Translations under genes and position numbers: made by a program
The notes under the pieces: model-generated
Told to the model about the DNA's origin: nothing
The model's input: the letters and a program-made list of their open reading frames with translations, nothing else
Databases searched by the model: none
Part shown: positions 1 through 64,000 of the stretch, in pieces
Layout of the letters: each line of letters starts with the position of its first letter
How positions within the stretch are numbered: position 1 is the stretch's first letter
NCBI GenBank assembly: GCA_964483175.1
Contig: CAZAAT010000001.1
Coordinates: 7,292-71,291, forward strand
From: an uncultured Bacilli bacterium
GTDB lineage: Bacteria; Bacillota; UBA5301
DNA length: 64,000 nucleotides
Reading direction: 5' to 3'

Positions 1-636
1 AGCAGGTGGGGGATGACCGCTACCGATAATTACGGCTTAAGCGAGATTGGCGGTCCCGGTTTTGCTGGGGAGTGTCTCTGCCGCTGTGGCATGCACATCT
101 CAGAAGATCACTTCATCGCCGAAATTCTTGATCGCACGGATTTTCAACCACTTGAGCCAGGAGAATATGGGGAGCTGGTAATTACCACCCTGACCAAAGA
201 GGCGCTGCCGATCATCAGGTATCGCACCAAAGACATCACCAGACTATTTACTGAACCATGTGCGTGTGGGCGGACTACCGCTAGAATGGAAAAGGTAACC
301 GGCCGAACCGACGATATGCTCATTATCCGAGGTATTAACGTCTTCCCATCACAGATTGAATCGGTTTTGATGGAGATTAAAGGGGTATCCCCCTTCTATC
401 AGCTGGTTGTCGACCGCCAAGGATACCTTGACACCCTTGAGGTTGATGTGGAATTGCTGCCTGATTACTTCACAGATAATTACGCAGATTTGAAGGCTTT
501 AGAGCACCAAATCGAGAAGAGGCTTTATGCGGTTTTATCGGTTACAGCCAAAGTAAAACTGTTAGAGTATAATTCAATAGAACGAACTACCGGTAAGGCC
601 AAAAGGGTTATCGACAAACGACCGAAACTTGTTTAA
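1..636 (+). CDS. paaK: Phenylacetate-CoA ligase (PaaK family), C-terminal ~210 aa; 5-prime end lies outside the window (frame open from nt 1)
   Basis: Translation YRTKDITRL...GRTDDMLIIRGINVFPSQIE...YQLVVDRQGYLDTLEVDVE matches the conserved C-terminal half of the PaaK/adenylate-forming family. The reading frame continues upstream to position 1 without a stop. Confidence 0.7.
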   Translation, partial: SRWGMTATDNYGLSEIGGPGFAGECLCRCGMHISEDHFIAEILDRTDFQPLEPGEYGELVITTLTKEALPIIRYRTKDITRLFTEPCACGRTTARMEKVTGRTDDMLIIRGINVFPSQIESVLMEIKGVSPFYQLVVDRQGYLDTLEVDVELLPDYFTDNYADLKALEHQIEKRLYAVLSVTAKVKLLEYNSIERTTGKAKRVIDKRPKLV

Positions 637-662
637 CCGTAGAAATATAGGGGGTAACATTT

Positions 663-2402
663 GTGAAAGTACTTCTCTCCGGCAATGAGGCAATCAGCCG
701 CGGCGCCTATGAGGCCAACGTAACGGTGGCAACCGCCTACCCCGGGACACCGAGTACCGAAATTCTCGAAACGATGAAAAAATACCCGGAAATCAAAGCG
801 CAGTGGGCACCCAACGAAAAGGTAGCCCTCGAGGTCGCTATTGGCGCCTCGCTCGGCGGTGCCCGTAGCTTAGTGGCGATGAAACATGTGGGGCTAAATG
901 TGGCAGCCGATCCGTTTTTAACTTTGAGCTATACCGGCGTAGGTGGTGGCCTGGTGCTGGTCTCAGCTGACGACCCAGGTTTGCACAGCTCACAAAATGA
1001 GCAGGACAACCGCCACTATGCTCGTCTAGCGAAAGTCCCGATTCTGGAGCCGTCGAACAGTCAAGAAGCCAAAGACTATGTCGGCATCGCCTTGAAGCTC
1101 AGCGAAGAATTTGAGACCCCGGTGATGTTACGAACCACCACCCGCATCTCACACTCCAAAAGCCTCGTCGAGCTTGGCGAACATCGTTGGTCTTCGCGTG
1201 TGCCATATGAAAAAGATCCGACCAAGTGGGTGATGGTTCCGGCTCATGCCAAATTCCGCCATCTCTTCGTCGAAGCTCGCCTTGAAGATTTAGCCGAATG
1301 GATCTGGAAAAGCAAGCTAAACACCTATGATTTTAACGACCGCTCCATCGGCATCATTACCTCAGGCGTCTCGTATCAGTATGTGAAAGAAGCTCTCCCG
1401 GAGGCTTCAATCCTAAAACTGGGGATTACTTATCCTCTCTGCGAAAAGCAAATCCGGATCTTCGCCAATGAAGTTGAAAAAGTGTATGTGGTCGAAGAGT
1501 TAGATCCATTTTTAGAAGAACAAATCCGTGCGCTAGGCATTGAGGTTACCGGTAAAGAAATCATCCCGAAGACCGGGGAGCTCAGCACTGATATCGTCCG
1601 GAAAGCCTTTTATCCAACGGACTACGAGTTGTTTGGCAACCACCCCAAGCCTTTGGCTAAACGTCCACCGGTACTGTGCGCCGGGTGTCCTCATCGCGCC
1701 AGCATCTATGGGTTAAAGCGTCTGGGAGTAAAGGTCACCGGCGACATCGGCTGCTATACTTTGGGAGCCCTGCCTCCGATCGCCGGAATCGACTCCTGTG
1801 TCTGTATGGGAGCCAGTATCGGTATGGCTGAAGGCTTAACTCTGGCCGATCCAAATTATGCCGGAAACACAGTGGCGGTCATCGGCGACTCGACCTTTTT
1901 GCACTCCGGCATTCAGGGGCTGTTGGACGCCGTTTACAACCAGGCGAAGATCACCGTAGTCATCTTGGATAACCGGACCACCGCCATGACCGGGCACCAA
2001 GACCATCCTGGTACCGGCGTAACCCTCCATGGCGAGCGAACCAAAGCGGTCAACCTGTCCAAGCTGGTCGAAGCCCTCGGGGTGGAGCATGTCGCTGTGG
2101 TCGATCCGCTTAATCAGGAAAAATTCAAAGCCATGGTCGAAGAAGCCCTCGCCTTTGACGGCCCGTCAGTCGTTATCTCGCGACATCCGTGCATCCTCAA
2201 GGTTCGCAAAAGCCGGGACCCGTATTACATCGACCCTGCGCAGTGTACTGGGTGTAACTCTTGTATCCAGATCGGCTGTCCGGCAATCTCAGTCGCCGGG
2301 TGCCATAATGCGATCAACCAGACTGCATGTATAGGCTGTGCTCTCTGTGTACAGATTTGTCCGGAAGGCGCTATTAAGAAAGTAGGTGAAGCCAGTGCCT
2401 AA
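663..2402 (+). CDS. iorA: Indolepyruvate:ferredoxin oxidoreductase alpha subunit (TPP-binding, two C-terminal 4Fe-4S ferredoxin motifs)
   Basis: 579 aa with a GTG start preceded by GGGGGTAA. Contains thiamine-PP binding region GDIGCYTLGA...GDSTFLHSG and two CxxCxxCxxxCP motifs (CTGCNSCIQIGCP, CIGCALCVQICP). Adjacent to iorB and paaK as in known ior loci. Confidence 0.85.
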   Translation: MKVLLSGNEAISRGAYEANVTVATAYPGTPSTEILETMKKYPEIKAQWAPNEKVALEVAIGASLGGARSLVAMKHVGLNVAADPFLTLSYTGVGGGLVLVSADDPGLHSSQNEQDNRHYARLAKVPILEPSNSQEAKDYVGIALKLSEEFETPVMLRTTTRISHSKSLVELGEHRWSSRVPYEKDPTKWVMVPAHAKFRHLFVEARLEDLAEWIWKSKLNTYDFNDRSIGIITSGVSYQYVKEALPEASILKLGITYPLCEKQIRIFANEVEKVYVVEELDPFLEEQIRALGIEVTGKEIIPKTGELSTDIVRKAFYPTDYELFGNHPKPLAKRPPVLCAGCPHRASIYGLKRLGVKVTGDIGCYTLGALPPIAGIDSCVCMGASIGMAEGLTLADPNYAGNTVAVIGDSTFLHSGIQGLLDAVYNQAKITVVILDNRTTAMTGHQDHPGTGVTLHGERTKAVNLSKLVEALGVEHVAVVDPLNQEKFKAMVEEALAFDGPSVVISRHPCILKVRKSRDPYYIDPAQCTGCNSCIQIGCPAISVAGCHNAINQTACIGCALCVQICPEGAIKKVGEASA

Positions 2403-3000
2403 GGTAACTAATATCGCTCTCGTTGGTGTCGGTGGCCAAGGAATCATCCTAGCAGGTAAAGTTCTTGCTCAAGCCGCGGTAAACGCTGGCTTTGACGTTA
2501 AAGTCGCAGAAATCCATGGGATGGCGCAACGTGGTGGCAGCGTCATTACCCAGGTTCGTTATGGGGAAGCAGTCTTTGCCCCAACCTTTGGGGACGGAAC
2601 CGCTGATTATCTAGTGGCCTTTGAACGATTAGAAGCTCTACGGCATTTCCCGTTACTATCTGATGAAGGAGTCTTACTGCTTAGTGACACGATGCTGCAG
2701 CCGATAACCACCGCCACCGGAATGGCAGCCTATCCCAGAGATATCATTGAGCAGCTTACAGAAAAATGCCCTCAGTTTGCTAGCTTTAGCGCTGAGTTTG
2801 CGGCTGAAAAACTAGGCAACGTTAAAGTAGCCAACATCCTCATGCTGGGCATCCTCTCGACTTATCTTAGAGATATCCCGGAGACAGCCTGGCAGGAGGC
2901 TATTGACCAACTTATTCCAGAGAAGTTTCTTGAGCTAAACAAGCAAGCTTTCGCCGCCGGGGTAGATCTGGCTGCCCAACAAAAAGAAGCCGCAGTTTAG
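2386..3000 (+). CDS. iorB: Indolepyruvate:ferredoxin oxidoreductase beta subunit
   Basis: 204 aa; N-terminus IALVGVGGQGIILAGKVLAQAA (pyruvate/ketoisovalerate oxidoreductase gamma-like fold). Overlaps iorA stop by 17 nt. Confidence 0.8.
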   Translation: MKPVPKVTNIALVGVGGQGIILAGKVLAQAAVNAGFDVKVAEIHGMAQRGGSVITQVRYGEAVFAPTFGDGTADYLVAFERLEALRHFPLLSDEGVLLLSDTMLQPITTATGMAAYPRDIIEQLTEKCPQFASFSAEFAAEKLGNVKVANILMLGILSTYLRDIPETAWQEAIDQLIPEKFLELNKQAFAAGVDLAAQQKEAAV

Positions 3001-3013
3001 ATTCACTAGTCTT

Positions 3014-3044
3014 GGCCGGCAGACAACCTGCCGGCCTTTACAAT
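3014..3044. terminator. Intrinsic terminator hairpin between iorB (+) and the minus-strand ger operon
   Basis: Perfect 9-bp inverted repeat GGCCGGCAG-acaac-CTGCCGGCC followed by TTTACAATTTT; A-rich on the other side. Sits just after iorB stop. Confidence 0.55.
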
Positions 3045-3268
3045 TTTATCAGTTCGAAAAAGCCCGGAAAGATTGCTTTATACAGGTTGGTAATAGCCGT
3101 TCCGTGTGGCGGCCAAGGCTTACCAATCATAATGAGCAGGTTCATGACAAAGCCGATCACCAACAAGATGCCAAAGACCACCAGTTCCCGCCAATATTTT
3201 CGGTGGATCAAACCGGGGACTTCAAATAGCGCTATTAGCACAAAGGTCAGTACCAACAAAATTATCAT
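3038..3268 (-). CDS. Small hydrophobic membrane protein (2 predicted TM helices), last gene of the ger operon; function unknown
   Basis: 76 aa with mostly hydrophobic/aromatic composition. Start overlaps the gerAB-type gene stop by 4 nt (translational coupling). Competing plus-strand ORF 3012..3317 is low-complexity and judged spurious. Confidence 0.35.
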   Translation of the reverse strand: MIILLVLTFVLIALFEVPGLIHRKYWRELVVFGILLVIGFVMNLLIMIGKPWPPHGTAITNLYKAIFPGFFELIKL

Positions 3269-3269
3269 T

Positions 3270-4361
3270 CTACTCCTTGCTCTCCTTGGGCAGCTTGCGA
3301 ATGATCGCGATTACTAAGGTCAACAGCGGTATTCCGAATTCATAAATCGGGTGCCGCAAGAGCATAGTTTTGTAGACAAACTCCATATATTCTGAGGTAT
3401 TAATAAAGTTATTGGCAAATAAGGCCACCAGAATCGCGCCGATCGGCAGTACCAGAGGTAGATATGACCGGAGACCCAGGATCTGGGCCAGCCCTAGACA
3501 GGTACAATAGTAAAATACTGAGAGTTTAAGAAAACCTGTCATCAAAAACTCAAAAGCAACCAGCAGCTCCAGACGAGTAAACGTTTCACCGTAATTGATC
3601 CGGCGCGCCGCAGTAAAAGAGGGATAGACATACATGCCTGCATCCGGGCCGAGAACAGCGGTATTGCGGGCAGTAATGAGCGCCAAGAATAATCCGACAA
3701 AGACGATCCCCTTTAAGACTGCACGCCGACCTTCATGCTGATCATTTAGAAATGGCATGACCATTAAAAAGACGACCGTCTCGGCCAAGGGGAAAACTGT
3801 GGCATCATGAGCAGCCAAGAACAACCGCAGGAGCGGGGTCTCCAGTATCGGTTCTATATATTCCGGATGGACCTCTTTGAACAGTAGTACGGTGACCCCG
3901 ACAATGCTGACCACTACCAACGGTACCAAGATCTGGCTGCAGCGAGCGATAACCTCAATGCCATTACGAACAGCCGTAGCGCAAACCAATAATAAGGCAG
4001 CTGCAATGACCCAACGAGGTGTCTCAGGCATCACGATGTTGATAAACTTCGTACAATCCCACATCACCAGTGACCCAAGAAATAGGAAAAACCAGACATA
4101 TAGCGCGGCAACTACCGTACCCAAATACTTGCCATAGACAGTGGTCCCAATCTCCACCAAATTTTGACCTTTAAACCGACGGGCTAAGGCTAGAAAAACC
4201 AGGGCAAAAAGTACCGCCTCAACAATTGCCACTAGAATAGCAATCCAGGCATCCCGCTCCGCCAGCCTAGCCGGGGGGACTATCAGGGCACTGCCAAAGA
4301 TAAAGCCAATTGCTAAGGTGGTCAATTGAGCGCCGGAAATAAGACCCTGTTCTAATTTCAT
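3270..4361 (-). CDS. Spore germination protein, GerAB/GerKB family (amino-acid-permease-like integral membrane subunit)
   Basis: 363 aa multi-TM protein with Spore_permease-like N-terminus MKLEQGLISGAQLTTLAIGFIFGSALIV. Downstream of GerAA and GerAC homologues. Confidence 0.8.
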   Translation of the reverse strand: MKLEQGLISGAQLTTLAIGFIFGSALIVPPARLAERDAWIAILVAIVEAVLFALVFLALARRFKGQNLVEIGTTVYGKYLGTVVAALYVWFFLFLGSLVMWDCTKFINIVMPETPRWVIAAALLLVCATAVRNGIEVIARCSQILVPLVVVSIVGVTVLLFKEVHPEYIEPILETPLLRLFLAAHDATVFPLAETVVFLMVMPFLNDQHEGRRAVLKGIVFVGLFLALITARNTAVLGPDAGMYVYPSFTAARRINYGETFTRLELLVAFEFLMTGFLKLSVFYYCTCLGLAQILGLRSYLPLVLPIGAILVALFANNFINTSEYMEFVYKTMLLRHPIYEFGIPLLTLVIAIIRKLPKESKE

Positions 4362-4375
4362 AGTTACTACACCCT

Positions 4376-5524
4376 TTATTGAGGCCAGACCGGATTAGTT
4401 GTCAACCCAATCGACTTTACCTCGGACTGGACCTCGATTTGGACATCAATATTGGGAAAGACCTCATCCCATCTTGGCTCAAGCTCCTTCCACGCCTTAG
4501 GAAACTTACGGTGAACGGCCTCGGCAAACTCAAAAACATCGGTGTTCCACTGTTTTGCCTGTTCCACCGCTTGCATAATCTCGTTGCGCACCACGGTGGC
4601 CTGCCTGCGCCTAAGCGAAGCCATAAACAGCGGAGTGGTTAGCTCGGTAACACCCGTCTGGCCACCGAGGTTACTGGAAATCGCTACCTCGATAGTGATG
4701 GAAACCTGTCCATCCTTGACCAACGGAGTAATCTTGGTCGTGGAGTCAATAATTTCGAGACTAGCTTTACCGCTGCCAGGGGAATCAACCACAATGATCC
4801 CGCCTTCTAACCGGTTAGTCACAAAAAGCATCCCACGGGTCTGGGCCCTATCAAAGTTTCCGATAAGCCTGCCCTCTTTAAAGACAGAAGTGCCAATAAT
4901 ACGCGCCTTTCTTTGACCCTTTTCTTCGTAAACTTCCACATGCGAGGCGTGGGCAGCAGTAGTTTTGCTCGCCAACATCTGGACAAACTCCGAAAATTTC
5001 CTGACGCAAGCCAGACCGGTAGCCTTATAGGTTATCGCTAGCTTTGCCAGACCCAAGGCCGGTATCTGCTCGAGATTAGGCTCTGCCTCGAGCAAATCTT
5101 TGGCTTTCCCAGCCGCGATCAGAATACTCATATCTGCACGTGGTTCCGGATCGCGGGCAAAAAAATCTAATAGAGGTCTGATATCCTGCTGCGCGGCAAG
5201 CTCATGACCGATGATTACGACCTTGGCATGCGGAAAATAGAGTTCCCGGTCGAACTCCGTGGTTGCTAGGCGCACCGACTCAAATGGGGTGTATCCGGGG
5301 GCACCCACATTTAAATAAGCAGCCTCGCTACTTGACCCTTGGATTTGTCCCGGTTTAATTACTTGCGAGGTAATCAAAATTTTGTCCGGTTCATCCGCCA
5401 GGTCAATGGCGATCCCCGCTACAATGGCCAAATCGTTAAGTTCACGATAATCCCAGCACCCGGTCAACACTAAAGTAAGCGGGAGGATTAGGATGATCGG
5501 TAGCAGCACGCGAAACTCGCTCAC
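4376..5524 (-). CDS. Spore germination protein, GerAC family lipoprotein
   Basis: 382 aa with N-terminal lipoprotein signal and lipobox LTGC. Ger(x)C-like; overlaps GerAA-type gene by 4 nt. Confidence 0.8.
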   Translation of the reverse strand: MSEFRVLLPIILILPLTLVLTGCWDYRELNDLAIVAGIAIDLADEPDKILITSQVIKPGQIQGSSSEAAYLNVGAPGYTPFESVRLATTEFDRELYFPHAKVVIIGHELAAQQDIRPLLDFFARDPEPRADMSILIAAGKAKDLLEAEPNLEQIPALGLAKLAITYKATGLACVRKFSEFVQMLASKTTAAHASHVEVYEEKGQRKARIIGTSVFKEGRLIGNFDRAQTRGMLFVTNRLEGGIIVVDSPGSGKASLEIIDSTTKITPLVKDGQVSITIEVAISSNLGGQTGVTELTTPLFMASLRRRQATVVRNEIMQAVEQAKQWNTDVFEFAEAVHRKFPKAWKELEPRWDEVFPNIDVQIEVQSEVKSIGLTTNPVWPQ

Positions 5525-7128
5525 GATTCACCCCCGCCCTTGTGATTAGGAGGAGCCGGCATTTGCCCTGTGTCTTGCCGTTGGGGGTCACGCCAGCCAA
5601 CCAACCGTGGTCTATATCTCATCGTCCACAATGGTGCGCGGACAAGAACATCCTTAAGATCACCAGTACTTAGGGGCGCTAAGGGGCTAAGAAACGGTGT
5701 CCCAAACGAGCGCAACGAAGCCAGATGTACCAACAGTGCCATCAGAGCCAGCATGAGTCCATAACCGCCTAAGATTCCCGCTGCTACAGTAAAACTGAAC
5801 CGTAAAAAGACCCCTGAGTCTGTCTGTGGTGGATTCACAAAGGAGGCAACTACCGTTAAAGCGACTATGATAACCATTAACGGTGCAATTAATCTCGCCG
5901 AGACAGCAGCTTCACCGATCACCAGCGCTCCGACGATGCTTACCGCTTGCCCTACCGGGCGCGGCATGCGAACACCAGCCTCGCGCAATATTTCAAAAAC
6001 CGCTCCCATGACCAGAGCCTCAATAACTACCGGGAAAGGTATCCCATCGCGCGCGGCGGACATAGCCAGCAGCAAAGGGGTCGGAATTATCTCCTGGTGA
6101 TAAGTCGTCAAAGCTACATAGATAGCGGGGAGCAGGATGCTAATAAAAAAAGAAAGATACCTCAGCCAGCGGATGCCCGTGCTGTAATAGGGGCGCGAAT
6201 AATAGTCTTCTGGACTCTGAAAACTTTCCACAAACAAATACGGGACAGTAAGTACAATGGGGGTATTGTCACAAAATATTGCCACTCGACCTTCGAGTAG
6301 CTTAGCCTCCACGACGTCTGGCCGTTCGCTGTTACCGATCGTCGGAAAAATTGAGAATGGAGCATCTTCGATGAATTCTTCGATGTAACCCGATTCGATA
6401 ATCGTGTCTGTCTTGATGCTCTGTATTCTGCGTCTAACCTCTTCGACCAGTTTCGGATTGGCTATACCCTTAAGGTAGACAATGTCAACCTCGGTCTTTT
6501 CAGTTTCACCAACATACAGGTACTCAACCCTCAGATCCGGACTACGCAGACGTTTCCGCAACAAACCTACATTTAACCGAATGCTCTCGACAAAACCCTC
6601 GCGCGGACCCCGCACCACACTCTCTGTATCTGGCTCTCCGATATTCCGATGAGGCCATTCCAGAGAAGTAATACTAATGGCTTCGCAGGTGTGGTCAACT
6701 AACAGTATGGTATTACCGTCAATAATCTGATCGATGATTTGGCTAAATCGATTAACTACTTTTAGCTCGGCACCGGCTATTTGTGATTGTAAAGCGGTAA
6801 TCAAGTCGGGAGGCGAAAATTTCCCTGCATATAAGGATTCAATATTGGTCAGTAAAGGCCGGAGGACCGCCTCTGTATTTGGATCACTACTAAGCTTGCC
6901 GCAAAGCGTAATCGTGGCTGCTTTGCACGGATTATCGGTCTTTAACTCAAACCGGCGAACAATCAAGTCGTCAGTATTGGCCAAACCCTCTTGGATTATC
7001 TGCAGATTATGTTCAAGACTCTTCGAGAGAAGGTCGGCACTATCGGAGCTTTGTTGGTTATCTCCCTTACCGCTAACCTGCCCTAACAGCTGCCAAAATT
7101 TAAGTTTTCGCCAGAGCATGCGAAACAT
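5521..7128 (-). CDS. Spore germination protein, GerAA family (A subunit of germinant receptor)
   Basis: 535 aa with large N-terminal soluble domain and C-terminal multi-TM region typical of GerA/GerKA. Heads an A-C-B operon. Confidence 0.8.
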   Translation of the reverse strand: MFRMLWRKLKFWQLLGQVSGKGDNQQSSDSADLLSKSLEHNLQIIQEGLANTDDLIVRRFELKTDNPCKAATITLCGKLSSDPNTEAVLRPLLTNIESLYAGKFSPPDLITALQSQIAGAELKVVNRFSQIIDQIIDGNTILLVDHTCEAISITSLEWPHRNIGEPDTESVVRGPREGFVESIRLNVGLLRKRLRSPDLRVEYLYVGETEKTEVDIVYLKGIANPKLVEEVRRRIQSIKTDTIIESGYIEEFIEDAPFSIFPTIGNSERPDVVEAKLLEGRVAIFCDNTPIVLTVPYLFVESFQSPEDYYSRPYYSTGIRWLRYLSFFISILLPAIYVALTTYHQEIIPTPLLLAMSAARDGIPFPVVIEALVMGAVFEILREAGVRMPRPVGQAVSIVGALVIGEAAVSARLIAPLMVIIVALTVVASFVNPPQTDSGVFLRFSFTVAAGILGGYGLMLALMALLVHLASLRSFGTPFLSPLAPLSTGDLKDVLVRAPLWTMRYRPRLVGWRDPQRQDTGQMPAPPNHKGGGES

Positions 7129-7197
7129 AAATTACCTCCATTTGTCCAGTATTACCAGTTGATAGGCTGATAATACCAACGGAGGTTAATATCGGAG

Positions 7198-7656
7198 TTA
7201 GGGCCGATAGTAGTGGTGCTCTAAGACCTTAAAGAGGGGTACTCCCAATAATAGAACTACTACAGCTTCACTGATGCCGATACTCAAGACCATGGCCCAA
7301 TATGGCAGGGTGAAGATATAGTGTAAGTATAAGCTAATCAGAAAGGCATTGAGGACAATTGGCGAGAGAATAGCGATGACCGGTTTGGCCCGAAAACGCC
7401 AGGTGATATAGGCCGCTAACAGGGTTACCAGGCTGCCGCCGAAGACATCCCAAAGGCCTAAACCGCCCAGGAGATTGGCCAGCAACACACCTACGAACAA
7501 GCCCGGAACCGCTTCGGCGTAGATCATCGGCAATAACGTGAGGGCCTCGGCCAAGCGAAACTGGATCGGCCCAAAACTTATCGGCGCCAACAGCCAGACT
7601 AGGATAACATAAAGGGCAGCGATAATCGCCGCCCGTAATAATCCGCGTAAAGGCAT
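7198..7656 (-). CDS. QueT-like small integral membrane protein (queuosine-precursor ECF S-component family); assignment tentative
   Basis: 152 aa with 5 hydrophobic segments; motif ...ISFGPIQFRLAEALTLLP... resembles the QueT family. Only 18 nt downstream of degV with no room for a preQ1 riboswitch. Confidence 0.4.
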   Translation of the reverse strand: MPLRGLLRAAIIAALYVILVWLLAPISFGPIQFRLAEALTLLPMIYAEAVPGLFVGVLLANLLGGLGLWDVFGGSLVTLLAAYITWRFRAKPVIAILSPIVLNAFLISLYLHYIFTLPYWAMVLSIGISEAVVVLLLGVPLFKVLEHHYYRP

Positions 7657-7674
7657 TTCTCCAAATCCTACTTT

Positions 7675-8517
7675 CTAGTAATAAGCAATCGCCAGCGCAC
7701 CCGGTCCAACATGGGTGCCAAGTACTGCTCCAGCCTCGGTCACGGGGGGCAACTCGGTCAAACCTAGTTTTTCCTTTAACAGCAGTCTTAATTCTGCTGC
7801 CTTTTCTGGCGCAGCCGTATGGATTACCCCGATCCGGATCTTACCGCGGGTCTTAAGCGCCTCCTCTGCTAGCTCAACGAGTTTATTCATCACCTGCTTC
7901 TGTGAACGAACTCGTGCAAAGGGAACCAAACCGCCATTTTCAATAGTAATAATCGGTTTGAAATTGAGCATAGTTCCCAAAAATGCTGCAACCTTGCCGA
8001 TCCTGCCTCCCTTGTACAAGTACTCAAGGGTATCGATAGCAAAGTAGAGCTTTACCTGGGCACCAATCTCCCGGATCAAGGTGACAATATCATCAAGATC
8101 CCAGCCTTTGGCAGCGGCCTCGGCAGCTGCTATCACTTGCCACCCCAAACTGAGGGTGACATTAGCAGAATCGATAACCTCAACTTGCCCCGCGGGGACA
8201 GAAAGTTTGGCCAAACTCGCACTCTGAAAGGTTCCTGATAATACAGATGAGAGGTGGATTGAAACCACTTTTTTGCCCTCGGAAATCAACTTCTCATACA
8301 GACGGACAAATTCACCGACAGCCGGCTGGGAAGTCGTCGGTGTCTCTACCGACTCAGTTAACATGGGGAAGAATGTCTCCGGTGGAAGCTCTACGCCATC
8401 TTGATATGACTTGCTCCCGAAATGAACGTAAAGCGGTACTACGTGGATCTCGTATTTTTCTAGGTACTCGGCTGGAACATCTGCTGTACTGTCTGTCACA
8501 ATGGCTACGCGAGACAA
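7675..8517 (-). CDS. degV: DegV family fatty-acid-binding protein
   Basis: DegV signature (R)VAIVTDSTADVP near the N-terminus. The longest ORF starts at GTG 8541 but lacks an RBS. AAGGAGG lies 8 nt before a TTG at 8517, which gives the typical M-x-x-IAIVTDS N-terminus, so 8517 is preferred. Confidence 0.75.
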   Translation of the reverse strand: MSRVAIVTDSTADVPAEYLEKYEIHVVPLYVHFGSKSYQDGVELPPETFFPMLTESVETPTTSQPAVGEFVRLYEKLISEGKKVVSIHLSSVLSGTFQSASLAKLSVPAGQVEVIDSANVTLSLGWQVIAAAEAAAKGWDLDDIVTLIREIGAQVKLYFAIDTLEYLYKGGRIGKVAAFLGTMLNFKPIITIENGGLVPFARVRSQKQVMNKLVELAEEALKTRGKIRIGVIHTAAPEKAAELRLLLKEKLGLTELPPVTEAGAVLGTHVGPGALAIAYY

Positions 8518-8621
8518 GCCAAAAACCTCCTTGGACAACACTAATAGCTTTTTTATTCATCAATACCTAGGCGAATACCTGCAAGCCGACCGGGACAGGA
8601 ATAAAGTAGAAAGGAGAGACA

Positions 8622-9014
8622 ATGATGAGAAGCGTACTTGCCTATTTCCCTTCATCCCAAAAAGCCCAAGCGGTCGCCGAGATCCTAACTCAAAAAGGCT
8701 ATGAAACCCAGATCGACTCGGTTCATAAGTATGCCGGCGAGGGGACCACTACACAAATGAACCCACTCACCGGACGCTTCGCTTCACTGGCCAGCCTGAG
8801 CCTTGGCCTTAACCCTGACGATCTGTATACCAATGATGACCACCAATACATCGGCCAGGCATTAGCTGCCGATCCTGCCGCCAGCGGAATGGCCGGATCG
8901 CCCGAGTCCGAGCCGATAGATCAGGGGCATTGGCAATTGACGGTAGTAGTCAAAGATGACGCTGATGCTGAACAGGTGAATAGAATTTGCGAAGAGCACG
9001 GGGCGCTCTTTTAG
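8622..9014 (+). CDS. Hypothetical protein (130 aa, acidic, no recognisable domain)
   Basis: Strong RBS GAAAGGAGAG 6 nt upstream of ATG. Stop overlaps the stop of the convergent gene 9011..10057 by 4 nt. Confidence 0.5.
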   Translation: MMRSVLAYFPSSQKAQAVAEILTQKGYETQIDSVHKYAGEGTTTQMNPLTGRFASLASLSLGLNPDDLYTNDDHQYIGQALAADPAASGMAGSPESEPIDQGHWQLTVVVKDDADAEQVNRICEEHGALF

Positions 9015-10057
9015 ATTGCCGGCAGGGGAAGAAATCCGCCTCCTGCTAACAAACCAAAAGATCCGGAAAGCATCATGTCACCACAGGGAACAGCAAAATA
9101 ATAGCCCAAACCCTCTACCATCGCCCGGTTGGGGCCGGTGACAACTATCTGATCAAAACAGCCGGGGGGTAGCTGTGCAAATTCCGGTCGCAGGGATGCG
9201 CCATGCCCCCCGTCATCATAGATTTCCTGGTGGGTTAGTTCTCCCACTTGCATCTTTTTGAGGAATTTGATCAGTTTCTCCGGGGTCAATTTCCGTGTAT
9301 GGTGCTCTAATAAGCCCCAAATCTGCTCTCCCCGGACCAAGAAAGCAATGGTATGTCCATTGCCGATGTTTAACAAGGTAAAGCCGTTGGCCTGCTTGGC
9401 TCTTACCACTGGATCGCAAAGCGCTCCCCACACAGCGGCCCCACCGGTATCCATTAAAACTGCACCGGGAACAGTTTCTTGTACCGACCGCATCCGATTA
9501 TAAACTTCGGGAACCTCCCGGTAAACTAAGTCTTTTAACCATCCACCACGCTCCAGAAAATCACGCCACAGCTTAAAACGAAAATCCCGATTGCTCTGGT
9601 TGGGTGCAAAACCATGATCCTGAACAGCAACGGCAAATTGCTTCGGCAGACTAATGCCAAAAGGTTCTAACCCCGCCTGTAAAGCTGTTAGATCAATATC
9701 CGCCATCCAAACCCGTTCGACATCAGATGGTAGCTCCTGGACGATTTGTACTCCAGACTCCTCTACCTCTTCAAGGTTATCCCCGATTGTCAAGGCAGCT
9801 TTTTCGGTGGCATAGACCGGCAGACCGGCCGCCAAGTGCTGGCGCACCGCCTTAGAACATGGTCCACCGCCCATGGTTACACCTCCAAGACCAAGTGGCC
9901 TGCCTTTCTGGGTGATCTGCTTAATCCGATTGGCGACCAAAACCGTTGGGGAGGGGAGCACCATTTTCACACAGTTTTCTACCGGAATACCTGGCTCATA
10001 AATGATAATATCTTGGGTCCCAGTCCCGACATCAATTGCCATCACTCGATCCATCAA
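9011..10057 (-). CDS. DUF1786-like protein (ASKHA/acetate-kinase-like fold; putative sugar or acid kinase/activase of unknown substrate)
   Basis: 348 aa; N-terminal phosphate-1 like motif AIDVGTGTQDIIIY and later DTGGAAVWGAL, reminiscent of ASKHA superfamily ATPases. Assignment from memory only. Confidence 0.4.
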   Translation of the reverse strand: MMDRVMAIDVGTGTQDIIIYEPGIPVENCVKMVLPSPTVLVANRIKQITQKGRPLGLGGVTMGGGPCSKAVRQHLAAGLPVYATEKAALTIGDNLEEVEESGVQIVQELPSDVERVWMADIDLTALQAGLEPFGISLPKQFAVAVQDHGFAPNQSNRDFRFKLWRDFLERGGWLKDLVYREVPEVYNRMRSVQETVPGAVLMDTGGAAVWGALCDPVVRAKQANGFTLLNIGNGHTIAFLVRGEQIWGLLEHHTRKLTPEKLIKFLKKMQVGELTHQEIYDDGGHGASLRPEFAQLPPGCFDQIVVTGPNRAMVEGLGYYFAVPCGDMMLSGSFGLLAGGGFLPLPAI

Positions 10058-10446
10058 CTTTTCTTACGCTCCTTTACCTCAAGACGGCGCAGCTCCTTGA
10101 CTAACCTGCGCTTCTCGAGAATAAGTTCATTTAGTCGTTTAATCGCCTCTTCATCTGTCTTCCACCGTCTCCAACGCGGCATCCTAGTAGCTTGGACCAT
10201 TAACCATAAAATCCCCGGGGTTGCAATGCCAAAAATAAATAAATAGGCCAGAGGCCCTTGCCCAACCGAAAAATATACGAGGGTGAAGCCTAAGAGCCCC
10301 ACCAAAAACAAGCCGAGCGGACCCGCCGACCGCAAACCCCGACTGGGCTTTTGCTCTGTTGGGTCACGGCGAAGATCTGTAGTGGTTAACAGCTCTATCT
10401 CTCGAGTAAGATCAATAATCCGTTGTTGCAGCTCATCTTTTTTCAT
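10054..10446 (-). CDS. Hypothetical membrane protein with flanking coiled-coil/basic segments
   Basis: 130 aa with two central hydrophobic helices and charged coiled-coil termini. Overlaps the upstream gene by 4 nt. Confidence 0.4.
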   Translation of the reverse strand: MKKDELQQRIIDLTREIELLTTTDLRRDPTEQKPSRGLRSAGPLGLFLVGLLGFTLVYFSVGQGPLAYLFIFGIATPGILWLMVQATRMPRWRRWKTDEEAIKRLNELILEKRRLVKELRRLEVKERKKS

Positions 10447-10449
10447 CGG

Positions 10450-11448
10450 TTACACGCTCAATTCCCTGCTACGTTTTTTGGATCGCACCGTCTTAAATCG
10501 CAAATCATGGTGTGATTCGACAAAGCGCACCGTCCGAGTCTTGGCCCGCATTACGATAGAATGAGTAATCGCTCGATCCCCATGGTAACGGACACCCCGT
10601 AGTAGCTCGCCATCGGTAATTCCGGTAGCCGCAAATACAATCTGGTCACCGGAGGCGAGGTTTTCTGTGTAATAGATCTTGTCAGGATCAAAACCCTCTT
10701 GGATAGCATTCTCGCGAGCTTGGTCATCAGGGAACCACAACTTGGCCTGGATTTCCCCGCCCAAACACTTGAAAGCGGCAGCAGTTAAAACCCCCTCCGG
10801 AGCACCACCGATACCCATTAACATATCGACCCCGGTGTCAGGAAGGGCGGTGGAAATACTCCCCGCGACATCACCATCAGTAATTAATTTAATTCGTGCG
10901 CCGCAATCTCGAACCTCCTGAATCAGCTTGGCATGCCTGGGACGATCAAGAATCACTACCGTTAAGTCCCGGACTTTTTTGCGTAAAGTAGCCGCTACAA
11001 CTCTGAGGTTCTCGCGTACCGAGGCGTTGATATCAATCTGTCCCGCAGCCTCGGGTCCAACTGCGATCTTATTCATATACCAGGCGGTAATAGGCGCCAA
11101 AGATCCTTTTTTAGCAGCTACAAGCACCGATAACGCATTGGGCAATCCTAGGGCTACCAACCGTGTCCCTTCTAGCGGGTCTACCGCAATATCGACCTCT
11201 GGACCATCGCCATCCCACATTCCAACCCGTTCGCCTATATATAGCATGGGAGCCTTGTCTTTTTCTCCCTCACCAATAACTACGGTACCTTTAATGTTAA
11301 CGAGGTCTAACATCCCCCGCATTCCATCTACCGCTGCTTCATCTGCAGCCTCCTTATCGCCCCGGCCCATCAAACGGCCAGAGCGCAGCGCTGCTGTCTC
11401 CGTAACCCGTACGAAATCCAGCATAACTCCGCGTTCAATATCGACCAA
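10450..11448 (-). CDS. glpX: Fructose-1,6-bisphosphatase class II (GlpX)
   Basis: 332 aa; GlpX-family N-terminus VTETAALRSGRLMGRGDKEAADEAAVDGMR and metal-binding D/E motifs. Length is typical. Confidence 0.85.
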   Translation of the reverse strand: MVDIERGVMLDFVRVTETAALRSGRLMGRGDKEAADEAAVDGMRGMLDLVNIKGTVVIGEGEKDKAPMLYIGERVGMWDGDGPEVDIAVDPLEGTRLVALGLPNALSVLVAAKKGSLAPITAWYMNKIAVGPEAAGQIDINASVRENLRVVAATLRKKVRDLTVVILDRPRHAKLIQEVRDCGARIKLITDGDVAGSISTALPDTGVDMLMGIGGAPEGVLTAAAFKCLGGEIQAKLWFPDDQARENAIQEGFDPDKIYYTENLASGDQIVFAATGITDGELLRGVRYHGDRAITHSIVMRAKTRTVRFVESHHDLRFKTVRSKKRSRELSV

Positions 11449-11513
11449 AATAGTTCTCCCCCTAGCTAAATAGATACTATCTCAGATTATCCAAGCCCGC
11501 TGAATTTTCCTTC

Positions 11514-11545
11514 CAACAAGAAATAAAGCGACCATTTAAGGTCGC
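11514..11545 (-). terminator. Intrinsic terminator downstream of the 11563..11880 gene
   Basis: On the minus strand: GCGACC-uuaaau-GGUCGC followed by UUUAUUUCUUGUUGG; 18 nt after the TAA stop. Confidence 0.5.
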
Positions 11546-11562
11546 CAGAAAACTATCTTGCT

Positions 11563-11880
11563 TTAATACCTCTTGTGATGTTTGGTCTGTTCTTCTCCTT
11601 CGGGTGGACTGCCCAACTCGGCGGCAATCTCCTCCATGTAGCGCGCTCGAGAAATATCACTTGGGTCCAAAGTGGACCAGTGCCACCCCATAATCATCGG
11701 TAAGACAATACCATCTTCGACCCCTACCCGGTGTAAAGTAACCTCTTTAGATTCGCCCTGATCCTTATCCCGTCCGACTCTGAGTTCGCCCTTATCACCT
11801 GTCTTTCTCACAGTCTGACCTCCTTTGCCAAGCCAGGCTATACCTTTAGGTGTAGGGTGACCCGATAAGCACCCGGACAT
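11563..11880 (-). CDS. Hypothetical protein (105 aa)
   Basis: Intact ORF between the RsfA-like gene and a terminator. No recognisable domain. Confidence 0.4.
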   Translation of the reverse strand: MSGCLSGHPTPKGIAWLGKGGQTVRKTGDKGELRVGRDKDQGESKEVTLHRVGVEDGIVLPMIMGWHWSTLDPSDISRARYMEEIAAELGSPPEGEEQTKHHKRY

Positions 11881-11895
11881 GCAGGAGGATACTTC

Positions 11896-12627
11896 CTAAA
11901 CCGAACGTTTCAGCTTAACCACGTTTCCGAATTTATCTACTGTAACTTCTAGGCGGGAAGCAAAATCACCCAAGACTCTGATTTTATCCACCGAACTTAG
12001 CCGCATAAACTCGCTAAAAATCGCTTCCAAGTCATCGTAGACTTGGCGTAGCTCTTTTCGTTCCTCCTCCAAAGATTTCTGCTCGACTTTGACCTGCTCC
12101 AACAAGGCCTCCTTCTCAGCCTCTAACTGCGTTAACCGATCCTTTAAGCGAAGATTTTCTTGTCTGAGTTCATCCATTTTTTTGAAATTACCCAGAAATT
12201 CAGGCAATCCGATGGCGCGTTCCTCACGGAGCCCAGCCAACTCTGCCTTGATTAGCTCTAGCTCCCGTTCCAATTTTCTAGCCCTGTCAGGGAAATACTT
12301 TAGCGCCTCTAATAGATCATCTTGTAATCCATCCGCTTCCTTTTGGCTCGCTTCAGATGCCAGGATCTTCTTCAACTGGCCTTGCTTAGCTAGCCGACGA
12401 TATTCTTTTGGGTCAAGGTTTCGCTCCTTGAGTAGCTGGTAAAAGCGGTAAGCCAGCCCTCCCAGCGGGCGATCTAACTTCTCGGCCAAGGCCTCACGTT
12501 GGTTCTTATCAAACCAATTTTGTAATATTAGGTTGTCCTCCTCTTCGGTATAACGTCGCAACGTAGCGGTTTCTGACAAACTAAATCCCTCCCTAATCAG
12601 GTGCTTTAATATAAAGATGCCCAGCAT
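11896..12627 (-). CDS. RsfA-like Myb/SANT-domain transcription regulator with long C-terminal coiled coil (sporulation-associated family)
   Basis: N-terminal TEEEDNLILQNWFDKNQREALAEKL...LAYRFYQLL looks like a Myb-like HTH. The remainder is E/K/L-rich heptad coiled coil. Confidence 0.4.
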   Translation of the reverse strand: MLGIFILKHLIREGFSLSETATLRRYTEEEDNLILQNWFDKNQREALAEKLDRPLGGLAYRFYQLLKERNLDPKEYRRLAKQGQLKKILASEASQKEADGLQDDLLEALKYFPDRARKLERELELIKAELAGLREERAIGLPEFLGNFKKMDELRQENLRLKDRLTQLEAEKEALLEQVKVEQKSLEEERKELRQVYDDLEAIFSEFMRLSSVDKIRVLGDFASRLEVTVDKFGNVVKLKRSV

Positions 12628-12745
12628 TCGGAAAATAATACCATCATAAACAGTGCTATGATCGATTAGGGAGATTTATGACAAAATTGGTCTGAGCAGG
12701 AAAAGCACTCGGCAAGCAAGAAAAAGGTACGCGGAGGTGATTCTA

Positions 12746-13147
12746 ATGGCAGAGTGGACACCAGATTTGGCTGTTGGCATACCCAAGATTGATGAGCAGC
12801 ATCAAGAGTTATACCGTCAAATTAATAAACTAATCGATGCGTGCAATGAAGGAAAAGGCAAAGAAGCTGTCGGTGAGGTCATTACCTTTCTCGGAGACTA
12901 TGTTGTCCGGCACTTTAAATGCGAAGAAGAGTACATGCAAAAACATAACTATCCTGAGTTTGCAAAACACAAGGCCATACATGATGCCTTTGTGCAAAGC
13001 TTTCTTGACTTAAAAGCAAAATTTGAGAACGAGGGTCCTGGGATCCACATCGTGGTCCTAACCAATCGAGTTGTGGTAGACTGGCTAAACAATCACATCT
13101 CGAAGACGGATAAAGCTCTAGGATCCTTCTTAAAGACTAAAATTTAG
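12746..13147 (+). CDS. Hemerythrin-like metal-binding domain protein (bacteriohemerythrin)
   Basis: MAEWTPDLAVGIPKIDEQHQELYRQINKL... with His/Glu ligand pattern (H..H, HxxxE, H..D) of hemerythrin. ATG at 12746 has GGAGG 7 nt upstream, so the GTG at 12737 in the ORF track is less likely. Confidence 0.7.
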   Translation: MAEWTPDLAVGIPKIDEQHQELYRQINKLIDACNEGKGKEAVGEVITFLGDYVVRHFKCEEEYMQKHNYPEFAKHKAIHDAFVQSFLDLKAKFENEGPGIHIVVLTNRVVVDWLNNHISKTDKALGSFLKTKI

Positions 13148-14060
13148 TATTCACGAACCAATTGTAGGTTTGGGCAATTCCATCTAGGAGATCGATTTCG
13201 GCCTGCCAATTGAGGCAGGCTTTTGCATTTTTCGGATCCAAACAGCTATGGATAATTTCACCCGAACGAGACGGAGCATATTCACATCGCGCCGAATCAC
13301 CCACAACCTGCCTGAACAGATCAAAAAGTTTATTAATCGAAATTCGCTCACCGGTGCTGATATTAAAGATTCCATCACAGTTAGCATGCAGCGCGGCTAA
13401 ATTGGCCTTGGCTACATCCTGGACATAAATAAAGTCTCGCGTTTGCTCGCCATCGCCAAAGATGGTTACTGGCTTGCCGGCAGCTAAACGGCTTGAAAAG
13501 ATCGCCACCACACCACCTTCACCGCTGGCATTTTGTCTGGGTCCGTAGACATTCGCGTACCGGAGGATAGTATAATGGCTATTTGCAGCTGCGGCAAATA
13601 AGCGTAGATAGTGCTCGGGAGCGTATTTGCTGACCCCATAGGGAGAAAGTGGCTCGATCTTGACATCTTCGGCAAGGGGCAACATAACCGGATCTCCATA
13701 AATAGCTGCAGAAGAGGCATAGACTATCCTTTTCACTCCACCCCGGTAAGCTGCTTGAAAAAGATTGATACTGCCAAGAATATTCGTCGATGCGTCCACC
13801 ACCGGGTTCGTCAAAGATGTAGCCACATCTACTTGGGCGGCAAGATGGATCAGATAATCCGGCCTAACCGCCTCAACGACCTGCCGGACTTCGTCAAAAT
13901 CAGTTAGGTCAACATGAAAAAACGTTGCCTCCTGGGAAAGATTACTCAACCGGCCCGTGCTCAAGTTATCGATGATCGAAACTGTATATCCCTGCGCACA
14001 AAGCAAATCTGCGACATGTGAACCAATAAAGCCTGCGCCCCCAGTTACCAGGACTTTCAA
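13137..14060 (-). CDS. NAD-dependent epimerase/dehydratase (UDP-glucose 4-epimerase GalE-like SDR)
   Basis: N-terminal Rossmann motif VLVTGGAGFIGSH and YxxxK catalytic pair. 307 aa. Confidence 0.8.
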   Translation of the reverse strand: MKVLVTGGAGFIGSHVADLLCAQGYTVSIIDNLSTGRLSNLSQEATFFHVDLTDFDEVRQVVEAVRPDYLIHLAAQVDVATSLTNPVVDASTNILGSINLFQAAYRGGVKRIVYASSAAIYGDPVMLPLAEDVKIEPLSPYGVSKYAPEHYLRLFAAAANSHYTILRYANVYGPRQNASGEGGVVAIFSSRLAAGKPVTIFGDGEQTRDFIYVQDVAKANLAALHANCDGIFNISTGERISINKLFDLFRQVVGDSARCEYAPSRSGEIIHSCLDPKNAKACLNWQAEIDLLDGIAQTYNWFVNTKF

Positions 14061-14179
14061 AGCTAGCCCCCCCTTATTTACCCCACTTCGTTATCTGGCT
14101 ATGATTTCCTCTGTTCCCATCCTAGCGATACTCCACATATAATAATCTGGTTTTACTTTTAGGGCAAGGAGTGGTCTAG

Positions 14180-14524
14180 ATGCAGAAGAAGCACCTCTTT
14201 GATCTGCAGTTTTTTGCCGACAATGAAACCGATAACGAGGTAACAGACAAGCCCGGCAAGCCTAAGCGAAAAACGCCGACCAAACGAGAAACGGCTGTTC
14301 CAAAGAAAAGCCGTTCATATAATACCCGTAAGAAGAAAAAAAAGATTGTTCCTGATTTTGATGAAGATAACCTGATCCGTTATGTGGTTCAACCCGGAGA
14401 TACGATTTATAAGCTCGCTCGTAGGTTTCATTCAACTCCACGGCAAATTTGCGAGCTAAATAACCTGCATAAACCAACCCTGCTCGTCCCGGGCGATGTT
14501 ATTGTGTTGCCGGAAGACTTCTAA
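14180..14524 (+). CDS. Small LysM-domain protein with lysine-rich N-terminal tail
   Basis: C-terminal LysM VVQPGDTIYKLARRFHSTPRQICELNNL...GDVIVLP and basic N-terminal half. RBS AAGGAG. Confidence 0.6.
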   Translation: MQKKHLFDLQFFADNETDNEVTDKPGKPKRKTPTKRETAVPKKSRSYNTRKKKKKIVPDFDEDNLIRYVVQPGDTIYKLARRFHSTPRQICELNNLHKPTLLVPGDVIVLPEDF

Positions 14525-14540
14525 AGCCAGGTAAAATGAA

Positions 14541-14588
14541 GGGGCTGTCTCAAAAAATTATCAGTATTGAGACAGCCCTCTATTTTTA
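14541..14588. terminator. Bidirectional intrinsic terminator between convergent LysM genes
   Basis: 12-bp perfect inverted repeat GGGCTGTCTCAA-(13 nt)-TTGAGACAGCCC flanked by T-run (TCTATTTTT) on the plus side and A-run on the minus side. Confidence 0.6.
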
Positions 14589-16256
14589 GAATGTTGACGG
14601 GATGCGCAGGCGTTGTCCGGTTGTGAGTTCTTCAGCGTCACCGAGTTTATTATATGCCGCCAGATACTCAACCGTCGTCCCATACTTGCGAGCAAGTTTC
14701 CACAAGGTATCGCCCTTCTGGACTACAACAACTCTGATGCTGGCCGAGTCTTTCGGCGCCGGTACCGCTACAGCAGCCTCCAAGACAATCTCTCTTTGAA
14801 CTAGATCACAGACTTCAATATTGAAGATGGTGAGTAAATTTGCCTCTAAGGTAAAGGGATCAACGATACTTACCGCCACAGTCGGAACTTCTGCATCTAC
14901 TTTCACCAACATTCCGGGCTCGATGCCGGGCAGGTCGATAATCTCCTTAAAATCAAAGCCTTTATCGATAACAAGATGATCGACGGTTTCTTCGCCAAGC
15001 TCATTTTCCCCTAAGTACAATAGGTCAAGAAGCACCTTGCCAGCGACCGTGAGTTTATCTTGAGCAACCTTACACTGGCTGATGACGGGTTTAGCTGCGC
15101 TAAAGAGAAGCTCCTTTAACTCTGCTTTGGCAGCGGAGATGCCAGGATTTCCGGAAACAACTAGTTCTTTAGCGGTACCGGCAATTCTTTGCGGCACCAT
15201 CAGCATCCGACGGTTCAAGTCAATCCGCTCATCCCCGTCGAGTTCCGCGGCTATTACCGCTTCCAGCAACAGCTCTTGGGCTACCTTACCCTGACCCTTT
15301 AGTTTCACCGTTAACTCGACTGTATTACCAGCTGCAACTGTAGCTCCAACTCCGGTCACAAAAACCCGGGCTTCGACCTTCTTTTCGGGGTTTGCTCCGA
15401 CCAAGTCTGCATTGAGGACAAATTTAATGGCATTACGAATGACCTTATTGGCAATTTTGGGTACTACCGGAGCCGGGGTCTCCACGAAATCAATTGAAAA
15501 CTCGTCGACTTGACCTTCGCCCTCTTCTGAAGTAGGTGGCTCAGGTTCGGGAACTGCTGCCGGTTGGGCGGGAACATAGGCCAATTCCACGTCCAAGCTG
15601 CCTTCGATGACCACCTTCCCAGCTAAGCAACGGCTGTTCTCGACCCTTGGTTTGAGCCCGACCCGAATCAACTCCGCGATTGGCAGATCGCTCTGGGCGA
15701 GGCTAATGGCTGCATCAAGCGTTTTTTCAATCGTAACGGTACCGACAAAATCTTTGACCTCAAAACTATCTTTGCTAACCTGGACTTTTTTGTCAACGGC
15801 AGTGATGTCGGTGACCAAACCAGTTTCCTGGATCCGTACGGCTTCGACCTCGTAGGCCAAGACAACATCGCAGTTAATTGCCCCATCTTTACCAACTGCC
15901 GCTGTGATTGTCTCCACCTCGACCACCGCTGATACAAGGGCATCTGGGGTAATATCAGCGACTTCTGCTGGAATGGTGAACTCGAGGGCTTGCGGGAATG
16001 CAACTCCCTTGTAAAGCACTTCGGCCCCTTGCTGTGACTGGTACATCAGCATGATATCCACTGTTCCTGCCAACACTACCTGGCCGAACTCGACAACCGG
16101 CTCACCAAAATCGACTATGCCCTCCGCATAGACGACCTTTACTATACCTGGATATCCAGCAGGCAGCTGTAGTGAGCATTCTTCAATAATATTGCCTTCA
16201 GTGCCACTCAGCGGAATCGGTATTTTCAGCGCCCGCTCCTGGACATTGATGCTCAT
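14586..16256 (-). CDS. SpoVID-like spore-coat morphogenetic protein (N-terminal SPOCS/DUF3794-type repeats, C-terminal LysM)
   Basis: 556 aa; C-terminal LysM IRVVVVQKGDTLWKLARKYGTTVEYLAAYNKL...GQRLRIP. The long N-terminal region is acidic and V/E-rich, as in SpoVID/SafA SPOCS domains. Architecture and length match SpoVID. Confidence 0.45.
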   Translation of the reverse strand: MSINVQERALKIPIPLSGTEGNIIEECSLQLPAGYPGIVKVVYAEGIVDFGEPVVEFGQVVLAGTVDIMLMYQSQQGAEVLYKGVAFPQALEFTIPAEVADITPDALVSAVVEVETITAAVGKDGAINCDVVLAYEVEAVRIQETGLVTDITAVDKKVQVSKDSFEVKDFVGTVTIEKTLDAAISLAQSDLPIAELIRVGLKPRVENSRCLAGKVVIEGSLDVELAYVPAQPAAVPEPEPPTSEEGEGQVDEFSIDFVETPAPVVPKIANKVIRNAIKFVLNADLVGANPEKKVEARVFVTGVGATVAAGNTVELTVKLKGQGKVAQELLLEAVIAAELDGDERIDLNRRMLMVPQRIAGTAKELVVSGNPGISAAKAELKELLFSAAKPVISQCKVAQDKLTVAGKVLLDLLYLGENELGEETVDHLVIDKGFDFKEIIDLPGIEPGMLVKVDAEVPTVAVSIVDPFTLEANLLTIFNIEVCDLVQREIVLEAAVAVPAPKDSASIRVVVVQKGDTLWKLARKYGTTVEYLAAYNKLGDAEELTTGQRLRIPSTF

Positions 16257-16290
16257 GCTCCTTCCCCCTTTATCAAACTATCTGTACATC

Positions 16291-17406
16291 CTATGAATCA
16301 GATAGCGAATTTATATCACCACTAAGAAACTCTTCGCGCAAGCTCGCCCAGATAGATTCTCCTTCCCTGCCAAACCCTAAAATCACAGCGCCACCGAGAT
16401 TATATTTGTTCACCAAGGAAATGCATTCACGATTTCTCCTAGTGCTAGGGGCCGAATGTAAGCCCAGGAGTATCTGCCAGCACCCTACTTCGCGTAGCAC
16501 CCGGCGGATTCCTGAGCGAAAATCTGTGGTCGTTGGCTCAGGTTGGAGCAAGATCCACCGACACCACCTGGCTAAATCTTGGTAATCAAGTGAAATGGCT
16601 CTTGAATCTGTCGGTAGGGGAAGAGCCGCGGCCAATTGCAGCTCAGGTAAGCTGGCACTCAGCCGCTTAAAAAAGCGATTTAAATAGAAGCGATGCCGGG
16701 CGAGAACCGTAGTAGGCATCATCACGACCACCCCGTTGGACCCGACTGAACGTACAGCTCTGGCTACTTCGTGAATTGCTCGGTCAAGATTTTTCCGTAC
16801 GAAAAGGAGGTTCTCTAGTTCAGAGCGATCTGAAGGTAAATCAATAGCTAACCACAGCTCTATTTGGTGTTGTTTAACCCAGTTTTGCAAATCCTCACGC
16901 AGGTAAATGGAGCCTACCAACCCATTCTGCGCCGTAAGGGCAAGCCCCGCCGAAATCACCGCATCAAGTCGATTTACATGGCGGAAAAGACTTTCCGCCG
17001 GCTGAGATGCCGAAGAACAAAAACCGACCACTAGGCGCTTTGGGATCCTCAGCACTTGGCCGGCAGAGACACGGAAATCAGGAAGTTTGTTAATTTCGAT
17101 GATTACCCTCGGTGAGAGAGCATACTGGTTGGAAATGGTTCGCAAGTCCTCTTCGGGTTTAACCCGGTGGATCAAAAACTTTGATTCGAGCCGCGAGTTG
17201 AGCAGAGCAGCAGTCTTGGCGCCGACTATACCATCCGGAGTCAACTGAAAATCGCGCTGAAATGCTTGGACAGCCTCCTCAGTCACCAGCCCAAACTCCC
17301 CATCCGCCACTCCAACCTCGTATCCTAATTTGGCTAGCGAATGTTGGATCTGCTTGACCCGACGACCTTTATCACCATATTTGACACTTCGGCTCTGTCC
17401 AAACAT
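16291..17406 (-). CDS. Peptidoglycan-binding (PG_binding_1) + LysM + GH18-like domain protein (YaaH/SleL-like spore cortex hydrolase family, catalytic motif not evident)
   Basis: N-terminal KYGDKGRRVKQIQHSLAKLGY...DGEFGLVTEEAVQAFQ (PG_binding_1), then a LysM-like segment (VKPEEDLRTISNQY...GQVLRIP), then a C-terminal region ending ...YNLGGAVILGFGRE typical of GH18 folds. DxxDxDxE was not found. Start moved to ATG 17406, which has GGGGAGGGTGG upstream; the longest ORF start at 17454 has no RBS. Confidence 0.45.
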   Translation of the reverse strand: MFGQSRSVKYGDKGRRVKQIQHSLAKLGYEVGVADGEFGLVTEEAVQAFQRDFQLTPDGIVGAKTAALLNSRLESKFLIHRVKPEEDLRTISNQYALSPRVIIEINKLPDFRVSAGQVLRIPKRLVVGFCSSASQPAESLFRHVNRLDAVISAGLALTAQNGLVGSIYLREDLQNWVKQHQIELWLAIDLPSDRSELENLLFVRKNLDRAIHEVARAVRSVGSNGVVVMMPTTVLARHRFYLNRFFKRLSASLPELQLAAALPLPTDSRAISLDYQDLARWCRWILLQPEPTTTDFRSGIRRVLREVGCWQILLGLHSAPSTRRNRECISLVNKYNLGGAVILGFGREGESIWASLREEFLSGDINSLSDS

Positions 17407-17490
17407 CAAAAACCACCCTCCCCAAAGCGGCATTGCTAAGCCACCAGCCAGCATATGCGCTAATAAGGAGGGTGGTGCGAGTCCTACTAT

Positions 17491-19461
17491 TTATCCGGCG
17501 ATATTTTCACCTTTGAGGTCAACGTCGCCGAAGAAGTGAGGTAGAGCCTCACTAACCGAAGCAACCGGGATAATCTCAACCCCCCGGATGTTTGGTGGAA
17601 TATCGGAGGTATTTTCCTGCGGGATTAAAACCTTTTTAATGCCGGCTTGTTTAGCCCCATAAATCTTCTCGTAAACCCCACCGACCGGCCTAATCTTGCC
17701 CTGAATCGAGATCTCACCAGTCATCGCTACATTCTGATGGATCGGCCAACCTTCAATAGCACTGATTATCGCAATCAGAATGGCAGCCCCGGCAGAAGGG
17801 CCGTCGATCCGGCCGCCGCCCACCACATTCACATGAACATCATAATCCCTGATCTCCTTACCGGTTAGCCGCCGCAGTACCGAAGCCGCATTAAATACTG
17901 AATCTTTGGCCATGCTTCCGGCGGTCTCGTTGAATCGCAGCTGGCCCTTGCCCGTCTCTCGGGCTGGAAAAGCTACAGCTTCAATCTCAATTACCGAACC
18001 GATAAACCCTGCTACCCCGAGGCCAAAGATATGTCCGACCTCTCTGGTATCAGATCCCTTCAAAGTGACATAAGGTGTCAGCCGGGAAGACTGGAAAACC
18101 TCGGTCAAGTCGGCGATGCTAATCTCGACCCTTTGCTCGAGCTCCTCGGTGGATTCGGAGCTACTGTTCAAACGATAAAGAGCGATCCCGTAAGCATCAG
18201 CCAATAATCGAGTAGCCTGGCGCCCCTCAATGGTATAATCGGCAATCAGTTCTGCCACCCCAGGTTCGAGTTGAGCCCCGATTCGTTCAGCCGATTCCTT
18301 GACGATCTGCTGAACATGGATCGGCGTCAAAGGTTCGAAGTAAATCTCGGCGCACCTAGATCGTAAAGCCGGGTTGATCTCGGAAGGTTCTCTGGTTGTA
18401 GCACCGATTAGAATAAAATCAGCTGGTGCTCCTTCTTCGAATAGTTTCTTAATGTATTTCGGGATGTTGGGATCCTCCGGATCATAATAAGCTGAATCAA
18501 AATATACCCGCTTATCCTCCAAGACCTTTAGCAGTTTATTCTGCAGCATCAGATCCATCTCACCAATTTCGTCGATGAACAGAATGCCACCATGTGCCTC
18601 TGTAACTAAGCCCGGTTTTGGCTCCGGAATGCCGCTTTCAGCTAAGTCACGCCGCGCCCCCTGGTAAATCGGATCATGAACAGAACCTAGCAAGGGGTTG
18701 GTAACCTCCCGCGGATCCCAGCGTAATGTCGTTCCATCGACCTCTACAAACTTGGCCGTCTCGTCAAACGGGGTATATTTTAATTGTTTGGCAGCTTCTA
18801 AGGCCAACCGCGCAACCGTGGTCTTGCCTACCCCTGGTGGTCCGTACAAGATTACATGCTGCGGAAACGGAGAAGCAATCTTAGACATAATCCCTCGTAC
18901 CGCCCGGTCTTGACCGACAACCTCGGCAATAGTCTTGGGTCGGAAGGCCTCCACAGCCGATTTGGAGAGAGCCTTCTGTTCAAGAATCTCTAATTCAGCG
19001 TACTTTTTCAGGGTCTGGGCATTATCCGGCCCGGCATCTTCTTTAAGCACCTGCATCCGAATTTCTCGGACATATTCCTCATGGCGCTCTTGCATCTTTT
19101 CGGCAATTTTCTTTTCAATCTGCTCCTCAACCGTGCGACGAGCCAATATTTCGGCGATTTCAGTCTGAAGCTCATCCAAGATCTGCGGAATCTCATCATG
19201 ACGAGGCAGATCCTCAATGGTTGGATCTTCAAAAATAATCCGCTCCAGCGCTAACACCCGATCTCGAACGTCATCTGAACGCATCAAGTGCAAAGCCTCT
19301 AATTTGCCGGCCCGCAGGACCAAACGGTCAGAACCAAAAATATCCGAAAGCAAACCAAAGAGCGCATTGACTTGCAGAACCAACTGATCTTCGGATAAAA
19401 AATCTCGCCCAAATACGTCCTTCTCTTCCCCTTTACGAAACCGTTCAACAAAACCCCTCAT
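17491..19461 (-). CDS. Lon-family ATP-dependent protease (AAA+ module plus S16 Ser-Lys protease domain; LonB/LonC-like)
   Basis: Walker A ILYGPPGVGKTT, sensor/arginine-finger region, and C-terminal protease motif IDGPSAGAAILIAIISA. 656 aa. Confidence 0.8.
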   Translation of the reverse strand: MRGFVERFRKGEEKDVFGRDFLSEDQLVLQVNALFGLLSDIFGSDRLVLRAGKLEALHLMRSDDVRDRVLALERIIFEDPTIEDLPRHDEIPQILDELQTEIAEILARRTVEEQIEKKIAEKMQERHEEYVREIRMQVLKEDAGPDNAQTLKKYAELEILEQKALSKSAVEAFRPKTIAEVVGQDRAVRGIMSKIASPFPQHVILYGPPGVGKTTVARLALEAAKQLKYTPFDETAKFVEVDGTTLRWDPREVTNPLLGSVHDPIYQGARRDLAESGIPEPKPGLVTEAHGGILFIDEIGEMDLMLQNKLLKVLEDKRVYFDSAYYDPEDPNIPKYIKKLFEEGAPADFILIGATTREPSEINPALRSRCAEIYFEPLTPIHVQQIVKESAERIGAQLEPGVAELIADYTIEGRQATRLLADAYGIALYRLNSSSESTEELEQRVEISIADLTEVFQSSRLTPYVTLKGSDTREVGHIFGLGVAGFIGSVIEIEAVAFPARETGKGQLRFNETAGSMAKDSVFNAASVLRRLTGKEIRDYDVHVNVVGGGRIDGPSAGAAILIAIISAIEGWPIHQNVAMTGEISIQGKIRPVGGVYEKIYGAKQAGIKKVLIPQENTSDIPPNIRGVEIIPVASVSEALPHFFGDVDLKGENIAG

Positions 19462-19499
19462 GGCAAACCCCTCTCTTGCTTGCCATCCGTAGCAATTGG

Positions 19500-19946
19500 T
19501 TACTCCGCAACTACTTGCAAATCAATTTTAGCAGTAACTTCTGGATGGATCTTTACTTCTACTTGGTAGCCACCCAAGTTTTTTATTGGCTCACTTAATT
19601 CTACTTTACGTCGGTCGATTGTGACCTGGAATGTCTTGGTTATTGCTTCCGCTATGTCTTTGGTAGTGATCGAACCAAAAAGCTTGCCATTTTCCCCAGT
19701 TTTCACCTTGACCACAACCGTCTGCCCGTTAATCTTTTCGGCCACAGCTTGTGCCGCGAGCAGGTCCCGTTTGGCTTGCGCCTTTTGAGCTGCTTTTTTC
19801 TGCTCCAATTCTTTAAGAGCAGCGGTTGAAGCCTCTACCGCCAGGCCACGTGGGAACAAAAAGTTTTGGGCATATCCATCTTTGACTTCCACTGCCGAAC
19901 CGGCCTTGCCAATGCCTTTAACGTCAGCTTTTAAAATAACTTTCAT
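19500..19946 (-). CDS. rplI: 50S ribosomal protein L9
   Basis: [36 protein letters not shown]... The ORF-track start at 19991 adds 15 non-conserved residues. The ATG at 19946 has GGAGG 7 nt upstream. Confidence 0.9.
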
Positions 19947-20868
19947 CGCGTCCCCTCCTAAGTCCACGATAATCCGCGAAATTATCGGCAAACCCTACCC
20001 AAACTAAGAGCCAGGGTGCCAGCAAAAACAGGAAAACTAACAAAACCACTTTGACCACCTTACCGACCGTAAGCTTGGAAATCAGGTGCCACGCCAAAGC
20101 CAAGCCTTCTAAGGCCAACAACAAGAAGCCTATATAATACAGGTTGGTGATAATGACGTTGAGCCACGGCGGGACCGGAGCCAGCAGGGCCAGCATTAGT
20201 CCGAGTGTACCAAAACCTAGCCAGCGCGGAAAGATCCACGCAGCTAGTTTGGGAAGTCGTGCTATTGGGCTACCCAATTTACCAAGAACCATACCACCCA
20301 ACCAGTAGCTGAGACAAGCGATGGTCGCTGAACTCACAACCATCGTCGCCGGAAAAATCAGGCGCACCATCTGGCCAAACTGCTCAGCTGACATCGGCAT
20401 GGCCTCGGTGTTCAGCCCCATATTTTGGTACAGCTCCGTAACCATGGTGAAGCTCTCGGTAATAGATTTCACCATCGTTTCCAAACTGTTAATTCCCGTG
20501 ATCCACAGAGTGATAAAAAACGTAGCTACACTGACAATAGTCATTACCAGTGTGCCCCAAAAAAGCGTGCGGATCGGACCAAAGCCCTGACGCAGCCCCT
20601 CACCTAAGGCTAACCCTAAGGCTCCCATCGATAATACCAACACTACCCCTTGCACCAAGTGTGAAAATAACCCGGCCAATAGTGCGGCGACAAAAGCCAC
20701 CGGTATCGCAGAGCCAATCCCATGGCGATAAGTAAGCACTAATAAGGGTACCGGTATCGCAACCAATAGGGGTAACGGTAGGTAGAGATATAAGGTGGAT
20801 ATAAGCACCGTAAGGGCAGCAAGCACTGCCCCTTCGGTCAAAGTTTTCGTATCTTTATTCATCCTCAC
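19924..20868 (-). CDS. YybS-family integral membrane protein (DUF2232)
   Basis: 314 aa with about 8 TM helices. Position between rpsR and rplI as yybS in Bacillus. Stop overlaps the rplI start region by 23 nt. Confidence 0.6.
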
Positions 20869-20881
20869 CGGAAAAACCTTT

Positions 20882-21361
20882 CTACATCAATTTGCCATGC
20901 AGATAATTGGAGAGCGCCGTAAAATCACCATACCACTGTTCAATCTCATGCCCTTTGGAAATATTAGCTCGCACCTTATTATCAACCTTAATATCTAAGC
21001 GAGAAAAAGGAATCCCCATGCGTTTACCCAGTAAAAAGCAGGCGACAACGATATTGGCTAAAGAATCAGTTATCGCTTCCTCGTGGTTTTTTAACATCGC
21101 TTTAAATAATGCAGATATGCCACCAACGAGTTCTGCCTTTAGCCACTCGATAGTCTTGGCGTTCCGGGCAATGTCTACCAGTTCTGAATGGCTTGTCATC
21201 GAAACCCCTCCTTGAGGATGGATGACTATAAGTTCTCCAAGAGAGAAAACATGTCCTTCCGGCGCCAAATGGACAATTAGTGCCATTAAATGCAGGATAT
21301 TCTCGGTTTTGCTTCCGATAAAAAAGGCTGCCCATCTCACACGAGCAGCCTTGCTAATCAA
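20882..21361 (-). CDS. MazG-like nucleotide pyrophosphohydrolase family protein (tentative)
   Basis: Two helix motifs SLGELIV and NHEEAITDSLANIVVACFLLGKRMGI resemble the EExxE/D metal-binding helices of all-alpha NTP-PPases. The start codon is uncertain: there is no good RBS at either the TTG at 21361 or the ATG at 21286. Confidence 0.35.
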   Translation of the reverse strand: MISKAARVRWAAFFIGSKTENILHLMALIVHLAPEGHVFSLGELIVIHPQGGVSMTSHSELVDIARNAKTIEWLKAELVGGISALFKAMLKNHEEAITDSLANIVVACFLLGKRMGIPFSRLDIKVDNKVRANISKGHEIEQWYGDFTALSNYLHGKLM

Positions 21362-21371
21362 GCGACCATGA

Positions 21372-21608
21372 TTATTCTACAGTGTAAGGCAACAGAGCAA
21401 CCTGACGAGCCCGTTTAATCGCGATGGTCATTTGCCGCTGGTGCTTAGCACAGTTGCCGGAGATCCGCCTGGGGAGAATCTTGCCACGCTCGGTCAAATA
21501 CCGACGTAACCGGCTGGCCTCTTTATAGTCGATATGCTCTACTTTATCTGAGCAGAAACTACAAACGCGTTTCCGACGTCTGCGGCCTCCACGTTCAGGA
21601 CGAGCCAT
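21372..21608 (-). CDS. rpsR: 30S ribosomal protein S18
   Basis: 78 aa: ...[61 protein letters not shown]. Confidence 0.9.
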
Positions 21609-21625
21609 AATCTATTCCTCCAATC

Positions 21626-22024
21626 TTAGAAAGGTAAATCATCTTCGAATGTCTGCCCACCACCGAAATCATCGTTGATGCTAGGCGAGGCAGCACCACT
21701 ATCTTTTGGCCGATCCAAAAATTGTGTCGAATCGGCTACGACCTCATATGCCTTGCGTTTGCTGCCATCCTGGGCCTCGTAGCTTCGAACCTGCAGACGG
21801 CCATCAACAGCAACCAACCTACCTTTAGCAAGGTGGTTAGCTACTAGTTCTGCTTGGCGGCGCCAAACAACAATATCGATGAAATCGACGTCGCGCTCAC
21901 CGCTCTGGGATTTGAAGGGCCGCTCCACTGCCAAAGTGAAATTGGCCACGGGAATACCATTGGGTGTATAGCGCAAGGCTGGGTCAGCAGTTAGCCGACC
22001 GATTAAAACTACTCTGTTGAGCAT
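21626..22024 (-). CDS. ssb: Single-stranded DNA-binding protein
   Basis: OB-fold N-terminus MLNRVVLIGRLTADPALRYTPNGIPVANFTLAV and acidic C-terminal tail ending DDLPF. Confidence 0.9.
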   Translation of the reverse strand: MLNRVVLIGRLTADPALRYTPNGIPVANFTLAVERPFKSQSGERDVDFIDIVVWRRQAELVANHLAKGRLVAVDGRLQVRSYEAQDGSKRKAYEVVADSTQFLDRPKDSGAASPSINDDFGGGQTFEDDLPF

Positions 22025-22047
22025 TACCCTCACTCCTTTGCCGGGGC

Positions 22048-22335
22048 CTACTGCTCATCCGCAACAATTAAGTAGCGCAAGGTCTCATTAGTGATCTTCA
22101 ACACCCGGTTTAACTCCTCGATTGCTGCCGGAGTAGCCGTTGTGTTAAGCACTACATAGTAACCCTCGGTGATGTCATCAATTTCGTAGGCCAAACGCCG
22201 TTTGCCCCATTTGTTGATGTTGGTTATCTCACCGCCAAGGCCGCCTAAGATTTCTCCATAGCGGGCGAGAGCAGCATCGATAGCCTCATCATCCAATTGG
22301 GGTTTAAATACGAGCATGATTTCGTAATTGCGCAC
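22048..22335 (-). CDS. rpsF: 30S ribosomal protein S6
   Basis: 95 aa: MRNYEIMLVFKPQLDDEA... GTG start with strong RBS GGAGGAGGTGG. Confidence 0.9.
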   Translation of the reverse strand: MRNYEIMLVFKPQLDDEAIDAALARYGEILGGLGGEITNINKWGKRRLAYEIDDITEGYYVVLNTTATPAAIEELNRVLKITNETLRYLIVADEQ

Positions 22336-22445
22336 CGAGATCCACCTCCTCCCTCTGGACTATGGCCCCACCACATCGGATGGAGCAGGGATGTAGACTT
22401 TCGTCTACACGTGCTTTACTAGTTTATCACTTGTCTGGGAATTGA
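22336..22445 (-). promoter_or_regulatory. rpsF promoter and structured 5-prime leader (candidate S6:S18 autoregulatory element)
   Basis: Minus-strand TTGCTC-17nt-TGaTAAACT (extended -10) followed by a perfect hairpin GUAGAC-GAAA-GUCUAC and G-rich tract before the RBS. Its position matches the known S6 operon leader in Firmicutes. Not verified against a covariance model. Confidence 0.3.
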
Positions 22446-22452
22446 GCAACCC

Positions 22453-22668
22453 TCAGTTGTCCACATCTTTGGCAACCGAGACTACCTTTTTCAGCCCTTT
22501 TTCGAATTTGGGCCTGGCTAACATCACTAGGCGTCCGCAACCGAGACATTTCAACCGGAAATCCATGCCCACTCGCAAGATCTCCCAGCGATCACTTCCA
22601 CACGGATGGCTTTTTTTCATCTGCACGATATCACCGATCTGATATACGCCAGGCATGGTGGCCCTCAC
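22453..22668 (-). CDS. DUF951 family small protein
   Basis: 71 aa with conserved core IVQMKKSHPCGSDRWEILRVGMDFRLKCLGCGRLVML, as in the DUF951 family found next to the rpsF operon in Firmicutes. Confidence 0.6.
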   Translation of the reverse strand: MRATMPGVYQIGDIVQMKKSHPCGSDRWEILRVGMDFRLKCLGCGRLVMLARPKFEKGLKKVVSVAKDVDN

Positions 22669-22715
22669 CCCTTACTCTTCATTAGTCGGGTCTCAATAGT
22701 CCGCGAAGATGCACT

Positions 22716-23561
22716 TCACTGAGGGAAGGATATTTCGATCCCAGCTGCATCCAACGCCTCTTTGATTTTTTTCTGGAGCATGCGGCTTGCTAACCACTGC
22801 TGCATCGGTTGGGTTTGCCCCCAAACCTTAATATTTACAAACGAGTCAGCCGATTCTTCCATCCCCAAAACAACCGGTTTTTCCACAAACAGTTCTTTGT
22901 GTCCATTGGCAACCTCAGCCACCGCTTGTTGAACTACCGCAATTGCCTGATCCACATCGGCCTCCTGGTTCACCCGAACATCAAGCTGCACCCGCATTTT
23001 CGGACCCATATAGTTGGTGACCTGGTTCACACTGCCATTAGGGATGATGTGTAGCTGACCGCCAAAATCTCTGATCTTGGTAGTCCTAAGACCCATCTCT
23101 TCGACAATTCCGCTCTTACCGGCTATCTGAACATAATCTCCCACATTGTACTGCTCCTCGAAGAGAATGAAGAATCCGGTAATGATATCCTTGACCAGGC
23201 TCTGAGCACCAAAGCCAACGGCCAAGCCGCCGATTCCGGCTGCGGTCAAGAGTGAGGTAACTGAGATGCCGAGCTGCTGCAGGATCGTTACTCCGCCGAT
23301 GAAATAGATGATATATCGGGCGATGCTTTTGACCAAAGTCCCGATGGTTTTAGCTCTGCCTTCGGCAGAAGCAGCAAATCTCTCATTGCCGGTTATTACC
23401 CGGTCAATCGCCACCTCAGCAAATTTTAACAAAACCCGCGTGATAATTAAAACAACAATAATTGAAATGATCCGACCGGAAAATGCCATAAGGTTTTCTG
23501 GCGAAAGAGCATGACCAACATAATCTCCGACATTAGCCATGGTTGTTACAGCCGATTCCAT
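22716..23561 (-). CDS. Small-conductance mechanosensitive channel (MscS family)
   Basis: 281 aa; 3 TM helices followed by MscS beta-domain motif ...GDYVQIAGKSGIVEEMGLRTTKIRDFGGQLHIIPNGSV. Confidence 0.8.
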   Translation of the reverse strand: MESAVTTMANVGDYVGHALSPENLMAFSGRIISIIVVLIITRVLLKFAEVAIDRVITGNERFAASAEGRAKTIGTLVKSIARYIIYFIGGVTILQQLGISVTSLLTAAGIGGLAVGFGAQSLVKDIITGFFILFEEQYNVGDYVQIAGKSGIVEEMGLRTTKIRDFGGQLHIIPNGSVNQVTNYMGPKMRVQLDVRVNQEADVDQAIAVVQQAVAEVANGHKELFVEKPVVLGMEESADSFVNIKVWGQTQPMQQWLASRMLQKKIKEALDAAGIEISFPQ

Positions 23562-23574
23562 TCGCTATCCCCCA

Positions 23575-24441
23575 TTATTCTCCTATTACTTTCAGAGCTA
23601 ATTCAGGTTTGCCCATCGGAAAGATGTGTGCTCCCGCCGCCCGCGTACGAAGATACGCAAGTATTTCCCGGGCAATAAGCACGCCCTCTTCAGAATTACC
23701 TGATTTCACCCGCTCGAGCACCTCGGCAGGAATATTAATTCCTGGCACCTTTTCTGCCAGGTATTTAGCTGAACGAAAATTCTTCAAGGGGAGAATACCA
23801 TAGAGAATCGGCAACTGCAAGTGGGCAGTAGCTGCTTGAAAACGCTCGAACTGCTCCGGAGAAAAGATTGGCTGAGTCTGTACAAATCCGGCCCCGGCCT
23901 TGGCTTTTCTTTCTAGTCTGGCTACTTCTGCTGCCAAGTCAGGAGCGGTCGGATTAGCTACCGTTCCAATGAAAAAATCAGTCGGCGCAGCCAATTCCTT
24001 CTGTGAGAGGGCAACACCCCGGTTTAAGGAGTCGGCCATGGCAATAAGACCAACCGAATCGACATCGAAGACACCGGTAGCTGAGGGATGGTCGCCATTT
24101 TCGGGAGGATCGCCTGTTAAAGCGAGGATATTCTGCACCCCCAAAGCCGCGGCACCAAGTAGCTCTGCCTGCAACCCCAGCAAATTACGATCCCGGCAGG
24201 TTAAGTGAAAAATGACCTCCAGACCCCATTTTTCTTGAATTAGATAGGCTAAGGCAATCGGACTCATCCGTAAGGTAGCCATCGGACTATCAGCAATATT
24301 TACCGCTGCAAACCGCTCAGTTAATGGGCCAATCTCTGCAAGTGTCTGACTCGGATCGGAGCCGGCTGGGGGCTCCATCTCCACCGTCAGGACAAACTCC
24401 CCCTTGGCTAACCGCTCCCGTAGCGATAATTGCGTCTTCAC
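23575..24441 (-). CDS. metF: 5,10-methylenetetrahydrofolate reductase
   Basis: 288 aa MetF fold with FAD-binding/TIM barrel motifs (...FHLTCRD..., ...LALTGD...). Overlaps the metH stop by 4 nt. Confidence 0.85.
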   Translation of the reverse strand: MKTQLSLRERLAKGEFVLTVEMEPPAGSDPSQTLAEIGPLTERFAAVNIADSPMATLRMSPIALAYLIQEKWGLEVIFHLTCRDRNLLGLQAELLGAAALGVQNILALTGDPPENGDHPSATGVFDVDSVGLIAMADSLNRGVALSQKELAAPTDFFIGTVANPTAPDLAAEVARLERKAKAGAGFVQTQPIFSPEQFERFQAATAHLQLPILYGILPLKNFRSAKYLAEKVPGINIPAEVLERVKSGNSEEGVLIAREILAYLRTRAAGAHIFPMGKPELALKVIGE

Positions 24442-26873
24442 TTCCCCATCCCCCTTACCTGTTTTAACAGGCGCTTCGCCTCCTGAACACCGGCTACAGC
24501 ATCCTTACCATAACCCGCTGCCCCGATCTCTTTGGCGTAATCTGCCGTTACTACTGCTCCGCCAACTAAAACAGGTAGTTGTGGAGCTGCTTCCCGTAGC
24601 CTCTGCACGGTTTTGGCCATCGCCGGTAGGGTCGTGGTCATCAAAGCACTCAATAAGACAAGGTCAACCTGTTCAGCCACGGCCACACGAACAATTTCCT
24701 CTACCGGTACATCCTTACCCAAATCCAGCATGCTAAAGCCGTGATTCTCCAAGATCACCTTGACGATGTTCTTGCCGATATCATGGATATCTCCTTCGAC
24801 GGTAGCGATAAGCGCCCGGCCAGCCACAACCCGATCATCCAGCGGAAAGCGGTCCTTAATTATGGCAAAAGCTTTTTGGGCGGCCTCTGCTGACAGCAAG
24901 AGGTTGGGTAAAAAATACTCGCCCTGTTCATACTTGGCTCCCACTACTTCCAGGGCCGGCGTTAAGATCTCGGTTACCAGCTTCAGCGGATCCATTCCCG
25001 CTGATAATAGTCTTTCGACCACCGGAGCTACCCCCTCACGATCCCCCGAAACCACTTGCTTTGCTAACAGCTGGTGGTCATTGTTGGACCGTGTCTCTCT
25101 CTGCGGGGCTTTGTTCTGGGCTTCTTTGCCGCCGAAAACAGAGAGATATCTGGTAGCGCCCTGATCACGCCCTGCCAGTAAGTTTGCTGCAACAATAGTA
25201 TCTCTGGTTGAATCGATTAAGGGGTTTATTATGGCAGCATCAAGGCCGCTGCTGATAGCCATGGCTAAAAAAGCATCATTTAGCGGAATCCGATTGGGTA
25301 GACCATGAGAGATGTTGCTAATGCCGAGGACACAACAGACCCCGAGTTCTTGCTTAATTAGTTGAATTGCTTTGAGCGTCTCCCGGGCGGACTGCTGATC
25401 CACTCCGACCGTCATGGTTAAACAATCGATCATGATCTCACTGGGGTCGAGTCCATAACTCTGCGCGGTCCGGACAATCAGCTCCGCGGCAGCAAGTCGT
25501 TCTCTAGCCGACTGAGGGATGCCTTGCTCAGTAATCGTCAACCCAATAACAGCCGCACCATATTTTTTAGCAATCGGCAAGAGCTGAGCAAGACTTTCCT
25601 TTTTGGCCGTAACCGAATTCAGCAAAGCCTTGCCTTGATAAATGGAAACTCCGGCCCGTAAGACCTCCGGAGTAGCGCTATCGAGTACCAGAGGCAAACC
25701 GGTAACTCGTTCGACCGCCGGAACCGCTTGTCTAATTGCCGCAACCTGATCAATACCGGCGACGCCAACATTAAGATCTAATAGTTCGGCCCCGATTTCT
25801 GCCTGCTGCCGGGCCTCCCGAGATACCTCAATCATGGCCCCGCTTGCAATATCAGCGGCTAACTGTTTTCGTCCGGTTGGATTAAGGCGCTCCCCGATTA
25901 TGCGCACCGGTTGATTGGCCCCAATGGCAACATGCTCAGTACGTGAGGCCAAATAGAGCACACCTTGTGGTCTGGGAGAGGAGACCACCGGGGTACCGCC
26001 AAGGTGAGCGGCGAATCTAAGATGATCCGGAGTTGTGCCACAACATCCACCAACAATTGCTGCCCCGCTCGATTGGAGTCGTTCCAGTCCGGCTACGAAC
26101 TCTTCCGGATTAGCTGGAAAAACGGTGCGTCCCCCTTCTAGTCTCGGCAGGCCAGCATTCGGCTCGGCGAGGATCGGGGATAGACCCAGTGCAGCCATTC
26201 GCTCGATGATCGGTACCAGTTCTTGCGGACCGAGAGAGCAGTTGGCGCCTACCACACTCGCTCCAGCCGCGCTCAAGGAAATGACCGCAGCCTCCGGAGT
26301 TGCTCCGGTTAGCGTGCGCCCCGAAGCCTCAAAGTTCATACTGCACCAAACCAGCACCCCAAGCTCTTTAGCTGCCAGAATAGCCTGGCGTGCCTCGGCT
26401 AAATCGCTCATGGTCTGGATGTAAATCAGATCTGCACCGGCTTCGACCAAAGACCTTGCCTGCCGGAGAAACGCGGTATAGGCGGTCTGTAGCGGGAGGG
26501 ATCCATATGGTTCTAGTAGCTCCCCAAGTGGGCCGATAACACCAGCGACCCCGGCCGTGCCATCTCGTCCGGCTTGAACAATCGCTTGCCGCGCTAATTT
26601 AACCCCGTGCCAATTGAATGTCTCAACCTCTTCAGCCAGCCCAAACTGGGCTAATTTGAATTGGTTAGCACCAAAGGTGTTGGTCTCAATGATTTGTGCC
26701 CCTGCCTGGAGGTAGGATTGGTGCACCGACTGGACCAGATCGGGCCGGCTAACATTCCACGCTTCGGGACACTCCTTCACCGACAAGCCGAGGGCCTGTA
26801 AAGTCGTACCCATAGCCCCATCCAGAAGGATCAATCCCCGGCCAAGCTGCGCCGTTAGCGAAGAAGCGTTCAC
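24438..26873 (-). CDS. metH: Cobalamin-dependent methionine synthase (homocysteine-binding, pterin-binding, B12-cap and B12-binding modules; no activation domain)
   Basis: 811 aa; Hcy domain (GGCCGTTPDH), pterin-binding domain, and C-terminal B12-binding DxHxxG (GDIHDIGKNIV) with Rossmann segment. Ends after the cobalamin domain. Confidence 0.9.
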   Translation of the reverse strand: MNASSLTAQLGRGLILLDGAMGTTLQALGLSVKECPEAWNVSRPDLVQSVHQSYLQAGAQIIETNTFGANQFKLAQFGLAEEVETFNWHGVKLARQAIVQAGRDGTAGVAGVIGPLGELLEPYGSLPLQTAYTAFLRQARSLVEAGADLIYIQTMSDLAEARQAILAAKELGVLVWCSMNFEASGRTLTGATPEAAVISLSAAGASVVGANCSLGPQELVPIIERMAALGLSPILAEPNAGLPRLEGGRTVFPANPEEFVAGLERLQSSGAAIVGGCCGTTPDHLRFAAHLGGTPVVSSPRPQGVLYLASRTEHVAIGANQPVRIIGERLNPTGRKQLAADIASGAMIEVSREARQQAEIGAELLDLNVGVAGIDQVAAIRQAVPAVERVTGLPLVLDSATPEVLRAGVSIYQGKALLNSVTAKKESLAQLLPIAKKYGAAVIGLTITEQGIPQSARERLAAAELIVRTAQSYGLDPSEIMIDCLTMTVGVDQQSARETLKAIQLIKQELGVCCVLGISNISHGLPNRIPLNDAFLAMAISSGLDAAIINPLIDSTRDTIVAANLLAGRDQGATRYLSVFGGKEAQNKAPQRETRSNNDHQLLAKQVVSGDREGVAPVVERLLSAGMDPLKLVTEILTPALEVVGAKYEQGEYFLPNLLLSAEAAQKAFAIIKDRFPLDDRVVAGRALIATVEGDIHDIGKNIVKVILENHGFSMLDLGKDVPVEEIVRVAVAEQVDLVLLSALMTTTLPAMAKTVQRLREAAPQLPVLVGGAVVTADYAKEIGAAGYGKDAVAGVQEAKRLLKQVRGMGK

Positions 26874-26902
26874 AAATACCCCCCCATTGTCATGACTTGA
26901 AG

Positions 26903-27592
26903 CTAGTCACGAAATTGGCAGTCTTCTAACGAACATCGGCTGCACTCGCTTTTTCCCTGTTGCTTTAGGTCGTTAGTTCCAATCCCGATTAACGCAGTAA
27001 TCGATTTGCGCGGAACTAACAGCCCGGATTTATTTAGGCTAATCCCAACCCGATCTCCCTGGGTTAATGGGAATAGGCTGTGTTGTGCTTCTAGTGGCCA
27101 ATCATTGTACCCGGGACTGATGCGATCACCAGCGATTAATCCGATCTGCCCAGCTCGTTGGCGCACTGTTTGATTGACCCTCTCCGCTAAGGATTCGACT
27201 GCCACCGACCCCGCGGCGTCTAATACAGCGCCCTTAGTGTATTCGCCCCGCTCGAAAAGGGAATTTACCTCATCCTCAAGTTTGGAGCCAATAGTTACAG
27301 CAAAAAGATATGCCCGACTGATTCGGCCAAGACGCCGAATAGTTCGGGCCCCGGATATTTGCAGGCTGTCGCCGATTCTGATCTCCTGTTCAGAGATTAC
27401 CGCAGGATAGTCAAGGCCGATCCCCGCTGGTCTGACGAGCTCAAAGGCGAACTCACACATTTGCCGGCAAACTGCCATTGCTTCGGGGGTCGGGGGGCTT
27501 TTCTGAGCGCGATGACCCAGGTACCGTAAGACCTCGGAGAGTTCGATCCGAACCTCAAGATCTGTCCACTGCCCGTCTAACCCGATGCGCAT
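26903..27592 (-). CDS. Stand-alone methionine synthase activation-domain protein (Met_synt_B12 / AdoMet-binding reactivation module)
   Basis: 229 aa; motifs ...YLFAVTIGSKLED..., ...RISPGYNDWPLEAQHSLFPL... characteristic of the MetH C-terminal reactivation domain. ATG has GGAGG 8 nt upstream. Immediately upstream of metH, as in Clostridia/Thermotoga split MetH. Confidence 0.75.
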   Translation of the reverse strand: MRIGLDGQWTDLEVRIELSEVLRYLGHRAQKSPPTPEAMAVCRQMCEFAFELVRPAGIGLDYPAVISEQEIRIGDSLQISGARTIRRLGRISRAYLFAVTIGSKLEDEVNSLFERGEYTKGAVLDAAGSVAVESLAERVNQTVRQRAGQIGLIAGDRISPGYNDWPLEAQHSLFPLTQGDRVGISLNKSGLLVPRKSITALIGIGTNDLKQQGKSECSRCSLEDCQFRD

Positions 27593-28391
27593 TCCAATCC
27601 TCCGAACTGTATTTGCTCAGTACCAAATCATTCGCCAAGCGGCGTTCTGAGGACGACAATTTTGAACTAATCAAGGAGATCTCAAAGGTATGTTCCCAAC
27701 CGAAAGATAAAGCATCTACCACCTCATCGAAACATACATTGCGCCCTAAAGTGGTATGTAAATCTGCTACTGAGGCTTGCAAGGTTTCGGCGAGCTCAGG
27801 GTGTTGTTGGCCAGATAGTAGATAGACAAGGCGAGCCGCATCAAAGCGGAGCAATATCGAACCGTGCTGGAGGATTACCCCATGTTGGCGAAGCTGCGCG
27901 CTACCGACGAGTTTGCGGCCAGCCACTACAATCTCGTAGGAACTGGTGGCATCAAAGCAAGCTGCCGAGGCAGGTGTAGATTTTTTGCGCCGACCGGGAA
28001 CCATCTCAGCCGGGACACCCAGATCCCTTAGTCCCTGCAGAATACCCTGGCTTAAAACCCGATAGGAATCGGTCACCCCACCAGAAGATAGCAAGCGATG
28101 ATTCTCCGGCAGAATCAGCGCATAGGTGACCTCATGGTCATGTAAAACCGCACGCCCACCGGTTGGCCGTCGCACGCAGTCCACCCCGAGCTCACGGCAG
28201 GCCTCCAAACTTACCGAACGGCCTCGGTCCTGGAAATGGCCCAGGCTGATACAAGGGGGGGACCACCCGTAAAACCGGATGATCGGCAGGCTATGACCAG
28301 TTGCCACCTGGTTAAGCAGCATCTCGTCGATGGCCATATTTTCCGCCCCCGTACGGAAACCGGTGTTGAGCAACCTCCACTCATTACTCAT
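27555..28391 (-). CDS. Lipoate/octanoate-protein ligase, LplA/LipM family (catalytic BPL/LPL domain only, ~278 aa)
   Basis: WRLLNTGFRTGAENMAIDEMLL...RFYGWSPPCISLGHFQ...RRPTGGRAVLHDHEVTYALIL...RKLVGSAQ (catalytic Lys in K-x-x-GSAQ). The ATG at 28391 has GGTGGAG upstream. Length equals Bacillus LipM-type octanoyltransferases and lacks the LplA C-terminal accessory domain. Confidence 0.75.
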   Translation of the reverse strand: MSNEWRLLNTGFRTGAENMAIDEMLLNQVATGHSLPIIRFYGWSPPCISLGHFQDRGRSVSLEACRELGVDCVRRPTGGRAVLHDHEVTYALILPENHRLLSSGGVTDSYRVLSQGILQGLRDLGVPAEMVPGRRKKSTPASAACFDATSSYEIVVAGRKLVGSAQLRQHGVILQHGSILLRFDAARLVYLLSGQQHPELAETLQASVADLHTTLGRNVCFDEVVDALSFGWEHTFEISLISSKLSSSERRLANDLVLSKYSSEDWNAHRVRRAVDRS

Positions 28392-28432
28392 TTTTAACTC
28401 CACCAACCTTGCCAGTTATACCCAATTATACA

Positions 28433-29389
28433 CTACAGATCCAGGTCTGCAAAGGCCTTTTCGATCTCAATACCGGTCAAAGGTCGGGGATAATTGTAAA
28501 AGGTCTGTCCGGGGCGCTCATTGTAATAGGGGCGATTGCATCCGGGACAACCGCTGGTACGAAAAGCTGTACCGGCGGAGAGCAACCCCTCCAACTCGGA
28601 ACGAGAATAGCCGAAATCGCGGATCTGACCGTCCGCAGAAAAAGATAGCTCTAAGGGCAACCCCGAAGCCAACAAGTAATTTAGCACCTGAATCCGACGG
28701 TACTGATCAAGCGGTGGTGGAGGTAGCTTGGCTAACCTGGTCCCGGGAACCGGGGTGAAGGCGAAAAGACCCACCCGCACTCCAACAGACCAAAAATCCT
28801 TTAGGATCTCGGCAGCATCTGCCTCGGTCTCACCAAGTCCGATGATCAAATGGGTCGATATCTTGCCTGGATAAGTTAGGGCTGCCTCTTTAATTAAACG
28901 GTAAACTCGGGAGTAGTCCCCGTTTTTGGTCTGGTGAAAAACCCAAGGAGTCGCGGCATCAAGTGGAATACCGATCCGGTCCAATCCGGCTTGCAGTAGT
29001 CGGCCAACCTCTTCCGTGCTTTCCGGTAGGAGTGAGCTACTGATCGGAATTTCTGCCAGACCCGGAGTTTTCCTAATCTTCCCAACAAGCTCATGCAACT
29101 GGCTCACCCGCTGCGGCCCGATTACGGTTTGGATACAAATGCGGGCAAATGAATTCTGCAGCAATTGCACTTGTTCCGGGCGGAGCAAATCCGCAACCTC
29201 AAAGGTCGGCCAAGAAATCCGCGACAACCACTTGTGGTCACTCTGGCTGGACCTGGCTTGCGGGCAGAAGCCACAATCGCTACGACAGTCACCTGCCATC
29301 AATAAGTAACAGGTCGACGGCTTCTCTACCATCTTTGCCCGAGCGAGGCCCAGGACAACGGCGCTGCCTAAACTGACTCTAATCTGCAT
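28433..29389 (-). CDS. Radical SAM protein, second of a tandem pair in the gcv operon; candidate LipS-type lipoyl synthase subunit
   Basis: Single CxxxCxxC (CRSDCGFC) about 30-50 aa from the N-terminus, a GLGE-type glycine-rich segment, and extra Cys pair CPGC near the C-terminus. The start is ambiguous: 29389 ATG, 29410 GTG or 29332 ATG. No LipA-type N-terminal CX4CX5C. Function inferred from context. Confidence 0.5.
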   Translation of the reverse strand: MQIRVSLGSAVVLGLARAKMVEKPSTCYLLMAGDCRSDCGFCPQARSSQSDHKWLSRISWPTFEVADLLRPEQVQLLQNSFARICIQTVIGPQRVSQLHELVGKIRKTPGLAEIPISSSLLPESTEEVGRLLQAGLDRIGIPLDAATPWVFHQTKNGDYSRVYRLIKEAALTYPGKISTHLIIGLGETEADAAEILKDFWSVGVRVGLFAFTPVPGTRLAKLPPPPLDQYRRIQVLNYLLASGLPLELSFSADGQIRDFGYSRSELEGLLSAGTAFRTSGCPGCNRPYYNERPGQTFYNYPRPLTGIEIEKAFADLDL

Positions 29390-30278
29390 CTCCATCACCA
29401 TAAAGAACACAACACTGCCAAAAATCTTCTTGCAGCATGCCTAGATATTCTGCTAACTGAAGCGCCCCGGGAGTTGGTTGAACTATCGCGTTTACCCCTG
29501 CCAACACGGCATAACGGTCAACTTCTTGACGATATCTGCCCGCCGGCCGCATACAGCCAAGGGTTACCCGCAGTTGCGGATAGTCGCGGCCCAGGGTGGC
29601 AAAGAACTCCGCTACCTCCGAAGGCTGAGGTGGTTGGCGATCAGCCAATCTTGTCCCCTTGGTGGGAATGAAGATCAGTACCACTAATTCACGAAATCCA
29701 GCCTTTTCTAGCAGCTTGACCGCATTTAATTCCGAGCTGAGCCCAGGCTCTTCAGACAGGCCCAGACAGAGATGTGGCACGACGCGCCGAAATCGGGATA
29801 ACAACAACAGCGAGTCCAATGCTTCAGCAACTGAGTAGTTCAAACCATAAATCTTCCGTAGGGTAGATTCATCACCGACAAAATCACAGGAAAAGACGGA
29901 GGCTACCTCAGCAAGTTGCTGAGCAGCCTCGAGACTCTGCACATAACCAGGGTGCAAGTTTAATTTATATTTCTTCCTTAGGGTCTTGATCGTTGCCAAG
30001 TGCGGCAGGATCGGAACAACCCCGGCTCCATCACAAGCCCCGCTAATCAGAAGACTTTTCCACGGGGAGGATTCCCTTTGCGCAACCTCCAGCAGAGGTT
30101 TCATCGCCTTTAGGTAGTGCCCTCCACAATGGGCACAATCCTGTGGACAAGCCTCCGAGGTAACCCTAACGGTTGCGGTGCCTGTCGGACGAACCGCGAG
30201 TAAAGTCGGGGCATGGTATTTTAACCGCTCCTGACGGACCTCCAACAAGCCAAGTTCGAGTTGGCTAAACCTCTCCAC
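29379..30278 (-). CDS. Radical SAM protein, first of a tandem pair in the gcv operon; candidate LipS-type lipoyl synthase subunit
   Basis: 299 aa with GTG start 2 nt after the gcvPB stop (UAAuGUG). CxxxCxxC (CPQDCAHC), ISGACDG SAM-binding-like motif, and additional cysteines (CLGLS, GCMRPAG, C-terminal QCC) that could ligate an auxiliary cluster. Confidence 0.5.
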   Translation of the reverse strand: MERFSQLELGLLEVRQERLKYHAPTLLAVRPTGTATVRVTSEACPQDCAHCGGHYLKAMKPLLEVAQRESSPWKSLLISGACDGAGVVPILPHLATIKTLRKKYKLNLHPGYVQSLEAAQQLAEVASVFSCDFVGDESTLRKIYGLNYSVAEALDSLLLLSRFRRVVPHLCLGLSEEPGLSSELNAVKLLEKAGFRELVVLIFIPTKGTRLADRQPPQPSEVAEFFATLGRDYPQLRVTLGCMRPAGRYRQEVDRYAVLAGVNAIVQPTPGALQLAEYLGMLQEDFWQCCVLYGDGDAD

Positions 30279-30279
30279 A

Positions 30280-31749
30280 TTAACCCCGCCATCTCAGATC
30301 CGGATTGCGAGCTGCCGCGGTTTCATCTAACCTGTACACCGGCAGCTTAGTTGGTGCCTGCTGTAATAGCTCCGGATTTTGCTCGGCTTCGTGGGCAATT
30401 TGACGCATCACCTTGACAAAATCATCCAAGGTCTCTTTGCTCTCCGTCTCCGTAGGCTCGATCATCATCGCCTCCTCGACAATCAGCGGGAAGTAGATCG
30501 TCGGAGCATGAATACCAAAATCGAGCAATCGTTTGGCCATATCCAGAGTTTTCACCCCGTTGGCCTTTTGCCGTGAACCGGATAGCACAAACTCGTGCAT
30601 ACAGCGGCGCTGATACGGCAGATCAAAGTAGTCTTTTAATTGTTCTAACAAATAGTTGGCGTTGAGCACCGCATTTTCCGCAACCGCCTTCAGCCCGCTA
30701 GAGCCCATTTGTCGGATGTAGGTGTAAGCCTTCAACGCTACGAGAAAATTACCGTAGTAACCCTTGACTCTGCCGATTGACTGCGGTAAATCGTAATTAA
30801 ACTGGTAATTATCCGCCGCTTTGATCACTCGTGGTAGCGGCAGAAACGGCTCAAGTATCTTTTTGACACCGACCGGACCGGAGCCCGGGCCGCCGCCGCC
30901 ATGCGGTGCCGCGAAGGTCTTGTGCAAATTTAGATGGATTACATCAAAGCCCATATCTCCCGGACGGGTGATCCCGAGAATGGCGTTGGCATTTGCTCCA
31001 TCATAATACAAGAGTCCGCCGGCATTATGAATAATCTCAGCTATCTCCAGAATGTTCTCTTCAAACAAGCCCAGAGTATTCGGGTTGGTTAACATCAGTG
31101 CTGCTGTTTGCGGACCAACGACCCGCCGCAAAGCCTCAATATCGACATTGCCCCGGTCATCGGATGGCACCTCCACCACTTTGAAACCGCACATAGCCGC
31201 GCTGGCCGGATTGGTTCCGTGCGCCGAGTCCGGAACAATTACCTCTCGGCGCATCGCCAACTCCCCGCGATGGCGATGGTAAGCCTTGATCAACATCAGC
31301 CCTGTCAACTCGCCATGAGCTCCGGCGGCTGGTTGCAGAGTAAAAGCATCCATACCCGTTATTTCACAGAGGTACTGCTCGAGCTCAAAGATCACCTGTA
31401 AAGAACCCTGGCAAGTCTCTTCTGGTTGGAGGGGATGAATACCGGCAAACCCATCCAAGCTGGCCACATCTTCGTTGATCTTCGGATTGTATTTCATTGT
31501 ACAGGAACCAAGAGGATAAAAACCCCTATCTACGCTATGGTTGAGCTCTGACAGTCTGGTAAAATGGCGAACAACCCCGAGCTCACTCACCTCCGGTAAG
31601 ACCGGAGGATTTTGCCGCAACAAGTTTTCTGGGAGGATGGCTGATAAAGGTTGGGCTGGAACATCTAAAGCCGGCAGTGAGAAACCGGTCCGCCCGGGGA
31701 CGCTTTCGGCAAAGATCGGCTTAACTCCAGCGGTATGACTGACTCTCAT
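30280..31749 (-). CDS. gcvPB: Glycine dehydrogenase (decarboxylating) subunit 2 (P-protein C-terminal half, PLP-binding)
   Basis: 489 aa with PLP-lysine motif [18 protein letters not shown]. Overlaps gcvPA by 4 nt. Confidence 0.9.
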
Positions 31750-33089
31750 AACAACCCCCCCATTACTTTAACCAGATAATCCAGCTCTTCTTTGGTCCGC
31801 TGCTCGGTAACGCAAAAGAGCACTAGATCATCGAGCTCAGGATAGTATCTGGCCAGAGGAAGCGGTCCAAGGATTCCATATTCGACCAACCGGCTGAACA
31901 GCTCTTCCGGGTTGGCCTTGACCCGTAGGGTAAACTCATGGAAAAATGGGCCCGGTAAACCTGGACTGACCCCTTCAATGTTCAACAGTTGATCGTACAA
32001 ATAATGTGCTTTCTGGACGGAATGCTCAGCTACCTTCGCCAAGCCTTGCGGGCCTAACAGCGAAAGATATACTGTTGCCGCCAACGCATTAAGGGCTTGG
32101 TTCGAACAAATATTCGAAGTGGCCTTCTGGCGCCTGATATGCTGTTCTCTCGCCTGCAGAGTCAATACGTACCCGCGGTTTCCTGCGGCATCAGTTGTAG
32201 CCCCGACAATTCGCCCCGGCATGCGCCGCAGATACTTTTCGCGGCAGGCCAGATAGCCCAAGTGAGGGCCGCCAAAAGCCATCGGATTCCCCAACGCTTG
32301 CCCCTCACCACAGGCGATATCTACACCTAATTCTCCTGGTGGTTTCAGTAGACCGAGAGCGATCGGATTGGCCGCACAGATCAGCAAAGCTCCGTGGGCG
32401 TGCGCGATTTCAGCTAGTTGCTCGATACCTTCTTCAATTTGACCAAAAAAATTGGGATATTGCACGATAACTGCAGCGGTTTGCTCATCGACAAGATCCC
32501 GAAGCTGTTCCACAGAAGGCTTTCCGTCACTAAGTGCCCCAACAACCAGCTGTAAATCCAGGAAGTCACAATAAGTCGCTAAAACGCGTTGGTACTCCGG
32601 ATTAATGCTGGCTGAGGCCACAACTTTGGATCGCCGGGTAGCTCCCGTAGCCATTAAGGCCGCCTCCACCAACGCAGTAGCTCCATCATACAAAGATGCG
32701 TTAGAGACATCGAGTCCAGTAAGGTTGCAAATCATGGTCTGATACTCGTAAATAGCCTGGAGGGTTCCTTGGCTAATCTCTGCTTGGTACGGAGTATAGG
32801 CGGTATAGAACTCGGAGCGCCCCAAAATATGCCGAACAACGCTCGGGATATAGTGGTCATATGTACCAGCGCCTAAAAAAACCATAGCCTCAGCTGAACT
32901 AATATTTCGCGCAGCCAAAGACTTCAGGTTTTTTATCAAGATCGGTTCCGGTTCCGGCGCGGGTAATTTCAGCTCTCTGGTCAAGCGCAGACTAGCCGGG
33001 ATATCCGCAAAAAGCTCGGCAACCTGCTCTACGCCAATAGCTGCCAGCATCTCAGCTTGATCGGCAGGGGTATTTGCGATAAATGACAC
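31746..33089 (-). CDS. gcvPA: Glycine dehydrogenase (decarboxylating) subunit 1 (P-protein N-terminal half)
   Basis: 447 aa with N-terminal region ...[15 protein letters not shown]...[13 protein letters not shown] typical of GcvPA. Confidence 0.9.
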
Positions 33090-33093
33090 AGGC

Positions 33094-33477
33094 TCACTCT
33101 CCTTCTATAAAAGCCTCATACTCCTGGTTAGTCATCAGCTTATCGAGTTCGGTTAGGTCCAGCATCTCAATTACCGCAATCCATCCATCGTTATAGGGAT
33201 CCTGATTTAATAATTCCGGACTATCTTCCAAATTGTCATTGACCTCAACAACTGTTCCAGAAATCGGTGCATAAACATCCGATACGGCTTTAACTGACTC
33301 GACCACCGCAAAATCATCGCCCTTAACGACCTCCTGACCGGGCGAGGGAAGGTCGACAAAGACTACATCACCTAATTCTTTTTGCGCATAATCGGTAATC
33401 CCGACAATGGCCCGTTTTCCACTGATTCTAATCCATTCGTGTTCCTTGGTGTACTTTAAATCAGAAGGGTTCATCAC
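33094..33477 (-). CDS. gcvH: Glycine cleavage system H protein (lipoyl carrier)
   Basis: 127 aa with lipoyl-lysine motif FAVVESVKAVSDVYAPISG. Confidence 0.9.
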   Translation of the reverse strand: MMNPSDLKYTKEHEWIRISGKRAIVGITDYAQKELGDVVFVDLPSPGQEVVKGDDFAVVESVKAVSDVYAPISGTVVEVNDNLEDSPELLNQDPYNDGWIAVIEMLDLTELDKLMTNQEYEAFIEGE

Positions 33478-33489
33478 TAATACCTCCGT

Positions 33490-34599
33490 TTACGATCTTT
33501 TTGTATATGGTTGAACAAATGGGACCGAAACTACTTGGGCTTCAACCAGTTTTTCGCGGATCTTGACCCAAATCCTACTTCCCGGCTCTGAATAGGGAAG
33601 GGTTACATAACCAAGGCCGATATTCTCCTCCAAAGTTGGTGCGAAAGAACCACTGGTTACCGACCCAATAACCTCCGCAGAACTATTTAAGATTTCATAT
33701 CCGTGACGGCAGACACCCCGCCCGATCATTTTGAACCCAATCAAAGATCTAGAAAGACCTTCTTCTTTCTTGGCGACTAACGCTTTTTTACCGATAAAAT
33801 CGCCTTTATCTAATTTCACCGTCCAACCCAAACCGGCTTCCCACGGGCTTATTTCCTCAGTCAACTCCTGGCCGTACAACGGATAAGCCAATTCTAAACG
33901 CAAGGTGTCCCGGGCCCCGAGTCCAACGGGCACAAGCCCGGTACCAGCACCGGCCTGCCTCAGCTCTTGCCAGAGAAAGCTTGCATCAGCTGCATCGACA
34001 TATAGCTCAAAACCGCGCTCCCCGGTATAGCCAGTTGCCGAAATCATGGCCGGCCGACCAGCCACCCTGCCCTCGACAAACGAATAGAACTTTAATTGGG
34101 AGAGATCCTCAGAACAAAGCTTGCCTAAAATCTCCTCGCTCTTGGGGCCTTGGATCGCTAACAAGGCGGTTTCGGCCGACTGGTTAACCAAATTAACGCC
34201 GGTACTCGGCAAATAATTGGCGAACCACTCCCAATCCTTGTCGGTATTGGCTGCATTAACCACCACCAGATACCGTTCACGATCGTAGCAATAGACAATG
34301 AGGTCGTCGACGACCCCACCATTTTCAGTACAGACTAAATTATACTGCGCCTTACCTGGCATCAACTTTGCCAGGTTGTTGGTCAAAAGTCGGTTCAAAT
34401 AATCATAAGCTCCCGGCCCTGATACATAGAATTCACCCATATGTGAAAGATCAAACAGTCCTGCGCTATTACGTACCGCCCGATGCTCCTCTAGGATCGC
34501 GGTATATTGAACCGGCATTTCCCAACCGCCAAAAGGAATCATCTTGGCTTTTAGGCCCACATGTTCTGCATAAAGCGGAGTTCTTTTCCATTCAGACAT
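33490..34599 (-). CDS. gcvT: Glycine cleavage system T protein (aminomethyltransferase)
   Basis: 369 aa with the GcvT fold. RBS GGAGG 8 nt before ATG. Confidence 0.9.
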   Translation of the reverse strand: MSEWKRTPLYAEHVGLKAKMIPFGGWEMPVQYTAILEEHRAVRNSAGLFDLSHMGEFYVSGPGAYDYLNRLLTNNLAKLMPGKAQYNLVCTENGGVVDDLIVYCYDRERYLVVVNAANTDKDWEWFANYLPSTGVNLVNQSAETALLAIQGPKSEEILGKLCSEDLSQLKFYSFVEGRVAGRPAMISATGYTGERGFELYVDAADASFLWQELRQAGAGTGLVPVGLGARDTLRLELAYPLYGQELTEEISPWEAGLGWTVKLDKGDFIGKKALVAKKEEGLSRSLIGFKMIGRGVCRHGYEILNSSAEVIGSVTSGSFAPTLEENIGLGYVTLPYSEPGSRIWVKIREKLVEAQVVSVPFVQPYTKRS

Positions 34600-34620
34600 A
34601 CGTCGCCCTCCTTCGCTGAA

Positions 34621-34710
34621 TAAAAAACAGAGTAGAGAATTGGCTCTCCTCTGTCCTGATGCCTGAGAGATAAACTGCTCTGATCGCTACACAGAGGTCT
34701 CTCTTAACTA
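34621..34710 (-). promoter_or_regulatory. Glycine-riboswitch-like leader element with intrinsic terminator (ON-switch architecture) upstream of gcvT
   Basis: Minus-strand RNA reads AAGAGAGACCUCUGUGUAGCGAUCAGAGCAGUUUAUCUCUCAGGCAUCAGGACAGAGGAGAGCCAAUUCUCUACUCUGUUUUUA. The block UCUCUCAGGCAUCAGGACAGAG is identical at 19 of 22 positions to the glycine aptamer 3-prime consensus ACUCUCAGGCAAAAGGACAGAG, and a GAGAGA lies upstream. CAGAGGAGAG/CUCUaCUCUG forms a terminator stem followed by UUUUUA and overlaps the aptamer P1 3-prime strand. The P2/P3a segments and a GCCGAAGGAGCAA core could not be located by eye, so this is a variant, a singlet, or only partly recognised. Confidence 0.4.
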
Positions 34711-34980
34711 GAATCACCCGGCGGGGATGATATTTATTTGCAGTCCACCATCATCTGCTATTATTTTATCTCTTTACTGGATATTCCTACCGCTAAGCCA
34801 AAAGATTTGCTCAAATAGACCAAAAAGCCGACCGAGCTATATAATATGAACGGGTTAGTTCCGTCGGCTGAGGGGGGATACTATGGAACGCATACTCCAA
34901 CTATTACTAAACCCAATCTTAAAAAGGGCACAAAAGACCGTCATTATCATTAGAAAGCGCAGAGCATAGAGTAATTATAA

Positions 34981-35030
34981 CCACCGGAAGTGCGGAAGCA
35001 CCAAGGTGGTGTTTTTTATCCGCACTTCGA
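34981..35030. terminator. Nested inverted repeats spanning the nrdJ stop codon: bidirectional terminator-like structure
   Basis: CCACC(34981-85)...GGTGG(35005-09) hairpin followed by TGTTTTTT on the plus strand. Perfect 10-bp arms GAAGTGCGGA (34987-96) / TCCGCACTTC (35019-28) give a long hairpin on the minus strand after the nrdJ TAA. Confidence 0.45.
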
Positions 35031-37277
35031 ATATCCGCAGGCAATACAGGTAATACAGCCGCTCTCATGGCTCAATTTATGCCCACACTCCGGGCACAAG
35101 GCGAAATCTTCAGCAATGGCCGCTTCTTGCTGGGCAGCCTGAGCACCCTGCGGTTTAAAAGGTAACTGCGGCTGAAAACCACCAAGAACCTGATCCTGGA
35201 ACTTCTTGATCGCTCGGGCAATGGCATCAGGACAAGAGGTCACATTAACCTCCTTACGGCGTACGCAGGCGGCACACCGGATGCCCCGGAGCTGTTCATA
35301 AATGGTTTGCACGGAAATACCGGAGCGCAAGGAGATCGAGATCAGACGGCTGGTAGCCTCAGACTGTGAAGAACAGCCACCCTCTTTGCCGGTATTGGTA
35401 AAGACCTCACAAATCCCGAATTCATCAGCATTTACACTGACGTATAAGGTTCCGCAGCCGACTTTTACCCGTTCGGTCGAACCGGTTGTTAGATCAGGGC
35501 GTGGACGTGGGGTTATATTAGTCGGATAAAGCGGTGCTGCCTCCTCTGTACTGGACTGTTGGGTCGCTTTGGTACCGGCCGTTAACACCTGTGATTCACG
35601 ACTGCCATCCCGGTAAACGGTGACCCCTTTACACCCTTCTTGATAGGCGAGTAGATATGCCTTGGCCACATCTTCCCGGGTAGCGCTCTTGGCAAAGTTA
35701 ATCGTCTTGCTCACAGCATTATCGGTATATTTCTGGAAAGCAGCCTGGATCCTGATGTGCCATTCCGGTTCGATATCGTGGGCGGTTACAAATATCCGCC
35801 GGAACTTCTCCGGAATCGACTCAATTTCTTGAACTGAGCCATGTTCAGCAACTTTCTCCATCAGCTGCGGAGTATAAAAACCCTCTTTCTTGGCGATCTC
35901 CTCGAACAATGGATTAACTTCGACCAATTTCGTGTTATCCATAACATTGCGCACGAAGGCTAAGGCAAATAGCGGCTCGATTCCACCTGATGCCTCAGCA
36001 ATGATGCTGATCGTGCCGGTCGGAGCGATGGTTGTGGTGGTAGCATTACGAACCTTAACTCCCAACGGTTCATAGGTGCTACCCTCATAATTCGGAAAGA
36101 CTCCGCGCTCCTCAGCCAAATCAGCCGAAGCAGCCCGAGCGGTCTGCTGAATGAAAGACATAACCGCTTCTGCTGTTTCTACAGCTTTTTCGGAGTTATA
36201 GGGGACCCCTAATCTAATTAGCAAGTCGGCAAAGCCCATCACGCCCAGTCCGATTTTGCGGTTGGCCTTGACCATTTCAGTAATCCGTTCTAACGGATAC
36301 TTACTGGCATCGATGACGTTGTCGAGGAAGCGAACGGCGATCGTAATTACGCGCTCTAACCGTTCCCAGTCAATTTCCGCGTCCTCGGTGACCATCTTGG
36401 CTAAATTGATAGAGCCGAGATTGCAGGCTTCATAGGGAAGAAGCGGCTGTTCTCCGCATGGGTTTGTGCTCTCAATCTCACCAACTTGGGGAGTAGGATT
36501 GTCCCGGTTAATCTGGTCGATAAAAATAACCCCTGGCTCGCCATTGCGCCAAGCCGCGTCAACGATTTGGTCAAAAACGTCTTGTGCAGAGAGTTTACCC
36601 ACAACTTGGCCATTTCTCGGGTTAATTAACTCATAGTCTCGGTGTTCTTTGAGAGCTACCATAAACTCATCGGTGATGGCAACCGAGATGTTGAAGTTGG
36701 TCAAGTCATCATTATTCTCTTTGGCATTAATAAAAGCGAGAATATCAGGATGGTCAACCCGGAGGATACCCATGTTAGCACCGCGACGAGTGCCGCCCTG
36801 CTTAACAGCGTCTGTCGCGGCATTAAAGACTTTCATAAATGAGATCGGACCGCTGGCAACGCCACCGGTTGATAGTACTTCATCATTACAGGGCCGTAGC
36901 CGGGAGAAGCTAAATCCAGTACCGCCACCGCTCTTATGAATCAATGCGGCATGCTTAATCGAATCAAAAATTGACTCCATCGAGTCCTCAACCGGCAAAA
37001 CAAAACAAGCCGCCAACTGTTGAAGTTCACGGCCGGCATTCATCAGGGTAGGGGAGTTTGGCATAAACTCCAAATTGGTCATAATTTCCAGGAACTGCTG
37101 CTTAATAGCTTCAACAGTCTCCTGGTCTTTGCCGTAACATTCGCTTTCGACATTAGCAATGTTTTCGGCAACACGGTTAAACATCTCATCGGGAGTCTCA
37201 ACTGCCTGTCCATTAACCTTTTTTAGATATCGTTTTTCCAAAACATTCAAGGCATTTTGCGATAACTTAACTCCCAT
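35016..37277 (-). CDS. nrdJ: Adenosylcobalamin-dependent ribonucleotide reductase (class II, NrdJ) with C-terminal Cys4 zinc ribbon
   Basis: 753 aa; class II hallmarks ...MNAGRELQQLAACFVLPVEDSMESI..., thiyl-radical loop ...STNPCGEQPL..., C-terminal CPECGHK...CITCIACGYSKCG. Confidence 0.88.
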   Translation of the reverse strand: MGVKLSQNALNVLEKRYLKKVNGQAVETPDEMFNRVAENIANVESECYGKDQETVEAIKQQFLEIMTNLEFMPNSPTLMNAGRELQQLAACFVLPVEDSMESIFDSIKHAALIHKSGGGTGFSFSRLRPCNDEVLSTGGVASGPISFMKVFNAATDAVKQGGTRRGANMGILRVDHPDILAFINAKENNDDLTNFNISVAITDEFMVALKEHRDYELINPRNGQVVGKLSAQDVFDQIVDAAWRNGEPGVIFIDQINRDNPTPQVGEIESTNPCGEQPLLPYEACNLGSINLAKMVTEDAEIDWERLERVITIAVRFLDNVIDASKYPLERITEMVKANRKIGLGVMGFADLLIRLGVPYNSEKAVETAEAVMSFIQQTARAASADLAEERGVFPNYEGSTYEPLGVKVRNATTTTIAPTGTISIIAEASGGIEPLFALAFVRNVMDNTKLVEVNPLFEEIAKKEGFYTPQLMEKVAEHGSVQEIESIPEKFRRIFVTAHDIEPEWHIRIQAAFQKYTDNAVSKTINFAKSATREDVAKAYLLAYQEGCKGVTVYRDGSRESQVLTAGTKATQQSSTEEAAPLYPTNITPRPRPDLTTGSTERVKVGCGTLYVSVNADEFGICEVFTNTGKEGGCSSQSEATSRLISISLRSGISVQTIYEQLRGIRCAACVRRKEVNVTSCPDAIARAIKKFQDQVLGGFQPQLPFKPQGAQAAQQEAAIAEDFALCPECGHKLSHESGCITCIACGYSKCG

Positions 37278-37316
37278 CGATAATCCCCCTGTATAAAAAA
37301 AGAAAAATGGCTAAAA

Positions 37317-37403
37317 CTACTACATGTAGTAGATAGTTCTAACCTATGATACTATATGTTGTGTTCTGTTGCAAGGATGGTTTGTCATCACCATATATCA
37401 TTA
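37317..37403 (-). promoter_or_regulatory. nrdJ upstream regulatory region: perfect 16-bp palindrome plus two NrdR-box-like sites
   Basis: CTACTACATGTAGTAG (37317-37332) is a perfect palindrome about 40 nt upstream of the nrdJ ATG. aTACTATATgTTGTGt (37349-37364, 14/16 to NrdR box acaCwAtATaTwGtgt) and tCACCATATATCAtta (37388-37403) are spaced about 39 bp start to start. Confidence 0.35.
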
Positions 37404-37448
37404 TTCGCCTCTGATATCATCCTTCCCTATCTGGGTTTTATTTTTCGA

Positions 37449-39116
37449 CTACTCAAAAAAATCATCGATTGAGCAAACCAGATCTTTGCCCATCGCTTTG
37501 GCTCGATACATCGCGCGATCGGCACATTCGATTAACTCGCGGGCCGTCTGCGCATGGTCAGGATAAGTTGCCACACCGATACTGAGAGTAACCACTTGTT
37601 TAGTCGGCGCATCTTGTGACTGAACCTCCCTAAAACGACGGCGCAACCTCTCCGCCAGGACTATCGCCTCTTGAGTCGTGGTGTCAGGTAAAATCACGGT
37701 AAATTCTTCGCCTCCATACCTGGCAACCAGATCCCCTTCCCGGACATTGCCCGCCAAGACTCGGGCTGCTTGGCAAAGCAAGCTATCACCAGCCTGATGT
37801 CCGTAAGTGTCATTGTACTCTTTAAACCAATCCATATCGATCATTAAGAGAGTAAGAACCCCGTTTTTTCGTTCAACTTTGGCGATCTCCTCTGACAGCC
37901 GATCGTGAAAGTGGCGGACATTATACAAGCTTGTAAGCCCATCAGTAATCGCTTGCTTTTTCATTTGTTCATACATGATGGCTTTCTCGATCGCCAAACT
38001 AACCTGAGATGAAACAATGCGGAAAAAATCTCGCTCTTTAATGACATCTTTTAGGCCTACATTAATTAAAGCCATCATTCCCCGAACCTCTCCCCGCACC
38101 AACAGCGGTGTGGCTAAAAACCCGGTGATCCCTGCGTTGAGCAAGTCGTTGTGAATCCCTGCTATCGGTGGGGTCACCCCATGCCTCCAGACTAAAACCT
38201 CCCTAGTTTCGGTTAATAGAGGCTTAACCTTGCTAGCCAGATGCAAGCTCTCAAGCTCGCTTATCTCCTGGCAGATTACCATCTCAGAATCTACCAGTTC
38301 ACCCGGTCCGTTAAGCACAATGAAGGCGGAACTAACTCCAAAAAGCTCAACCGTCTTTTGGAGGGTATGGTTTAACAGGCTATGCAAATCCAGGGTTGCA
38401 GTTGTCGTCTTCAGAACCTCGGTTAATAGGCCAAGCTCCTGATTTCGCCTTACCAGCTCGCCTTGATAAGCTTCGAGGGCCGCAGTATGCTTTTTCAACT
38501 GATCATTCATCTTTTCAAGCTCTAAAGCTCCGGCAACTTGTTCTTGAAACGATTTTTTTAGTTCTTTTAACAGCAAATCTCGCTTCTTGCGCTCTCGCTC
38601 ACTTTCAGCAATCATCCTAGCAAATAAAGATACATACAAGCCCATGACGACCATTGCTATTAGCTGTTTTAACAAGACAACGGAAAGCATGCCCTTGACC
38701 CAACAGGCTAGGGCATAGACCAAAAATACCGTCAGACTAAAAATAAAAGCATTGGAAACGGTCATAAATCGAGCAGACCAAACCACCGCCAGATAAAATA
38801 GGAACGGACCTAAATGGCTGGGATTGGTAACCGATAAAAAGACGAAAACTGCGGCCAACAAATCCAATCCGGCATATACCAGCGATAAAATTGGCTTATC
38901 GGGCTCTTGTTTCTTGCTCCCCAGGGGAAGCAAGAAACAAGTAACCAATAAATAGATAGCCAGCGCGATCGGAGTATATAAAGTCGGACACTCCGCACAA
39001 AAAAAATTAATATCAAAAAAAATCCAGATGCTGGCTGCTATCCGCACGCTTACCAGAATTTTTTCGCCGCTATTTAACTGTCGAAAGGTCTCAATCGGAA
39101 ATTTCAAGATCTGCAC
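37449..39116 (-). CDS. Membrane-anchored diguanylate cyclase (N-terminal multi-TM sensor, GAF domain, GGDEF domain)
   Basis: 555 aa; 5-6 N-terminal TM helices, coiled-coil linker, GAF-like middle, and C-terminal GGDEF with RYGGEEF active site and I-site-like RxxD. Confidence 0.8.
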   Translation of the reverse strand: MQILKFPIETFRQLNSGEKILVSVRIAASIWIFFDINFFCAECPTLYTPIALAIYLLVTCFLLPLGSKKQEPDKPILSLVYAGLDLLAAVFVFLSVTNPSHLGPFLFYLAVVWSARFMTVSNAFIFSLTVFLVYALACWVKGMLSVVLLKQLIAMVVMGLYVSLFARMIAESERERKKRDLLLKELKKSFQEQVAGALELEKMNDQLKKHTAALEAYQGELVRRNQELGLLTEVLKTTTATLDLHSLLNHTLQKTVELFGVSSAFIVLNGPGELVDSEMVICQEISELESLHLASKVKPLLTETREVLVWRHGVTPPIAGIHNDLLNAGITGFLATPLLVRGEVRGMMALINVGLKDVIKERDFFRIVSSQVSLAIEKAIMYEQMKKQAITDGLTSLYNVRHFHDRLSEEIAKVERKNGVLTLLMIDMDWFKEYNDTYGHQAGDSLLCQAARVLAGNVREGDLVARYGGEEFTVILPDTTTQEAIVLAERLRRRFREVQSQDAPTKQVVTLSIGVATYPDHAQTARELIECADRAMYRAKAMGKDLVCSIDDFFE

Positions 39117-39162
39117 TCAGCCTTTGCTTTGTTATCTCCTATCTCAAATGTTTCCATAAATG

Positions 39163-40023
39163 TTAAAAACATCCTGCAGGCTTTTCGAATCTCACTTGAC
39201 ACATTTCAAAGACAGAACATCTGGTTTGGCAGAGATCAGAATCGCCAAAATGACATCCGCGCCTAGCTAGAGCAACCAATGGTAAAACATCGCCAGCAAA
39301 ATAATCGCTAACAACTTTGAGACAGTCTGAACTCCGGATGTCGCGGAGAAAAAACAAGTCTGCGCCCACAAAGCCTAGAAACCAAAGGGGGATTTTCACA
39401 TCATTATCAACAGCCAGACAAGCTTTTTTGTCTAAATCCGGCCAAACCCCGGCATATTTCATCTCCCGGCAATACCAATAAGCGCGCTGGTCAATCCCTG
39501 CAAACTGCCGCAGTGTGGTCACCACATCTGTATCCATATGATGCCGCCCGTAGACCTGTCTGATATCCCCACCATAGTCCGACTGTACTCGCACCGCCGC
39601 TTGCACCAAAGCCTCCGCCTTGCGCTGACGTGGGGTCAAAGCCCGATAATAACGGGATAATACAGATAAGACCTTAATCACCGCACCGGGCTCAACCAAG
39701 CGGTTGATCGCTGTTAGTCCGGCTTGACGCAAGTGCCAAAAAGTTGTGCTAACAACGGACTGTTGCACTTTGGCCCCTAAGAGGATTGCGTAAAGTAATA
39801 ATTCAAAACACCCATCCGCTGTTGTTAGGTTAATTTGCCACCTTTGGTCATCAAGGGGGAATACCTGCTGAGGTTGGGGATAACGCTGATAATCCTCTAT
39901 GACCAAGTTTGCTATTTTCATTAAATCAGTACAATTTGATCTAATCCCAAACAAAAAAACCAGCCTCCTCCTGGATTGGCTGGCTCTAAATATAGCTATA
40001 GCATTATTTATCATTATTGTCAA
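39163..40023 (-). CDS. Hypothetical protein, possibly HhH-GPD-type DNA glycosylase-like, with C-terminal 4-Cys cluster (CX7CX3CX5C)
   Basis: 286 aa; C-terminal CHFGDSDLCQTRCSVFEMC resembles the [4Fe-4S] loop of the EndoIII/MutY family. The helix-hairpin-helix assignment is weak (LRQFAGIDQ). Confidence 0.3.
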   Translation of the reverse strand: MTIMINNAIAIFRASQSRRRLVFLFGIRSNCTDLMKIANLVIEDYQRYPQPQQVFPLDDQRWQINLTTADGCFELLLYAILLGAKVQQSVVSTTFWHLRQAGLTAINRLVEPGAVIKVLSVLSRYYRALTPRQRKAEALVQAAVRVQSDYGGDIRQVYGRHHMDTDVVTTLRQFAGIDQRAYWYCREMKYAGVWPDLDKKACLAVDNDVKIPLWFLGFVGADLFFLRDIRSSDCLKVVSDYFAGDVLPLVALARRGCHFGDSDLCQTRCSVFEMCQVRFEKPAGCF

Positions 40024-40026
40024 TAA

Positions 40027-41526
40027 TTATCTAAGCAATAGGCAAGATAGTATTATCGCTACCGTAGCAGACCAGGCTGAGGCGATCAGATTAACCCAAT
40101 TATTATTTAGCCACCGCAATCCCTTGACAGCCTTGGTTTGACAACCACAGCCATGGATCAACTTCTCGGTATACTTTAAGCAGTATTCGCAATAATACTG
40201 AACTTGCAGGGTCGCACCGATCAGACTGTCCAATAATGCCCCACTCACCCCGGCCACGAAAACTATGGCTGTCCCGATCAAGGTTGATCCCCAATTAAGA
40301 CCACCGATTATACTGAGAACAAATCCGCTCAAAGCCAAAATTCCACTGCCAAAGACAGACCCCCAGATGCCAGCTTTGGTAATACCCCCGGACGTCCCGG
40401 GCAGTACTTCTTTACGAGAGGTTATCAGCCGGGGTTTCCCCCCTAGGGCCTGTCCAATCTCGGTTGCCCAGGTATCAGCGGTTACACCGGCTAGAGAGCC
40501 TAAAAATCCAAGATACAGTAGATATAGATCAGCTATATTCAGAAAGGACAGAATTGCTAAGACGATGCCAATTCCCCCGTTGGCTAAGACCTGATTAACA
40601 CCTCTGCGTGTATCCGTTCTATCTTCGATCTCATCTGAGCTACGCCGGCGACTCCAATAACTCAAGATACTAGAAGAAACGAAGAAAACTAAGATCGGCG
40701 GAATCCAATTCCAGCCACCAAAGGTGTACAGAAAAGAACCGACCAAAATGGCCCCGGCGACCCCGCCTTCATCGAGTGCCTTGAGCCAATAAGCAAGAAG
40801 CGAGAACAGAAAACTCCCGACGATCCCGGTTACAAAGACACTAATTTGTGCAATCGGAATGTTCGTTTGAATTAAATAATAGAGGAAAAACGCTGTTCCC
40901 ACCGGGACAATAAAATTATCGGTCCCGCGTATACTGACCGCTTCGAGTAATGCGGCAAACGCTGAAGTTAAAGTGACATAACTGATTAATTCTTGGTCGG
41001 AGAGCCCCATTATTTGAGCAGCGACAACTGCCAATGCTCCCCAGGAGCCGGCGAACATACCAAGGGTGCCTTCCCAGCTCTTCGTTTCGTCATAGATAAA
41101 ATATTTATGTTTACCCCAGTAACTACCGATTAGCGCAGCTAGGGTATCGCCCCAGCCAAAAACTAATAGCCCGGCGATGGCATAAACCTGCTGATCTTTT
41201 CCCCAGAAAAGGTTAAACAAAAAGATAATGGCGAGAAAAATATAGACGATGCCGAATACACTTTGTCGCTGGCTGGCGCTCTTTAATCCGCTCCCAACAG
41301 CCAAGTAGATCAGGCCAAAAATTCCGGGGGCGATGATAAACCAGTGCCATTCGGAAAATAATGGCGGCAAAATCAGCGCGCTGCTGGCTAGGCCGATAAT
41401 CGTCAAGCGACGAACCATTAAGGAGCTCAGGCGAAACCAAATTCGCAGTAACTCGGCTCCCAATAATACTATGACAAAATAGAATAAACTAACAACAACT
41501 GCAACCGCACTATTTAAGGACATCAA
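40027..41526 (-). CDS. Polytopic membrane protein: CTP-dependent prenol-kinase/CdsA-like N-terminal half fused to a DUF92 (TMEM19-like) C-terminal half, ending in a Cys-x2-Cys...Cys-x-Cys motif
   Basis: 499 aa with about 12 TM helices. N-terminal half has FGWGDTLAALIGSYWGKHKY (CdsA/VTE5/dolichol-kinase-like). C-terminal half has DUF92 hallmarks ADTWATEIG and PGTSGGITKAG, then CEYC...CGC. Confidence 0.45.
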   Translation of the reverse strand: MMSLNSAVAVVVSLFYFVIVLLGAELLRIWFRLSSLMVRRLTIIGLASSALILPPLFSEWHWFIIAPGIFGLIYLAVGSGLKSASQRQSVFGIVYIFLAIIFLFNLFWGKDQQVYAIAGLLVFGWGDTLAALIGSYWGKHKYFIYDETKSWEGTLGMFAGSWGALAVVAAQIMGLSDQELISYVTLTSAFAALLEAVSIRGTDNFIVPVGTAFFLYYLIQTNIPIAQISVFVTGIVGSFLFSLLAYWLKALDEGGVAGAILVGSFLYTFGGWNWIPPILVFFVSSSILSYWSRRRSSDEIEDRTDTRRGVNQVLANGGIGIVLAILSFLNIADLYLLYLGFLGSLAGVTADTWATEIGQALGGKPRLITSRKEVLPGTSGGITKAGIWGSVFGSGILALSGFVLSIIGGLNWGSTLIGTAIVFVAGVSGALLDSLIGATLQVQYYCEYCLKYTEKLIHGCGCQTKAVKGLRWLNNNWVNLIASAWSATVAIILSCLLLR

Positions 41527-42191
41527 ATACCACTCTTTTCTGTCAACAGTTGCGCAAAATGCTTTAAAATATCGGCAAAAGTCTCGTATGGTACATAGCT
41601 AATCCCTTGCTCCTGACAGTAGCGGGCCAATGTTCCCTTGGCATATACCAGATCCGCCTCTTTGACAGCACATTCATCGCTAATCCCATCACCGATGTAA
41701 ACAATAAACCAATTCTGCCCTTTGCGGGCAGTTACAATCTGCTTTTTGCAAGTCCCACATTTGCCGCATTCCAAGTTTTCGTAAGGATGGGTAAACACAA
41801 CACCCTGAGGCCCCACCTCAACGGTGTTGGCATAGAAGACTAAGTCCTGCAGCCCGGTGCGCTCCAAATAGTCCTCAATATAAATATTCATACCGTCGCT
41901 GATGATTTCTAACGGTACATCATGCTCGCTGCAATAACGCACAAACTGAGGGAAAAATGGATCTGGGCGAACATTCTCGCGAAGATACTCGATAATCTCC
42001 TGAGTACTGTAAGCTCCAAAGTTGCGATAAATAACCGGCAGATACTGGCGTGATTTGCCGCCAGCCTCGAGAATGGCGTATTCTTTTTCTCGCCAATAGG
42101 CATCCGCAAACTTATCCAGTAATTTGACCTGGTTATCATCAAGCGTTATCGTCCCATCAAAATCGCTATATACCCAATATGGTTTGGCCAC
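41523..42191 (-). CDS. HAD-IB family phosphatase, MtnX-like (2-hydroxy-3-keto-5-methylthiopentenyl-1-phosphate phosphatase family)
   Basis: N-terminal HAD motif I VYSDFDGTIT, motif IV IGDGISDECAVKEADLVYAKG, and Cys cluster CGKCGTCKKQ as in Bacillus MtnX. Confidence 0.55.
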   Translation of the reverse strand: MAKPYWVYSDFDGTITLDDNQVKLLDKFADAYWREKEYAILEAGGKSRQYLPVIYRNFGAYSTQEIIEYLRENVRPDPFFPQFVRYCSEHDVPLEIISDGMNIYIEDYLERTGLQDLVFYANTVEVGPQGVVFTHPYENLECGKCGTCKKQIVTARKGQNWFIVYIGDGISDECAVKEADLVYAKGTLARYCQEQGISYVPYETFADILKHFAQLLTEKSGI

Positions 42192-42211
42192 TTGTCTCCC
42201 CCTACCGCGAC

Positions 42212-42997
42212 CTACTGATTATAGGTGTATATTCCAAAGAGTTCAGCTACATTCTGATTAACCTGTTCGCGTAGTTCTGGTTCTGAAATTCCCTTGATGC
42301 TAGCCAGTTTCGTCAATATGGCGGGCACGAATTTTGGCTCATTTCGTCTGCCGCGGTACGGAACCGGCGCCAAATACGGTGAGTCGGTCTCCAGCAGAAT
42401 GCTTTCAAGCGGTACTGCTCGCGCCACCTCAACCGGTTTTTTCGCATTTTTAAAGGTTACAGTCCCCCCGATTCCGATATAGTAGCCCAACTTTACACAT
42501 TCCGCAGCCAACTCCGGGCTACCGGAAAAACAGTGCAATACGCCTCGCACCACCCCTTGGAATTCCTTGAGGATTTCAAGCGTATCGGCATGAGCCTCCC
42601 GATTATGAATTATCACCGGCAGACCTTTTTCCGAAGCCAGGGCCATCTGATCGCGAAAAACCGCCAACTGCGTCTCTCGGGGGGAGAAGTTGTAATAATA
42701 GTCCAACCCGATCTCCCCAATAGCAACCACTTTTTCGTTGGCAGCCAGCTCGCTCAGGGATAATCGTGTTTCCTGATCGTAACTACTGGCCTCATGGGGA
42801 TGAACCCCCACAGCAGCAAATAAGCCCGGATACTGTTGGGCCTGAACAATCGCCCGACGTGAAGTAACAAGGTCTGAGCCGGGAATCACAATTTGGCTCA
42901 CCCCGGCAGCGGCGGCTTCCCTGACAACCTCCTGCCAATCAACGGCAAACTGCTCATCGTTCAGATGGGCATGGGTATCGGCCAAAGGGGTGGTCAT
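42212..42997 (-). CDS. tatD: TatD-family metal-dependent hydrolase (DNase)
   Basis: N-terminal DTHAHLND and the conserved His/Glu/Asp ligands. 261 aa. Follows metG as yabD does in Bacillus. Confidence 0.85.
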   Translation of the reverse strand: MTTPLADTHAHLNDEQFAVDWQEVVREAAAAGVSQIVIPGSDLVTSRRAIVQAQQYPGLFAAVGVHPHEASSYDQETRLSLSELAANEKVVAIGEIGLDYYYNFSPRETQLAVFRDQMALASEKGLPVIIHNREAHADTLEILKEFQGVVRGVLHCFSGSPELAAECVKLGYYIGIGGTVTFKNAKKPVEVARAVPLESILLETDSPYLAPVPYRGRRNEPKFVPAILTKLASIKGISEPELREQVNQNVAELFGIYTYNQ

Positions 42998-44916
42998 TTC
43001 ACCCGTCCCCCAGAAGGAATCTCCCTTTCTGGAGTAATCAGAGCTAACTGGTCATCACTGGAGGCGGCCAAGAGCATTCCCTGTGAAAGCTCACCGCGAA
43101 GTTTGGCCGGTTTAAGATTGGCAACAATCACGATCTCTTTGCCGACCAACTCCTCCGGCTTGTAGTGTTCGGCGATACCAGCCACAATCTGGCGCTGCTC
43201 CGGTCCGACCTGGACTTGAAGCTTTAACAATCTATCCGCATTAGGATGCTGCTGGGCCTGGATTATTTTGGCTACCCGTAGATCAATCTTAGCAAAATCG
43301 TCAATGGTGATTTCTTCTTTGAGGTCGGTCAAGGTCTGCGGTGCTTCTGCCTCCATCGGCGTTTCCTCCTCTGCTACTGTCTCCGCCTCAACCCGTGGAA
43401 AGAGAGGCGGGCCCTGAATAATCTTGTTTCCTGCCGGATAGCCCCCCCAAGATTCAAGTTGACTAAAACGATAGTCCTGAACGCTACCGGCAAGCCCCAA
43501 TAGCCCCCACATTTTGTCCGCGGTTGAAGGCATTAGTGGCCCGATTAGCACCGCCACTTGGCGAAGCGTTTCGAATAGAGTATACATTACCGTCGCCAGT
43601 CGTTGACGATCCGTTTTGGCCAACACCCAGGGGGCTGATTCATCGATGTATTTGTTAGCGGCGGCGATCAACCGCCAGACCTCGGCAACGGCTTGGTTGA
43701 TCTCGAGGTTGTCAAATAAAGTCCGGTAGTTGTCCAGCACCTCTCGGGATAGCGTTTGCAGCTTGCGATCAAGATCCTGATATTCACCGGACTCAGGAAC
43801 GATAAAATCAAAGTATTTACCCAGCATTGCGGTTGATCGATGTAGCAGATTGCCCAAGTCATTGGCCAGATCTGAATTCAACCTTTTGATTAGAGCTTCA
43901 CGTGAGAAGTGGCCATCACTACCGAAAGAGATTTCGCGGAGCAAGAAGTAGCGGAGCGGATCAGCTCCAAATTCGTTAATCAGCTCAATCGGGTCGATGA
44001 CATTGCCCTTGGACTTGGACATCTTGCCACCGTCTAAGACCAGCCACCCATGGCCAAAGACGGTCTTGGGAAGCGGCAAATCCAAGGCCATCAACATAAT
44101 CGGCCAAATAATCGTGTGAAACCGCATAATCTCCTTGCCAACCAGATGGAGATCGGCCGGCCAAAACTGAGCAAAGCGCTCCGCATCTTGATATATACCG
44201 GCGGAAGTCACATAGTTTGAAAGAGCGTCAAACCAGACATAGATCACATGCCCCTCGTCAATTGGGACAGGAATTCCCCAATCAAAGGTAGTTCTGGAAA
44301 TACACAGATCCTCGAGGCCACTCTTAATAAAGGCAACCATCTCATTTTTACGGGACTCCGGCCGGATAAACTCCGGATGAGTCTCAATATGCTCCAGAAG
44401 GCGATCCGCGTATTTGGACAGCCGGAAAAAGTAGGACTCTTCTTTGGTTAACTCCACCGGTCTTTGGCAATCGGGGTTCGGGCACTTACCATCGACCAAT
44501 TGTCGCTCCAACCAGAAGGTTTCACAAGGAGTGCAATACCACCCCTCATATTCGCTCTTGTAAATATCGCCCTTCTCCCAAATCCGCCGGAAGATCTCTT
44601 GGACTACCTTCTGATGTCGGGGCTCGGTGGTCCGAATAAAATCGTCGTATGAGATATCAAGCAATCTCCACAGCTCTTTGAAACTATCAACAATAGGATC
44701 AACATACTCAATGGGAGTAGCCCCTTTTTCCTTGGCTTTGCGTTCAATTTTCTGGCCATGCTCATCTGAGCCGGTCATAAACAAAACCTTGTATCCGCTC
44801 ATTCGGCGATACCGGGCTATCACATCGGCGATAGTAGTAGTATAGGAGTGGCCGATATGCAGCTTATCACTGGGATAGTAAATTGGTGTGCTTAGACAAT
44901 ACGTCTTCTCCGACAT
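42994..44916 (-). CDS. metG: Methionine--tRNA ligase with C-terminal tRNA-binding (EMAP-like) domain
   Basis: HIGH motif PIYYPSDKLHIGH, KMSKS motif, zinc knuckle CTPCETF...CPNPDC, and C-terminal tRNA-binding domain. Confidence 0.95.
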   Translation of the reverse strand: MSEKTYCLSTPIYYPSDKLHIGHSYTTTIADVIARYRRMSGYKVLFMTGSDEHGQKIERKAKEKGATPIEYVDPIVDSFKELWRLLDISYDDFIRTTEPRHQKVVQEIFRRIWEKGDIYKSEYEGWYCTPCETFWLERQLVDGKCPNPDCQRPVELTKEESYFFRLSKYADRLLEHIETHPEFIRPESRKNEMVAFIKSGLEDLCISRTTFDWGIPVPIDEGHVIYVWFDALSNYVTSAGIYQDAERFAQFWPADLHLVGKEIMRFHTIIWPIMLMALDLPLPKTVFGHGWLVLDGGKMSKSKGNVIDPIELINEFGADPLRYFLLREISFGSDGHFSREALIKRLNSDLANDLGNLLHRSTAMLGKYFDFIVPESGEYQDLDRKLQTLSREVLDNYRTLFDNLEINQAVAEVWRLIAAANKYIDESAPWVLAKTDRQRLATVMYTLFETLRQVAVLIGPLMPSTADKMWGLLGLAGSVQDYRFSQLESWGGYPAGNKIIQGPPLFPRVEAETVAEEETPMEAEAPQTLTDLKEEITIDDFAKIDLRVAKIIQAQQHPNADRLLKLQVQVGPEQRQIVAGIAEHYKPEELVGKEIVIVANLKPAKLRGELSQGMLLAASSDDQLALITPEREIPSGGRVK

Positions 44917-44919
44917 AAA

Positions 44920-45441
44920 TTAGACCTCCTTATCACCTACAGCATCTTCGGAAAATCGCCGGATGAACCAGGCAAAAAACAGACCAGATAGCAAGGTCAG
45001 CACGGCAAAGGTCGTCAGCTTAAATAAAATGCCCCCTGACTCGATGGTCAAGTACCCGTACATCGCCGATCCACCAAGATCATACACCAAAGCCAGTAGA
45101 GCCAAGCCTAGCTGGGCTAAAGCCACCTGTCCCTGGCCGCGCGCTTGAAAGTACTGTTGAATTAGAGCCGCACCCGAACCGAAAATCACTGCCATCGCAA
45201 CCATCACATCAACGGGGATGCCGAAAATGGCAAATCCCTCGGCCTGATAAGACCAGAATCCTTGCAGGTAAGCGATGATTTCAAAGGGCAGGCGCACTAC
45301 GAAGAAGATCAGTCCGGTAGCCCAAATCCCCTGCTTCTCTACTGAAGAAAGCTTCTCCCGCTTAATTAATAAGTACACGACCAAAATGCTAATTGCAAGG
45401 GTTCGCACTCGAAAACCTGAAAATCCTGACAACCAGCTCAT
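44920..45441 (-). CDS. Hypothetical integral membrane protein (5 TM)
   Basis: 173 aa. Stop is 3 nt before the metG start, so the metG RBS lies inside it and the two are co-transcribed. Confidence 0.5.
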   Translation of the reverse strand: MSWLSGFSGFRVRTLAISILVVYLLIKREKLSSVEKQGIWATGLIFFVVRLPFEIIAYLQGFWSYQAEGFAIFGIPVDVMVAMAVIFGSGAALIQQYFQARGQGQVALAQLGLALLALVYDLGGSAMYGYLTIESGGILFKLTTFAVLTLLSGLFFAWFIRRFSEDAVGDKEV

Positions 45442-45453
45442 GCGAGCCCCCCC

Positions 45454-46779
45454 TTATGATCGTGATTCAACCACCGTCAAGACATCATCCAAGGCGGAGA
45501 CCAATTGATCTACGTCGTCCTTGGTAATGACCAATGGCGGCTGAAAAGCCAATACGTTACGGTCGATTCCGTTTTTCCCAATTAATATGCCACGATCTTT
45601 TAGTTGCTCGAGGATCAAATCCGTCTCCTCGCTCGCCGGTACTTTAGCAGGATCGTTTTTATCTTTCACCAGTTCGGCCCCTACCATTAACCCTAATCCG
45701 CGAATATCCCCGATGAGCCTGTGTTTCTCGGCCAAACCGCTAAGCTGCTCACGCAAATATCCGCCAAGCTCGGTCGCTCTAGCCGCTAAGTTCTCTTCGA
45801 TAAGATAATCAATCACTGCCAGACCAGCTGTTGCGGAAACAGGGTTGCCACCCAAGGTGGAAGCCCCCGGCCGGGTATAACTCTTGGCGATCTCATCGGT
45901 AGTAATGAATGCGCTTATTGGTGCTCCATTGCCCAAGGCCTTGGCCACAGTCATAATATCGGGAGCGACATCCCAGTGCTCGATGGCAAACATCTTACCG
46001 GTACGGGCAAACCCGGTTTGCACCTCATCTACGATTAAGAGGATCCCGTACTTGTCCAGAATCTCCCGCACTCGTTCAAAGTAACCAGGCGGAGGGGTAA
46101 TAATGCCTCCATTACCTTGAATCGGCTCGACAAACATCGCCGCGACCTCGCGGGAGGTCTGGGTTTGAATAGCCCTTTCAACAGCATCAGCACACTTAAG
46201 ATCACACCCCGGATAGCTTAAGCCTAATGGGCAGCGGTAACAGTAAGCATTCGGAACAAAGCTGATCCCACCAACCGGATTGAGGTCGGTCCGCCACATC
46301 GATAAGCCGGTCAGGCTCATCGTAAACGACGTCCGCCCGTGCAAACCCTGCTGGAGCGCTAAAAACTCATACCTTTTAGTATGCAATTTAGCCAAGACCG
46401 CCGCTCCGTCATTGGCCTCACTGCCGGTAGAACAGAAAAAGCTGCGTTTCAAGTTGCCAGGGGTTACTTGCGCCAACCGTTCGGCAAGATTAACAATCGG
46501 CTCAGTCAGATAAATGTTACAGACATGTTGGAGCGTCTGAACCTGCTCGCCAACCCGATCAGTGATCACCGGGTTGCAGTGTCCGCAGTTAATTACCGAT
46601 ACCCCGGCATAAAAATCAAGGTACTGGCGGCCTTCATGATCGTAGACATACTGCATATCACCTTTAACTAGTTGCATCGGTTCGGCGTAAAAGTGATATA
46701 AGCACGGAATTAAATACTCCTGTTTTTTGCGGAGAATCTCCTCCGGACCTAGATAGCTCATGGTACCTCTCCTCCCCAA
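45454..46779 (-). CDS. Class-III pyridoxal-phosphate-dependent aminotransferase (omega-/GABA-/acetylornithine-aminotransferase family)
   Basis: 441 aa; PLP-lysine region DEVQTGFARTGKMFA and GSEANDGA motif. Confidence 0.8.
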   Translation of the reverse strand: MGRRGTMSYLGPEEILRKKQEYLIPCLYHFYAEPMQLVKGDMQYVYDHEGRQYLDFYAGVSVINCGHCNPVITDRVGEQVQTLQHVCNIYLTEPIVNLAERLAQVTPGNLKRSFFCSTGSEANDGAAVLAKLHTKRYEFLALQQGLHGRTSFTMSLTGLSMWRTDLNPVGGISFVPNAYCYRCPLGLSYPGCDLKCADAVERAIQTQTSREVAAMFVEPIQGNGGIITPPPGYFERVREILDKYGILLIVDEVQTGFARTGKMFAIEHWDVAPDIMTVAKALGNGAPISAFITTDEIAKSYTRPGASTLGGNPVSATAGLAVIDYLIEENLAARATELGGYLREQLSGLAEKHRLIGDIRGLGLMVGAELVKDKNDPAKVPASEETDLILEQLKDRGILIGKNGIDRNVLAFQPPLVITKDDVDQLVSALDDVLTVVESRS

Positions 46780-46786
46780 AAATAGT

Positions 46787-48775
46787 TTATCTTAAACCGA
46801 CAACACCCCTGGGATAAGCCCCTAAACCCAACGGACGAGGTGCTTGACGCACAAAATCACGGATCAGCTCGGATTGCTCAGCCATTGTTCCGGAATAAAC
46901 CGCATCCAAAACTCGTCTGTAAGCTGAAACAATCGGACCAACTTCGGCAGAATCGGTAAAGTGAAGTTCTAGTCGCAAACTAGCTACTTTTAATTTGGCA
47001 AATGACTCCAAAAAGGGCAGGACACAAAGGTCATTGGCCAATAAGAAATGGTTGCGACAATACTGGTCAATCACGACCTCGCGGCGTCCCCCCCGAATGT
47101 CTTTCAAGGCATATCGGCGCTGGCGACAGAGGGTAGAGCAGATATCCTGCTTGGTCAAGCCCTCAAGTAGAGCTGCCGGCAGACAATGTTCCATCACCAT
47201 GGTGGTCAATCTGCCGTGAGCCAAGACTTCAATGGGCAGCTCCGAATCGGCCGCGAGCTCTTTGAGCTGAGCAAAAGAGCTCTCTATCTGTGCTGTTACT
47301 TGGACTACCCCTGCTTCTTTGAGCAATTCCAGGGCCTTTTGGTTAAATGCATTGAGCGAATAATCCCCGTAAATCGGTAACTGTGTCAGCTGTTTTGTCA
47401 ATTGAAGAGTTCCGACATTAGAGACCATTACTCCTGCCGGTCTCAGCTCCCCAAGCCCCTCAAGCCACTCCAGCAAAACTTGAAGTTCAGCGATTTCGCG
47501 CGACATCGTAATCCTCGGAGTGACCACAATACCCGGTACCTTTGCTTGAGCCAGCAATTGGAGGGCAGTAGTCATGTTCTTTTTCGACCAAGCAAAATCA
47601 AGATCAACCGGAGACTCTCCGCCAAAATAAACCCGGTCGGCTCCGGCCGCGATTGCAGATTCGAGAGCCTCTAAATCACTCACCCGCACTGATAACACGG
47701 GTTTAGCTGCTAGTTCATCATCTTGCACCTGCTTGGCAAAGGGGTCTTTGGTGAGCAGACGCTCGTCGATGGTCAACTCTTTAACCCCGGTACTAAAAAA
47801 CTGAGGCTCTTTCGCTCCGGTATAGCCAATTCCTACTGGCCCCGGGTGTTTTAAGGCATAGCAGGTGGTAAAATCCCGCACTTGGATTTTGTTCATCCGT
47901 TCCTGTAACTCACAATCAAGTCGGTATGCGAATGGTTCTCGTAGGTAAGAATCCAACGCTTGCCGATAAACCGAGACGATCTCCGCTAAAAACTCGGCTT
48001 CCCGCATTCTCCCTTCAATCTTAAAGGAACAGATTCCGGAGTGAACCAATTCCGGAATGTGGTTTAGCACATACATATCGCCCAAGGCCAAAAAGTACGG
48101 GCCATCGGCCTTGGTCTGCAAAACCTCAGCGGTCCGGGCATCAATGAACTCATAGGCCCAGCGACACGGTTTCATACAGCGGCCGCGGTTAGAGCTCTGC
48201 CCTAATAGTAAGCCACTAGCATAACATTGGCCGCTTTGGGCGATACACATATCCCCATGAATAAAATACTCAATCTCCAAACCGGATTCATCTCGTAACT
48301 TAGCAATCTCCGAAAAAGGAATCTCCCGGTTTAATACCACCCTGGTAACGCCATGTTCCTTTAGGAAATTAAGCATTGGCAAGCTATGCGAGTTCAGCAT
48401 CACACTGGCATGCAACGGTACCGTTAACCCAATCTGATTGGCCAGTTTGATTAAGCCCAAATCTTGCACAATCAGCGAATCGGGCTGGGCTTCCTCTAAA
48501 AATTCGAGATACTCCTGCTGCTCTTGGAGTTCCTGATCGCTGTGCAAGTTGTTTACGGTCACATAAACCTTGACATTGCGTGCGTGGGCATAAGCGATCG
48601 CCTCGGTCAAACTTTCATTAGTGAAGTTATAATCATCGCGGAACATCCGCATGTTAAACTTCTTGCCACCCAAGTAAACCGCATCTGCTCCAGCAGCTAT
48701 TACCGCCTCCAGAACATCCCACCGCCCTACCGGCGCCAATAGTTCTAGTTCGGAACTTTTTAGATTTATCGCCAC
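46787..48775 (-). CDS. Peptidase U32 family protein (double-domain collagenase/RlhA-TrhP-like)
   Basis: U32 signatures (E-x-F-x2-G-[SA]-[LIVM]-C-x4-G-x-C-x-[LIVM]-S-like region ...GQCYASGLLLGQSSNRGRCMKPCRW). The start is reassigned to GTG 48775, which has GAAGGAAGG 8 nt upstream, because the longer ORF-track start at 48844 overlaps the upstream gene by 70 nt. Confidence 0.75.
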   Translation of the reverse strand: MAINLKSSELELLAPVGRWDVLEAVIAAGADAVYLGGKKFNMRMFRDDYNFTNESLTEAIAYAHARNVKVYVTVNNLHSDQELQEQQEYLEFLEEAQPDSLIVQDLGLIKLANQIGLTVPLHASVMLNSHSLPMLNFLKEHGVTRVVLNREIPFSEIAKLRDESGLEIEYFIHGDMCIAQSGQCYASGLLLGQSSNRGRCMKPCRWAYEFIDARTAEVLQTKADGPYFLALGDMYVLNHIPELVHSGICSFKIEGRMREAEFLAEIVSVYRQALDSYLREPFAYRLDCELQERMNKIQVRDFTTCYALKHPGPVGIGYTGAKEPQFFSTGVKELTIDERLLTKDPFAKQVQDDELAAKPVLSVRVSDLEALESAIAAGADRVYFGGESPVDLDFAWSKKNMTTALQLLAQAKVPGIVVTPRITMSREIAELQVLLEWLEGLGELRPAGVMVSNVGTLQLTKQLTQLPIYGDYSLNAFNQKALELLKEAGVVQVTAQIESSFAQLKELAADSELPIEVLAHGRLTTMVMEHCLPAALLEGLTKQDICSTLCRQRRYALKDIRGGRREVVIDQYCRNHFLLANDLCVLPFLESFAKLKVASLRLELHFTDSAEVGPIVSAYRRVLDAVYSGTMAEQSELIRDFVRQAPRPLGLGAYPRGVVGLR

Positions 48776-49662
48776 TATCGATACCTTCCTTCGATGATCT
48801 CGGCCTCTGGAATTGCCTTGAGATCTAGCTTTAACCGGTCGCAAGTTACCCGATTGAGATAAACCCGAGGGTTATCCGGTAATTGGATGGGGAGCTCCGC
48901 GGGGTCCTCTCCATGTAGAATCCGGGCGGCAATTTTACCAGCCTGGTATCCCAGTTCTGATAAGGGAGCTTCTACACAGCAAGCCGCTCCAGCAAGCACC
49001 GCTGTTAGATTATGGCCACAAAGGGGAATACCCTGGGCTACGCAGTTTCCGGCCAATTCAGGTAAATGTTCTTCGAGCATCCGGCCGATGGTAGCAAAGA
49101 CGAATTGGCAATCCGGCAAGAACTCCATGTTGGCTAAGACCGCGGGATTTTGTACCTTAACCGGAGTGACGATGATTCCCTGCTCAGTAGCGACCTGGCG
49201 TAAGTCATTCAGCTCCAATACTGAGTTAGGGTCATCAGGATCATAAACCACTGAAAAATGGGTCAATCCCGGTACTAGACTCTGCATCGCCGCTAGTTTC
49301 CGCTCGGCATCAACCTTACCGCTGACCCCGCCCAAATGGTTCCCAGATCTTTCCCAGCTATCAACTAAGCCGACCGAGACCGGATCATACACCGGCGTGA
49401 ATACAACCGGAATCCCGTAAAATTCAGCCGCTTCCTTGGCGAATTTGGCTGCCGGGGTTGTACACGCAAAAATTAAATCAACACCTTGAGCGACGAGATC
49501 ATCGGCCTCTTGTCCAAAACTTGGCACATTTTCTTCTACATTGCGATAATCAAAAGTAACCTCTGCTGAGGCAAATCCGGACTCAGATAGTCCTTTTTTA
49601 AACCCTTCCACCGCTTCATCAAGTTCTGCTTTGAGCTGAAGAATTCCTATGGTTACACCCAT
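48775..49662 (-). CDS. PF04392-type (ABC_sub_bind) solute-binding-protein homologue lacking any signal peptide
   Basis: MGVTIGILQLKAELDEAVEGFKKGL...TTPAAKFAKEAAEFYGIPVVFTPVYDPVSVGLV matches the ABC_sub_bind family core. ATG at 49662 has GGGGGGAG upstream; the ORF-track N-terminal extension is not hydrophobic either. Stop UAG overlaps the U32 GTG start. Confidence 0.6.
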   Translation of the reverse strand: MGVTIGILQLKAELDEAVEGFKKGLSESGFASAEVTFDYRNVEENVPSFGQEADDLVAQGVDLIFACTTPAAKFAKEAAEFYGIPVVFTPVYDPVSVGLVDSWERSGNHLGGVSGKVDAERKLAAMQSLVPGLTHFSVVYDPDDPNSVLELNDLRQVATEQGIIVTPVKVQNPAVLANMEFLPDCQFVFATIGRMLEEHLPELAGNCVAQGIPLCGHNLTAVLAGAACCVEAPLSELGYQAGKIAARILHGEDPAELPIQLPDNPRVYLNRVTCDRLKLDLKAIPEAEIIEGRYR

Positions 49663-49711
49663 ATGCTCCCCCCCAATATACGATATCACTGGTATACCTT
49701 GCCTGGTAGGC

Positions 49712-49740
49712 ATTATATCACTGCCCGACGGGCCTTTCAA
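49712..49740 (-). promoter_or_regulatory. Sigma-A-type promoter for the minus-strand binding-protein/U32/aminotransferase/metG operon
   Basis: Minus-strand TTGAAA-17 nt-TATAAT, about 45 nt upstream of the RBS of the 49662 start. Confidence 0.5.
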
Positions 49741-49775
49741 TCCGGCTCCGCCCCTAAAATAGGGACAAATGACCT

Positions 49776-49817
49776 TTGACTTTAACTGGAAAAATCGGTA
49801 CAATCTACCTGTATAAT
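49776..49817 (+). promoter_or_regulatory. abrB promoter region (tandem -10 elements)
   Basis: TTGACT(49776-81)-17 nt-TACAAT(49799-804) and a second TATAAT at 49812-17. Lies 40-80 nt upstream of abrB and divergent from the promoter above. Confidence 0.5.
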
Positions 49818-49855
49818 TTTATCGGATAACCTACTACGGAAGGAGTTGTCAGTCC

Positions 49856-50101
49856 ATGAAATCTACTGGTATCGTCCGCAAAGTCGATGAATTAGGTCGT
49901 GTCGTTATTCCAATTGAACTCCGCCGTACACTGGATATCGAAGAGCGTGACTCTTTGGAAATCTACGTTGACGGTGAACAAATCATCTTGAAAAAGTATC
50001 AGCCGGCCTGTATCTTCTGCGGAAATGCTAAAGAAGTTCGGAACTTTAAGGACAAGATGATTTGCCCTGATTGTCTGGAGCTTATGAAGCAGGTTTCCTA
50101 A
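49856..50101 (+). CDS. abrB: Transition-state regulator AbrB (SpoVT/AbrB swapped-hairpin DNA-binding protein)
   Basis: MKSTGIVRKVDELGRVVIPIELRRTLDIEERDSLEIYVDGEQIILKKYQPAC... 81 aa. Confidence 0.9.
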   Translation: MKSTGIVRKVDELGRVVIPIELRRTLDIEERDSLEIYVDGEQIILKKYQPACIFCGNAKEVRNFKDKMICPDCLELMKQVS

Positions 50102-50122
50102 TTTTAGTCAAAACACGATTGT

Positions 50123-50152
50123 GCCGCAGTTACTGCTGCGGCTTATTTTTTT
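50123..50152 (+). terminator. abrB intrinsic terminator (overlaps the 3-prime end of convergent rsmI)
   Basis: GCCGCAG-ttactg-CTGCGGC followed by TTATTTTTTT. Confidence 0.65.
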
Positions 50153-50996
50153 CCAGCTCGGTGGCGAGTCGATACACTACATTGCGTCTAATTCCCGTTT
50201 CACCGACGATTATTTTAATTGCGTCTTTGGTTGAATAGCCGCTCTGCAGTAATTCCTGCAAACGGTCTTTCACCAGATCACAATCGATCGGGGCCTGTCC
50301 AGGTTCGGACTTGGCAACACCCCCAAGCACTATCGTAATCTCTCCCTTTACACCTCGATTTTGGAAATGCTCCAAAGCTTCAGAGACCGTGCCCCGAAAA
50401 ACTTCCTCATGTTGCTTGGTTAGTTCCCGACATACGGCAATCGCCCGTTCCGGCATGATCTCGGCTAAATCAGTCAGAGCATCAACTAGCCGGTGTGGTG
50501 CTTCGTAGAAGACAATTGTCCGCTCTTCGGTATCAATCTCTGCAAAATATTTAACCCTGCCTTTACGCGTCCGCGGCAAGAACCCATCAAAGATAAAACG
50601 TTCCATCGGCAGCCCGGAGAGCGAAAGGGCCGTTATCACCGCAGAAGGACCCGGAACCGCTTCAACCTTAATCCCGTTCGCCAGAGCTTTCGCTATCAAC
50701 AATCCTCCCGGATCCGAAATGCCTGGCATACCGGCATCTGAAACCACGGCCACATCTTTGCCGTCTTGGAGTTTTTGCAAAATCAGACCGCTCTTGCGCC
50801 GCTCGTTATGTTCGTGCAGACTCGTCAGTGGAGTACCGATATCATAGTGATTCAAGAGTTTACGCGTATGCCGCGTATCTTCTGCGGCGATCAACTCCGC
50901 CTCCTTCAAAACTTGGAGGCAACGGAGGGTGATATCCTGTAAATTTCCGATTGGGGTCGCACAGATATATAAACGACCGTAATCATCTGAAACCAT
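50130..50996 (-). CDS. rsmI: 16S rRNA (cytidine1402-2'-O)-methyltransferase RsmI
   Basis: RLYICATPIGNLQDITLRCLQVLKEAELIAAEDTRHTRKLL... tetrapyrrole-methylase fold. ATG at 50996 has AAAGGAG 7 nt upstream; the ORF-track start at 51089 adds 31 unsupported residues. Confidence 0.85.
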   Translation of the reverse strand: MVSDDYGRLYICATPIGNLQDITLRCLQVLKEAELIAAEDTRHTRKLLNHYDIGTPLTSLHEHNERRKSGLILQKLQDGKDVAVVSDAGMPGISDPGGLLIAKALANGIKVEAVPGPSAVITALSLSGLPMERFIFDGFLPRTRKGRVKYFAEIDTEERTIVFYEAPHRLVDALTDLAEIMPERAIAVCRELTKQHEEVFRGTVSEALEHFQNRGVKGEITIVLGGVAKSEPGQAPIDCDLVKDRLQELLQSGYSTKDAIKIIVGETGIRRNVVYRLATELEKNKPQQ

Positions 50997-51100
50997 TGGA
51001 TAACTCCTTTCAATCTTAGAGAAAAGGGTGCCCAACGTATAATTCTCTCCATGTAGGTAAAAAATCCAATCGTTGGGTACCTGCAACAAAGGGTGATCAT

Positions 51101-52687
51101 ATGCGCTTAGCGACAGTTGCTCAAATTCTTGCCAGACACCAGCTACTCGTGGGTGCTGCCGATCTTGATCTGCCGGATCTGGAAATCACTGCGATCAAAA
51201 CCGACTCTCGAGCAGTAACACCTGGCTCGCTTTTTATTGCCATTGCCGGACTGCAATATGACGGGCATGATTTTATCAATCAAGCTATTCAAAATGGAGC
51301 CGCGGCAATTGTCTGCGAGAAACCTGTCCATATACCCGTTCCAACGCTCACCGTAGTTAATTCTCGACAAGCCTCAGCGATCCTCTCCGCATTTTGGTGG
51401 GGAAATCCGGCTGATGATCTTATCTGTATCGGAGTAACCGGCACCAACGGTAAGACAACAACTTCATTTATGATCGATGCCATCTTGGAGGAAGCCGGAT
51501 ATACCACCGGAATAATCGGTACCATTATCACCAAGATTGGCCACCGCCTAACCGAATCTAAGATGACAACCCCTGATCCCTGGGACTTGGCGCATCTACT
51601 TCATCATCTCGTTGAACAACAGGCTGAAGTGGTCACGATGGAAGTATCCTCTCATGCCATTACCCAAGATCGTTGCTTTGGCTTAGCCTTTCAAATCGGG
51701 ATCTTAACCAATATCTCTCCAGATCATTTCGACTTGCATTCCGGCTTGAACGAGTATATCCAGGCCAAAGCAGACTTCTTTAAGCTGGTCGACCCTCAGG
51801 GACGAACACTGGCCAATGGCGACGATCCGCTAGTCCGCCAAGCGCTAGCTGTCGGCTCAGCACAAAACCCGATATTTTTCGGACTATCATCTGACTGCCA
51901 AATCCGGGGAGAAGACCTCGTAATCAACTCTACCGGATCGAGCTTTACCTTGCTCTGGAATGACCTGACCGGCATCGGAGGCAACCCAATTCCAGCCGAT
52001 TCACTACTGGTCAGCCTCAAGATGCCCGGCCGTCACAATGTTTATAACGCCATCGCCGCCGCCGCAACCGGTTTGCTGTTAGGAATCCGCCCCACCGTAA
52101 TCAAACGGGCCTTGGCTACCTTCTCCGGGGTAGCACGGAGGTTGCAATACATCTATCAGGGAGATGTCTCGATCATCGATGATTTTGCCCATAATCCCGC
52201 TAGTTTGCAAGCAGCTATTGCCGCTTGTTCGCCACTCGCCTCCCGCCAGCTGATTTTGGTACACGCCATCCGTGGCAACCGAGGGGTAAGCATCAACCGA
52301 CAAAATGCAGAGGCGATTGCAGCCAGTATCAAACAGAAGAACCTTCCTGTAAAATGCATCCTAACCGCCAGTGAAGATGTCGTAACAGAGCAGGACCGCG
52401 TCAGCCCGGATGAAAAACAAGTCTTTTTTGACACATTTCAGCAAGCTAAGGTGCCGTATCGCTATTATCCGAAACTCCGTCACGCCTTGGATAGTGCGCT
52501 TGCCAGTGCTGCTCGAGGGGACGTCATTTTGCTGTTGGGGGCCCAAGGCATGAATGCCGGCAACCGCCTTTTTCACCAGATTGCCGCGGATCACCCCCAA
52601 ATCGCAATAGCCGACCCTTATGATGAACTATCCAGTGAGCCGGCTATCATCGCAATCCCAGATTATCTTCAATTAACTAGTCATTAG
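51101..52687 (+). CDS. Mur-ligase family protein (MurE-like three-domain ADP-forming amide ligase paralog) outside the dcw cluster
   Basis: N-terminal MurE-type domain, central P-loop IGVTGTNGKTTTSFMI, C-terminal domain with HNPAS where MurE has DNPR/DNPA. 528 aa. Confidence 0.65.
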   Translation: MRLATVAQILARHQLLVGAADLDLPDLEITAIKTDSRAVTPGSLFIAIAGLQYDGHDFINQAIQNGAAAIVCEKPVHIPVPTLTVVNSRQASAILSAFWWGNPADDLICIGVTGTNGKTTTSFMIDAILEEAGYTTGIIGTIITKIGHRLTESKMTTPDPWDLAHLLHHLVEQQAEVVTMEVSSHAITQDRCFGLAFQIGILTNISPDHFDLHSGLNEYIQAKADFFKLVDPQGRTLANGDDPLVRQALAVGSAQNPIFFGLSSDCQIRGEDLVINSTGSSFTLLWNDLTGIGGNPIPADSLLVSLKMPGRHNVYNAIAAAATGLLLGIRPTVIKRALATFSGVARRLQYIYQGDVSIIDDFAHNPASLQAAIAACSPLASRQLILVHAIRGNRGVSINRQNAEAIAASIKQKNLPVKCILTASEDVVTEQDRVSPDEKQVFFDTFQQAKVPYRYYPKLRHALDSALASAARGDVILLLGAQGMNAGNRLFHQIAADHPQIAIADPYDELSSEPAIIAIPDYLQLTSH

Positions 52688-53849
52688 TCTGTTGTTTCTC
52701 AGCAGGCTGCCGCTTTTTGGGCCGACGTCTTTTTCTAGCTTGACCACCCTGGTTTCCCTGTTGTTTATTGTTTTTGGGCTTCACCGACGCGTCGGAAGAG
52801 CCGGGCTCTGGGTTACCCGAATGGCCCGCTGCCCCTTTTTTCTGCCCGCTTTTGGATTTACGCCTGCGCCGATTACGGTTTTTAGGTTTATCGGGTTGCT
52901 TTTCCGTATCCTCATCCGGCCTTGGGGTTTCCGGCTCGGGCGGGGACGGCTCCTCATGAATGATAACTAGCGGCTCCTCTTCTTGTTGAGTCAAGGGGCA
53001 ATCAGCCGTAGTCACCTGGTGTCGAACGGAACAGCAGTGTCCGCACCCCTCACACTTGGCCGCATCATCACCAAGGTTGAGGACCACCTCTACACCCTCA
53101 TCCACTTCCACATGGACCTCACCGGTTAACGGATTAACCTCGGTAACGCGACCTTGACCCTGAGGGGTGTCGATCTGATCCCCTACATTAGGCAACAGCT
53201 CAAGAGCATCCTTATAGGTATCGGCCTCATACTGTAGGCAGCACATCAGCCGTCCGCACAACCCAGAAATCTTGGTGGGGTTTAACGACAAATTTTGATC
53301 CTTGGCCATACGGATGGAAACCGGCTCAAAATCACCTAAAAAGGTATGACAACAAACCGGTCGGCCACATAAGCCAAGCCCGCCAACCATCTTGGCCTCA
53401 TCGCGCACGCCGATCTGGCGCAACTCGATTCTCGTCCGGAAAACACTGGCTAGATCCTTTACCAATTCTCGAAAGTCAACGCGCCCTTCGGCGGTAAAAT
53501 AAAAGATGATTTTTTTCGTGTCAAAGGTATATTCAACATTAACTAGTTTCATCGGCAAGCCGTGTTTGGCGATTTTCTCGACCCCGATCTGGTAAGCCTC
53601 TTTAGCTTTAAGCTCATTTTCTTCGACTTTTTTGAAATCGCTTTCATCAGCTTTGCGGATGACCTTTTTTAATGGAGTGACGATCTCCTCATCTGTGACC
53701 ATTTTGGGGCCCACGACCAAATAGCCAAACTCGATACCCCTTGCGGTCTCGACGATCACCCCATCCCCGAGGGCTAGCTCAATATCTCCAGGGTCAAAAT
53801 AATATATCTTTCCAGCTTTCTTAAAGCGGATCCCTACAACTTTATTCAT
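52677..53849 (-). CDS. ricT: PSP1-domain protein YaaT/RicT (stage 0 sporulation, RNase Y specificity complex) with long basic low-complexity C-terminal tail
   Basis: N-terminal 280 aa PSP1 domain with Cys cluster (CGRPVCC...CGRLMCC). The last ~100 aa are P/K/R/Q-rich. Confidence 0.8.
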   Translation of the reverse strand: MNKVVGIRFKKAGKIYYFDPGDIELALGDGVIVETARGIEFGYLVVGPKMVTDEEIVTPLKKVIRKADESDFKKVEENELKAKEAYQIGVEKIAKHGLPMKLVNVEYTFDTKKIIFYFTAEGRVDFRELVKDLASVFRTRIELRQIGVRDEAKMVGGLGLCGRPVCCHTFLGDFEPVSIRMAKDQNLSLNPTKISGLCGRLMCCLQYEADTYKDALELLPNVGDQIDTPQGQGRVTEVNPLTGEVHVEVDEGVEVVLNLGDDAAKCEGCGHCCSVRHQVTTADCPLTQQEEEPLVIIHEEPSPPEPETPRPDEDTEKQPDKPKNRNRRRRKSKSGQKKGAAGHSGNPEPGSSDASVKPKNNKQQGNQGGQARKRRRPKKRQPAEKQQTND

Positions 53850-54739
53850 TAATTTGCGCTCCTTTGGTCCTTGGCCAAGCGAATAGCCAAACTTCGCAGT
53901 ACTGCATCAGGGCCGACGTTGGCCTTAAGCATTTCCCTGGCCGAATTGATAGCTGTCAGTGCAAAGACACTAGTTGTCTTATACTTTTGTTCACATAATT
54001 CGAGAAAATACCGGCGGAACTCCTGGTTCTCCTTGAATCGGGAGTAGATACTGGTATTAATATTCCAAGCCTGATCAGAACGGATAGCCTCTAAAAAGGT
54101 CTGAACCGCCTCAGCAACTTCCGACCAGATCTCCGCCAAGCGTAGAGCGTTACCAATAGATCCCCCGCTAACAGCAGCAACCTCTGTCGCCGCTGTTATG
54201 CCTTTCTGGCTCAAGTACTGCTCAACCGTTTCCTGTGGCAAGGGCTGAAAATGCACTAGCGTACAACGCGAAGTGATCGTCGGCAACAAAGCACTATCAT
54301 CCGCCAGCAGGATCAACACCGAATAGGCGGGCGGCTCTTCGAGGGTCTTGAGCAAGCTATTGGCTGCCTGCTCGGTAAAGGCCTCAGCCCCATCAAGAAT
54401 AAAGATCTTCGACCGCGCCTCGTAAGGCTTGAGCGAGATGAGTTGTTGAACCTGTCTGATCTGGTCGATCTTAAAGCTCCGCCCCTCCGGCTGAAACACA
54501 GTCACATCCGGATGATTACCCTCGGCAATCCTCCGGCAGTTACGGCAGCTTCCGCAGGGTCGTTGGTCTTCTAAACAGTTTAGAGCAGCCGCGAATTCTA
54601 AGGCTAAAGTGCGTTTCCCGGTTCCGGTAGGTCCGACAAACAAGTAGGCATGGCTAATCCGCTTCCGCTCTAAAGAATGCTGCAAGATGGTTTTCGCCCG
54701 ACCCTGACCAATGAGTTGTGAAAAAGAATAGGTATGCAA
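53849..54739 (-). CDS. holB: DNA polymerase III delta-prime subunit
   Basis: AAA+ motif LFVGPTGTGKRTLALEFAAALNC and zinc module CGSCRNC. Confidence 0.85.
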   Translation of the reverse strand: MHTYSFSQLIGQGRAKTILQHSLERKRISHAYLFVGPTGTGKRTLALEFAAALNCLEDQRPCGSCRNCRRIAEGNHPDVTVFQPEGRSFKIDQIRQVQQLISLKPYEARSKIFILDGAEAFTEQAANSLLKTLEEPPAYSVLILLADDSALLPTITSRCTLVHFQPLPQETVEQYLSQKGITAATEVAAVSGGSIGNALRLAEIWSEVAEAVQTFLEAIRSDQAWNINTSIYSRFKENQEFRRYFLELCEQKYKTTSVFALTAINSAREMLKANVGPDAVLRSLAIRLAKDQRSAN

Positions 54740-54755
54740 ATGTTGTTCCCCTCAA

Positions 54756-55208
54756 TTAAGTATATAAATCCAGGAGCAATCCCCGGATTTCATCGACGAT
54801 CCTCAGCAACCGCAATCCCTCGGCATGGGCGTCCATAACCTCACGTCCCAGCTGGTCGAGGGCTGCGTTTACCTTTTGCACTACAACCATTATTTTATGC
54901 CGGCCACCGCTAAAACCAGAAATCTCCCGAACCTGACTAGTCTCGCGCATTATTCGGTCTAGGAACTCCCGTACTAGCTCGCGATAGCGATTAAAATTCC
55001 GCAGGGTTCGGGTGTTGATCAAATCAGCCGCTGCCTGGTCAAGCTGAGGAATTAGCTCATCCAGGCTGCGCCGAAGATGCTCACTCTCTACCTTGTGCAA
55101 ACTCTCAACAAAGGTTGCTCCGGAGCTGCCAACCGATTTCTGTCTTGTCCGCTCTGGGGCTCCTCTACTGCCGGCACTACGCCGCGAACGTCCGCTAGAA
55201 ATTTTCAC
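54756..55208 (-). CDS. YaaR-like protein (DUF327)
   Basis: 150 aa helical protein in the conserved slot between darA(yaaQ) and holB. Confidence 0.55.
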   Translation of the reverse strand: MKISSGRSRRSAGSRGAPERTRQKSVGSSGATFVESLHKVESEHLRRSLDELIPQLDQAAADLINTRTLRNFNRYRELVREFLDRIMRETSQVREISGFSGGRHKIMVVVQKVNAALDQLGREVMDAHAEGLRLLRIVDEIRGLLLDLYT

Positions 55209-55214
55209 CTCTGG

Positions 55215-55544
55215 TTACACCTTTACAAATTGGTCTACATCTAGGACAAAGACTGTAGCCCCACCAACCGTAATTTCGATCGGTGACGGTAAGAAAGTGT
55301 GAATCGATCGACCAACAGCGGAGACAGGTGAAATCAGTTGTTTTCGCGTTGAGCAGGATTTGCGCACGATCTCGATTACCGAATCAACCAACTCATCGTC
55401 AACCCCTACTAATACAGTACTGTTTCCCTCGCGCAGCAAACCACCAGTACTGGCCAATTTCGTAGCACGAAATTCTGCCTTAATCAGTTGGTCAATCAGC
55501 CCATGAGCATCTTGATCCTGAACTATCGCAATAACCAGCTTCAT
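55215..55544 (-). CDS. darA: Cyclic-di-AMP receptor DarA (PII-like, YaaQ/PstA family)
   Basis: MKLVIAIVQDQDAHGLIDQLIKAEFRATKLASTGGLLREGNSTVLVGVDDELVDSVIEIVRK... 109 aa. Confidence 0.8.
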   Translation of the reverse strand: MKLVIAIVQDQDAHGLIDQLIKAEFRATKLASTGGLLREGNSTVLVGVDDELVDSVIEIVRKSCSTRKQLISPVSAVGRSIHTFLPSPIEITVGGATVFVLDVDQFVKV

Positions 55545-55564
55545 AACACCTTCCCCCTCTCAAG

Positions 55565-56236
55565 TTAAAACCGACCGGGAAATCGCTGACCTAGAGCAGC
55601 AATGCTCTCGGCAAAGATTTGCTCGGGTGCTTTATCTTTGGTGCTAATCACAACGAACCGCTCCGGTTCTGCGGCCGCTAACTGTAAATACCCCCAACGT
55701 ACCCTGGCATGGTAGGCCGGTGCTCTGCGCTCAATCCGGTCGCCGCCGGCGATCCCCTCGAGCGAACTTGCACCGATGGCTCGATTAATTACGCTTTGCG
55801 GATCGACATCGTATAACAAGGTAAGATGGGGCTTTAATCCTCCGGTGGCAGCTTCATTAATTAATTTAACTTTTTGCAGATACTGCCGGCCTAATCCATA
55901 ACCCTGATAAGCGATGCTCGAATCCACATAGCGTTCTGAAATCACAACTTTACCTTGTTGGAGAGCCGGTAAAATCACCTGTTTGACTAGCTGCGCCCGG
56001 GAGGCTGCGTAGAGCAACATCTCGGTCTCGGGAACCATATCGGTATACCGAGGATCGAGGATAATTGCCCGGGTCGCCTCTCCGATCAGAGTTCCGCCAG
56101 GCTCTCTTGTTACCAGGAAATCAATCCCCTGGTTAGCAAGATATTCTTTTAATAAGTTGGCTTGGGTAGTTTTACCAGAACCATCACTACCCTCTAACGT
56201 AATAAACAAGCCCTCAGCACTGACTGCTGCAGTCAT
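55565..56236 (-). CDS. tmk: Thymidylate kinase
   Basis: P-loop ITLEGSDGSGKTT, DRY-like and lid motifs. 223 aa. Confidence 0.9.
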   Translation of the reverse strand: MTAAVSAEGLFITLEGSDGSGKTTQANLLKEYLANQGIDFLVTREPGGTLIGEATRAIILDPRYTDMVPETEMLLYAASRAQLVKQVILPALQQGKVVISERYVDSSIAYQGYGLGRQYLQKVKLINEAATGGLKPHLTLLYDVDPQSVINRAIGASSLEGIAGGDRIERRAPAYHARVRWGYLQLAAAEPERFVVISTKDKAPEQIFAESIAALGQRFPGRF

Positions 56237-57834
56237 GAAAGATCCCCTCTGTCGTCCGGAGCAGTGATCACCACATGGCGATATGGTTCTTCTCCGATAC
56301 TCTGAGAGGTCAGGTTGTAGCTAGCTGCCAATTGATGTTGAAGCCGCCGGATATAGGAATTCTGTGGTTTTAATGCTACCGGATGACGCTCAGCCAAGAC
56401 AGTTTTGGCCGCGTCTTCAGCTTCGATAATTGGTTCGTCTATCCCATCATACAACAGATCTTGCAGATACTTTTCCATCTGCGTAACCGTATTGCTACGG
56501 ATAGGATAAATCGGCAGATTGCGCCCGGCCCCCTCTTTGAGCTTTTTCGGCATCTTGTGGTATTGTCCCTTTAGGGTCAGAATAACATCGGCCAACTGCA
56601 AATCCTTGACAATATGCACCGGCGCCCGCAAGTTGCTAATTGCCTTCTCCAACCTGTTGCGGCTGATCCCGTAGGGATAAATATGTAAAATGCGATCTAC
56701 TGATGTAGCTGGATGAGCAAATCGCGAGTCTTTTTGGATCCTTTTCCCATTACTACGATCACGGCGGAAATTTGGCTGATATGACAGATAATCTGCTTGA
56801 GCCTCTTTTTCCTTTATCTCCAGCGGGCCGGCATTTTGGATAACTTCTATCTCACCCTCCGGAAAACGCTGCCTGATCTCGGGTTGGGGGTCGTAACCCC
56901 GTAGTAAGAGGTCTACGGTGGCGGCCACATCATGATGAATGGCAAACCGATCCCGTTCTTGGATCTCGACAAGGATATCAAAGGTCGGCGGATGCTTGCG
57001 TTCTAAAACCGTCTTTTGTGTGCCCCGACGCTTAGCTTCCTCATCCCCCAAGGTCACAGCTTGGATACCGCCCACCAAATCCGAAAGAGTTGGGTTGGCT
57101 ATCAGATTTTCAAGGGTGTTTCCATGTGCCGTGCCCACCAGTTGGACGCCACGCTCAGCAATTGTCCTTGCTGCCTCAGCCTCAGCTTGGGTCCCAATCT
57201 CATCAATGACAATAACCTCGGGCATATGATTCTCGACCGCTTCAATCATGACCTCTGCTTGCAACTCGGCCCGCCCTACCTGCATGCGCCGGGCTCGGCC
57301 TATTGCCGGGTGCGGAATATCACCGTCTCCGGCGATTTCGTTTGAGGTATCTACAATGACCACCCGTTTGCCAAACTCGGTCGATAAAATGCGCGCTGTT
57401 TCCCTAAGCAAAGTAGTTTTGCCCACACCCGGACGACCCAATAATAATACACTCTTCCCGGTTTCAATCACATCGCGCACGATATCGAGCGTACCATAGA
57501 CTGCCCGTCCAATCCGACAGGTAAGGCCGATCACATCACCCCGACGATTGCGAATCGCCGAAATCCGATGCAAGGTGCGTTCGATCCCAGCTCGGTTATC
57601 AGATCCAAATGAGCCTAGTCTGGCCGTTACATAATCAAGATCTTCCCTGGTTACCGAGATTTCGGAGACATAATCGCGTCCATGGTCAAAACGTAATTCT
57701 AGTTGACGGCCCAGATCCATAACGATCTCAACTAGCTCTTGTTTGTCGGGCGAATCAACGATGATCTTGGTGATATGGGGCGGCAATACCTCTAATAGCA
57801 GATCAAGGTTATCCGTAACTGAGCCTTTTTTCAC
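56233..57834 (-). CDS. SpoIIIAA-like P-loop ATPase fused to a C-terminal R3H-type nucleic-acid-binding region (Ycf45-like family)
   Basis: Walker A LLLGRPGVGKTTLLRE, SpoIIIAA-like core VVIVDTSNEIAGDGDIPHPAIGRARRMQV...EVIVIDEIGTQAEAEAARTIAERGVQLVGTAHG, and about 200 aa of C-terminal basic/aromatic region. Overlaps tmk by 4 nt. Confidence 0.5.
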   Translation of the reverse strand: MKKGSVTDNLDLLLEVLPPHITKIIVDSPDKQELVEIVMDLGRQLELRFDHGRDYVSEISVTREDLDYVTARLGSFGSDNRAGIERTLHRISAIRNRRGDVIGLTCRIGRAVYGTLDIVRDVIETGKSVLLLGRPGVGKTTLLRETARILSTEFGKRVVIVDTSNEIAGDGDIPHPAIGRARRMQVGRAELQAEVMIEAVENHMPEVIVIDEIGTQAEAEAARTIAERGVQLVGTAHGNTLENLIANPTLSDLVGGIQAVTLGDEEAKRRGTQKTVLERKHPPTFDILVEIQERDRFAIHHDVAATVDLLLRGYDPQPEIRQRFPEGEIEVIQNAGPLEIKEKEAQADYLSYQPNFRRDRSNGKRIQKDSRFAHPATSVDRILHIYPYGISRNRLEKAISNLRAPVHIVKDLQLADVILTLKGQYHKMPKKLKEGAGRNLPIYPIRSNTVTQMEKYLQDLLYDGIDEPIIEAEDAAKTVLAERHPVALKPQNSYIRRLQHQLAASYNLTSQSIGEEPYRHVVITAPDDRGDLS

Positions 57835-57856
57835 GCAGCAATCACCCTTTGTTAAA

Positions 57857-59302
57857 TTATATCACTACTCTAATCTGACGGGGAACCCCGCCATTGGTAC
57901 CAGCTATGTTAAATCCATAGATCGCGAGCTCCTGTAAATATTGTATTTGCTCCTGAGTGATAATTTCCCCCGGAATCACTACCGGAATCCCTGGCGGATA
58001 AGGTGCTATAATTTCAGCGGCAATCCTCCCTGCCGCTTGAGTCAGCGAGACTTCGGCCGAATCGGCAAAAAAGGCTTCGCGCGGCGTCATGGCCAGGTCT
58101 GAAAATCCCGGCATCACCGGCGGATCAGGTAACCTGCCCCCCTGGTTATACTTTGCTGCCATATGGCGTAAAGCCTGCTCAAAACGGTTTGTTCCGTCTC
58201 TGGTATCGCCCGGCCCCAATACAGCTAGCACCCGCCGGAAATCAGCCATCTCTGTCTGAATTTGGTGTTCTTGGCGCAAAATAGCAGCAGCTTCCAAGCC
58301 GGAAAGGCCTAAGTCGGAAAAATCCAGGACCAATTTGGTGCGGTCATAGTCCGGATAGCCCAAGGATCGGATTTCCTCGTCGCCAAGCACTTTAATTCCT
58401 GGGAGATCTTTGACCCTGGTCCGAAAATCAATGGCCAGGTCAAGGGTATCGCCTACCAGTTGCTCACCGGCCTCGGCTAATTGAAATACAGCCGCCTCTA
58501 AAGAAGCCAAGAGCAAAAACGACGGGCTCGTCGATTGGATGACATCGACAAATCGTCCTATGTTTATATGGCGCCAATCTTCGGCGACATGCAACATCGA
58601 GCTGCCGGTTAGGGAGGTTAAGAGCTTATGGGTACTCTGAGCTACTAGATCTGCTCCAGCCTGCAGGGCCGCCAGCGGCAGATCGGCAGAAAAACAAAAA
58701 TGAGGGCCATGAGCCTCATCAACCAATAATGGAACCCGATATTCATGGGCAATTTGAGCTATTTGAGTCAAATCAGCTGCGAAACCATAATAACTGGGAT
58801 TTTGGGTGAAAACCGCGGAAATGCCATCGGTCGTACTAAGCACATAACGTAACTGGTCGGGGTCAAGCCGAGAGTCTGGTAGGTCAGGGCTTGTCCGTTG
58901 TGGGTTTAATAAAATAGGGGTACAACCGGTGATAATTGCGGCGCTGATGACCGAAGTATGAACCTGCCGTGGCATAATAACTTTGCCTTGTTTGCCGACG
59001 GCCATAAACATAGCTTGGATACCGGCAGAAGTCCCATTAGTCAGAAAAAAAGTCTCAGCAGCTCCAAACAATGCAGCTGCTTTCTTTTGGGCGGTGGTTA
59101 AAAGCGCGGTCGGAAGAACCCATCTTTGCCCGCATGGTAATAACGGCGGATCAATATCCAGTTTCAATCCCCACCGTTCTAAAGCTGCTTTTAATTTGGC
59201 TTCTATCCCCGCACCCTGTTTATGACCCGGGGTATGCAGAGGCAAAATACCCTGGCTACAGTAATCAATGACTGCATCCAAAAAAGGTTGTTTCAGTGCC
59301 AA
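57857..59302 (-). CDS. Orn/Lys/Arg decarboxylase family protein (YaaO-like, PLP fold type I)
   Basis: 481 aa; major-domain motifs ...STHKLLTSLTGSSMLH (PLP-Lys). Conserved position upstream of tmk as Bacillus yaaO. Confidence 0.8.
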   Translation of the reverse strand: MALKQPFLDAVIDYCSQGILPLHTPGHKQGAGIEAKLKAALERWGLKLDIDPPLLPCGQRWVLPTALLTTAQKKAAALFGAAETFFLTNGTSAGIQAMFMAVGKQGKVIMPRQVHTSVISAAIITGCTPILLNPQRTSPDLPDSRLDPDQLRYVLSTTDGISAVFTQNPSYYGFAADLTQIAQIAHEYRVPLLVDEAHGPHFCFSADLPLAALQAGADLVAQSTHKLLTSLTGSSMLHVAEDWRHINIGRFVDVIQSTSPSFLLLASLEAAVFQLAEAGEQLVGDTLDLAIDFRTRVKDLPGIKVLGDEEIRSLGYPDYDRTKLVLDFSDLGLSGLEAAAILRQEHQIQTEMADFRRVLAVLGPGDTRDGTNRFEQALRHMAAKYNQGGRLPDPPVMPGFSDLAMTPREAFFADSAEVSLTQAAGRIAAEIIAPYPPGIPVVIPGEIITQEQIQYLQELAIYGFNIAGTNGGVPRQIRVVI

Positions 59303-59508
59303 TCACCTCTAAGTAAGTGCTGAACCTCGTTGAAAAAACACTCCCCGATTAACCTGGCTCTTAACAGATAGCCATACTGCTGAGGGGTAGAGGCTAACAG
59401 ATCCTCTTCGCACTGCCGACACAAACACCCCGCACCGACCCTAGTAAAAGGGGCTCGGATGCTACCGCAAATCACACATCTTAAACCAGTCATCGCCATT
59501 TGACCCAC
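59293..59508 (-). CDS. Gin/CsfB-like small zinc-ribbon protein (anti-sigma-G family), tentative
   Basis: 71 aa with C-V-I-C ... C-x2-C-E-E-D pattern (CVICGS...CLCRQCEED) matching the CsfB zinc-binding spacing. AAGGAG RBS. Lies upstream of yaaO-tmk as csfB does in Bacillus. Confidence 0.45.
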   Translation of the reverse strand: MGQMAMTGLRCVICGSIRAPFTRVGAGCLCRQCEEDLLASTPQQYGYLLRARLIGECFFNEVQHLLRGDWH

Positions 59509-59574
59509 TCCTTAAGGGTAAGAGTCCCCCCTAGGTACCACCCTATTCCCTCCAGCAAGGAGCGGTGCTTGTCG

Positions 59575-61500
59575 TCAGCTTCCTTTTTCTTCCCGCATAG
59601 CCGGACCGGCCAGCCGTCTATCCCCGACTCGCTTGGTCCATTTGATTCCGTCAAAATATTCTAGTAAAGCAATAGCATACTTGCGGCTACTATTGGTTCG
59701 GTCACGAAAATCAGCCGCATCAAAATTACCTTGTTCCTGCACCAGAGTTTTCGCCACCTCTTTGGCCACCGAAAGATTGGTCGTGTGAAAATAAAGATTA
59801 TCTGAAACTTTAACCAATACCTCACGCAGAATTAGGTAATTCAGAATCTCGTTTAAACTCTTTTCGGAGAGTTGGAATTCCGCGGCTACATCAACCAGAT
59901 TCGGCGGGGTTAAGCCACTGTTCAAAAACTCGGTACCAATCCGCTCAGCTAAAGCCGCTTCATCCGGGCTCAATTGCAGACCCTTGCCCGGCAATCCGAT
60001 CTCTTTATCATAAACAACGATCTCTCCCCGTTCGGCCCAGATGGCTAGCAGATTGCTGAAATGGCGGTTCTCCCAAGTCGGAACCAAGCGGCTCCGCAGT
60101 TCTTCTTTTGAATATCCCTTGCGCAAGGGATATTGTTCGTGAAACGCGTCTAAGAGATCCTTAGCCTCCGACCACAGCTCCTGTTCACCGCTGGAAAACA
60201 AGAATACTTGGTTATTCTCTAAATCGATAATCTCCTCTTGTCTAAGCAAGTTTCGTAGTTCTGTCCGGATCGTGGCAGGATCAAGTAAAGTTTTTTTCCT
60301 TAACCGCTCCCGGGTAAAAGTATCCCGTGGTGCACCCTCAAAAGCCAGGCGCAACAAATCAGCCGGATCACCGGCCTCTTCCCGGCGCAGAATCTCAGAA
60401 GTTTTGGGATTATTACGTTTCCAGCGTAGAGGATTGCTACTTAAAACCTTGCCTCCGCCAATGGTATGGGCTGGGGAGTAAGATCTGATTACAAAAAGAT
60501 CTCCTCTTGCTGCCACTATCGGCTCCTCAAAGATAATTTGACAATATCCTGAACCACCTGGCTCGATCTGGTCGGCTTCTAAAGTCCGCAATCTAGCTAA
60601 GACCTCGCTAGTGCCGATATGCACCCGAATCCGTTCTCGGTGGATAAGTTCTTTACCACTAGCCAGAACGGATATTTTGGCATCGATCATTTCCGTTGGT
60701 TCGATGACCTCAGGCTCTAAAATAACATCTCCCCGCTTGAGTTCGCTTTTTTCCACTCCGGTTAAGTTCAGGGCGACGCGATGGCCAGCACCGATTGACT
60801 CTACCGGCTCGTCATGAACCTGGATCTGACGGATCTTAGCCCGAACTCCAGCGGGCAGGATCTCCACTTCATCCTTAAGGTTAAGGGTGCCCCCAAGCAG
60901 AGTGCCGGTAACCACCGTGCCATGACCGGAGATTTGAAAGACTCGATCAATCGGCATCCGCAGCAATTTAGATGGCTCGCTTTTGGCCGCCTCAGCAACC
61001 ACCGACTCCACCTTGGCCAGAAGTTCTTGAACCCCTTCGCCTGTAACCGCGGAAACAGGCACCAACGGCGCCTCGGCCAGGCTCGTCCCGACCAATTGCT
61101 CGCGGATTTCCTCCTGAACCAGTTCAAGGAGTTCTTCATCAACAAGATCCATTTTGGTTACCGCCACAACCCCATATTTGACCTGAAGGATATCAATGAT
61201 ATCCAGGTGTTCTCTGGTTTGCGGCATTACTCCCTCATCAGCAGCCACCACCAGGATCACGACATCGATACTGCTAACCCCGGCTAGCATATTCTTAATG
61301 AAGCGCTCATGACCGGGAACATCAATGATCGCCGCGCGTTTTCCGCTAGGCAGAATAAAAGGGGCGAACCCCAAATCTATCGTTAGTCCGCGTTTCTGTT
61401 CCTCGGCCCATCTATCGGTGTTGATGCCGGTTATCGCCTTGACCAGGGTAGTCTTGCCATGATCAACGTGGCCGGCGGTACCGATAATAATCCTACGCAT
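59575..61500 (-). CDS. selB: Selenocysteine-specific translation elongation factor SelB
   Basis: GTPase N-terminus [17 protein letters not shown]-Tu-like domains II/III and C-terminal winged-helix SECIS-binding domains. 641 aa. Confidence 0.9.
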
Positions 61501-62913
61501 CTACTTACTTACCTCCCGGCTCTTACTGAGCAGACTTGCGATCACGGGAATTTCTTCATCAAAGATCGTCCGTGCACTAATTAGCAAGCGCTCCTGATTA
61601 AGCCGCCCGATGAGCGGCGGTGTTTGTTGACGTAACCATCTTTCAAGATGCAGCGGTGTTATCCAGGGCAAGGCCACGGAAACCGCTTTGCTCGGTATTT
61701 CGGTGCCAGGCAAAGACCCGCCGCCAGCCTCGGAAATGTCGTCAATTACTTCGACCATCGCATCTTGACCACAGTGTTGCCTGATCACCTCGGCCAATTT
61801 TTGCGCCCGTAACTCGACCACTTTTATGGGTTCGGTCAGCATCCGTAAGGTCGGGATCTGCTGGAGCGCTAGGCTGGGGACCAAATACAATTTAAGGGTT
61901 GCCTCCAGCGCCGCAAGGGTCATTTTGTCAATCCGCAATGCCCGAGTCAGTTGGTTTTGCTTAATTCGCTGAATCAAGTCGCGTTTACCGACGATAATCC
62001 CGGCTTGCGGTCCTCCCAAGAGCTTGTCTCCACTAAAAGTGACAATATCTACACCCGCCTGAACACTCTGCTGTACCGTAGGTTCAGCTGGAAGCCCGTA
62101 AGCCGCAAGGTCTACCAATACGCCGCTTCCTAGGTCTTCGATCAGCAATTTTCCCTGATTATGAGCAAGCTCTGCCAATTGCGCCAGATCAACCGAAGCA
62201 GTAAAACCTTGAATGCGGAAATTGCTCGTATGAACCTTTAAAATCACTTTGGTCTCAGGTGATATCGCCTCGGCATAATCCCTGAGGTGCGTCTTATTGG
62301 TAGTTCCAACTTCGCGCAAAATGGCTCCGCTGCGCGCCATTACCTCTGGAACCCTAAAGGATCCACCGATTTCAACTAGCTCACCCCGGGATACGATCGC
62401 CTCTCCGCCTTTGGCGAAGGTATCTAAGGCTAGCATAATGGCTGCGGCATTGTTGTTTACTACTAAGCCGGCCTCGGCTCCAGTAACCTGAACAAGTAAC
62501 TTTTCAACATGGGAATACCGCGATCCCCTCTCGCCTTCTGCTAGATCATACTCCAAATTAGAAAAAGATGCGGCGATTCGGCTTACTGCCGCCTGGGCTG
62601 TAGGAGCTAGCGGCGACCGGCCAAGATTGGTATGGATAATGACCCCTGTCCCATTAATCGCTGGTCGTAGATGCAAATCCTGCTCCCAGTTTGCAAAAAA
62701 TTCGGCCAGCCGACCATCCCAGCCCGTACTGTCATCCGGGACCTGGGCCAGTCCGGAAAGAACCTGCTGCCGCAGTTCACCAATGTATAGGCGGATCAGG
62801 TCCACCACCGCGTCGCGCTGCCAACGCTCGGCTTGTCTAACAGCAGAAGGCAATTCGAGCAGCTCATTAACTGGGGGAATACGTCGCAGTTGTACATTTG
62901 GCTCTTGTTCCAC
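61501..62913 (-). CDS. selA: L-seryl-tRNA(Sec) selenium transferase SelA
   Basis: 470 aa; PLP-lysine region ...DIVTFSGDKLLGGPQAGIIVGK... Abuts the selB start. Confidence 0.9.
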   Translation of the reverse strand: MEQEPNVQLRRIPPVNELLELPSAVRQAERWQRDAVVDLIRLYIGELRQQVLSGLAQVPDDSTGWDGRLAEFFANWEQDLHLRPAINGTGVIIHTNLGRSPLAPTAQAAVSRIAASFSNLEYDLAEGERGSRYSHVEKLLVQVTGAEAGLVVNNNAAAIMLALDTFAKGGEAIVSRGELVEIGGSFRVPEVMARSGAILREVGTTNKTHLRDYAEAISPETKVILKVHTSNFRIQGFTASVDLAQLAELAHNQGKLLIEDLGSGVLVDLAAYGLPAEPTVQQSVQAGVDIVTFSGDKLLGGPQAGIIVGKRDLIQRIKQNQLTRALRIDKMTLAALEATLKLYLVPSLALQQIPTLRMLTEPIKVVELRAQKLAEVIRQHCGQDAMVEVIDDISEAGGGSLPGTEIPSKAVSVALPWITPLHLERWLRQQTPPLIGRLNQERLLISARTIFDEEIPVIASLLSKSREVSK

Positions 62914-62917
62914 TTCC

Positions 62918-63964
62918 TTATCCCTCCAAGAACAGGGTCTTTGACTCTTGTTCGCAAAATTCGCCTACTACCGCAGCCGGAATGCCCTGATGTTGCAATG
63001 CCTGCAGCAGCGGTTGTTCCTGGTCAGCCGGGATGGCAAAGAGCAACCCACCTGAGGTCTGCGGGTCAGCGGCTAACTCGACATAAACTGGATCTACTGA
63101 GGAGGCAATCTCCATCCGCTCCTCAAAAAAATGAAGGTTGGCCATCAATCCGCCAGGCAAATAACCTTGCTTAGCATATTCAAACGCCCCAGGCAACAAC
63201 GGTAGCTGACTGGTAAAGATCTTAACACTGACATTACTACCTGCCGCCATCTCACCCAGATGCCCCAAAAAGCCGAATCCGGTAATGTCGGTACAGGCGC
63301 GAACAGAAAATTCGGCGGCGGTTTCGGCGGCTAGTTTATTAAGTGTAGCCATTGATTCTACCATCGCCTTGATATGCTCCGCATCTGCTTTGCCTTTTTT
63401 CACAGCTGTGCTAATAACCCCGGTTCCGAGTGGTTTGGTCAGGATTAAACGATCTCCCGGTCGAGCACCCGCATTAGACCATACCTTTTCCGGATGAACT
63501 ATCCCGGTAACCGCCAAACCGTACTTGGGCTCGTCATCTTGTACGGTGTGGCCGCCCAATAGCAATGCCCCCGCCTCCTGAACCTTCTCTGCCCCGCCAC
63601 GGAGAATCTCGCCGAGAATAGCCAGATCCAAGTTACACGGAAAGCAGACGATATTTAATGCTATCAAGGGACGACCACCCATCGCCCAGACATCGCTGAG
63701 CGAATTGGCCGCTGCAACCTGTCCATACCAATATGGATCATCTACAATCGGAGTAAAAAAATCTAACGTTTGCACTAAAGCTGTATTGTCGTCGAGCTTA
63801 TATACTGCGGCATCGTCTACAGTGTTAATTCCAACCAACACATTCTCATCGAAAGGTATTTGCGGTAAGTGGCGAAGCACTTGATCCAAGGCCCCTGGAC
63901 CAAATTTAGCTGCTCAACCAGCCTTCGATGAGAGCTGGGTCAATTTGACTTGTTCTACACTCAT
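62918..63964 (-). CDS. selD: Selenide, water dikinase SelD, itself a selenoprotein (in-frame UGA = Sec at 63914-63916)
   Basis: The ORF track begins at a TTG at 63889. Reading the same frame upstream gives MSVEQVKLTQLSSKAG-U-AAKFGPGALDQVL..., starting at ATG 63964 with AGGAGG 8 nt upstream. The single TGA sits exactly where E. coli SelD has GAG-C-GCK. AIR-synthase-like fold downstream. Confidence 0.85.
63883..63913 (-). promoter_or_regulatory. Candidate bacterial SECIS hairpin immediately 3-prime of the selD UGA codon
   Basis: mRNA UGA-GCAGCUAAAUUU-GGUCCA-GGGGCC-UGGAUC: a 6-bp stem (one G-U pair) with G-rich apical loop starting 12 nt after UGA, the spacing expected for SelB-dependent recoding. 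Confidence 0.4.
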
Positions 63965-64000
63965 TGCTGCAACCTCCTTACTATGAGTCTTTGCACAAAC

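Follow-up and report, generated by a model that had tools for sequence, protein, structure and literature searches.

Among the known hydroxylases, only the U32 enzymes are proposed to use an organic compound as the source of their oxygen (PMC10990095, PMC11574389). In the proposed chemistry prephenate is consumed and phenylpyruvate released, the decarboxylation and dehydration of a prephenate-type compound being the type of reaction put forward for oxygen donation (PMC10990095). Direct hydroxylase activity is undemonstrated for these enzymes, with no in vitro assay, and the oxidant and possible helper proteins are unknown (PMC10990095, PMC11574389). Within the family, the co-occurrence of DUF3656 with U32 defines the RlhA subfamily (PMC5727448). 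Proteins of the PF04392 (ABC_sub_bind) family normally lie outside the cell, where they deliver aromatic amino acids to importers. They are typified by the lipoproteins CD0873 (Tyr; 6HNI/J/K), SP1069/TrpX-type (Trp; 3LFT) and VC_1101 (Phe; 3LKV), and the ligand of every solved member of the family is Phe, Tyr or Trp (PMC10443332, PMC6816091). With regard to the quinones, a recent census reported many Bacillota without a recognisable quinone pathway and no canonical ubiquinone pathway in Bacillota, and considered that there may be quinones yet to be discovered (PMC13386864).

The present analysis concerns a window of 64,000 nucleotides, the whole stretch of DNA analysed, from an uncultured Bacilli bacterium; all the coordinates given here refer to it. 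The window encodes a signal-less PF04392 protein together with a tandem-U32 protein and a class-III aminotransferase (Table 1), and no description of this three-gene module was found in the literature searched. It is tentatively proposed, with a probability of roughly 45%, that, in the prenylquinone biosynthesis of anaerobic Bacillota, the PF04392 protein binds a ligand as an accessory subunit of a hydroxylase that works without O2 and resembles a fusion of UbiU and UbiV.

Table 1. Features of the locus in window coordinates, with the basis of each assignment.
Feature	Position	Strand	Basis or remarks
Predicted sigma-70-type promoter: TTGAAA (49740-49735), 17 nt, TG-TATAAT (49717-49712)	49712..49740	minus	11/12 matches
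Shine-Dalgarno-like GGGGGGGAG	49666..49674	minus	3 nt 5' of the ATG; read directly from the sequence
PF04392 (ABC_sub_bind) protein, signal-less, 295 aa, class-I solute-binding-protein fold	48775..49662	minus	Pfam, AF2, Foldseek, start scan
Tandem-U32 Fe-S protein, 662 aa, GTG start	46787..48775	minus	Pfam PF01136, two stretches, E 9e-101
Class-III PLP aminotransferase-fold enzyme, 435 aa, ATG 46761 behind GGAAGGAGAGGG	45454..46761	minus	Pfam PF00202
Membrane ORF, 173 aa, about 5 TM segments, no family	44920..45441	minus	Hydropathy; co-directional
metG	42994..44916	minus	3 nt 3' of the 173-aa ORF

The original prediction had assigned the binding protein to PF04392 from its translation, and the assignment holds: the Pfam match (E=1.7e-39, 136.2 bits against a gathering cutoff of 25.9) covers profile positions 13-278 of 293 and is far beyond chance. 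The AF2 model (pLDDT 92.8, pTM 0.88) has CD0873 (6hnj, TM 0.90) as its top Foldseek match, followed by 6hni, 3lft and 3lkv, with probability 1.00. As judged by the predicted model, the product is a real, folded binding protein with the two-lobe class-I (cluster B) fold. Its gene starts at the ATG at 49662, giving the N-terminus MGVTIGILQ, and the longest ORF reaches 49803, where it is bounded by an upstream stop. Export signals were sought at all five in-frame starts (49803, 49740, 49713, 49689 and 49662), two of the upstream ones falling within the predicted promoter. In agreement with the earlier claim, no hydrophobic stretch follows any of the five (the Kyte-Doolittle(11) maximum is 1.3, reached in the opening beta-strand of the mature fold), and there is no lipobox. 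The relatives behave alike, with an export signal absent across about 100 orthologues; in 24 of 24 aligned orthologues the start lies at most about 15 residues (mostly 2-5) from IGILQL, or a UbiX domain stands there instead. In a search of 1.8 billion representatives, the clade members matched from residue 1-2 and the ordinary single-domain PF04392 members from residues 26-75. The lack of a signal peptide therefore marks the PF04392 homologue as cytoplasmic. Independently, the same location follows from one lineage, in which the domain is fused to the C-terminus of the cytoplasmic UbiX flavin prenyltransferase (ten clusters: P0006, P0007, P0009-P0015 and relatives).

The absence of a nearby ABC permease or ATPase, also part of the original prediction, is confirmed among the window ORFs scanned, and over 100 related loci likewise have no cognate permease or ATPase beside the PF04392 gene. 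Within 10 kb, the loci examined contain no ABC systems other than unrelated, more distant ones of the NMT1 and polar-amino-acid types (L006, L111, L009). That the protein no longer serves an ABC importer is the best explanation. The clade presents a clear case of a transporter binding protein recruited inside the cell, marked by a Rosetta-stone fusion.

About 40 residues are invariant in the clade, which retains the IGxxQ, N, (S/T)TPxA and DPVxxxLV motifs of the canonical PF04392 proteins and has C67, K122, E150 and E197 as invariant residues of its own. The residues of CD0873 that determine specificity, E263 and Y279 (PMC6816091), align with N218 and L234 of the window protein. Where the amino-acid binders 6hni, 3lft and 3lkv all have the motifs SD, (T/I)DN and VExG, the clade has S-G115, I-G-R194 and V-x-x-G-A, respectively, and with these three motifs replaced, the ligand is not readable from homology.

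The U32 protein, identical to database entry P0121, consists of two halves that share 27% identity (E 4e-28). By NCBIfam matches per half, the N-half is UbiU/TrhP-like (TrhP 191 bits, UbiU 163) and the C-half UbiV-like (best match UbiV, 44 bits), the whole protein, like its halves, remaining far below the equivalog cutoffs for UbiU (186 vs 440), UbiV (87 vs 275) and TrhP (NF011996; 221 vs 534 bits). Four N-half cysteines, C182, C189, C205 and C209 (CX6CX15CX3C; numbered on the 667-aa translation from 48790, five codons upstream, so that 5 is subtracted for the 662-aa form), are conserved at 99-100% in 121 homologues, and four cysteines of the C-half at 78-88%. Pfam finds no DUF3656 in the protein, only PF01136 twice and a sub-threshold Radical_SAM match. 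On these sequence features, the protein matches the Fe-S hydroxylase class (PMC10990095, PMC5727448).

The aminotransferase start was taken from the orthologue gene calls, the longest ORF beginning at TTG 46779. The PF00202 match (E 1.5e-105, 353.7 bits) spans profile positions 11-403 of 403, and the translation contains the PLP-lysine motif, DEVQTGF...TVAKALGNG. No NCBIfam functional equivalog cutoff is reached by the enzyme, whose nearest solved relatives are archaeal GABA-AT-like proteins, a phospho-lyase, GabT and racemases. Class-III aminotransferases are not known to take part in any quinone pathway. Against the orthologues from other lineages, the aminotransferase has a median identity of 67%, the U32 protein one of 45% and the binding protein one of 36%.

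The near-consensus promoter that had been noticed upstream of the three genes stands, with an extended -10 TG, and is the best-scoring site in the 9.3 kb between 41000 and 50300. The described overlap of the genes is likewise present, the TAG stop of the PF04392 gene (48777-48775) sharing its G with the GTG start of the U32 gene (48775-48773); the stop and start also overlap in L001, L112 and L114. The operon order given in the original prediction also proved correct, the U32 gene being followed by those for the class-III aminotransferase, the five-TM ORF, metG, tatD and the MtnX-like HAD-IB phosphatase with gaps of 25, 12, 3, -4 and 20 nt. Between the genes, from that for PF04392 to that for the phosphatase, nothing resembling a strong terminator was found. 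The metG gene is probably co-transcribed with the upstream genes. The 173-aa ORF matches no Pfam or NCBIfam family and occurs only in the window lineage (L001-L004, L011-L013), and because of this restriction it probably lies outside the core of the module. The HAD protein reaches the cutoff of the 'MtnX-like HAD-IB' subfamily only and falls short of the MtnX equivalog models (131 bits against a cutoff of 292, and 120 against 303). The surroundings of the module are translation-related housekeeping genes (rsmI, metG, tatD), and the window contains no UbiA, UbiD, UbiX or any other quinone gene.

The conservation of the triad, proposed earlier as a check, was examined in 101 distinct loci of the signal-less PF04392 clade, counting only those with enough flanking DNA. 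The tandem-U32 gene lies next to the PF04392 gene in 83/83 loci with room and the class-III aminotransferase gene follows it in 75/75, in the same order and on the same strand; conservation is thus without exception where the DNA suffices, and the loci span the Negativicutes, the window lineage and Syntrophomonadaceae-like MAGs. This synteny strongly supports the suggested cytoplasmic partnership, with the PF04392 protein dedicated to the U32/aminotransferase pair. The wider context is variable. The triad is followed by metG, tatD and the HAD phosphatase gene only in the close relatives of the window (L001-L004, L011-L013; 7 of the 101 loci), and in the more distant L112 and L114 of the same synteny block, which retain the abrB...metG frame, MurJ, MFS and other genes stand between the triad and metG. 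The abrB-metG-tatD order matches that around abrB and metS in Bacillus, and the triad looks inserted into it; metG is a neighbour by lineage-specific synteny, outside the conserved module. In the Negativicutes the triad adjoins dnaE, most of these loci having no quinone neighbour within 10 kb, and elsewhere it lies inside UbiD/UbiA/UbiX clusters.

The U32-aminotransferase (AT) pair is found beside UbiA-type prenyltransferases in four different arrangements, two of which also include UbiD and UbiX. With the PF04392 domain written as SBP, these are UbiD(TIGR03701)-UbiA(MqnP-like)-UbiX::SBP-U32-AT (L006, L007, L014-L017, L065, L109), SBP-U32-AT-UbiA (L058), UbiA-U32-AT (L116) and, in Halothermothrix orenii (L111), NDH-2::DoxX / FMN_bind / ApbE / polyprenyl synthase / UbiD / UbiA / UbiX / U32 / AT, the NDH-2 fusion of which has been described as passing electrons to quinone (PMC2626281). 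Two of these quinone-linked clusters, in H. orenii and in L116, are without a PF04392 gene, and the PF04392 protein is therefore regarded as an accessory rather than a core component. Triad loci also occur in Sporomusa (L019, L023, L026, L033, L037), a strict anaerobe reported to contain ubiquinone and no menaquinone, which is energetically puzzling (PMC9430772). Set beside the lack of a recognised canonical ubiquinone pathway in Bacillota (PMC13386864), this speaks for a biological need for such a module. At least one member of the Sporomusaceae, however, makes MK-6 (PMC6315149), so that the quinone concerned may be another one. Also counting against the proposal are the absence of quinone genes from the window and from the neighbourhood of most Negativicutes loci, the clusters without a PF04392 gene, the slightly better match of the U32 N-half to TrhP than to UbiU, the want of a known part for class-III aminotransferases in quinone pathways and the replaced binding motifs.

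In the proposed mechanism, the module would consist, in gene order, of the binding protein, a fused U32-U32 protein resembling the UbiU-UbiV pair and the class-III PLP enzyme, and would hydroxylate without O2, in the prephenate-dependent manner put forward for the U32 enzymes, on the way to a prenylated aromatic compound, most likely an isoprenoid quinone head group. The binding protein would close around a small soluble ligand, such as an aromatic ring precursor or an oxygen donor of the prephenate/arogenate type, and dock on the U32 hydroxylase, in a role analogous to that of the accessory UbiT beside UbiU/UbiV. The PLP enzyme may produce or regenerate the amino/keto-acid partner, as in the conversion of phenylpyruvate into phenylalanine or of prephenate into arogenate. 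What the analysis shows is the fold, the lack of an export signal, the UbiX fusion, the synteny and the recurrent linkage to UbiA, UbiD, UbiX and a polyprenyl synthase; that the proteins interact, what is bound, what is hydroxylated and what the aminotransferase does are inferred. A bolder and doubtful version takes the triad as the core of an unrecognised O2-independent route to a respiratory quinone head group, with the SBP scaffold presenting prephenate, PLP-made arogenate or the ring precursor; if true, it would explain a ubiquinone-like benzoquinone in Sporomusa without a canonical Ubi hydroxylase, and would supply components possibly missing from future in vitro assays of U32 hydroxylases.

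Among the other explanations, the triad could handle an aromatic amino acid or an aryl acid in a soluble small-molecule pathway, such as the anaerobic conversion of Tyr/Phe to a 4-hydroxybenzoate- or homogentisate-like precursor, or a catabolic route, in which the aminotransferase deaminates, the U32 protein hydroxylates the ring and the binding protein captures the substrate, with prenylation by UbiA later or never. Such a pathway would accord with the binding of Tyr, Phe and Trp by the solved PF04392 proteins (PMC6816091, PMC10443332), but the clade has lost the SD, (T/I)DN and VExG motifs. Of the three proteins the aminotransferase is the best conserved, which would suit an enzyme whose small substrate is fixed, the triad stands alone in most loci, without membrane or prenyl genes, and its adjacency to UbiA would fit a precursor-supply role. 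However, no U32 enzyme is known to act on a free soluble aromatic, and aromatic alpha-amino acids are not the usual substrates of class-III enzymes, most of which use omega-amines or are racemases. This explanation is rather unlikely. Less likely again is a module that hydroxylates a tRNA or rRNA base in the manner of TrhP/RlhA, the binding protein and the PLP enzyme supplying or processing a prephenate-derived co-substrate. Both well-studied RNA hydroxylases are prephenate-dependent U32 proteins (PMC5727448, PMC6599085), TrhP is the best match of the U32 N-half, and the window module lies among rsmI, metG and tatD behind a predicted promoter that looks strong and constitutive; but the whole protein stays far below the TrhP cutoff, the DUF3656 of the RlhA subfamily is absent (PMC5727448), the housekeeping neighbourhood is lineage-specific, and RNA modification gives no rationale for the linkage to UbiA, UbiD, UbiX and polyprenyl synthase or for the UbiX fusion.

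A highly improbable explanation is the full version put forward in the original prediction, in which the neighbouring metG and mtnX-like genes tie the ligand-binding partner in the cytoplasm to methionine metabolism or methylthio salvage. The tight packing from the PF04392 gene through metG, tatD and the HAD-IB phosphatase in the window and its close relatives speaks for such a tie, which is nevertheless not supported, since the metG adjacency is bound to one lineage and interrupted in L112 and L114, the HAD protein fails the MtnX cutoffs, no other methionine-salvage gene is nearby, and the other contexts are dnaE or UbiD/UbiA/UbiX; the evidence points to prenylquinone biosynthesis instead. 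It is scarcely credible, moreover, that the PF04392 protein is still a transport component or sensor, through non-classical export or an unlinked permease/ATPase, or is a decaying relic. Orphan SBP genes exist and the family membership itself would suit transport, but the domain is fused behind a cytoplasmic UbiX, the orthologues carry no signal, and cognate partners are absent within 10 kb in the loci examined. The invariant residues and the confident fold argue against a decaying relic.

The trio, which in related anaerobes adjoins genes for quinone synthesis, may mark a quinone pathway not yet described. The invariant, translationally coupled, putative ligand-binding partner and the PLP enzyme are concrete candidates for the helpers of U32 enzymes, and a module with repeated UbiA linkage, in some cases with UbiD/UbiX and in H. 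orenii with a polyprenyl synthase, offers a testable genetic handle on the quinones of Bacillota.

The window protein and the canonical PF04392 lipoproteins have the Pfam family and the two-lobe class-I fold in common, at an identity of only 22-24% to the solved proteins. The canonical proteins are exported and have ABC partners, whereas the window protein has neither signal nor lipobox and no partner permease or ATPase, and the gene of its clade is always followed by the U32 and aminotransferase genes. Cytoplasmic enzymes of the periplasmic-binding-protein fold that handle chorismate or prephenate include MqnA chorismate dehydratase, the PheA prephenate dehydratase domain and cyclohexadienyl dehydratase, which are precedents for an intracellular binding-protein scaffold with prephenate-type ligands; they have type-II folds and belong to other Pfam families, no catalytic residues are assignable in the window protein, and the likeness is conceptual only. 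The Gram-positive loci for flavin-based extracellular electron transfer (EET) contain Ndh2, PplA (FMN_bind), FmnB (ApbE) and DmkA/DmkB. The H. orenii block (NDH-2::DoxX, FMN_bind, ApbE, polyprenyl synthase, UbiA, U32-AT) is the same kind of dedicated-quinone locus, with UbiD, UbiX and U32-AT in addition, whereas the window has no EET-type genes. TrhP (tRNA ho5U34), RlhA (23S rRNA ho5C2501) and the window protein share a U32 domain with a conserved Cys cluster; the window protein is a U32-U32 tandem without the middle domain of RlhA, and its gene partners differ from those of both. In the UbiU-UbiV-UbiT system of Pseudomonadota (PMC10990095; 10.1101/2023.03.15.532739), two U32 Fe-S domains work together, and in the window both reside on one polypeptide. 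A non-catalytic, putatively ligand-binding accessory protein is encoded alongside in each case, and the relatives of the window module are, like UbiU-UbiV-UbiT, genomically associated with UbiA, UbiD and UbiX. The accessory protein UbiT has an SCP2 lipid-binding fold, whereas that of the window module has a periplasmic-binding-protein fold and no SCP2 protein accompanies it; this module, unlike UbiU-UbiV-UbiT, invariably has the class-III PLP enzyme as its third member, and its hosts are strictly anaerobic Bacillota rather than Pseudomonadota.

A search of 5.8 billion proteins identified 245 relatives of the signal-less PF04392 protein (hereafter the binding protein) at E<=1e-5; the best 120 of these are 286-321 residues long, except for fusions of about 505 residues in which UbiX flavin prenyltransferase (PF02441) forms the N-terminal domain. 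GTDB species genomes and JGI metagenomes were scanned and exact-protein look-ups added, which yielded 101 distinct loci of this clade. In every locus whose downstream sequence reaches 2.1 kb (83 of them) the gene for the tandem-U32 protein comes next, and the class-III aminotransferase gene follows it on the same strand in all 75 with at least 3.6 kb, with median identities to the window proteins of 36% (binding protein), 45% (U32) and 67% (aminotransferase). The obligate triad is well established, which supports the original prediction that the binding protein is a partner of the U32/aminotransferase pair. Named carriers include Sporomusa (six named species), Pelosinus, Propionispora/Propionispira, Methylomusa and Dendrosporobacter; others are Selenomonadales MAGs, Syntrophomonadaceae-like soda-lake MAGs and the window's own Bacillota lineage. 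No published description of the triad, or of PF04392 together with U32, was found in the searchable literature (subscription journals being outside its scope).

When 774 ORFs from 59 loci were clustered all against all, the triad alone proved common to several lineages, with no other conserved cross-lineage neighbour. Neighbours confined to the Negativicutes are ETF/FAD-oxidase (lactate dehydrogenase-type) genes, dnaE upstream of the triad and a 99-residue membrane ORF. The last, 95-102 residues long and without Pfam match, is convergent to the aminotransferase gene in 23 Negativicutes loci and is unrelated to the 173-residue five-TM ORF that sits behind the aminotransferase in the window lineage. 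ETF alpha/beta and an FAD-linked oxidase of the electron-bifurcating lactate-dehydrogenase type flank the triad in L008, L018 and about 11 other Sporomusa-type loci; in L058 the genes ahead of it encode a GlcD-like FAD oxidase and a CCG/Fe-S protein. Such flanks could reflect chance synteny or connect the hydroxylase to an electron acceptor.

The cytoplasmic location of the binding protein is also well established. Its longest in-frame ORF, bounded by a stop, reaches 49803 and offers five candidate starts, two of which (49740 and 49713) fall within the promoter; the ATG at 49662 lies 3 nt behind GGGGGGGAG. Neither a hydrophobic segment nor a lipobox was found at any of the five, the maximal KD(11) of 1.3 falling on the first strand of the mature fold, and alternative N-termini are excluded as a source of a signal peptide (0/5). 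Across very different lineages, the 24 orthologues aligned start at most about 15 residues, and mostly 2-5, from the invariant IGILQL. A search of 1.8 billion cluster representatives with a profile gave the same division: matches begin at residue 1-2 in clade members and at residue 26-75 in ordinary single-domain PF04392 proteins (316-369 residues). Hydropathy, orthologue starts and this split all bear out the earlier claim that no start provides an export signal. The top-scoring PF04392 representatives, from outside the window (P0247-P0254 and many others), have 600-1530 residues and 2-5 tandem PF04392 domains, an architecture clearly different from that of the single-domain lipoproteins and from that of the cytoplasmic clade.

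Features of the window and of related loci (L numbers)
Feature	Sequence	Position	Strand	Remarks
Promoter TTGAAA-17-TG-TATAAT	window	49740-49712	minus	predicted; 11/12 matches
Binding-protein ORF	window	48775-49662	minus	295 aa; begins MGVTIGILQ
Class-III aminotransferase	window	45454-46761	minus	after U32 gene
Five-TM ORF	window	44920-45441	minus	173 aa; family-less, no Pfam match
DUF92/TIGR00297 membrane protein and MtnX-like HAD-IB phosphatase	window	40027-42191	minus	DUF92/TIGR00297 domain in second half of the 499-aa protein
Mur-ligase-family gene	window	51101-52687	plus	528 aa; between rsmI and PSP1/holB/tmk block; opposite strand; same spot in L001, L004, L112, L114
SelB (641 aa), SelA (470 aa), SelD-like AIRS protein (323 aa)	window	59575-63889	minus	selenocysteine machinery, in a row
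Phenylacetate-CoA-ligase-like C-terminal fragment, then indolepyruvate/arylpyruvate:ferredoxin oxidoreductase pair (TPP/POR + POR gamma)	window	13-3000	plus	arylpyruvate metabolism; no evident link to triad
MTHFR, cobalamin-dependent methionine synthase (811 aa), lipoate-protein ligase, radical-SAM protein, split glycine-cleavage P protein, T protein	window	23575-34599	minus	one-carbon block
ORF of one-carbon block	window	26903-27592		no Pfam match
ORF of one-carbon block	window	29379-30278		no Pfam match
Membrane ORF	L009	14597-14899	minus	convergent to aminotransferase
Quinone-gene block	L111, Halothermothrix orenii CP001098	1565374-1583377		complete genome

All factual elements of the observation behind the original prediction are confirmed. 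The binding-protein TAG and the U32 GTG have one base in common, the last of the TAG (48775); the near-consensus promoter is the top-scoring site in 9.3 kb; the aminotransferase is followed by the five-TM ORF, metG, tatD and an HAD-IB phosphatase; and no ABC permease or ATPase was found among the window ORFs scanned. Gaps from the U32 gene (662 residues, the product being identical to database entry P0121) to the phosphatase gene are 25, 12, 3, -4 and 20 nt, and no strong terminator-like site interrupts this series. Rfam searches for a riboswitch or T-box leader naming a ligand gave nothing at E<=0.1 in the window region, and nothing at gathering score on seven related loci. The start of the 499-residue DUF92/TIGR00297 protein overlaps the phosphatase stop by 4 nt, a pairing kept in L001 and L004.

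The suggested tie to methionine or methylthio salvage is rejected on comparative synteny and by the phosphatase, which passes the cutoff of the 'MtnX-like HAD-IB' subfamily only and fails those of MtnX. metG stands behind the triad in the window's near relatives only; L112 and L114 retain the abrB...metG frame with MurJ, MFS and other genes between, and in Negativicutes the neighbour is dnaE. The methionine idea therefore fails, and of the original interpretation the partner role stands. L112 (GCA_050260635.1, labelled Betaproteobacteria bacterium) has the order spoIIIAA-like, tmk, holB, rsmI, abrB, triad, metG, which is typical of spore-former Bacillota; this MAG or contig is probably mislabelled taxonomically.

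The binding protein matches nearly the whole of the Pfam PF04392 (ABC_sub_bind) profile (E 1.7e-39), and falls far under the cutoff of the NCBIfam tryptophan-SBP TrpX model (117 vs 390 bits). A confident AlphaFold2 model built from 18 orthologues (pLDDT 92.8, pTM 0.88) has as its top PDB matches the three solved members of the family, namely the open form of CD0873 (TM 0.90), SP1069 (3LFT) and VC_1101 (3LKV), which bind Tyr, Trp and Phe, respectively (PMC6816091, PMC10443332). The clade keeps the family motifs IGxxQ, N, (S/T)TPxA and DPVxxxLV and has invariant residues of its own (C67, K122, E150 and E197). G-x-S-D and (T/I)-D-N of all three solved binders are replaced by G-x-S-G115 and I-G-R194, and V-E-x-G by V-x-x-G; the specificity residues E263 and Y279 of CD0873 (PMC6816091) align to N218 and L234. 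Judged from the alignment, an anionic, non-amino ligand, for instance a keto acid or aryl carboxylate, would be consistent with two acidic residues having been lost and an arginine gained.

Internally duplicated, the U32 protein has halves that are 27% identical (E 4e-28). The N-half scores 191 bits with TrhP and 163 with UbiU, and the top match of the C-half is UbiV, weakly; every score falls far short of the curated NCBIfam cutoffs, and a sequence search against solved structures gave nothing at E<=0.001. Conservation across 121 homologues is 99-100% for the motif C182-X6-C189-X15-C205-X3-C209 of the N-half and 78-88% for four cysteines of the C-half. In view of the duplication, the family matches and these cysteines, the protein resembles a U-type/V-type Fe-S pair joined in one chain. 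The aminotransferase matches PF00202 over its full length, carries the DEVQTG...AK motif and reaches no functional equivalog cutoff; among solved proteins it is closest to an archaeal GABA-AT-like enzyme, a phospho-lyase, GabT, dialkylglycine decarboxylase and several racemases.

The U32-aminotransferase pair lies beside aromatic prenylation genes in four different layouts: UbiD, MqnP-like UbiA, a UbiX-binding protein fusion, U32 and aminotransferase (L006, L007, L014-L017, L065, L109), where UbiD matches TIGR03701 'menaquinone biosynthesis decarboxylase' (661 vs 496 bits); binding protein, U32, aminotransferase and UbiA (L058); UbiA, U32 and aminotransferase without binding protein (L116); and, likewise without it, NDH-2::DoxX, FMN_bind, ApbE, polyprenyl synthase, UbiD, UbiA, UbiX, U32 and aminotransferase in H. 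orenii. In its make-up this last block resembles the loci for flavin-based extracellular electron transfer in Gram-positives, each with a quinone branch of its own, and looks like a locus of that type. It also holds an NMT1-type ABC importer, a trio found behind the aminotransferase in L006, L014 and L016 as well. The genome paper describes the NDH-2 fusion as an electron donor to quinone (PMC2626281).

The U32 enzymes UbiU/V, TrhP and RlhA perform O2-independent hydroxylations requiring prephenate, whose decarboxylative aromatisation is proposed to free hydroxide and yield phenylpyruvate (PMC10990095). The best-supported, albeit unproven, explanation (probability about 0.45) is that the tandem-U32 protein may serve as the hydroxylase in a quinone (prenylated-aromatic) pathway of anaerobic Bacillota. 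The binding protein would be its soluble ligand-binding accessory, carrying a ring precursor or a prephenate/arogenate donor, and the two forms of the keto/amino-acid partner would be converted into one another by the PLP enzyme. As supporting context, PMC9430772 (citing Moller 1984) reports ubiquinone and no menaquinone in Sporomusa, and a 2026 census found no genuine UQ pathway in Bacillota, many of which have no predicted quinone pathway at all (PMC13386864).

Several points count against the quinone proposal. No quinone gene was found in the window by tblastn with UbiD, UbiA and UbiX or by Pfam scans of 30 further ORFs, most Negativicutes loci likewise have no quinone neighbour, and H. orenii and L116 do without the binding protein. 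No quinone pathway is known in which an aminotransferase is required. A soluble aromatic precursor pathway, a main rival, seems rather unlikely. The nominal best match of the U32 N-half to TrhP also counts against quinone hydroxylation and would suit RNA hydroxylation, the other main rival, which the prenylation layouts leave distinctly improbable. One Sporomusaceae member makes MK-6 (PMC6315149), a further point against the quinone proposal.

Among known systems, UbiU/UbiV are approached by a UbiU-like N-half and a weakly UbiV-like C-half, and TrhP by the N-half, under its curated cutoff. Membership of RlhA is rejected, since the tandem-U32 protein lacks DUF3656, the RlhA hallmark (PMC5727448). 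The binding protein differs from CD0873, SP1069 and VC_1101 in its substituted motifs, and the proposed analogue of its role is the accessory UbiT.

Follow-up and report, generated by a model that had tools for sequence, protein, structure and literature searches.

The window analyzed here, a 64,000-nt stretch of DNA from an uncultured Bacilli bacterium, carries near its end three tightly spaced genes that code for homologs of SelD, SelA, and SelB (Table 1). When the minus strand was read over 62800-64000, the selD start codon ATG was located at 63964-63962 and the stop codon TAA at 62920-62918, with exactly one in-frame stop between them, the TGA at 63916-63914. The N-terminus of the product reads MSVEQVKLTQLSSKAG, followed by the TGA and by AAKFGPG, and the longer translation from the ATG runs as MSVEQVKLTQLSSKAG, TGA, AAKFGPGALDQVLRHLPQ and onward. 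In the list of open reading frames (ORFs), selD appears as a 323-aa frame with a TTG start at 62918..63889 on the minus strand. This agrees with the original prediction, according to which the ORF track truncates selD at an in-frame UGA and the same frame reaches an upstream ATG at 63964 through that single TGA. The public gene call (P0001) is 100% identical and has 320 aa, a length consistent with a GTG start at 63880. Since P0001 is shortened too, the truncation is a real annotation problem that goes beyond the ORF track alone. The perfect ribosome binding site claimed for ATG 63964 was likewise read in the sequence, as AAGGAGG at 63979-63973, and AAGGGGG stands at the homologous position, ahead of the same start codon, in the relative L001.

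Table 1. Features of the selD locus, in window coordinates.
Feature	Position	Strand	Description	Basis
selD, full-length	62918..63964	-	348 codons plus TAA stop; codon 17 is UGA (predicted Sec)	Translation, TIGR00476, 3u0o alignment
Shine-Dalgarno AAGGAGG	63973..63979	-	8 nt upstream of the selD ATG	Read from the sequence
In-frame TGA, predicted Sec codon 17	63914..63916	-	Catalytic Cys/Sec position	E. coli Cys17 alignment; relatives
Putative SECIS hairpin	63880..63904	-	5' arm 63904-63896 UUUGGUCCA, loop 63895-63889 GGGGCCU, 3' arm 63888-63880 UGGAUCAAG	nt 13-37 from the U of UGA
selA, L-seryl-tRNA(Sec) selenium transferase	61501..62913	-	GTG start 4 nt after the selD stop	TIGR00474, 594.3 bits (cutoff 267.9), full length
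selB, Sec-specific elongation factor	59575..61500	-	ATG abuts the selA stop	TIGR00475, 400.7 bits (cutoff 242.25)

Selenocysteine Apparatus and Neighboring Genes

The presence of selB and selA directly downstream of selD, which had been proposed from the sequence, was supported by the profile matches (TIGR00474, TIGR00475), the actual order being selA and then selB. The SelB protein is predicted to carry C-terminal winged-helix domains of the type that binds SECIS elements, and the identical SelB protein in L161, a locus that is 100% identical to the window over 11,083 nt, matched the Pfam families WHD_2nd_SelB and WHD_3rd_SelB. The tRNA search of the window found none. The earlier remark that selC is not in the window is literally true, yet a tRNA-Sec is located 91-187 nt past coordinate 64000 in L161, where it occupies 1472-1568 and was recognized by both ARAGORN (anticodon TCA) and Rfam (RF01852, 77.7 bits). 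L161 reaches 1,658 nt past coordinate 64000, and in it 126 nt separate selC, which the window does not include, from the selD ATG downstream. A tRNA-Sec directly upstream of selD was also found in L001, L002, L003, L082, and L163. A terminator-like hairpin and a TATAAT-like box were observed at the homologous upstream place in L001 (250-360).

Upstream of selC lies a formate dehydrogenase-N (FDH-N)-type operon that codes for a TAT-signal alpha subunit, a 4Fe-4S beta subunit, and a cytochrome b gamma subunit. In L161, a cytochrome b gene (Ni_hydr_CYTB) and an FdnH-type ferredoxin-like gene were located upstream of selC (2-1373); this locus ends before the alpha-subunit gene of the window's own genome is reached. 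The complete operon was seen in L002 (1051-5601), and the region in L003 spans 1-4038. The FdnG-type alpha subunit of L002 has an in-frame TGA (LEHQARI, TGA, HSSTVAGLAPTYGRGAMTNH), which is shared by the alpha subunit of L003 in the canonical site HQARI-U-HSSTV. The expectation that the organism has further selenoproteins such as formate dehydrogenase is thus supported by the FdnH-like and cytochrome b genes in L161 and by the Sec-type FdnG-like alpha subunits in L002 and L003. Because selC, selD-selA-selB, and the FDH-N operon are adjacent, the locus is a compact selenium-utilization cluster of FDH-N genes, selC, selD, selA, and selB. The closest sequenced relatives, the uncultured Bacillota MAG loci L001 (JAAYHC010000021.1, 87%), L002 (JACDOJ010000001.1, 71%), and L003 (DHRX01000066.1, 67%), share with the window the order selC-selD-selA-selB-PLP decarboxylase, with FDH-N genes upstream. 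Among the 174 fetched loci, selA was found in the selD neighborhood in 130 and selB in 114.

Identity of the selD Product

For the NCBIfam profile searches, U was written as C at residue 17. The selD product matched the SelD equivalog TIGR00476 over residues 7-315 (396.7 bits, cutoff 125) and NF002098 over residues 2-342 (365.2 bits, cutoff 299). Its best PDB match in the phmmer search was E. coli SelD (3u0o), aligned over residues 1-337 with E = 1.4e-77. In this alignment, residue 17 stands opposite Cys17 and residue 20 opposite Lys20 of E. coli SelD, within the 3u0o stretch LTQYSHGAGCGCK, and around the site the query lsskagCaak is paired with yshGAGCGCK. The N-terminus recovered upstream of the TGA therefore aligns with SelD, and the UGA falls on the catalytic Cys/Sec position, as the original prediction held. 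Cys17 and Lys20 are both essential in E. coli SelD, as is known from mutants of the enzyme. The two proteins share Lys20 and the N-terminal glycine-rich loop, whereas E. coli SelD has Cys17 where the window gene has UGA, and hence there is no SECIS in E. coli selD.

Conservation of the UGA Codon

The closest SelDs were compared in 160 relatives, half of them (80 loci) taken from species-representative genomes and the other 80 from metagenomes. Their SelD identity to the window ranges from 48.9 to 87%, and all are Bacillota where named; the closest named record is MAG AS09scLD_310 (87% SelD identity). TGA occupies the aligned codon in every one of the 160 relatives, within the protein motif G-U-AAK, and the nucleotide motif at the Sec site is GGN-TGA-GCN-GCN-AAR in 160/160 loci. 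Codons 6-16 of selD show four synonymous and no nonsynonymous differences from those of L001, the 87% relative, indicating that the segment upstream of the TGA is translated. In addition, L161 (100%) and L162 (99.93%), assembled independently from what is essentially one genome, both carry this TGA.

Structure of the Hairpin Downstream of the UGA

A stem-loop lies immediately 3' of the UGA, inside the coding sequence. The 25-mer at 63904-63880, UUUGGUCCAGGGGCCUUGGAUCAAG, folds at -11.5 kcal/mol into nine continuous pairs, U13-G37 to A21-U29 (numbered from the U of UGA), which enclose the loop G22-U28; the minimum-energy fold adds the pairs G22-U28 and G23-C27 and leaves a GGC loop. The hairpin had been described as a 6-bp stem 12 nt after the UGA with the loop GGGGCC. 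The stem GGUCCA/UGGAUC does occur at 12 nt, but the loop is the 7-nt GGGGCCU and the helix extends to 9 bp. The 33-nt hairpin segment folds at -13.6 kcal/mol, and only 1.0% of the 33-nt minus-strand windows are equally stable. When KFGPGALDQVL was recoded synonymously, 179 of 5,000 recodings (3.6%) were as stable as the native sequence. The fold z-scores obtained with dinucleotide shuffles were modest (-1.1 for 71 nt and -1.7 for 42 nt), and the validated E. coli fdhF SECIS scored -0.9 in the same test.

The bSECISearch model that Zhang and Gladyshev described in 2005 reportedly has the apical loop 16-37 nt from the UGA and a G among the first two loop bases. In the window hairpin, 18 nt separate the UGA from G22 and the loop begins with GG, in agreement with these values for loop distance and leading G. 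The fdhF SECIS of E. coli, whose sequence was verified by a 100% match within fdhF of E. coli genomes, resembles the window hairpin: both follow the UGA immediately on its 3' side within the coding sequence, both are closed by a pair at A21, and in both G22 G23 open the loop. However, fdhF has the 4-nt loop GGUC, the closing pair A21-U26, and a bulged U17 in the stem, whereas the window hairpin has the 7-nt loop (or GGC with the two extra pairs) and a continuous 9-bp stem that contains no bulge. The whole window gave zero Rfam matches at gathering thresholds; in permissive mode, the region 63780-64000 gave a single chance miRNA match, and no bacterial SECIS family covered the hairpin.

Comparative Analysis of the Hairpins

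The monophyletic clade of the window comprises seven distinct Sec-region sequences, namely those of the window, L001, L164, L002, L003/L081, L082, and L171-L174. L081 and L082 were added by a metagenome scan and L164 and L171 by protein search and contig look-ups, and the Sec region of L081 is identical to that of L003. The core of the proximal helix, as we call the helix of the window hairpin, is kept in six of the seven sequences, with 92% of cells paired; L001 and L003 are among those that share the hairpin. Pair 18-32, which is U-A in three clade sequences and G-C in three, is the sole compensatory pair, and its 3' change is nonsynonymous (Asp to Ala). The covariation score of the proximal helix was reached by 63 of 500 shuffles and is not significant, the seven clade sequences including too few independent ones. 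Every one of the six clade sequences with the hairpin also retains the Gly codon GGG, the source of G22-G24, whereas L002 has GGA there. In the RNAalifold analysis of these six sequences, the proximal helix was the only local helix within 90 nt, accompanied by three long-range pairs. The hairpin overlaps the codons of the conserved peptide FGPG.L.Q, and thus part of its conservation comes free. In the family as a whole, represented by 102 distinct sequences, pairing of the proximal helix was 46.5%, a value that does not exceed that of slid controls.

The relatives instead point to a different, distal helix at nt 28-36/40-48. This helix is 77.6% paired across the 102 distinct relatives, with five pairs showing double changes and 131 compensatory cells, and its covariation score was reached by none of 500 shuffles. 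Its core, CAGGUNCUG with the loop GUN, is built from Gln-Val-Leu codons in most Bacillota Sec-selD relatives. The window forms four of the nine distal pairs, in the homologous stretch 63889-63869. L002 is nested in the window clade as sister to the window plus L001; it lacks the proximal helix and forms eight of the nine distal pairs. The selD genes of Clostridium spp. have a short hairpin, with the loop GGG, at nt 14-30. The placement of the hairpin therefore differs among Clostridium (nt 14-30), most other relatives (nt 28-48), and the window clade (nt 13-37), and the hairpin type follows the SelD tree, L002 excepted. In alignment columns 28-48 of relatives L004-L160, the distal hairpin was observed to be shared by most Bacillota Sec-selD genes.

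As to the earlier claim that a SECIS-like hairpin follows the UGA, the hairpin has the place and the loop expected of a SECIS, but the covariation in the clade was within the range of the shuffles and the hairpin differs from that of most relatives. The hairpin at 63904-63880 is probably the functional SECIS.

Discussion

The selD gene of the window most probably codes for a Sec-type selenophosphate synthetase in which UGA encodes Sec at the catalytic site (probability about 0.92, judged from sequence comparison). This reading is based on the family match, the alignment with the catalytic Cys, the universal TGA, the synonymous-only change upstream of it, and the adjacent Sec apparatus. From the same data we infer both that the UGA is decoded as Sec and that this hairpin is the element bound by SelB. 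The second point has a rival, which keeps the UGA as Sec but treats the proximal hairpin as a by-product of the coding sequence. SelB would then rely on a different determinant, perhaps a structure that is weaker or non-canonical, or a fold of longer range with the UGA inside it. The nonsignificant covariation in the clade, the lack of a family-wide proximal signal (46.5% paired), and the strong covariation of the distal hairpin as the family-wide element are all consistent with such a by-product, as is the known heterogeneity of bacterial SECIS elements (PMC12013277). However, the distal hairpin is limited to four of nine pairs in the window and no other consensus helix was detected by RNAalifold within 90 nt in the clade, while the proximal hairpin has an fdhF-like distance, a loop that opens with GG, and a stability matched by only 1% of same-strand windows. 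We therefore regard this rival as unlikely.

Other explanations deny the Sec codon itself. If the TGA were a genuine stop, selD would start at TTG 63889 or GTG 63880, and the 16 codons upstream would be a leader peptide or untranslated. This model was chosen by the gene callers (the ORF track and P0001), and AGGGG stands 11 nt ahead of GTG 63880. However, a protein started at the TTG or the GTG would be devoid of the N-terminal loop that bears the equivalents of Cys/Sec17 and Lys20, all 160 relatives preserve the upstream peptide in frame, the closest one differing there by synonymous changes only, and the strong ribosome binding site stands before ATG 63964, against a downstream start. A genuine stop is accordingly very improbable. 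Reading of the UGA as Trp, Cys, or Gly, through an altered code or near-cognate suppression, is an even more remote prospect. UGA is reassigned in some uncultured lineages, as is generally known, but in the window TGA is the ordinary stop of 12 of the 54 other ORFs, which indicates a genetic code without UGA reassignment, and selA, selB, and tRNA-Sec are adjacent to selD. That the TGA is a sequencing or assembly error or the mark of a pseudogene has a negligible chance, since the same base is found in the two independent assemblies and in every relative, and the remainder of the ORF is intact, with the score of a full-length SelD.

With UGA as a Sec codon, translation of selD would start at ATG 63964, and at codon 17 SelB would deliver Sec-tRNA(Sec), so that Sec is inserted. 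The hairpin at 63904-63880, which begins 9-12 nt past the UGA, would tether SelB to the mRNA and display a G-rich loop about 18 nt past that codon. In the product, Sec17 and Lys20 would belong to the N-terminal glycine-rich loop, which makes up the catalytic site of SelD. The gene heads a selD-selA-selB unit of tightly abutting genes, and the synthesis of a Sec-dependent SelD would require the enzyme's own product.

Sec-type SelDs are common in bacteria. A survey from 2006 counted 38 Sec-SelD genes and found FdhA and SelD to be the two most widespread bacterial selenoproteins, Clostridia included, and its tables list Clostridium perfringens, C. difficile, and Moorella thermoacetica as Sec-SelD hosts (PMC1794560). 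The window gene is similar to the Sec-SelDs of Clostridia and other anaerobes in family, in the G-U-AAK motif, in the position of the UGA, and in the selD-selA-selB neighborhood, whereas the identity of these SelDs to the window is only 50-58%. Read as Sec-type, it is an ordinary SelD that was mis-called as a truncated ORF, and the correction is routine re-annotation in an uncultured Bacillota lineage. Since P0001 and the ORF track cut off the catalytic N-terminus, pipelines that draw on them would record a SelD that has no active site and miss the use of Sec. With the locus corrected, the organism can be recognized as one that uses selenium.

The clade-specific position of the putative SECIS is the only mildly interesting aspect of the gene. 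L002 has the distal hairpin and the rest of the clade the proximal one, while the TGA is constant. The Sec codon is therefore fixed and the predicted recoding hairpin varies from lineage to lineage, in line with published reports of heterogeneity among bacterial SECIS elements (PMC12013277, PMC9312934). The small uncultured Bacillota clade of the window may even have replaced the selD SECIS in place, from distal to proximal, a tentative proposal to which we give slightly less than an even chance. If both hairpins work, the clade would be a clean natural case of SECIS turnover in one orthologous gene with the Sec codon fixed, and such turnover, if true, would provide matched pairs for testing the requirements of SelB. 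The lineage-specific position of the hairpin is also a small but concrete data point on the variability of bacterial SECIS elements, which is the main obstacle to their prediction.

Other Features of the Window

The window was also scanned, in a crude way, for other genes with an in-frame TGA, where 80 or more codons follow the TGA. The only look-alike was the TGA at 11484-11482, upstream of a gene for a class II fructose-1,6-bisphosphatase (GlpX-type); it was rejected as a second Sec site because the product of this gene starts normally at TTG 11448. Pfam scans of 30 further ORFs of the window found no other known selenoprotein family; these ORFs code for housekeeping and sporulation proteins, including MetG, TatD, the glycine cleavage operon, class II ribonucleotide reductase, MetH, MTHFR, SSB, L9, a Lon-like protease, and SipL.

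Downstream of selB, a 481-aa PLP enzyme of the Orn/Lys/Arg decarboxylase family (57857-59302, minus strand) follows in every clade member and in none of the other fetched loci. Its weak similarity to SepCysS/SepSecS had made it a candidate member of the sel cluster, which was rejected on account of its decarboxylase family and of its place at the head of the tmk block; it most likely belongs to this downstream block and not to the sel genes. Past the decarboxylase, the conserved block contains tmk (thymidylate kinase) and the genes for a c-di-AMP receptor, a DUF327 protein, HolB (DNA polymerase III delta-prime), and a PSP1 protein, and presumably corresponds to the Bacillus order yaaO-tmk-darA-yaaR-holB-yaaT. 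Between the decarboxylase gene and tmk, 56233-57834 (minus strand) codes for a 533-aa protein with a SpoIIIAA-like ATPase domain and a C-terminal R3H/Jag-like RNA-binding domain. The 273-nt gap between selB and the decarboxylase gene (59293-59574, minus strand) contains a 71-aa ORF at 59293-59508; the gene call in this gap in L161 has 68 aa and gave no Pfam match.

The glycine cleavage operon (gcvT, gcvH, gcvPA, and gcvPB) occupies 30280-34599. In Bacillota, gcvT is commonly preceded by a glycine riboswitch. Here, the 417-nt leader (34600-35015, minus strand), upstream of gcvT (33490-34599), gave zero Rfam matches even at E <= 1 and thus has no recognizable glycine riboswitch. Four ORFs of 173-299 aa (26903-27592, 29379-30278, 39163-40023, and 44920-45441, minus strand) gave no Pfam match at E <= 1e-5, and two of them flank the lipoate-ligase and radical SAM genes beside the glycine cleavage operon.
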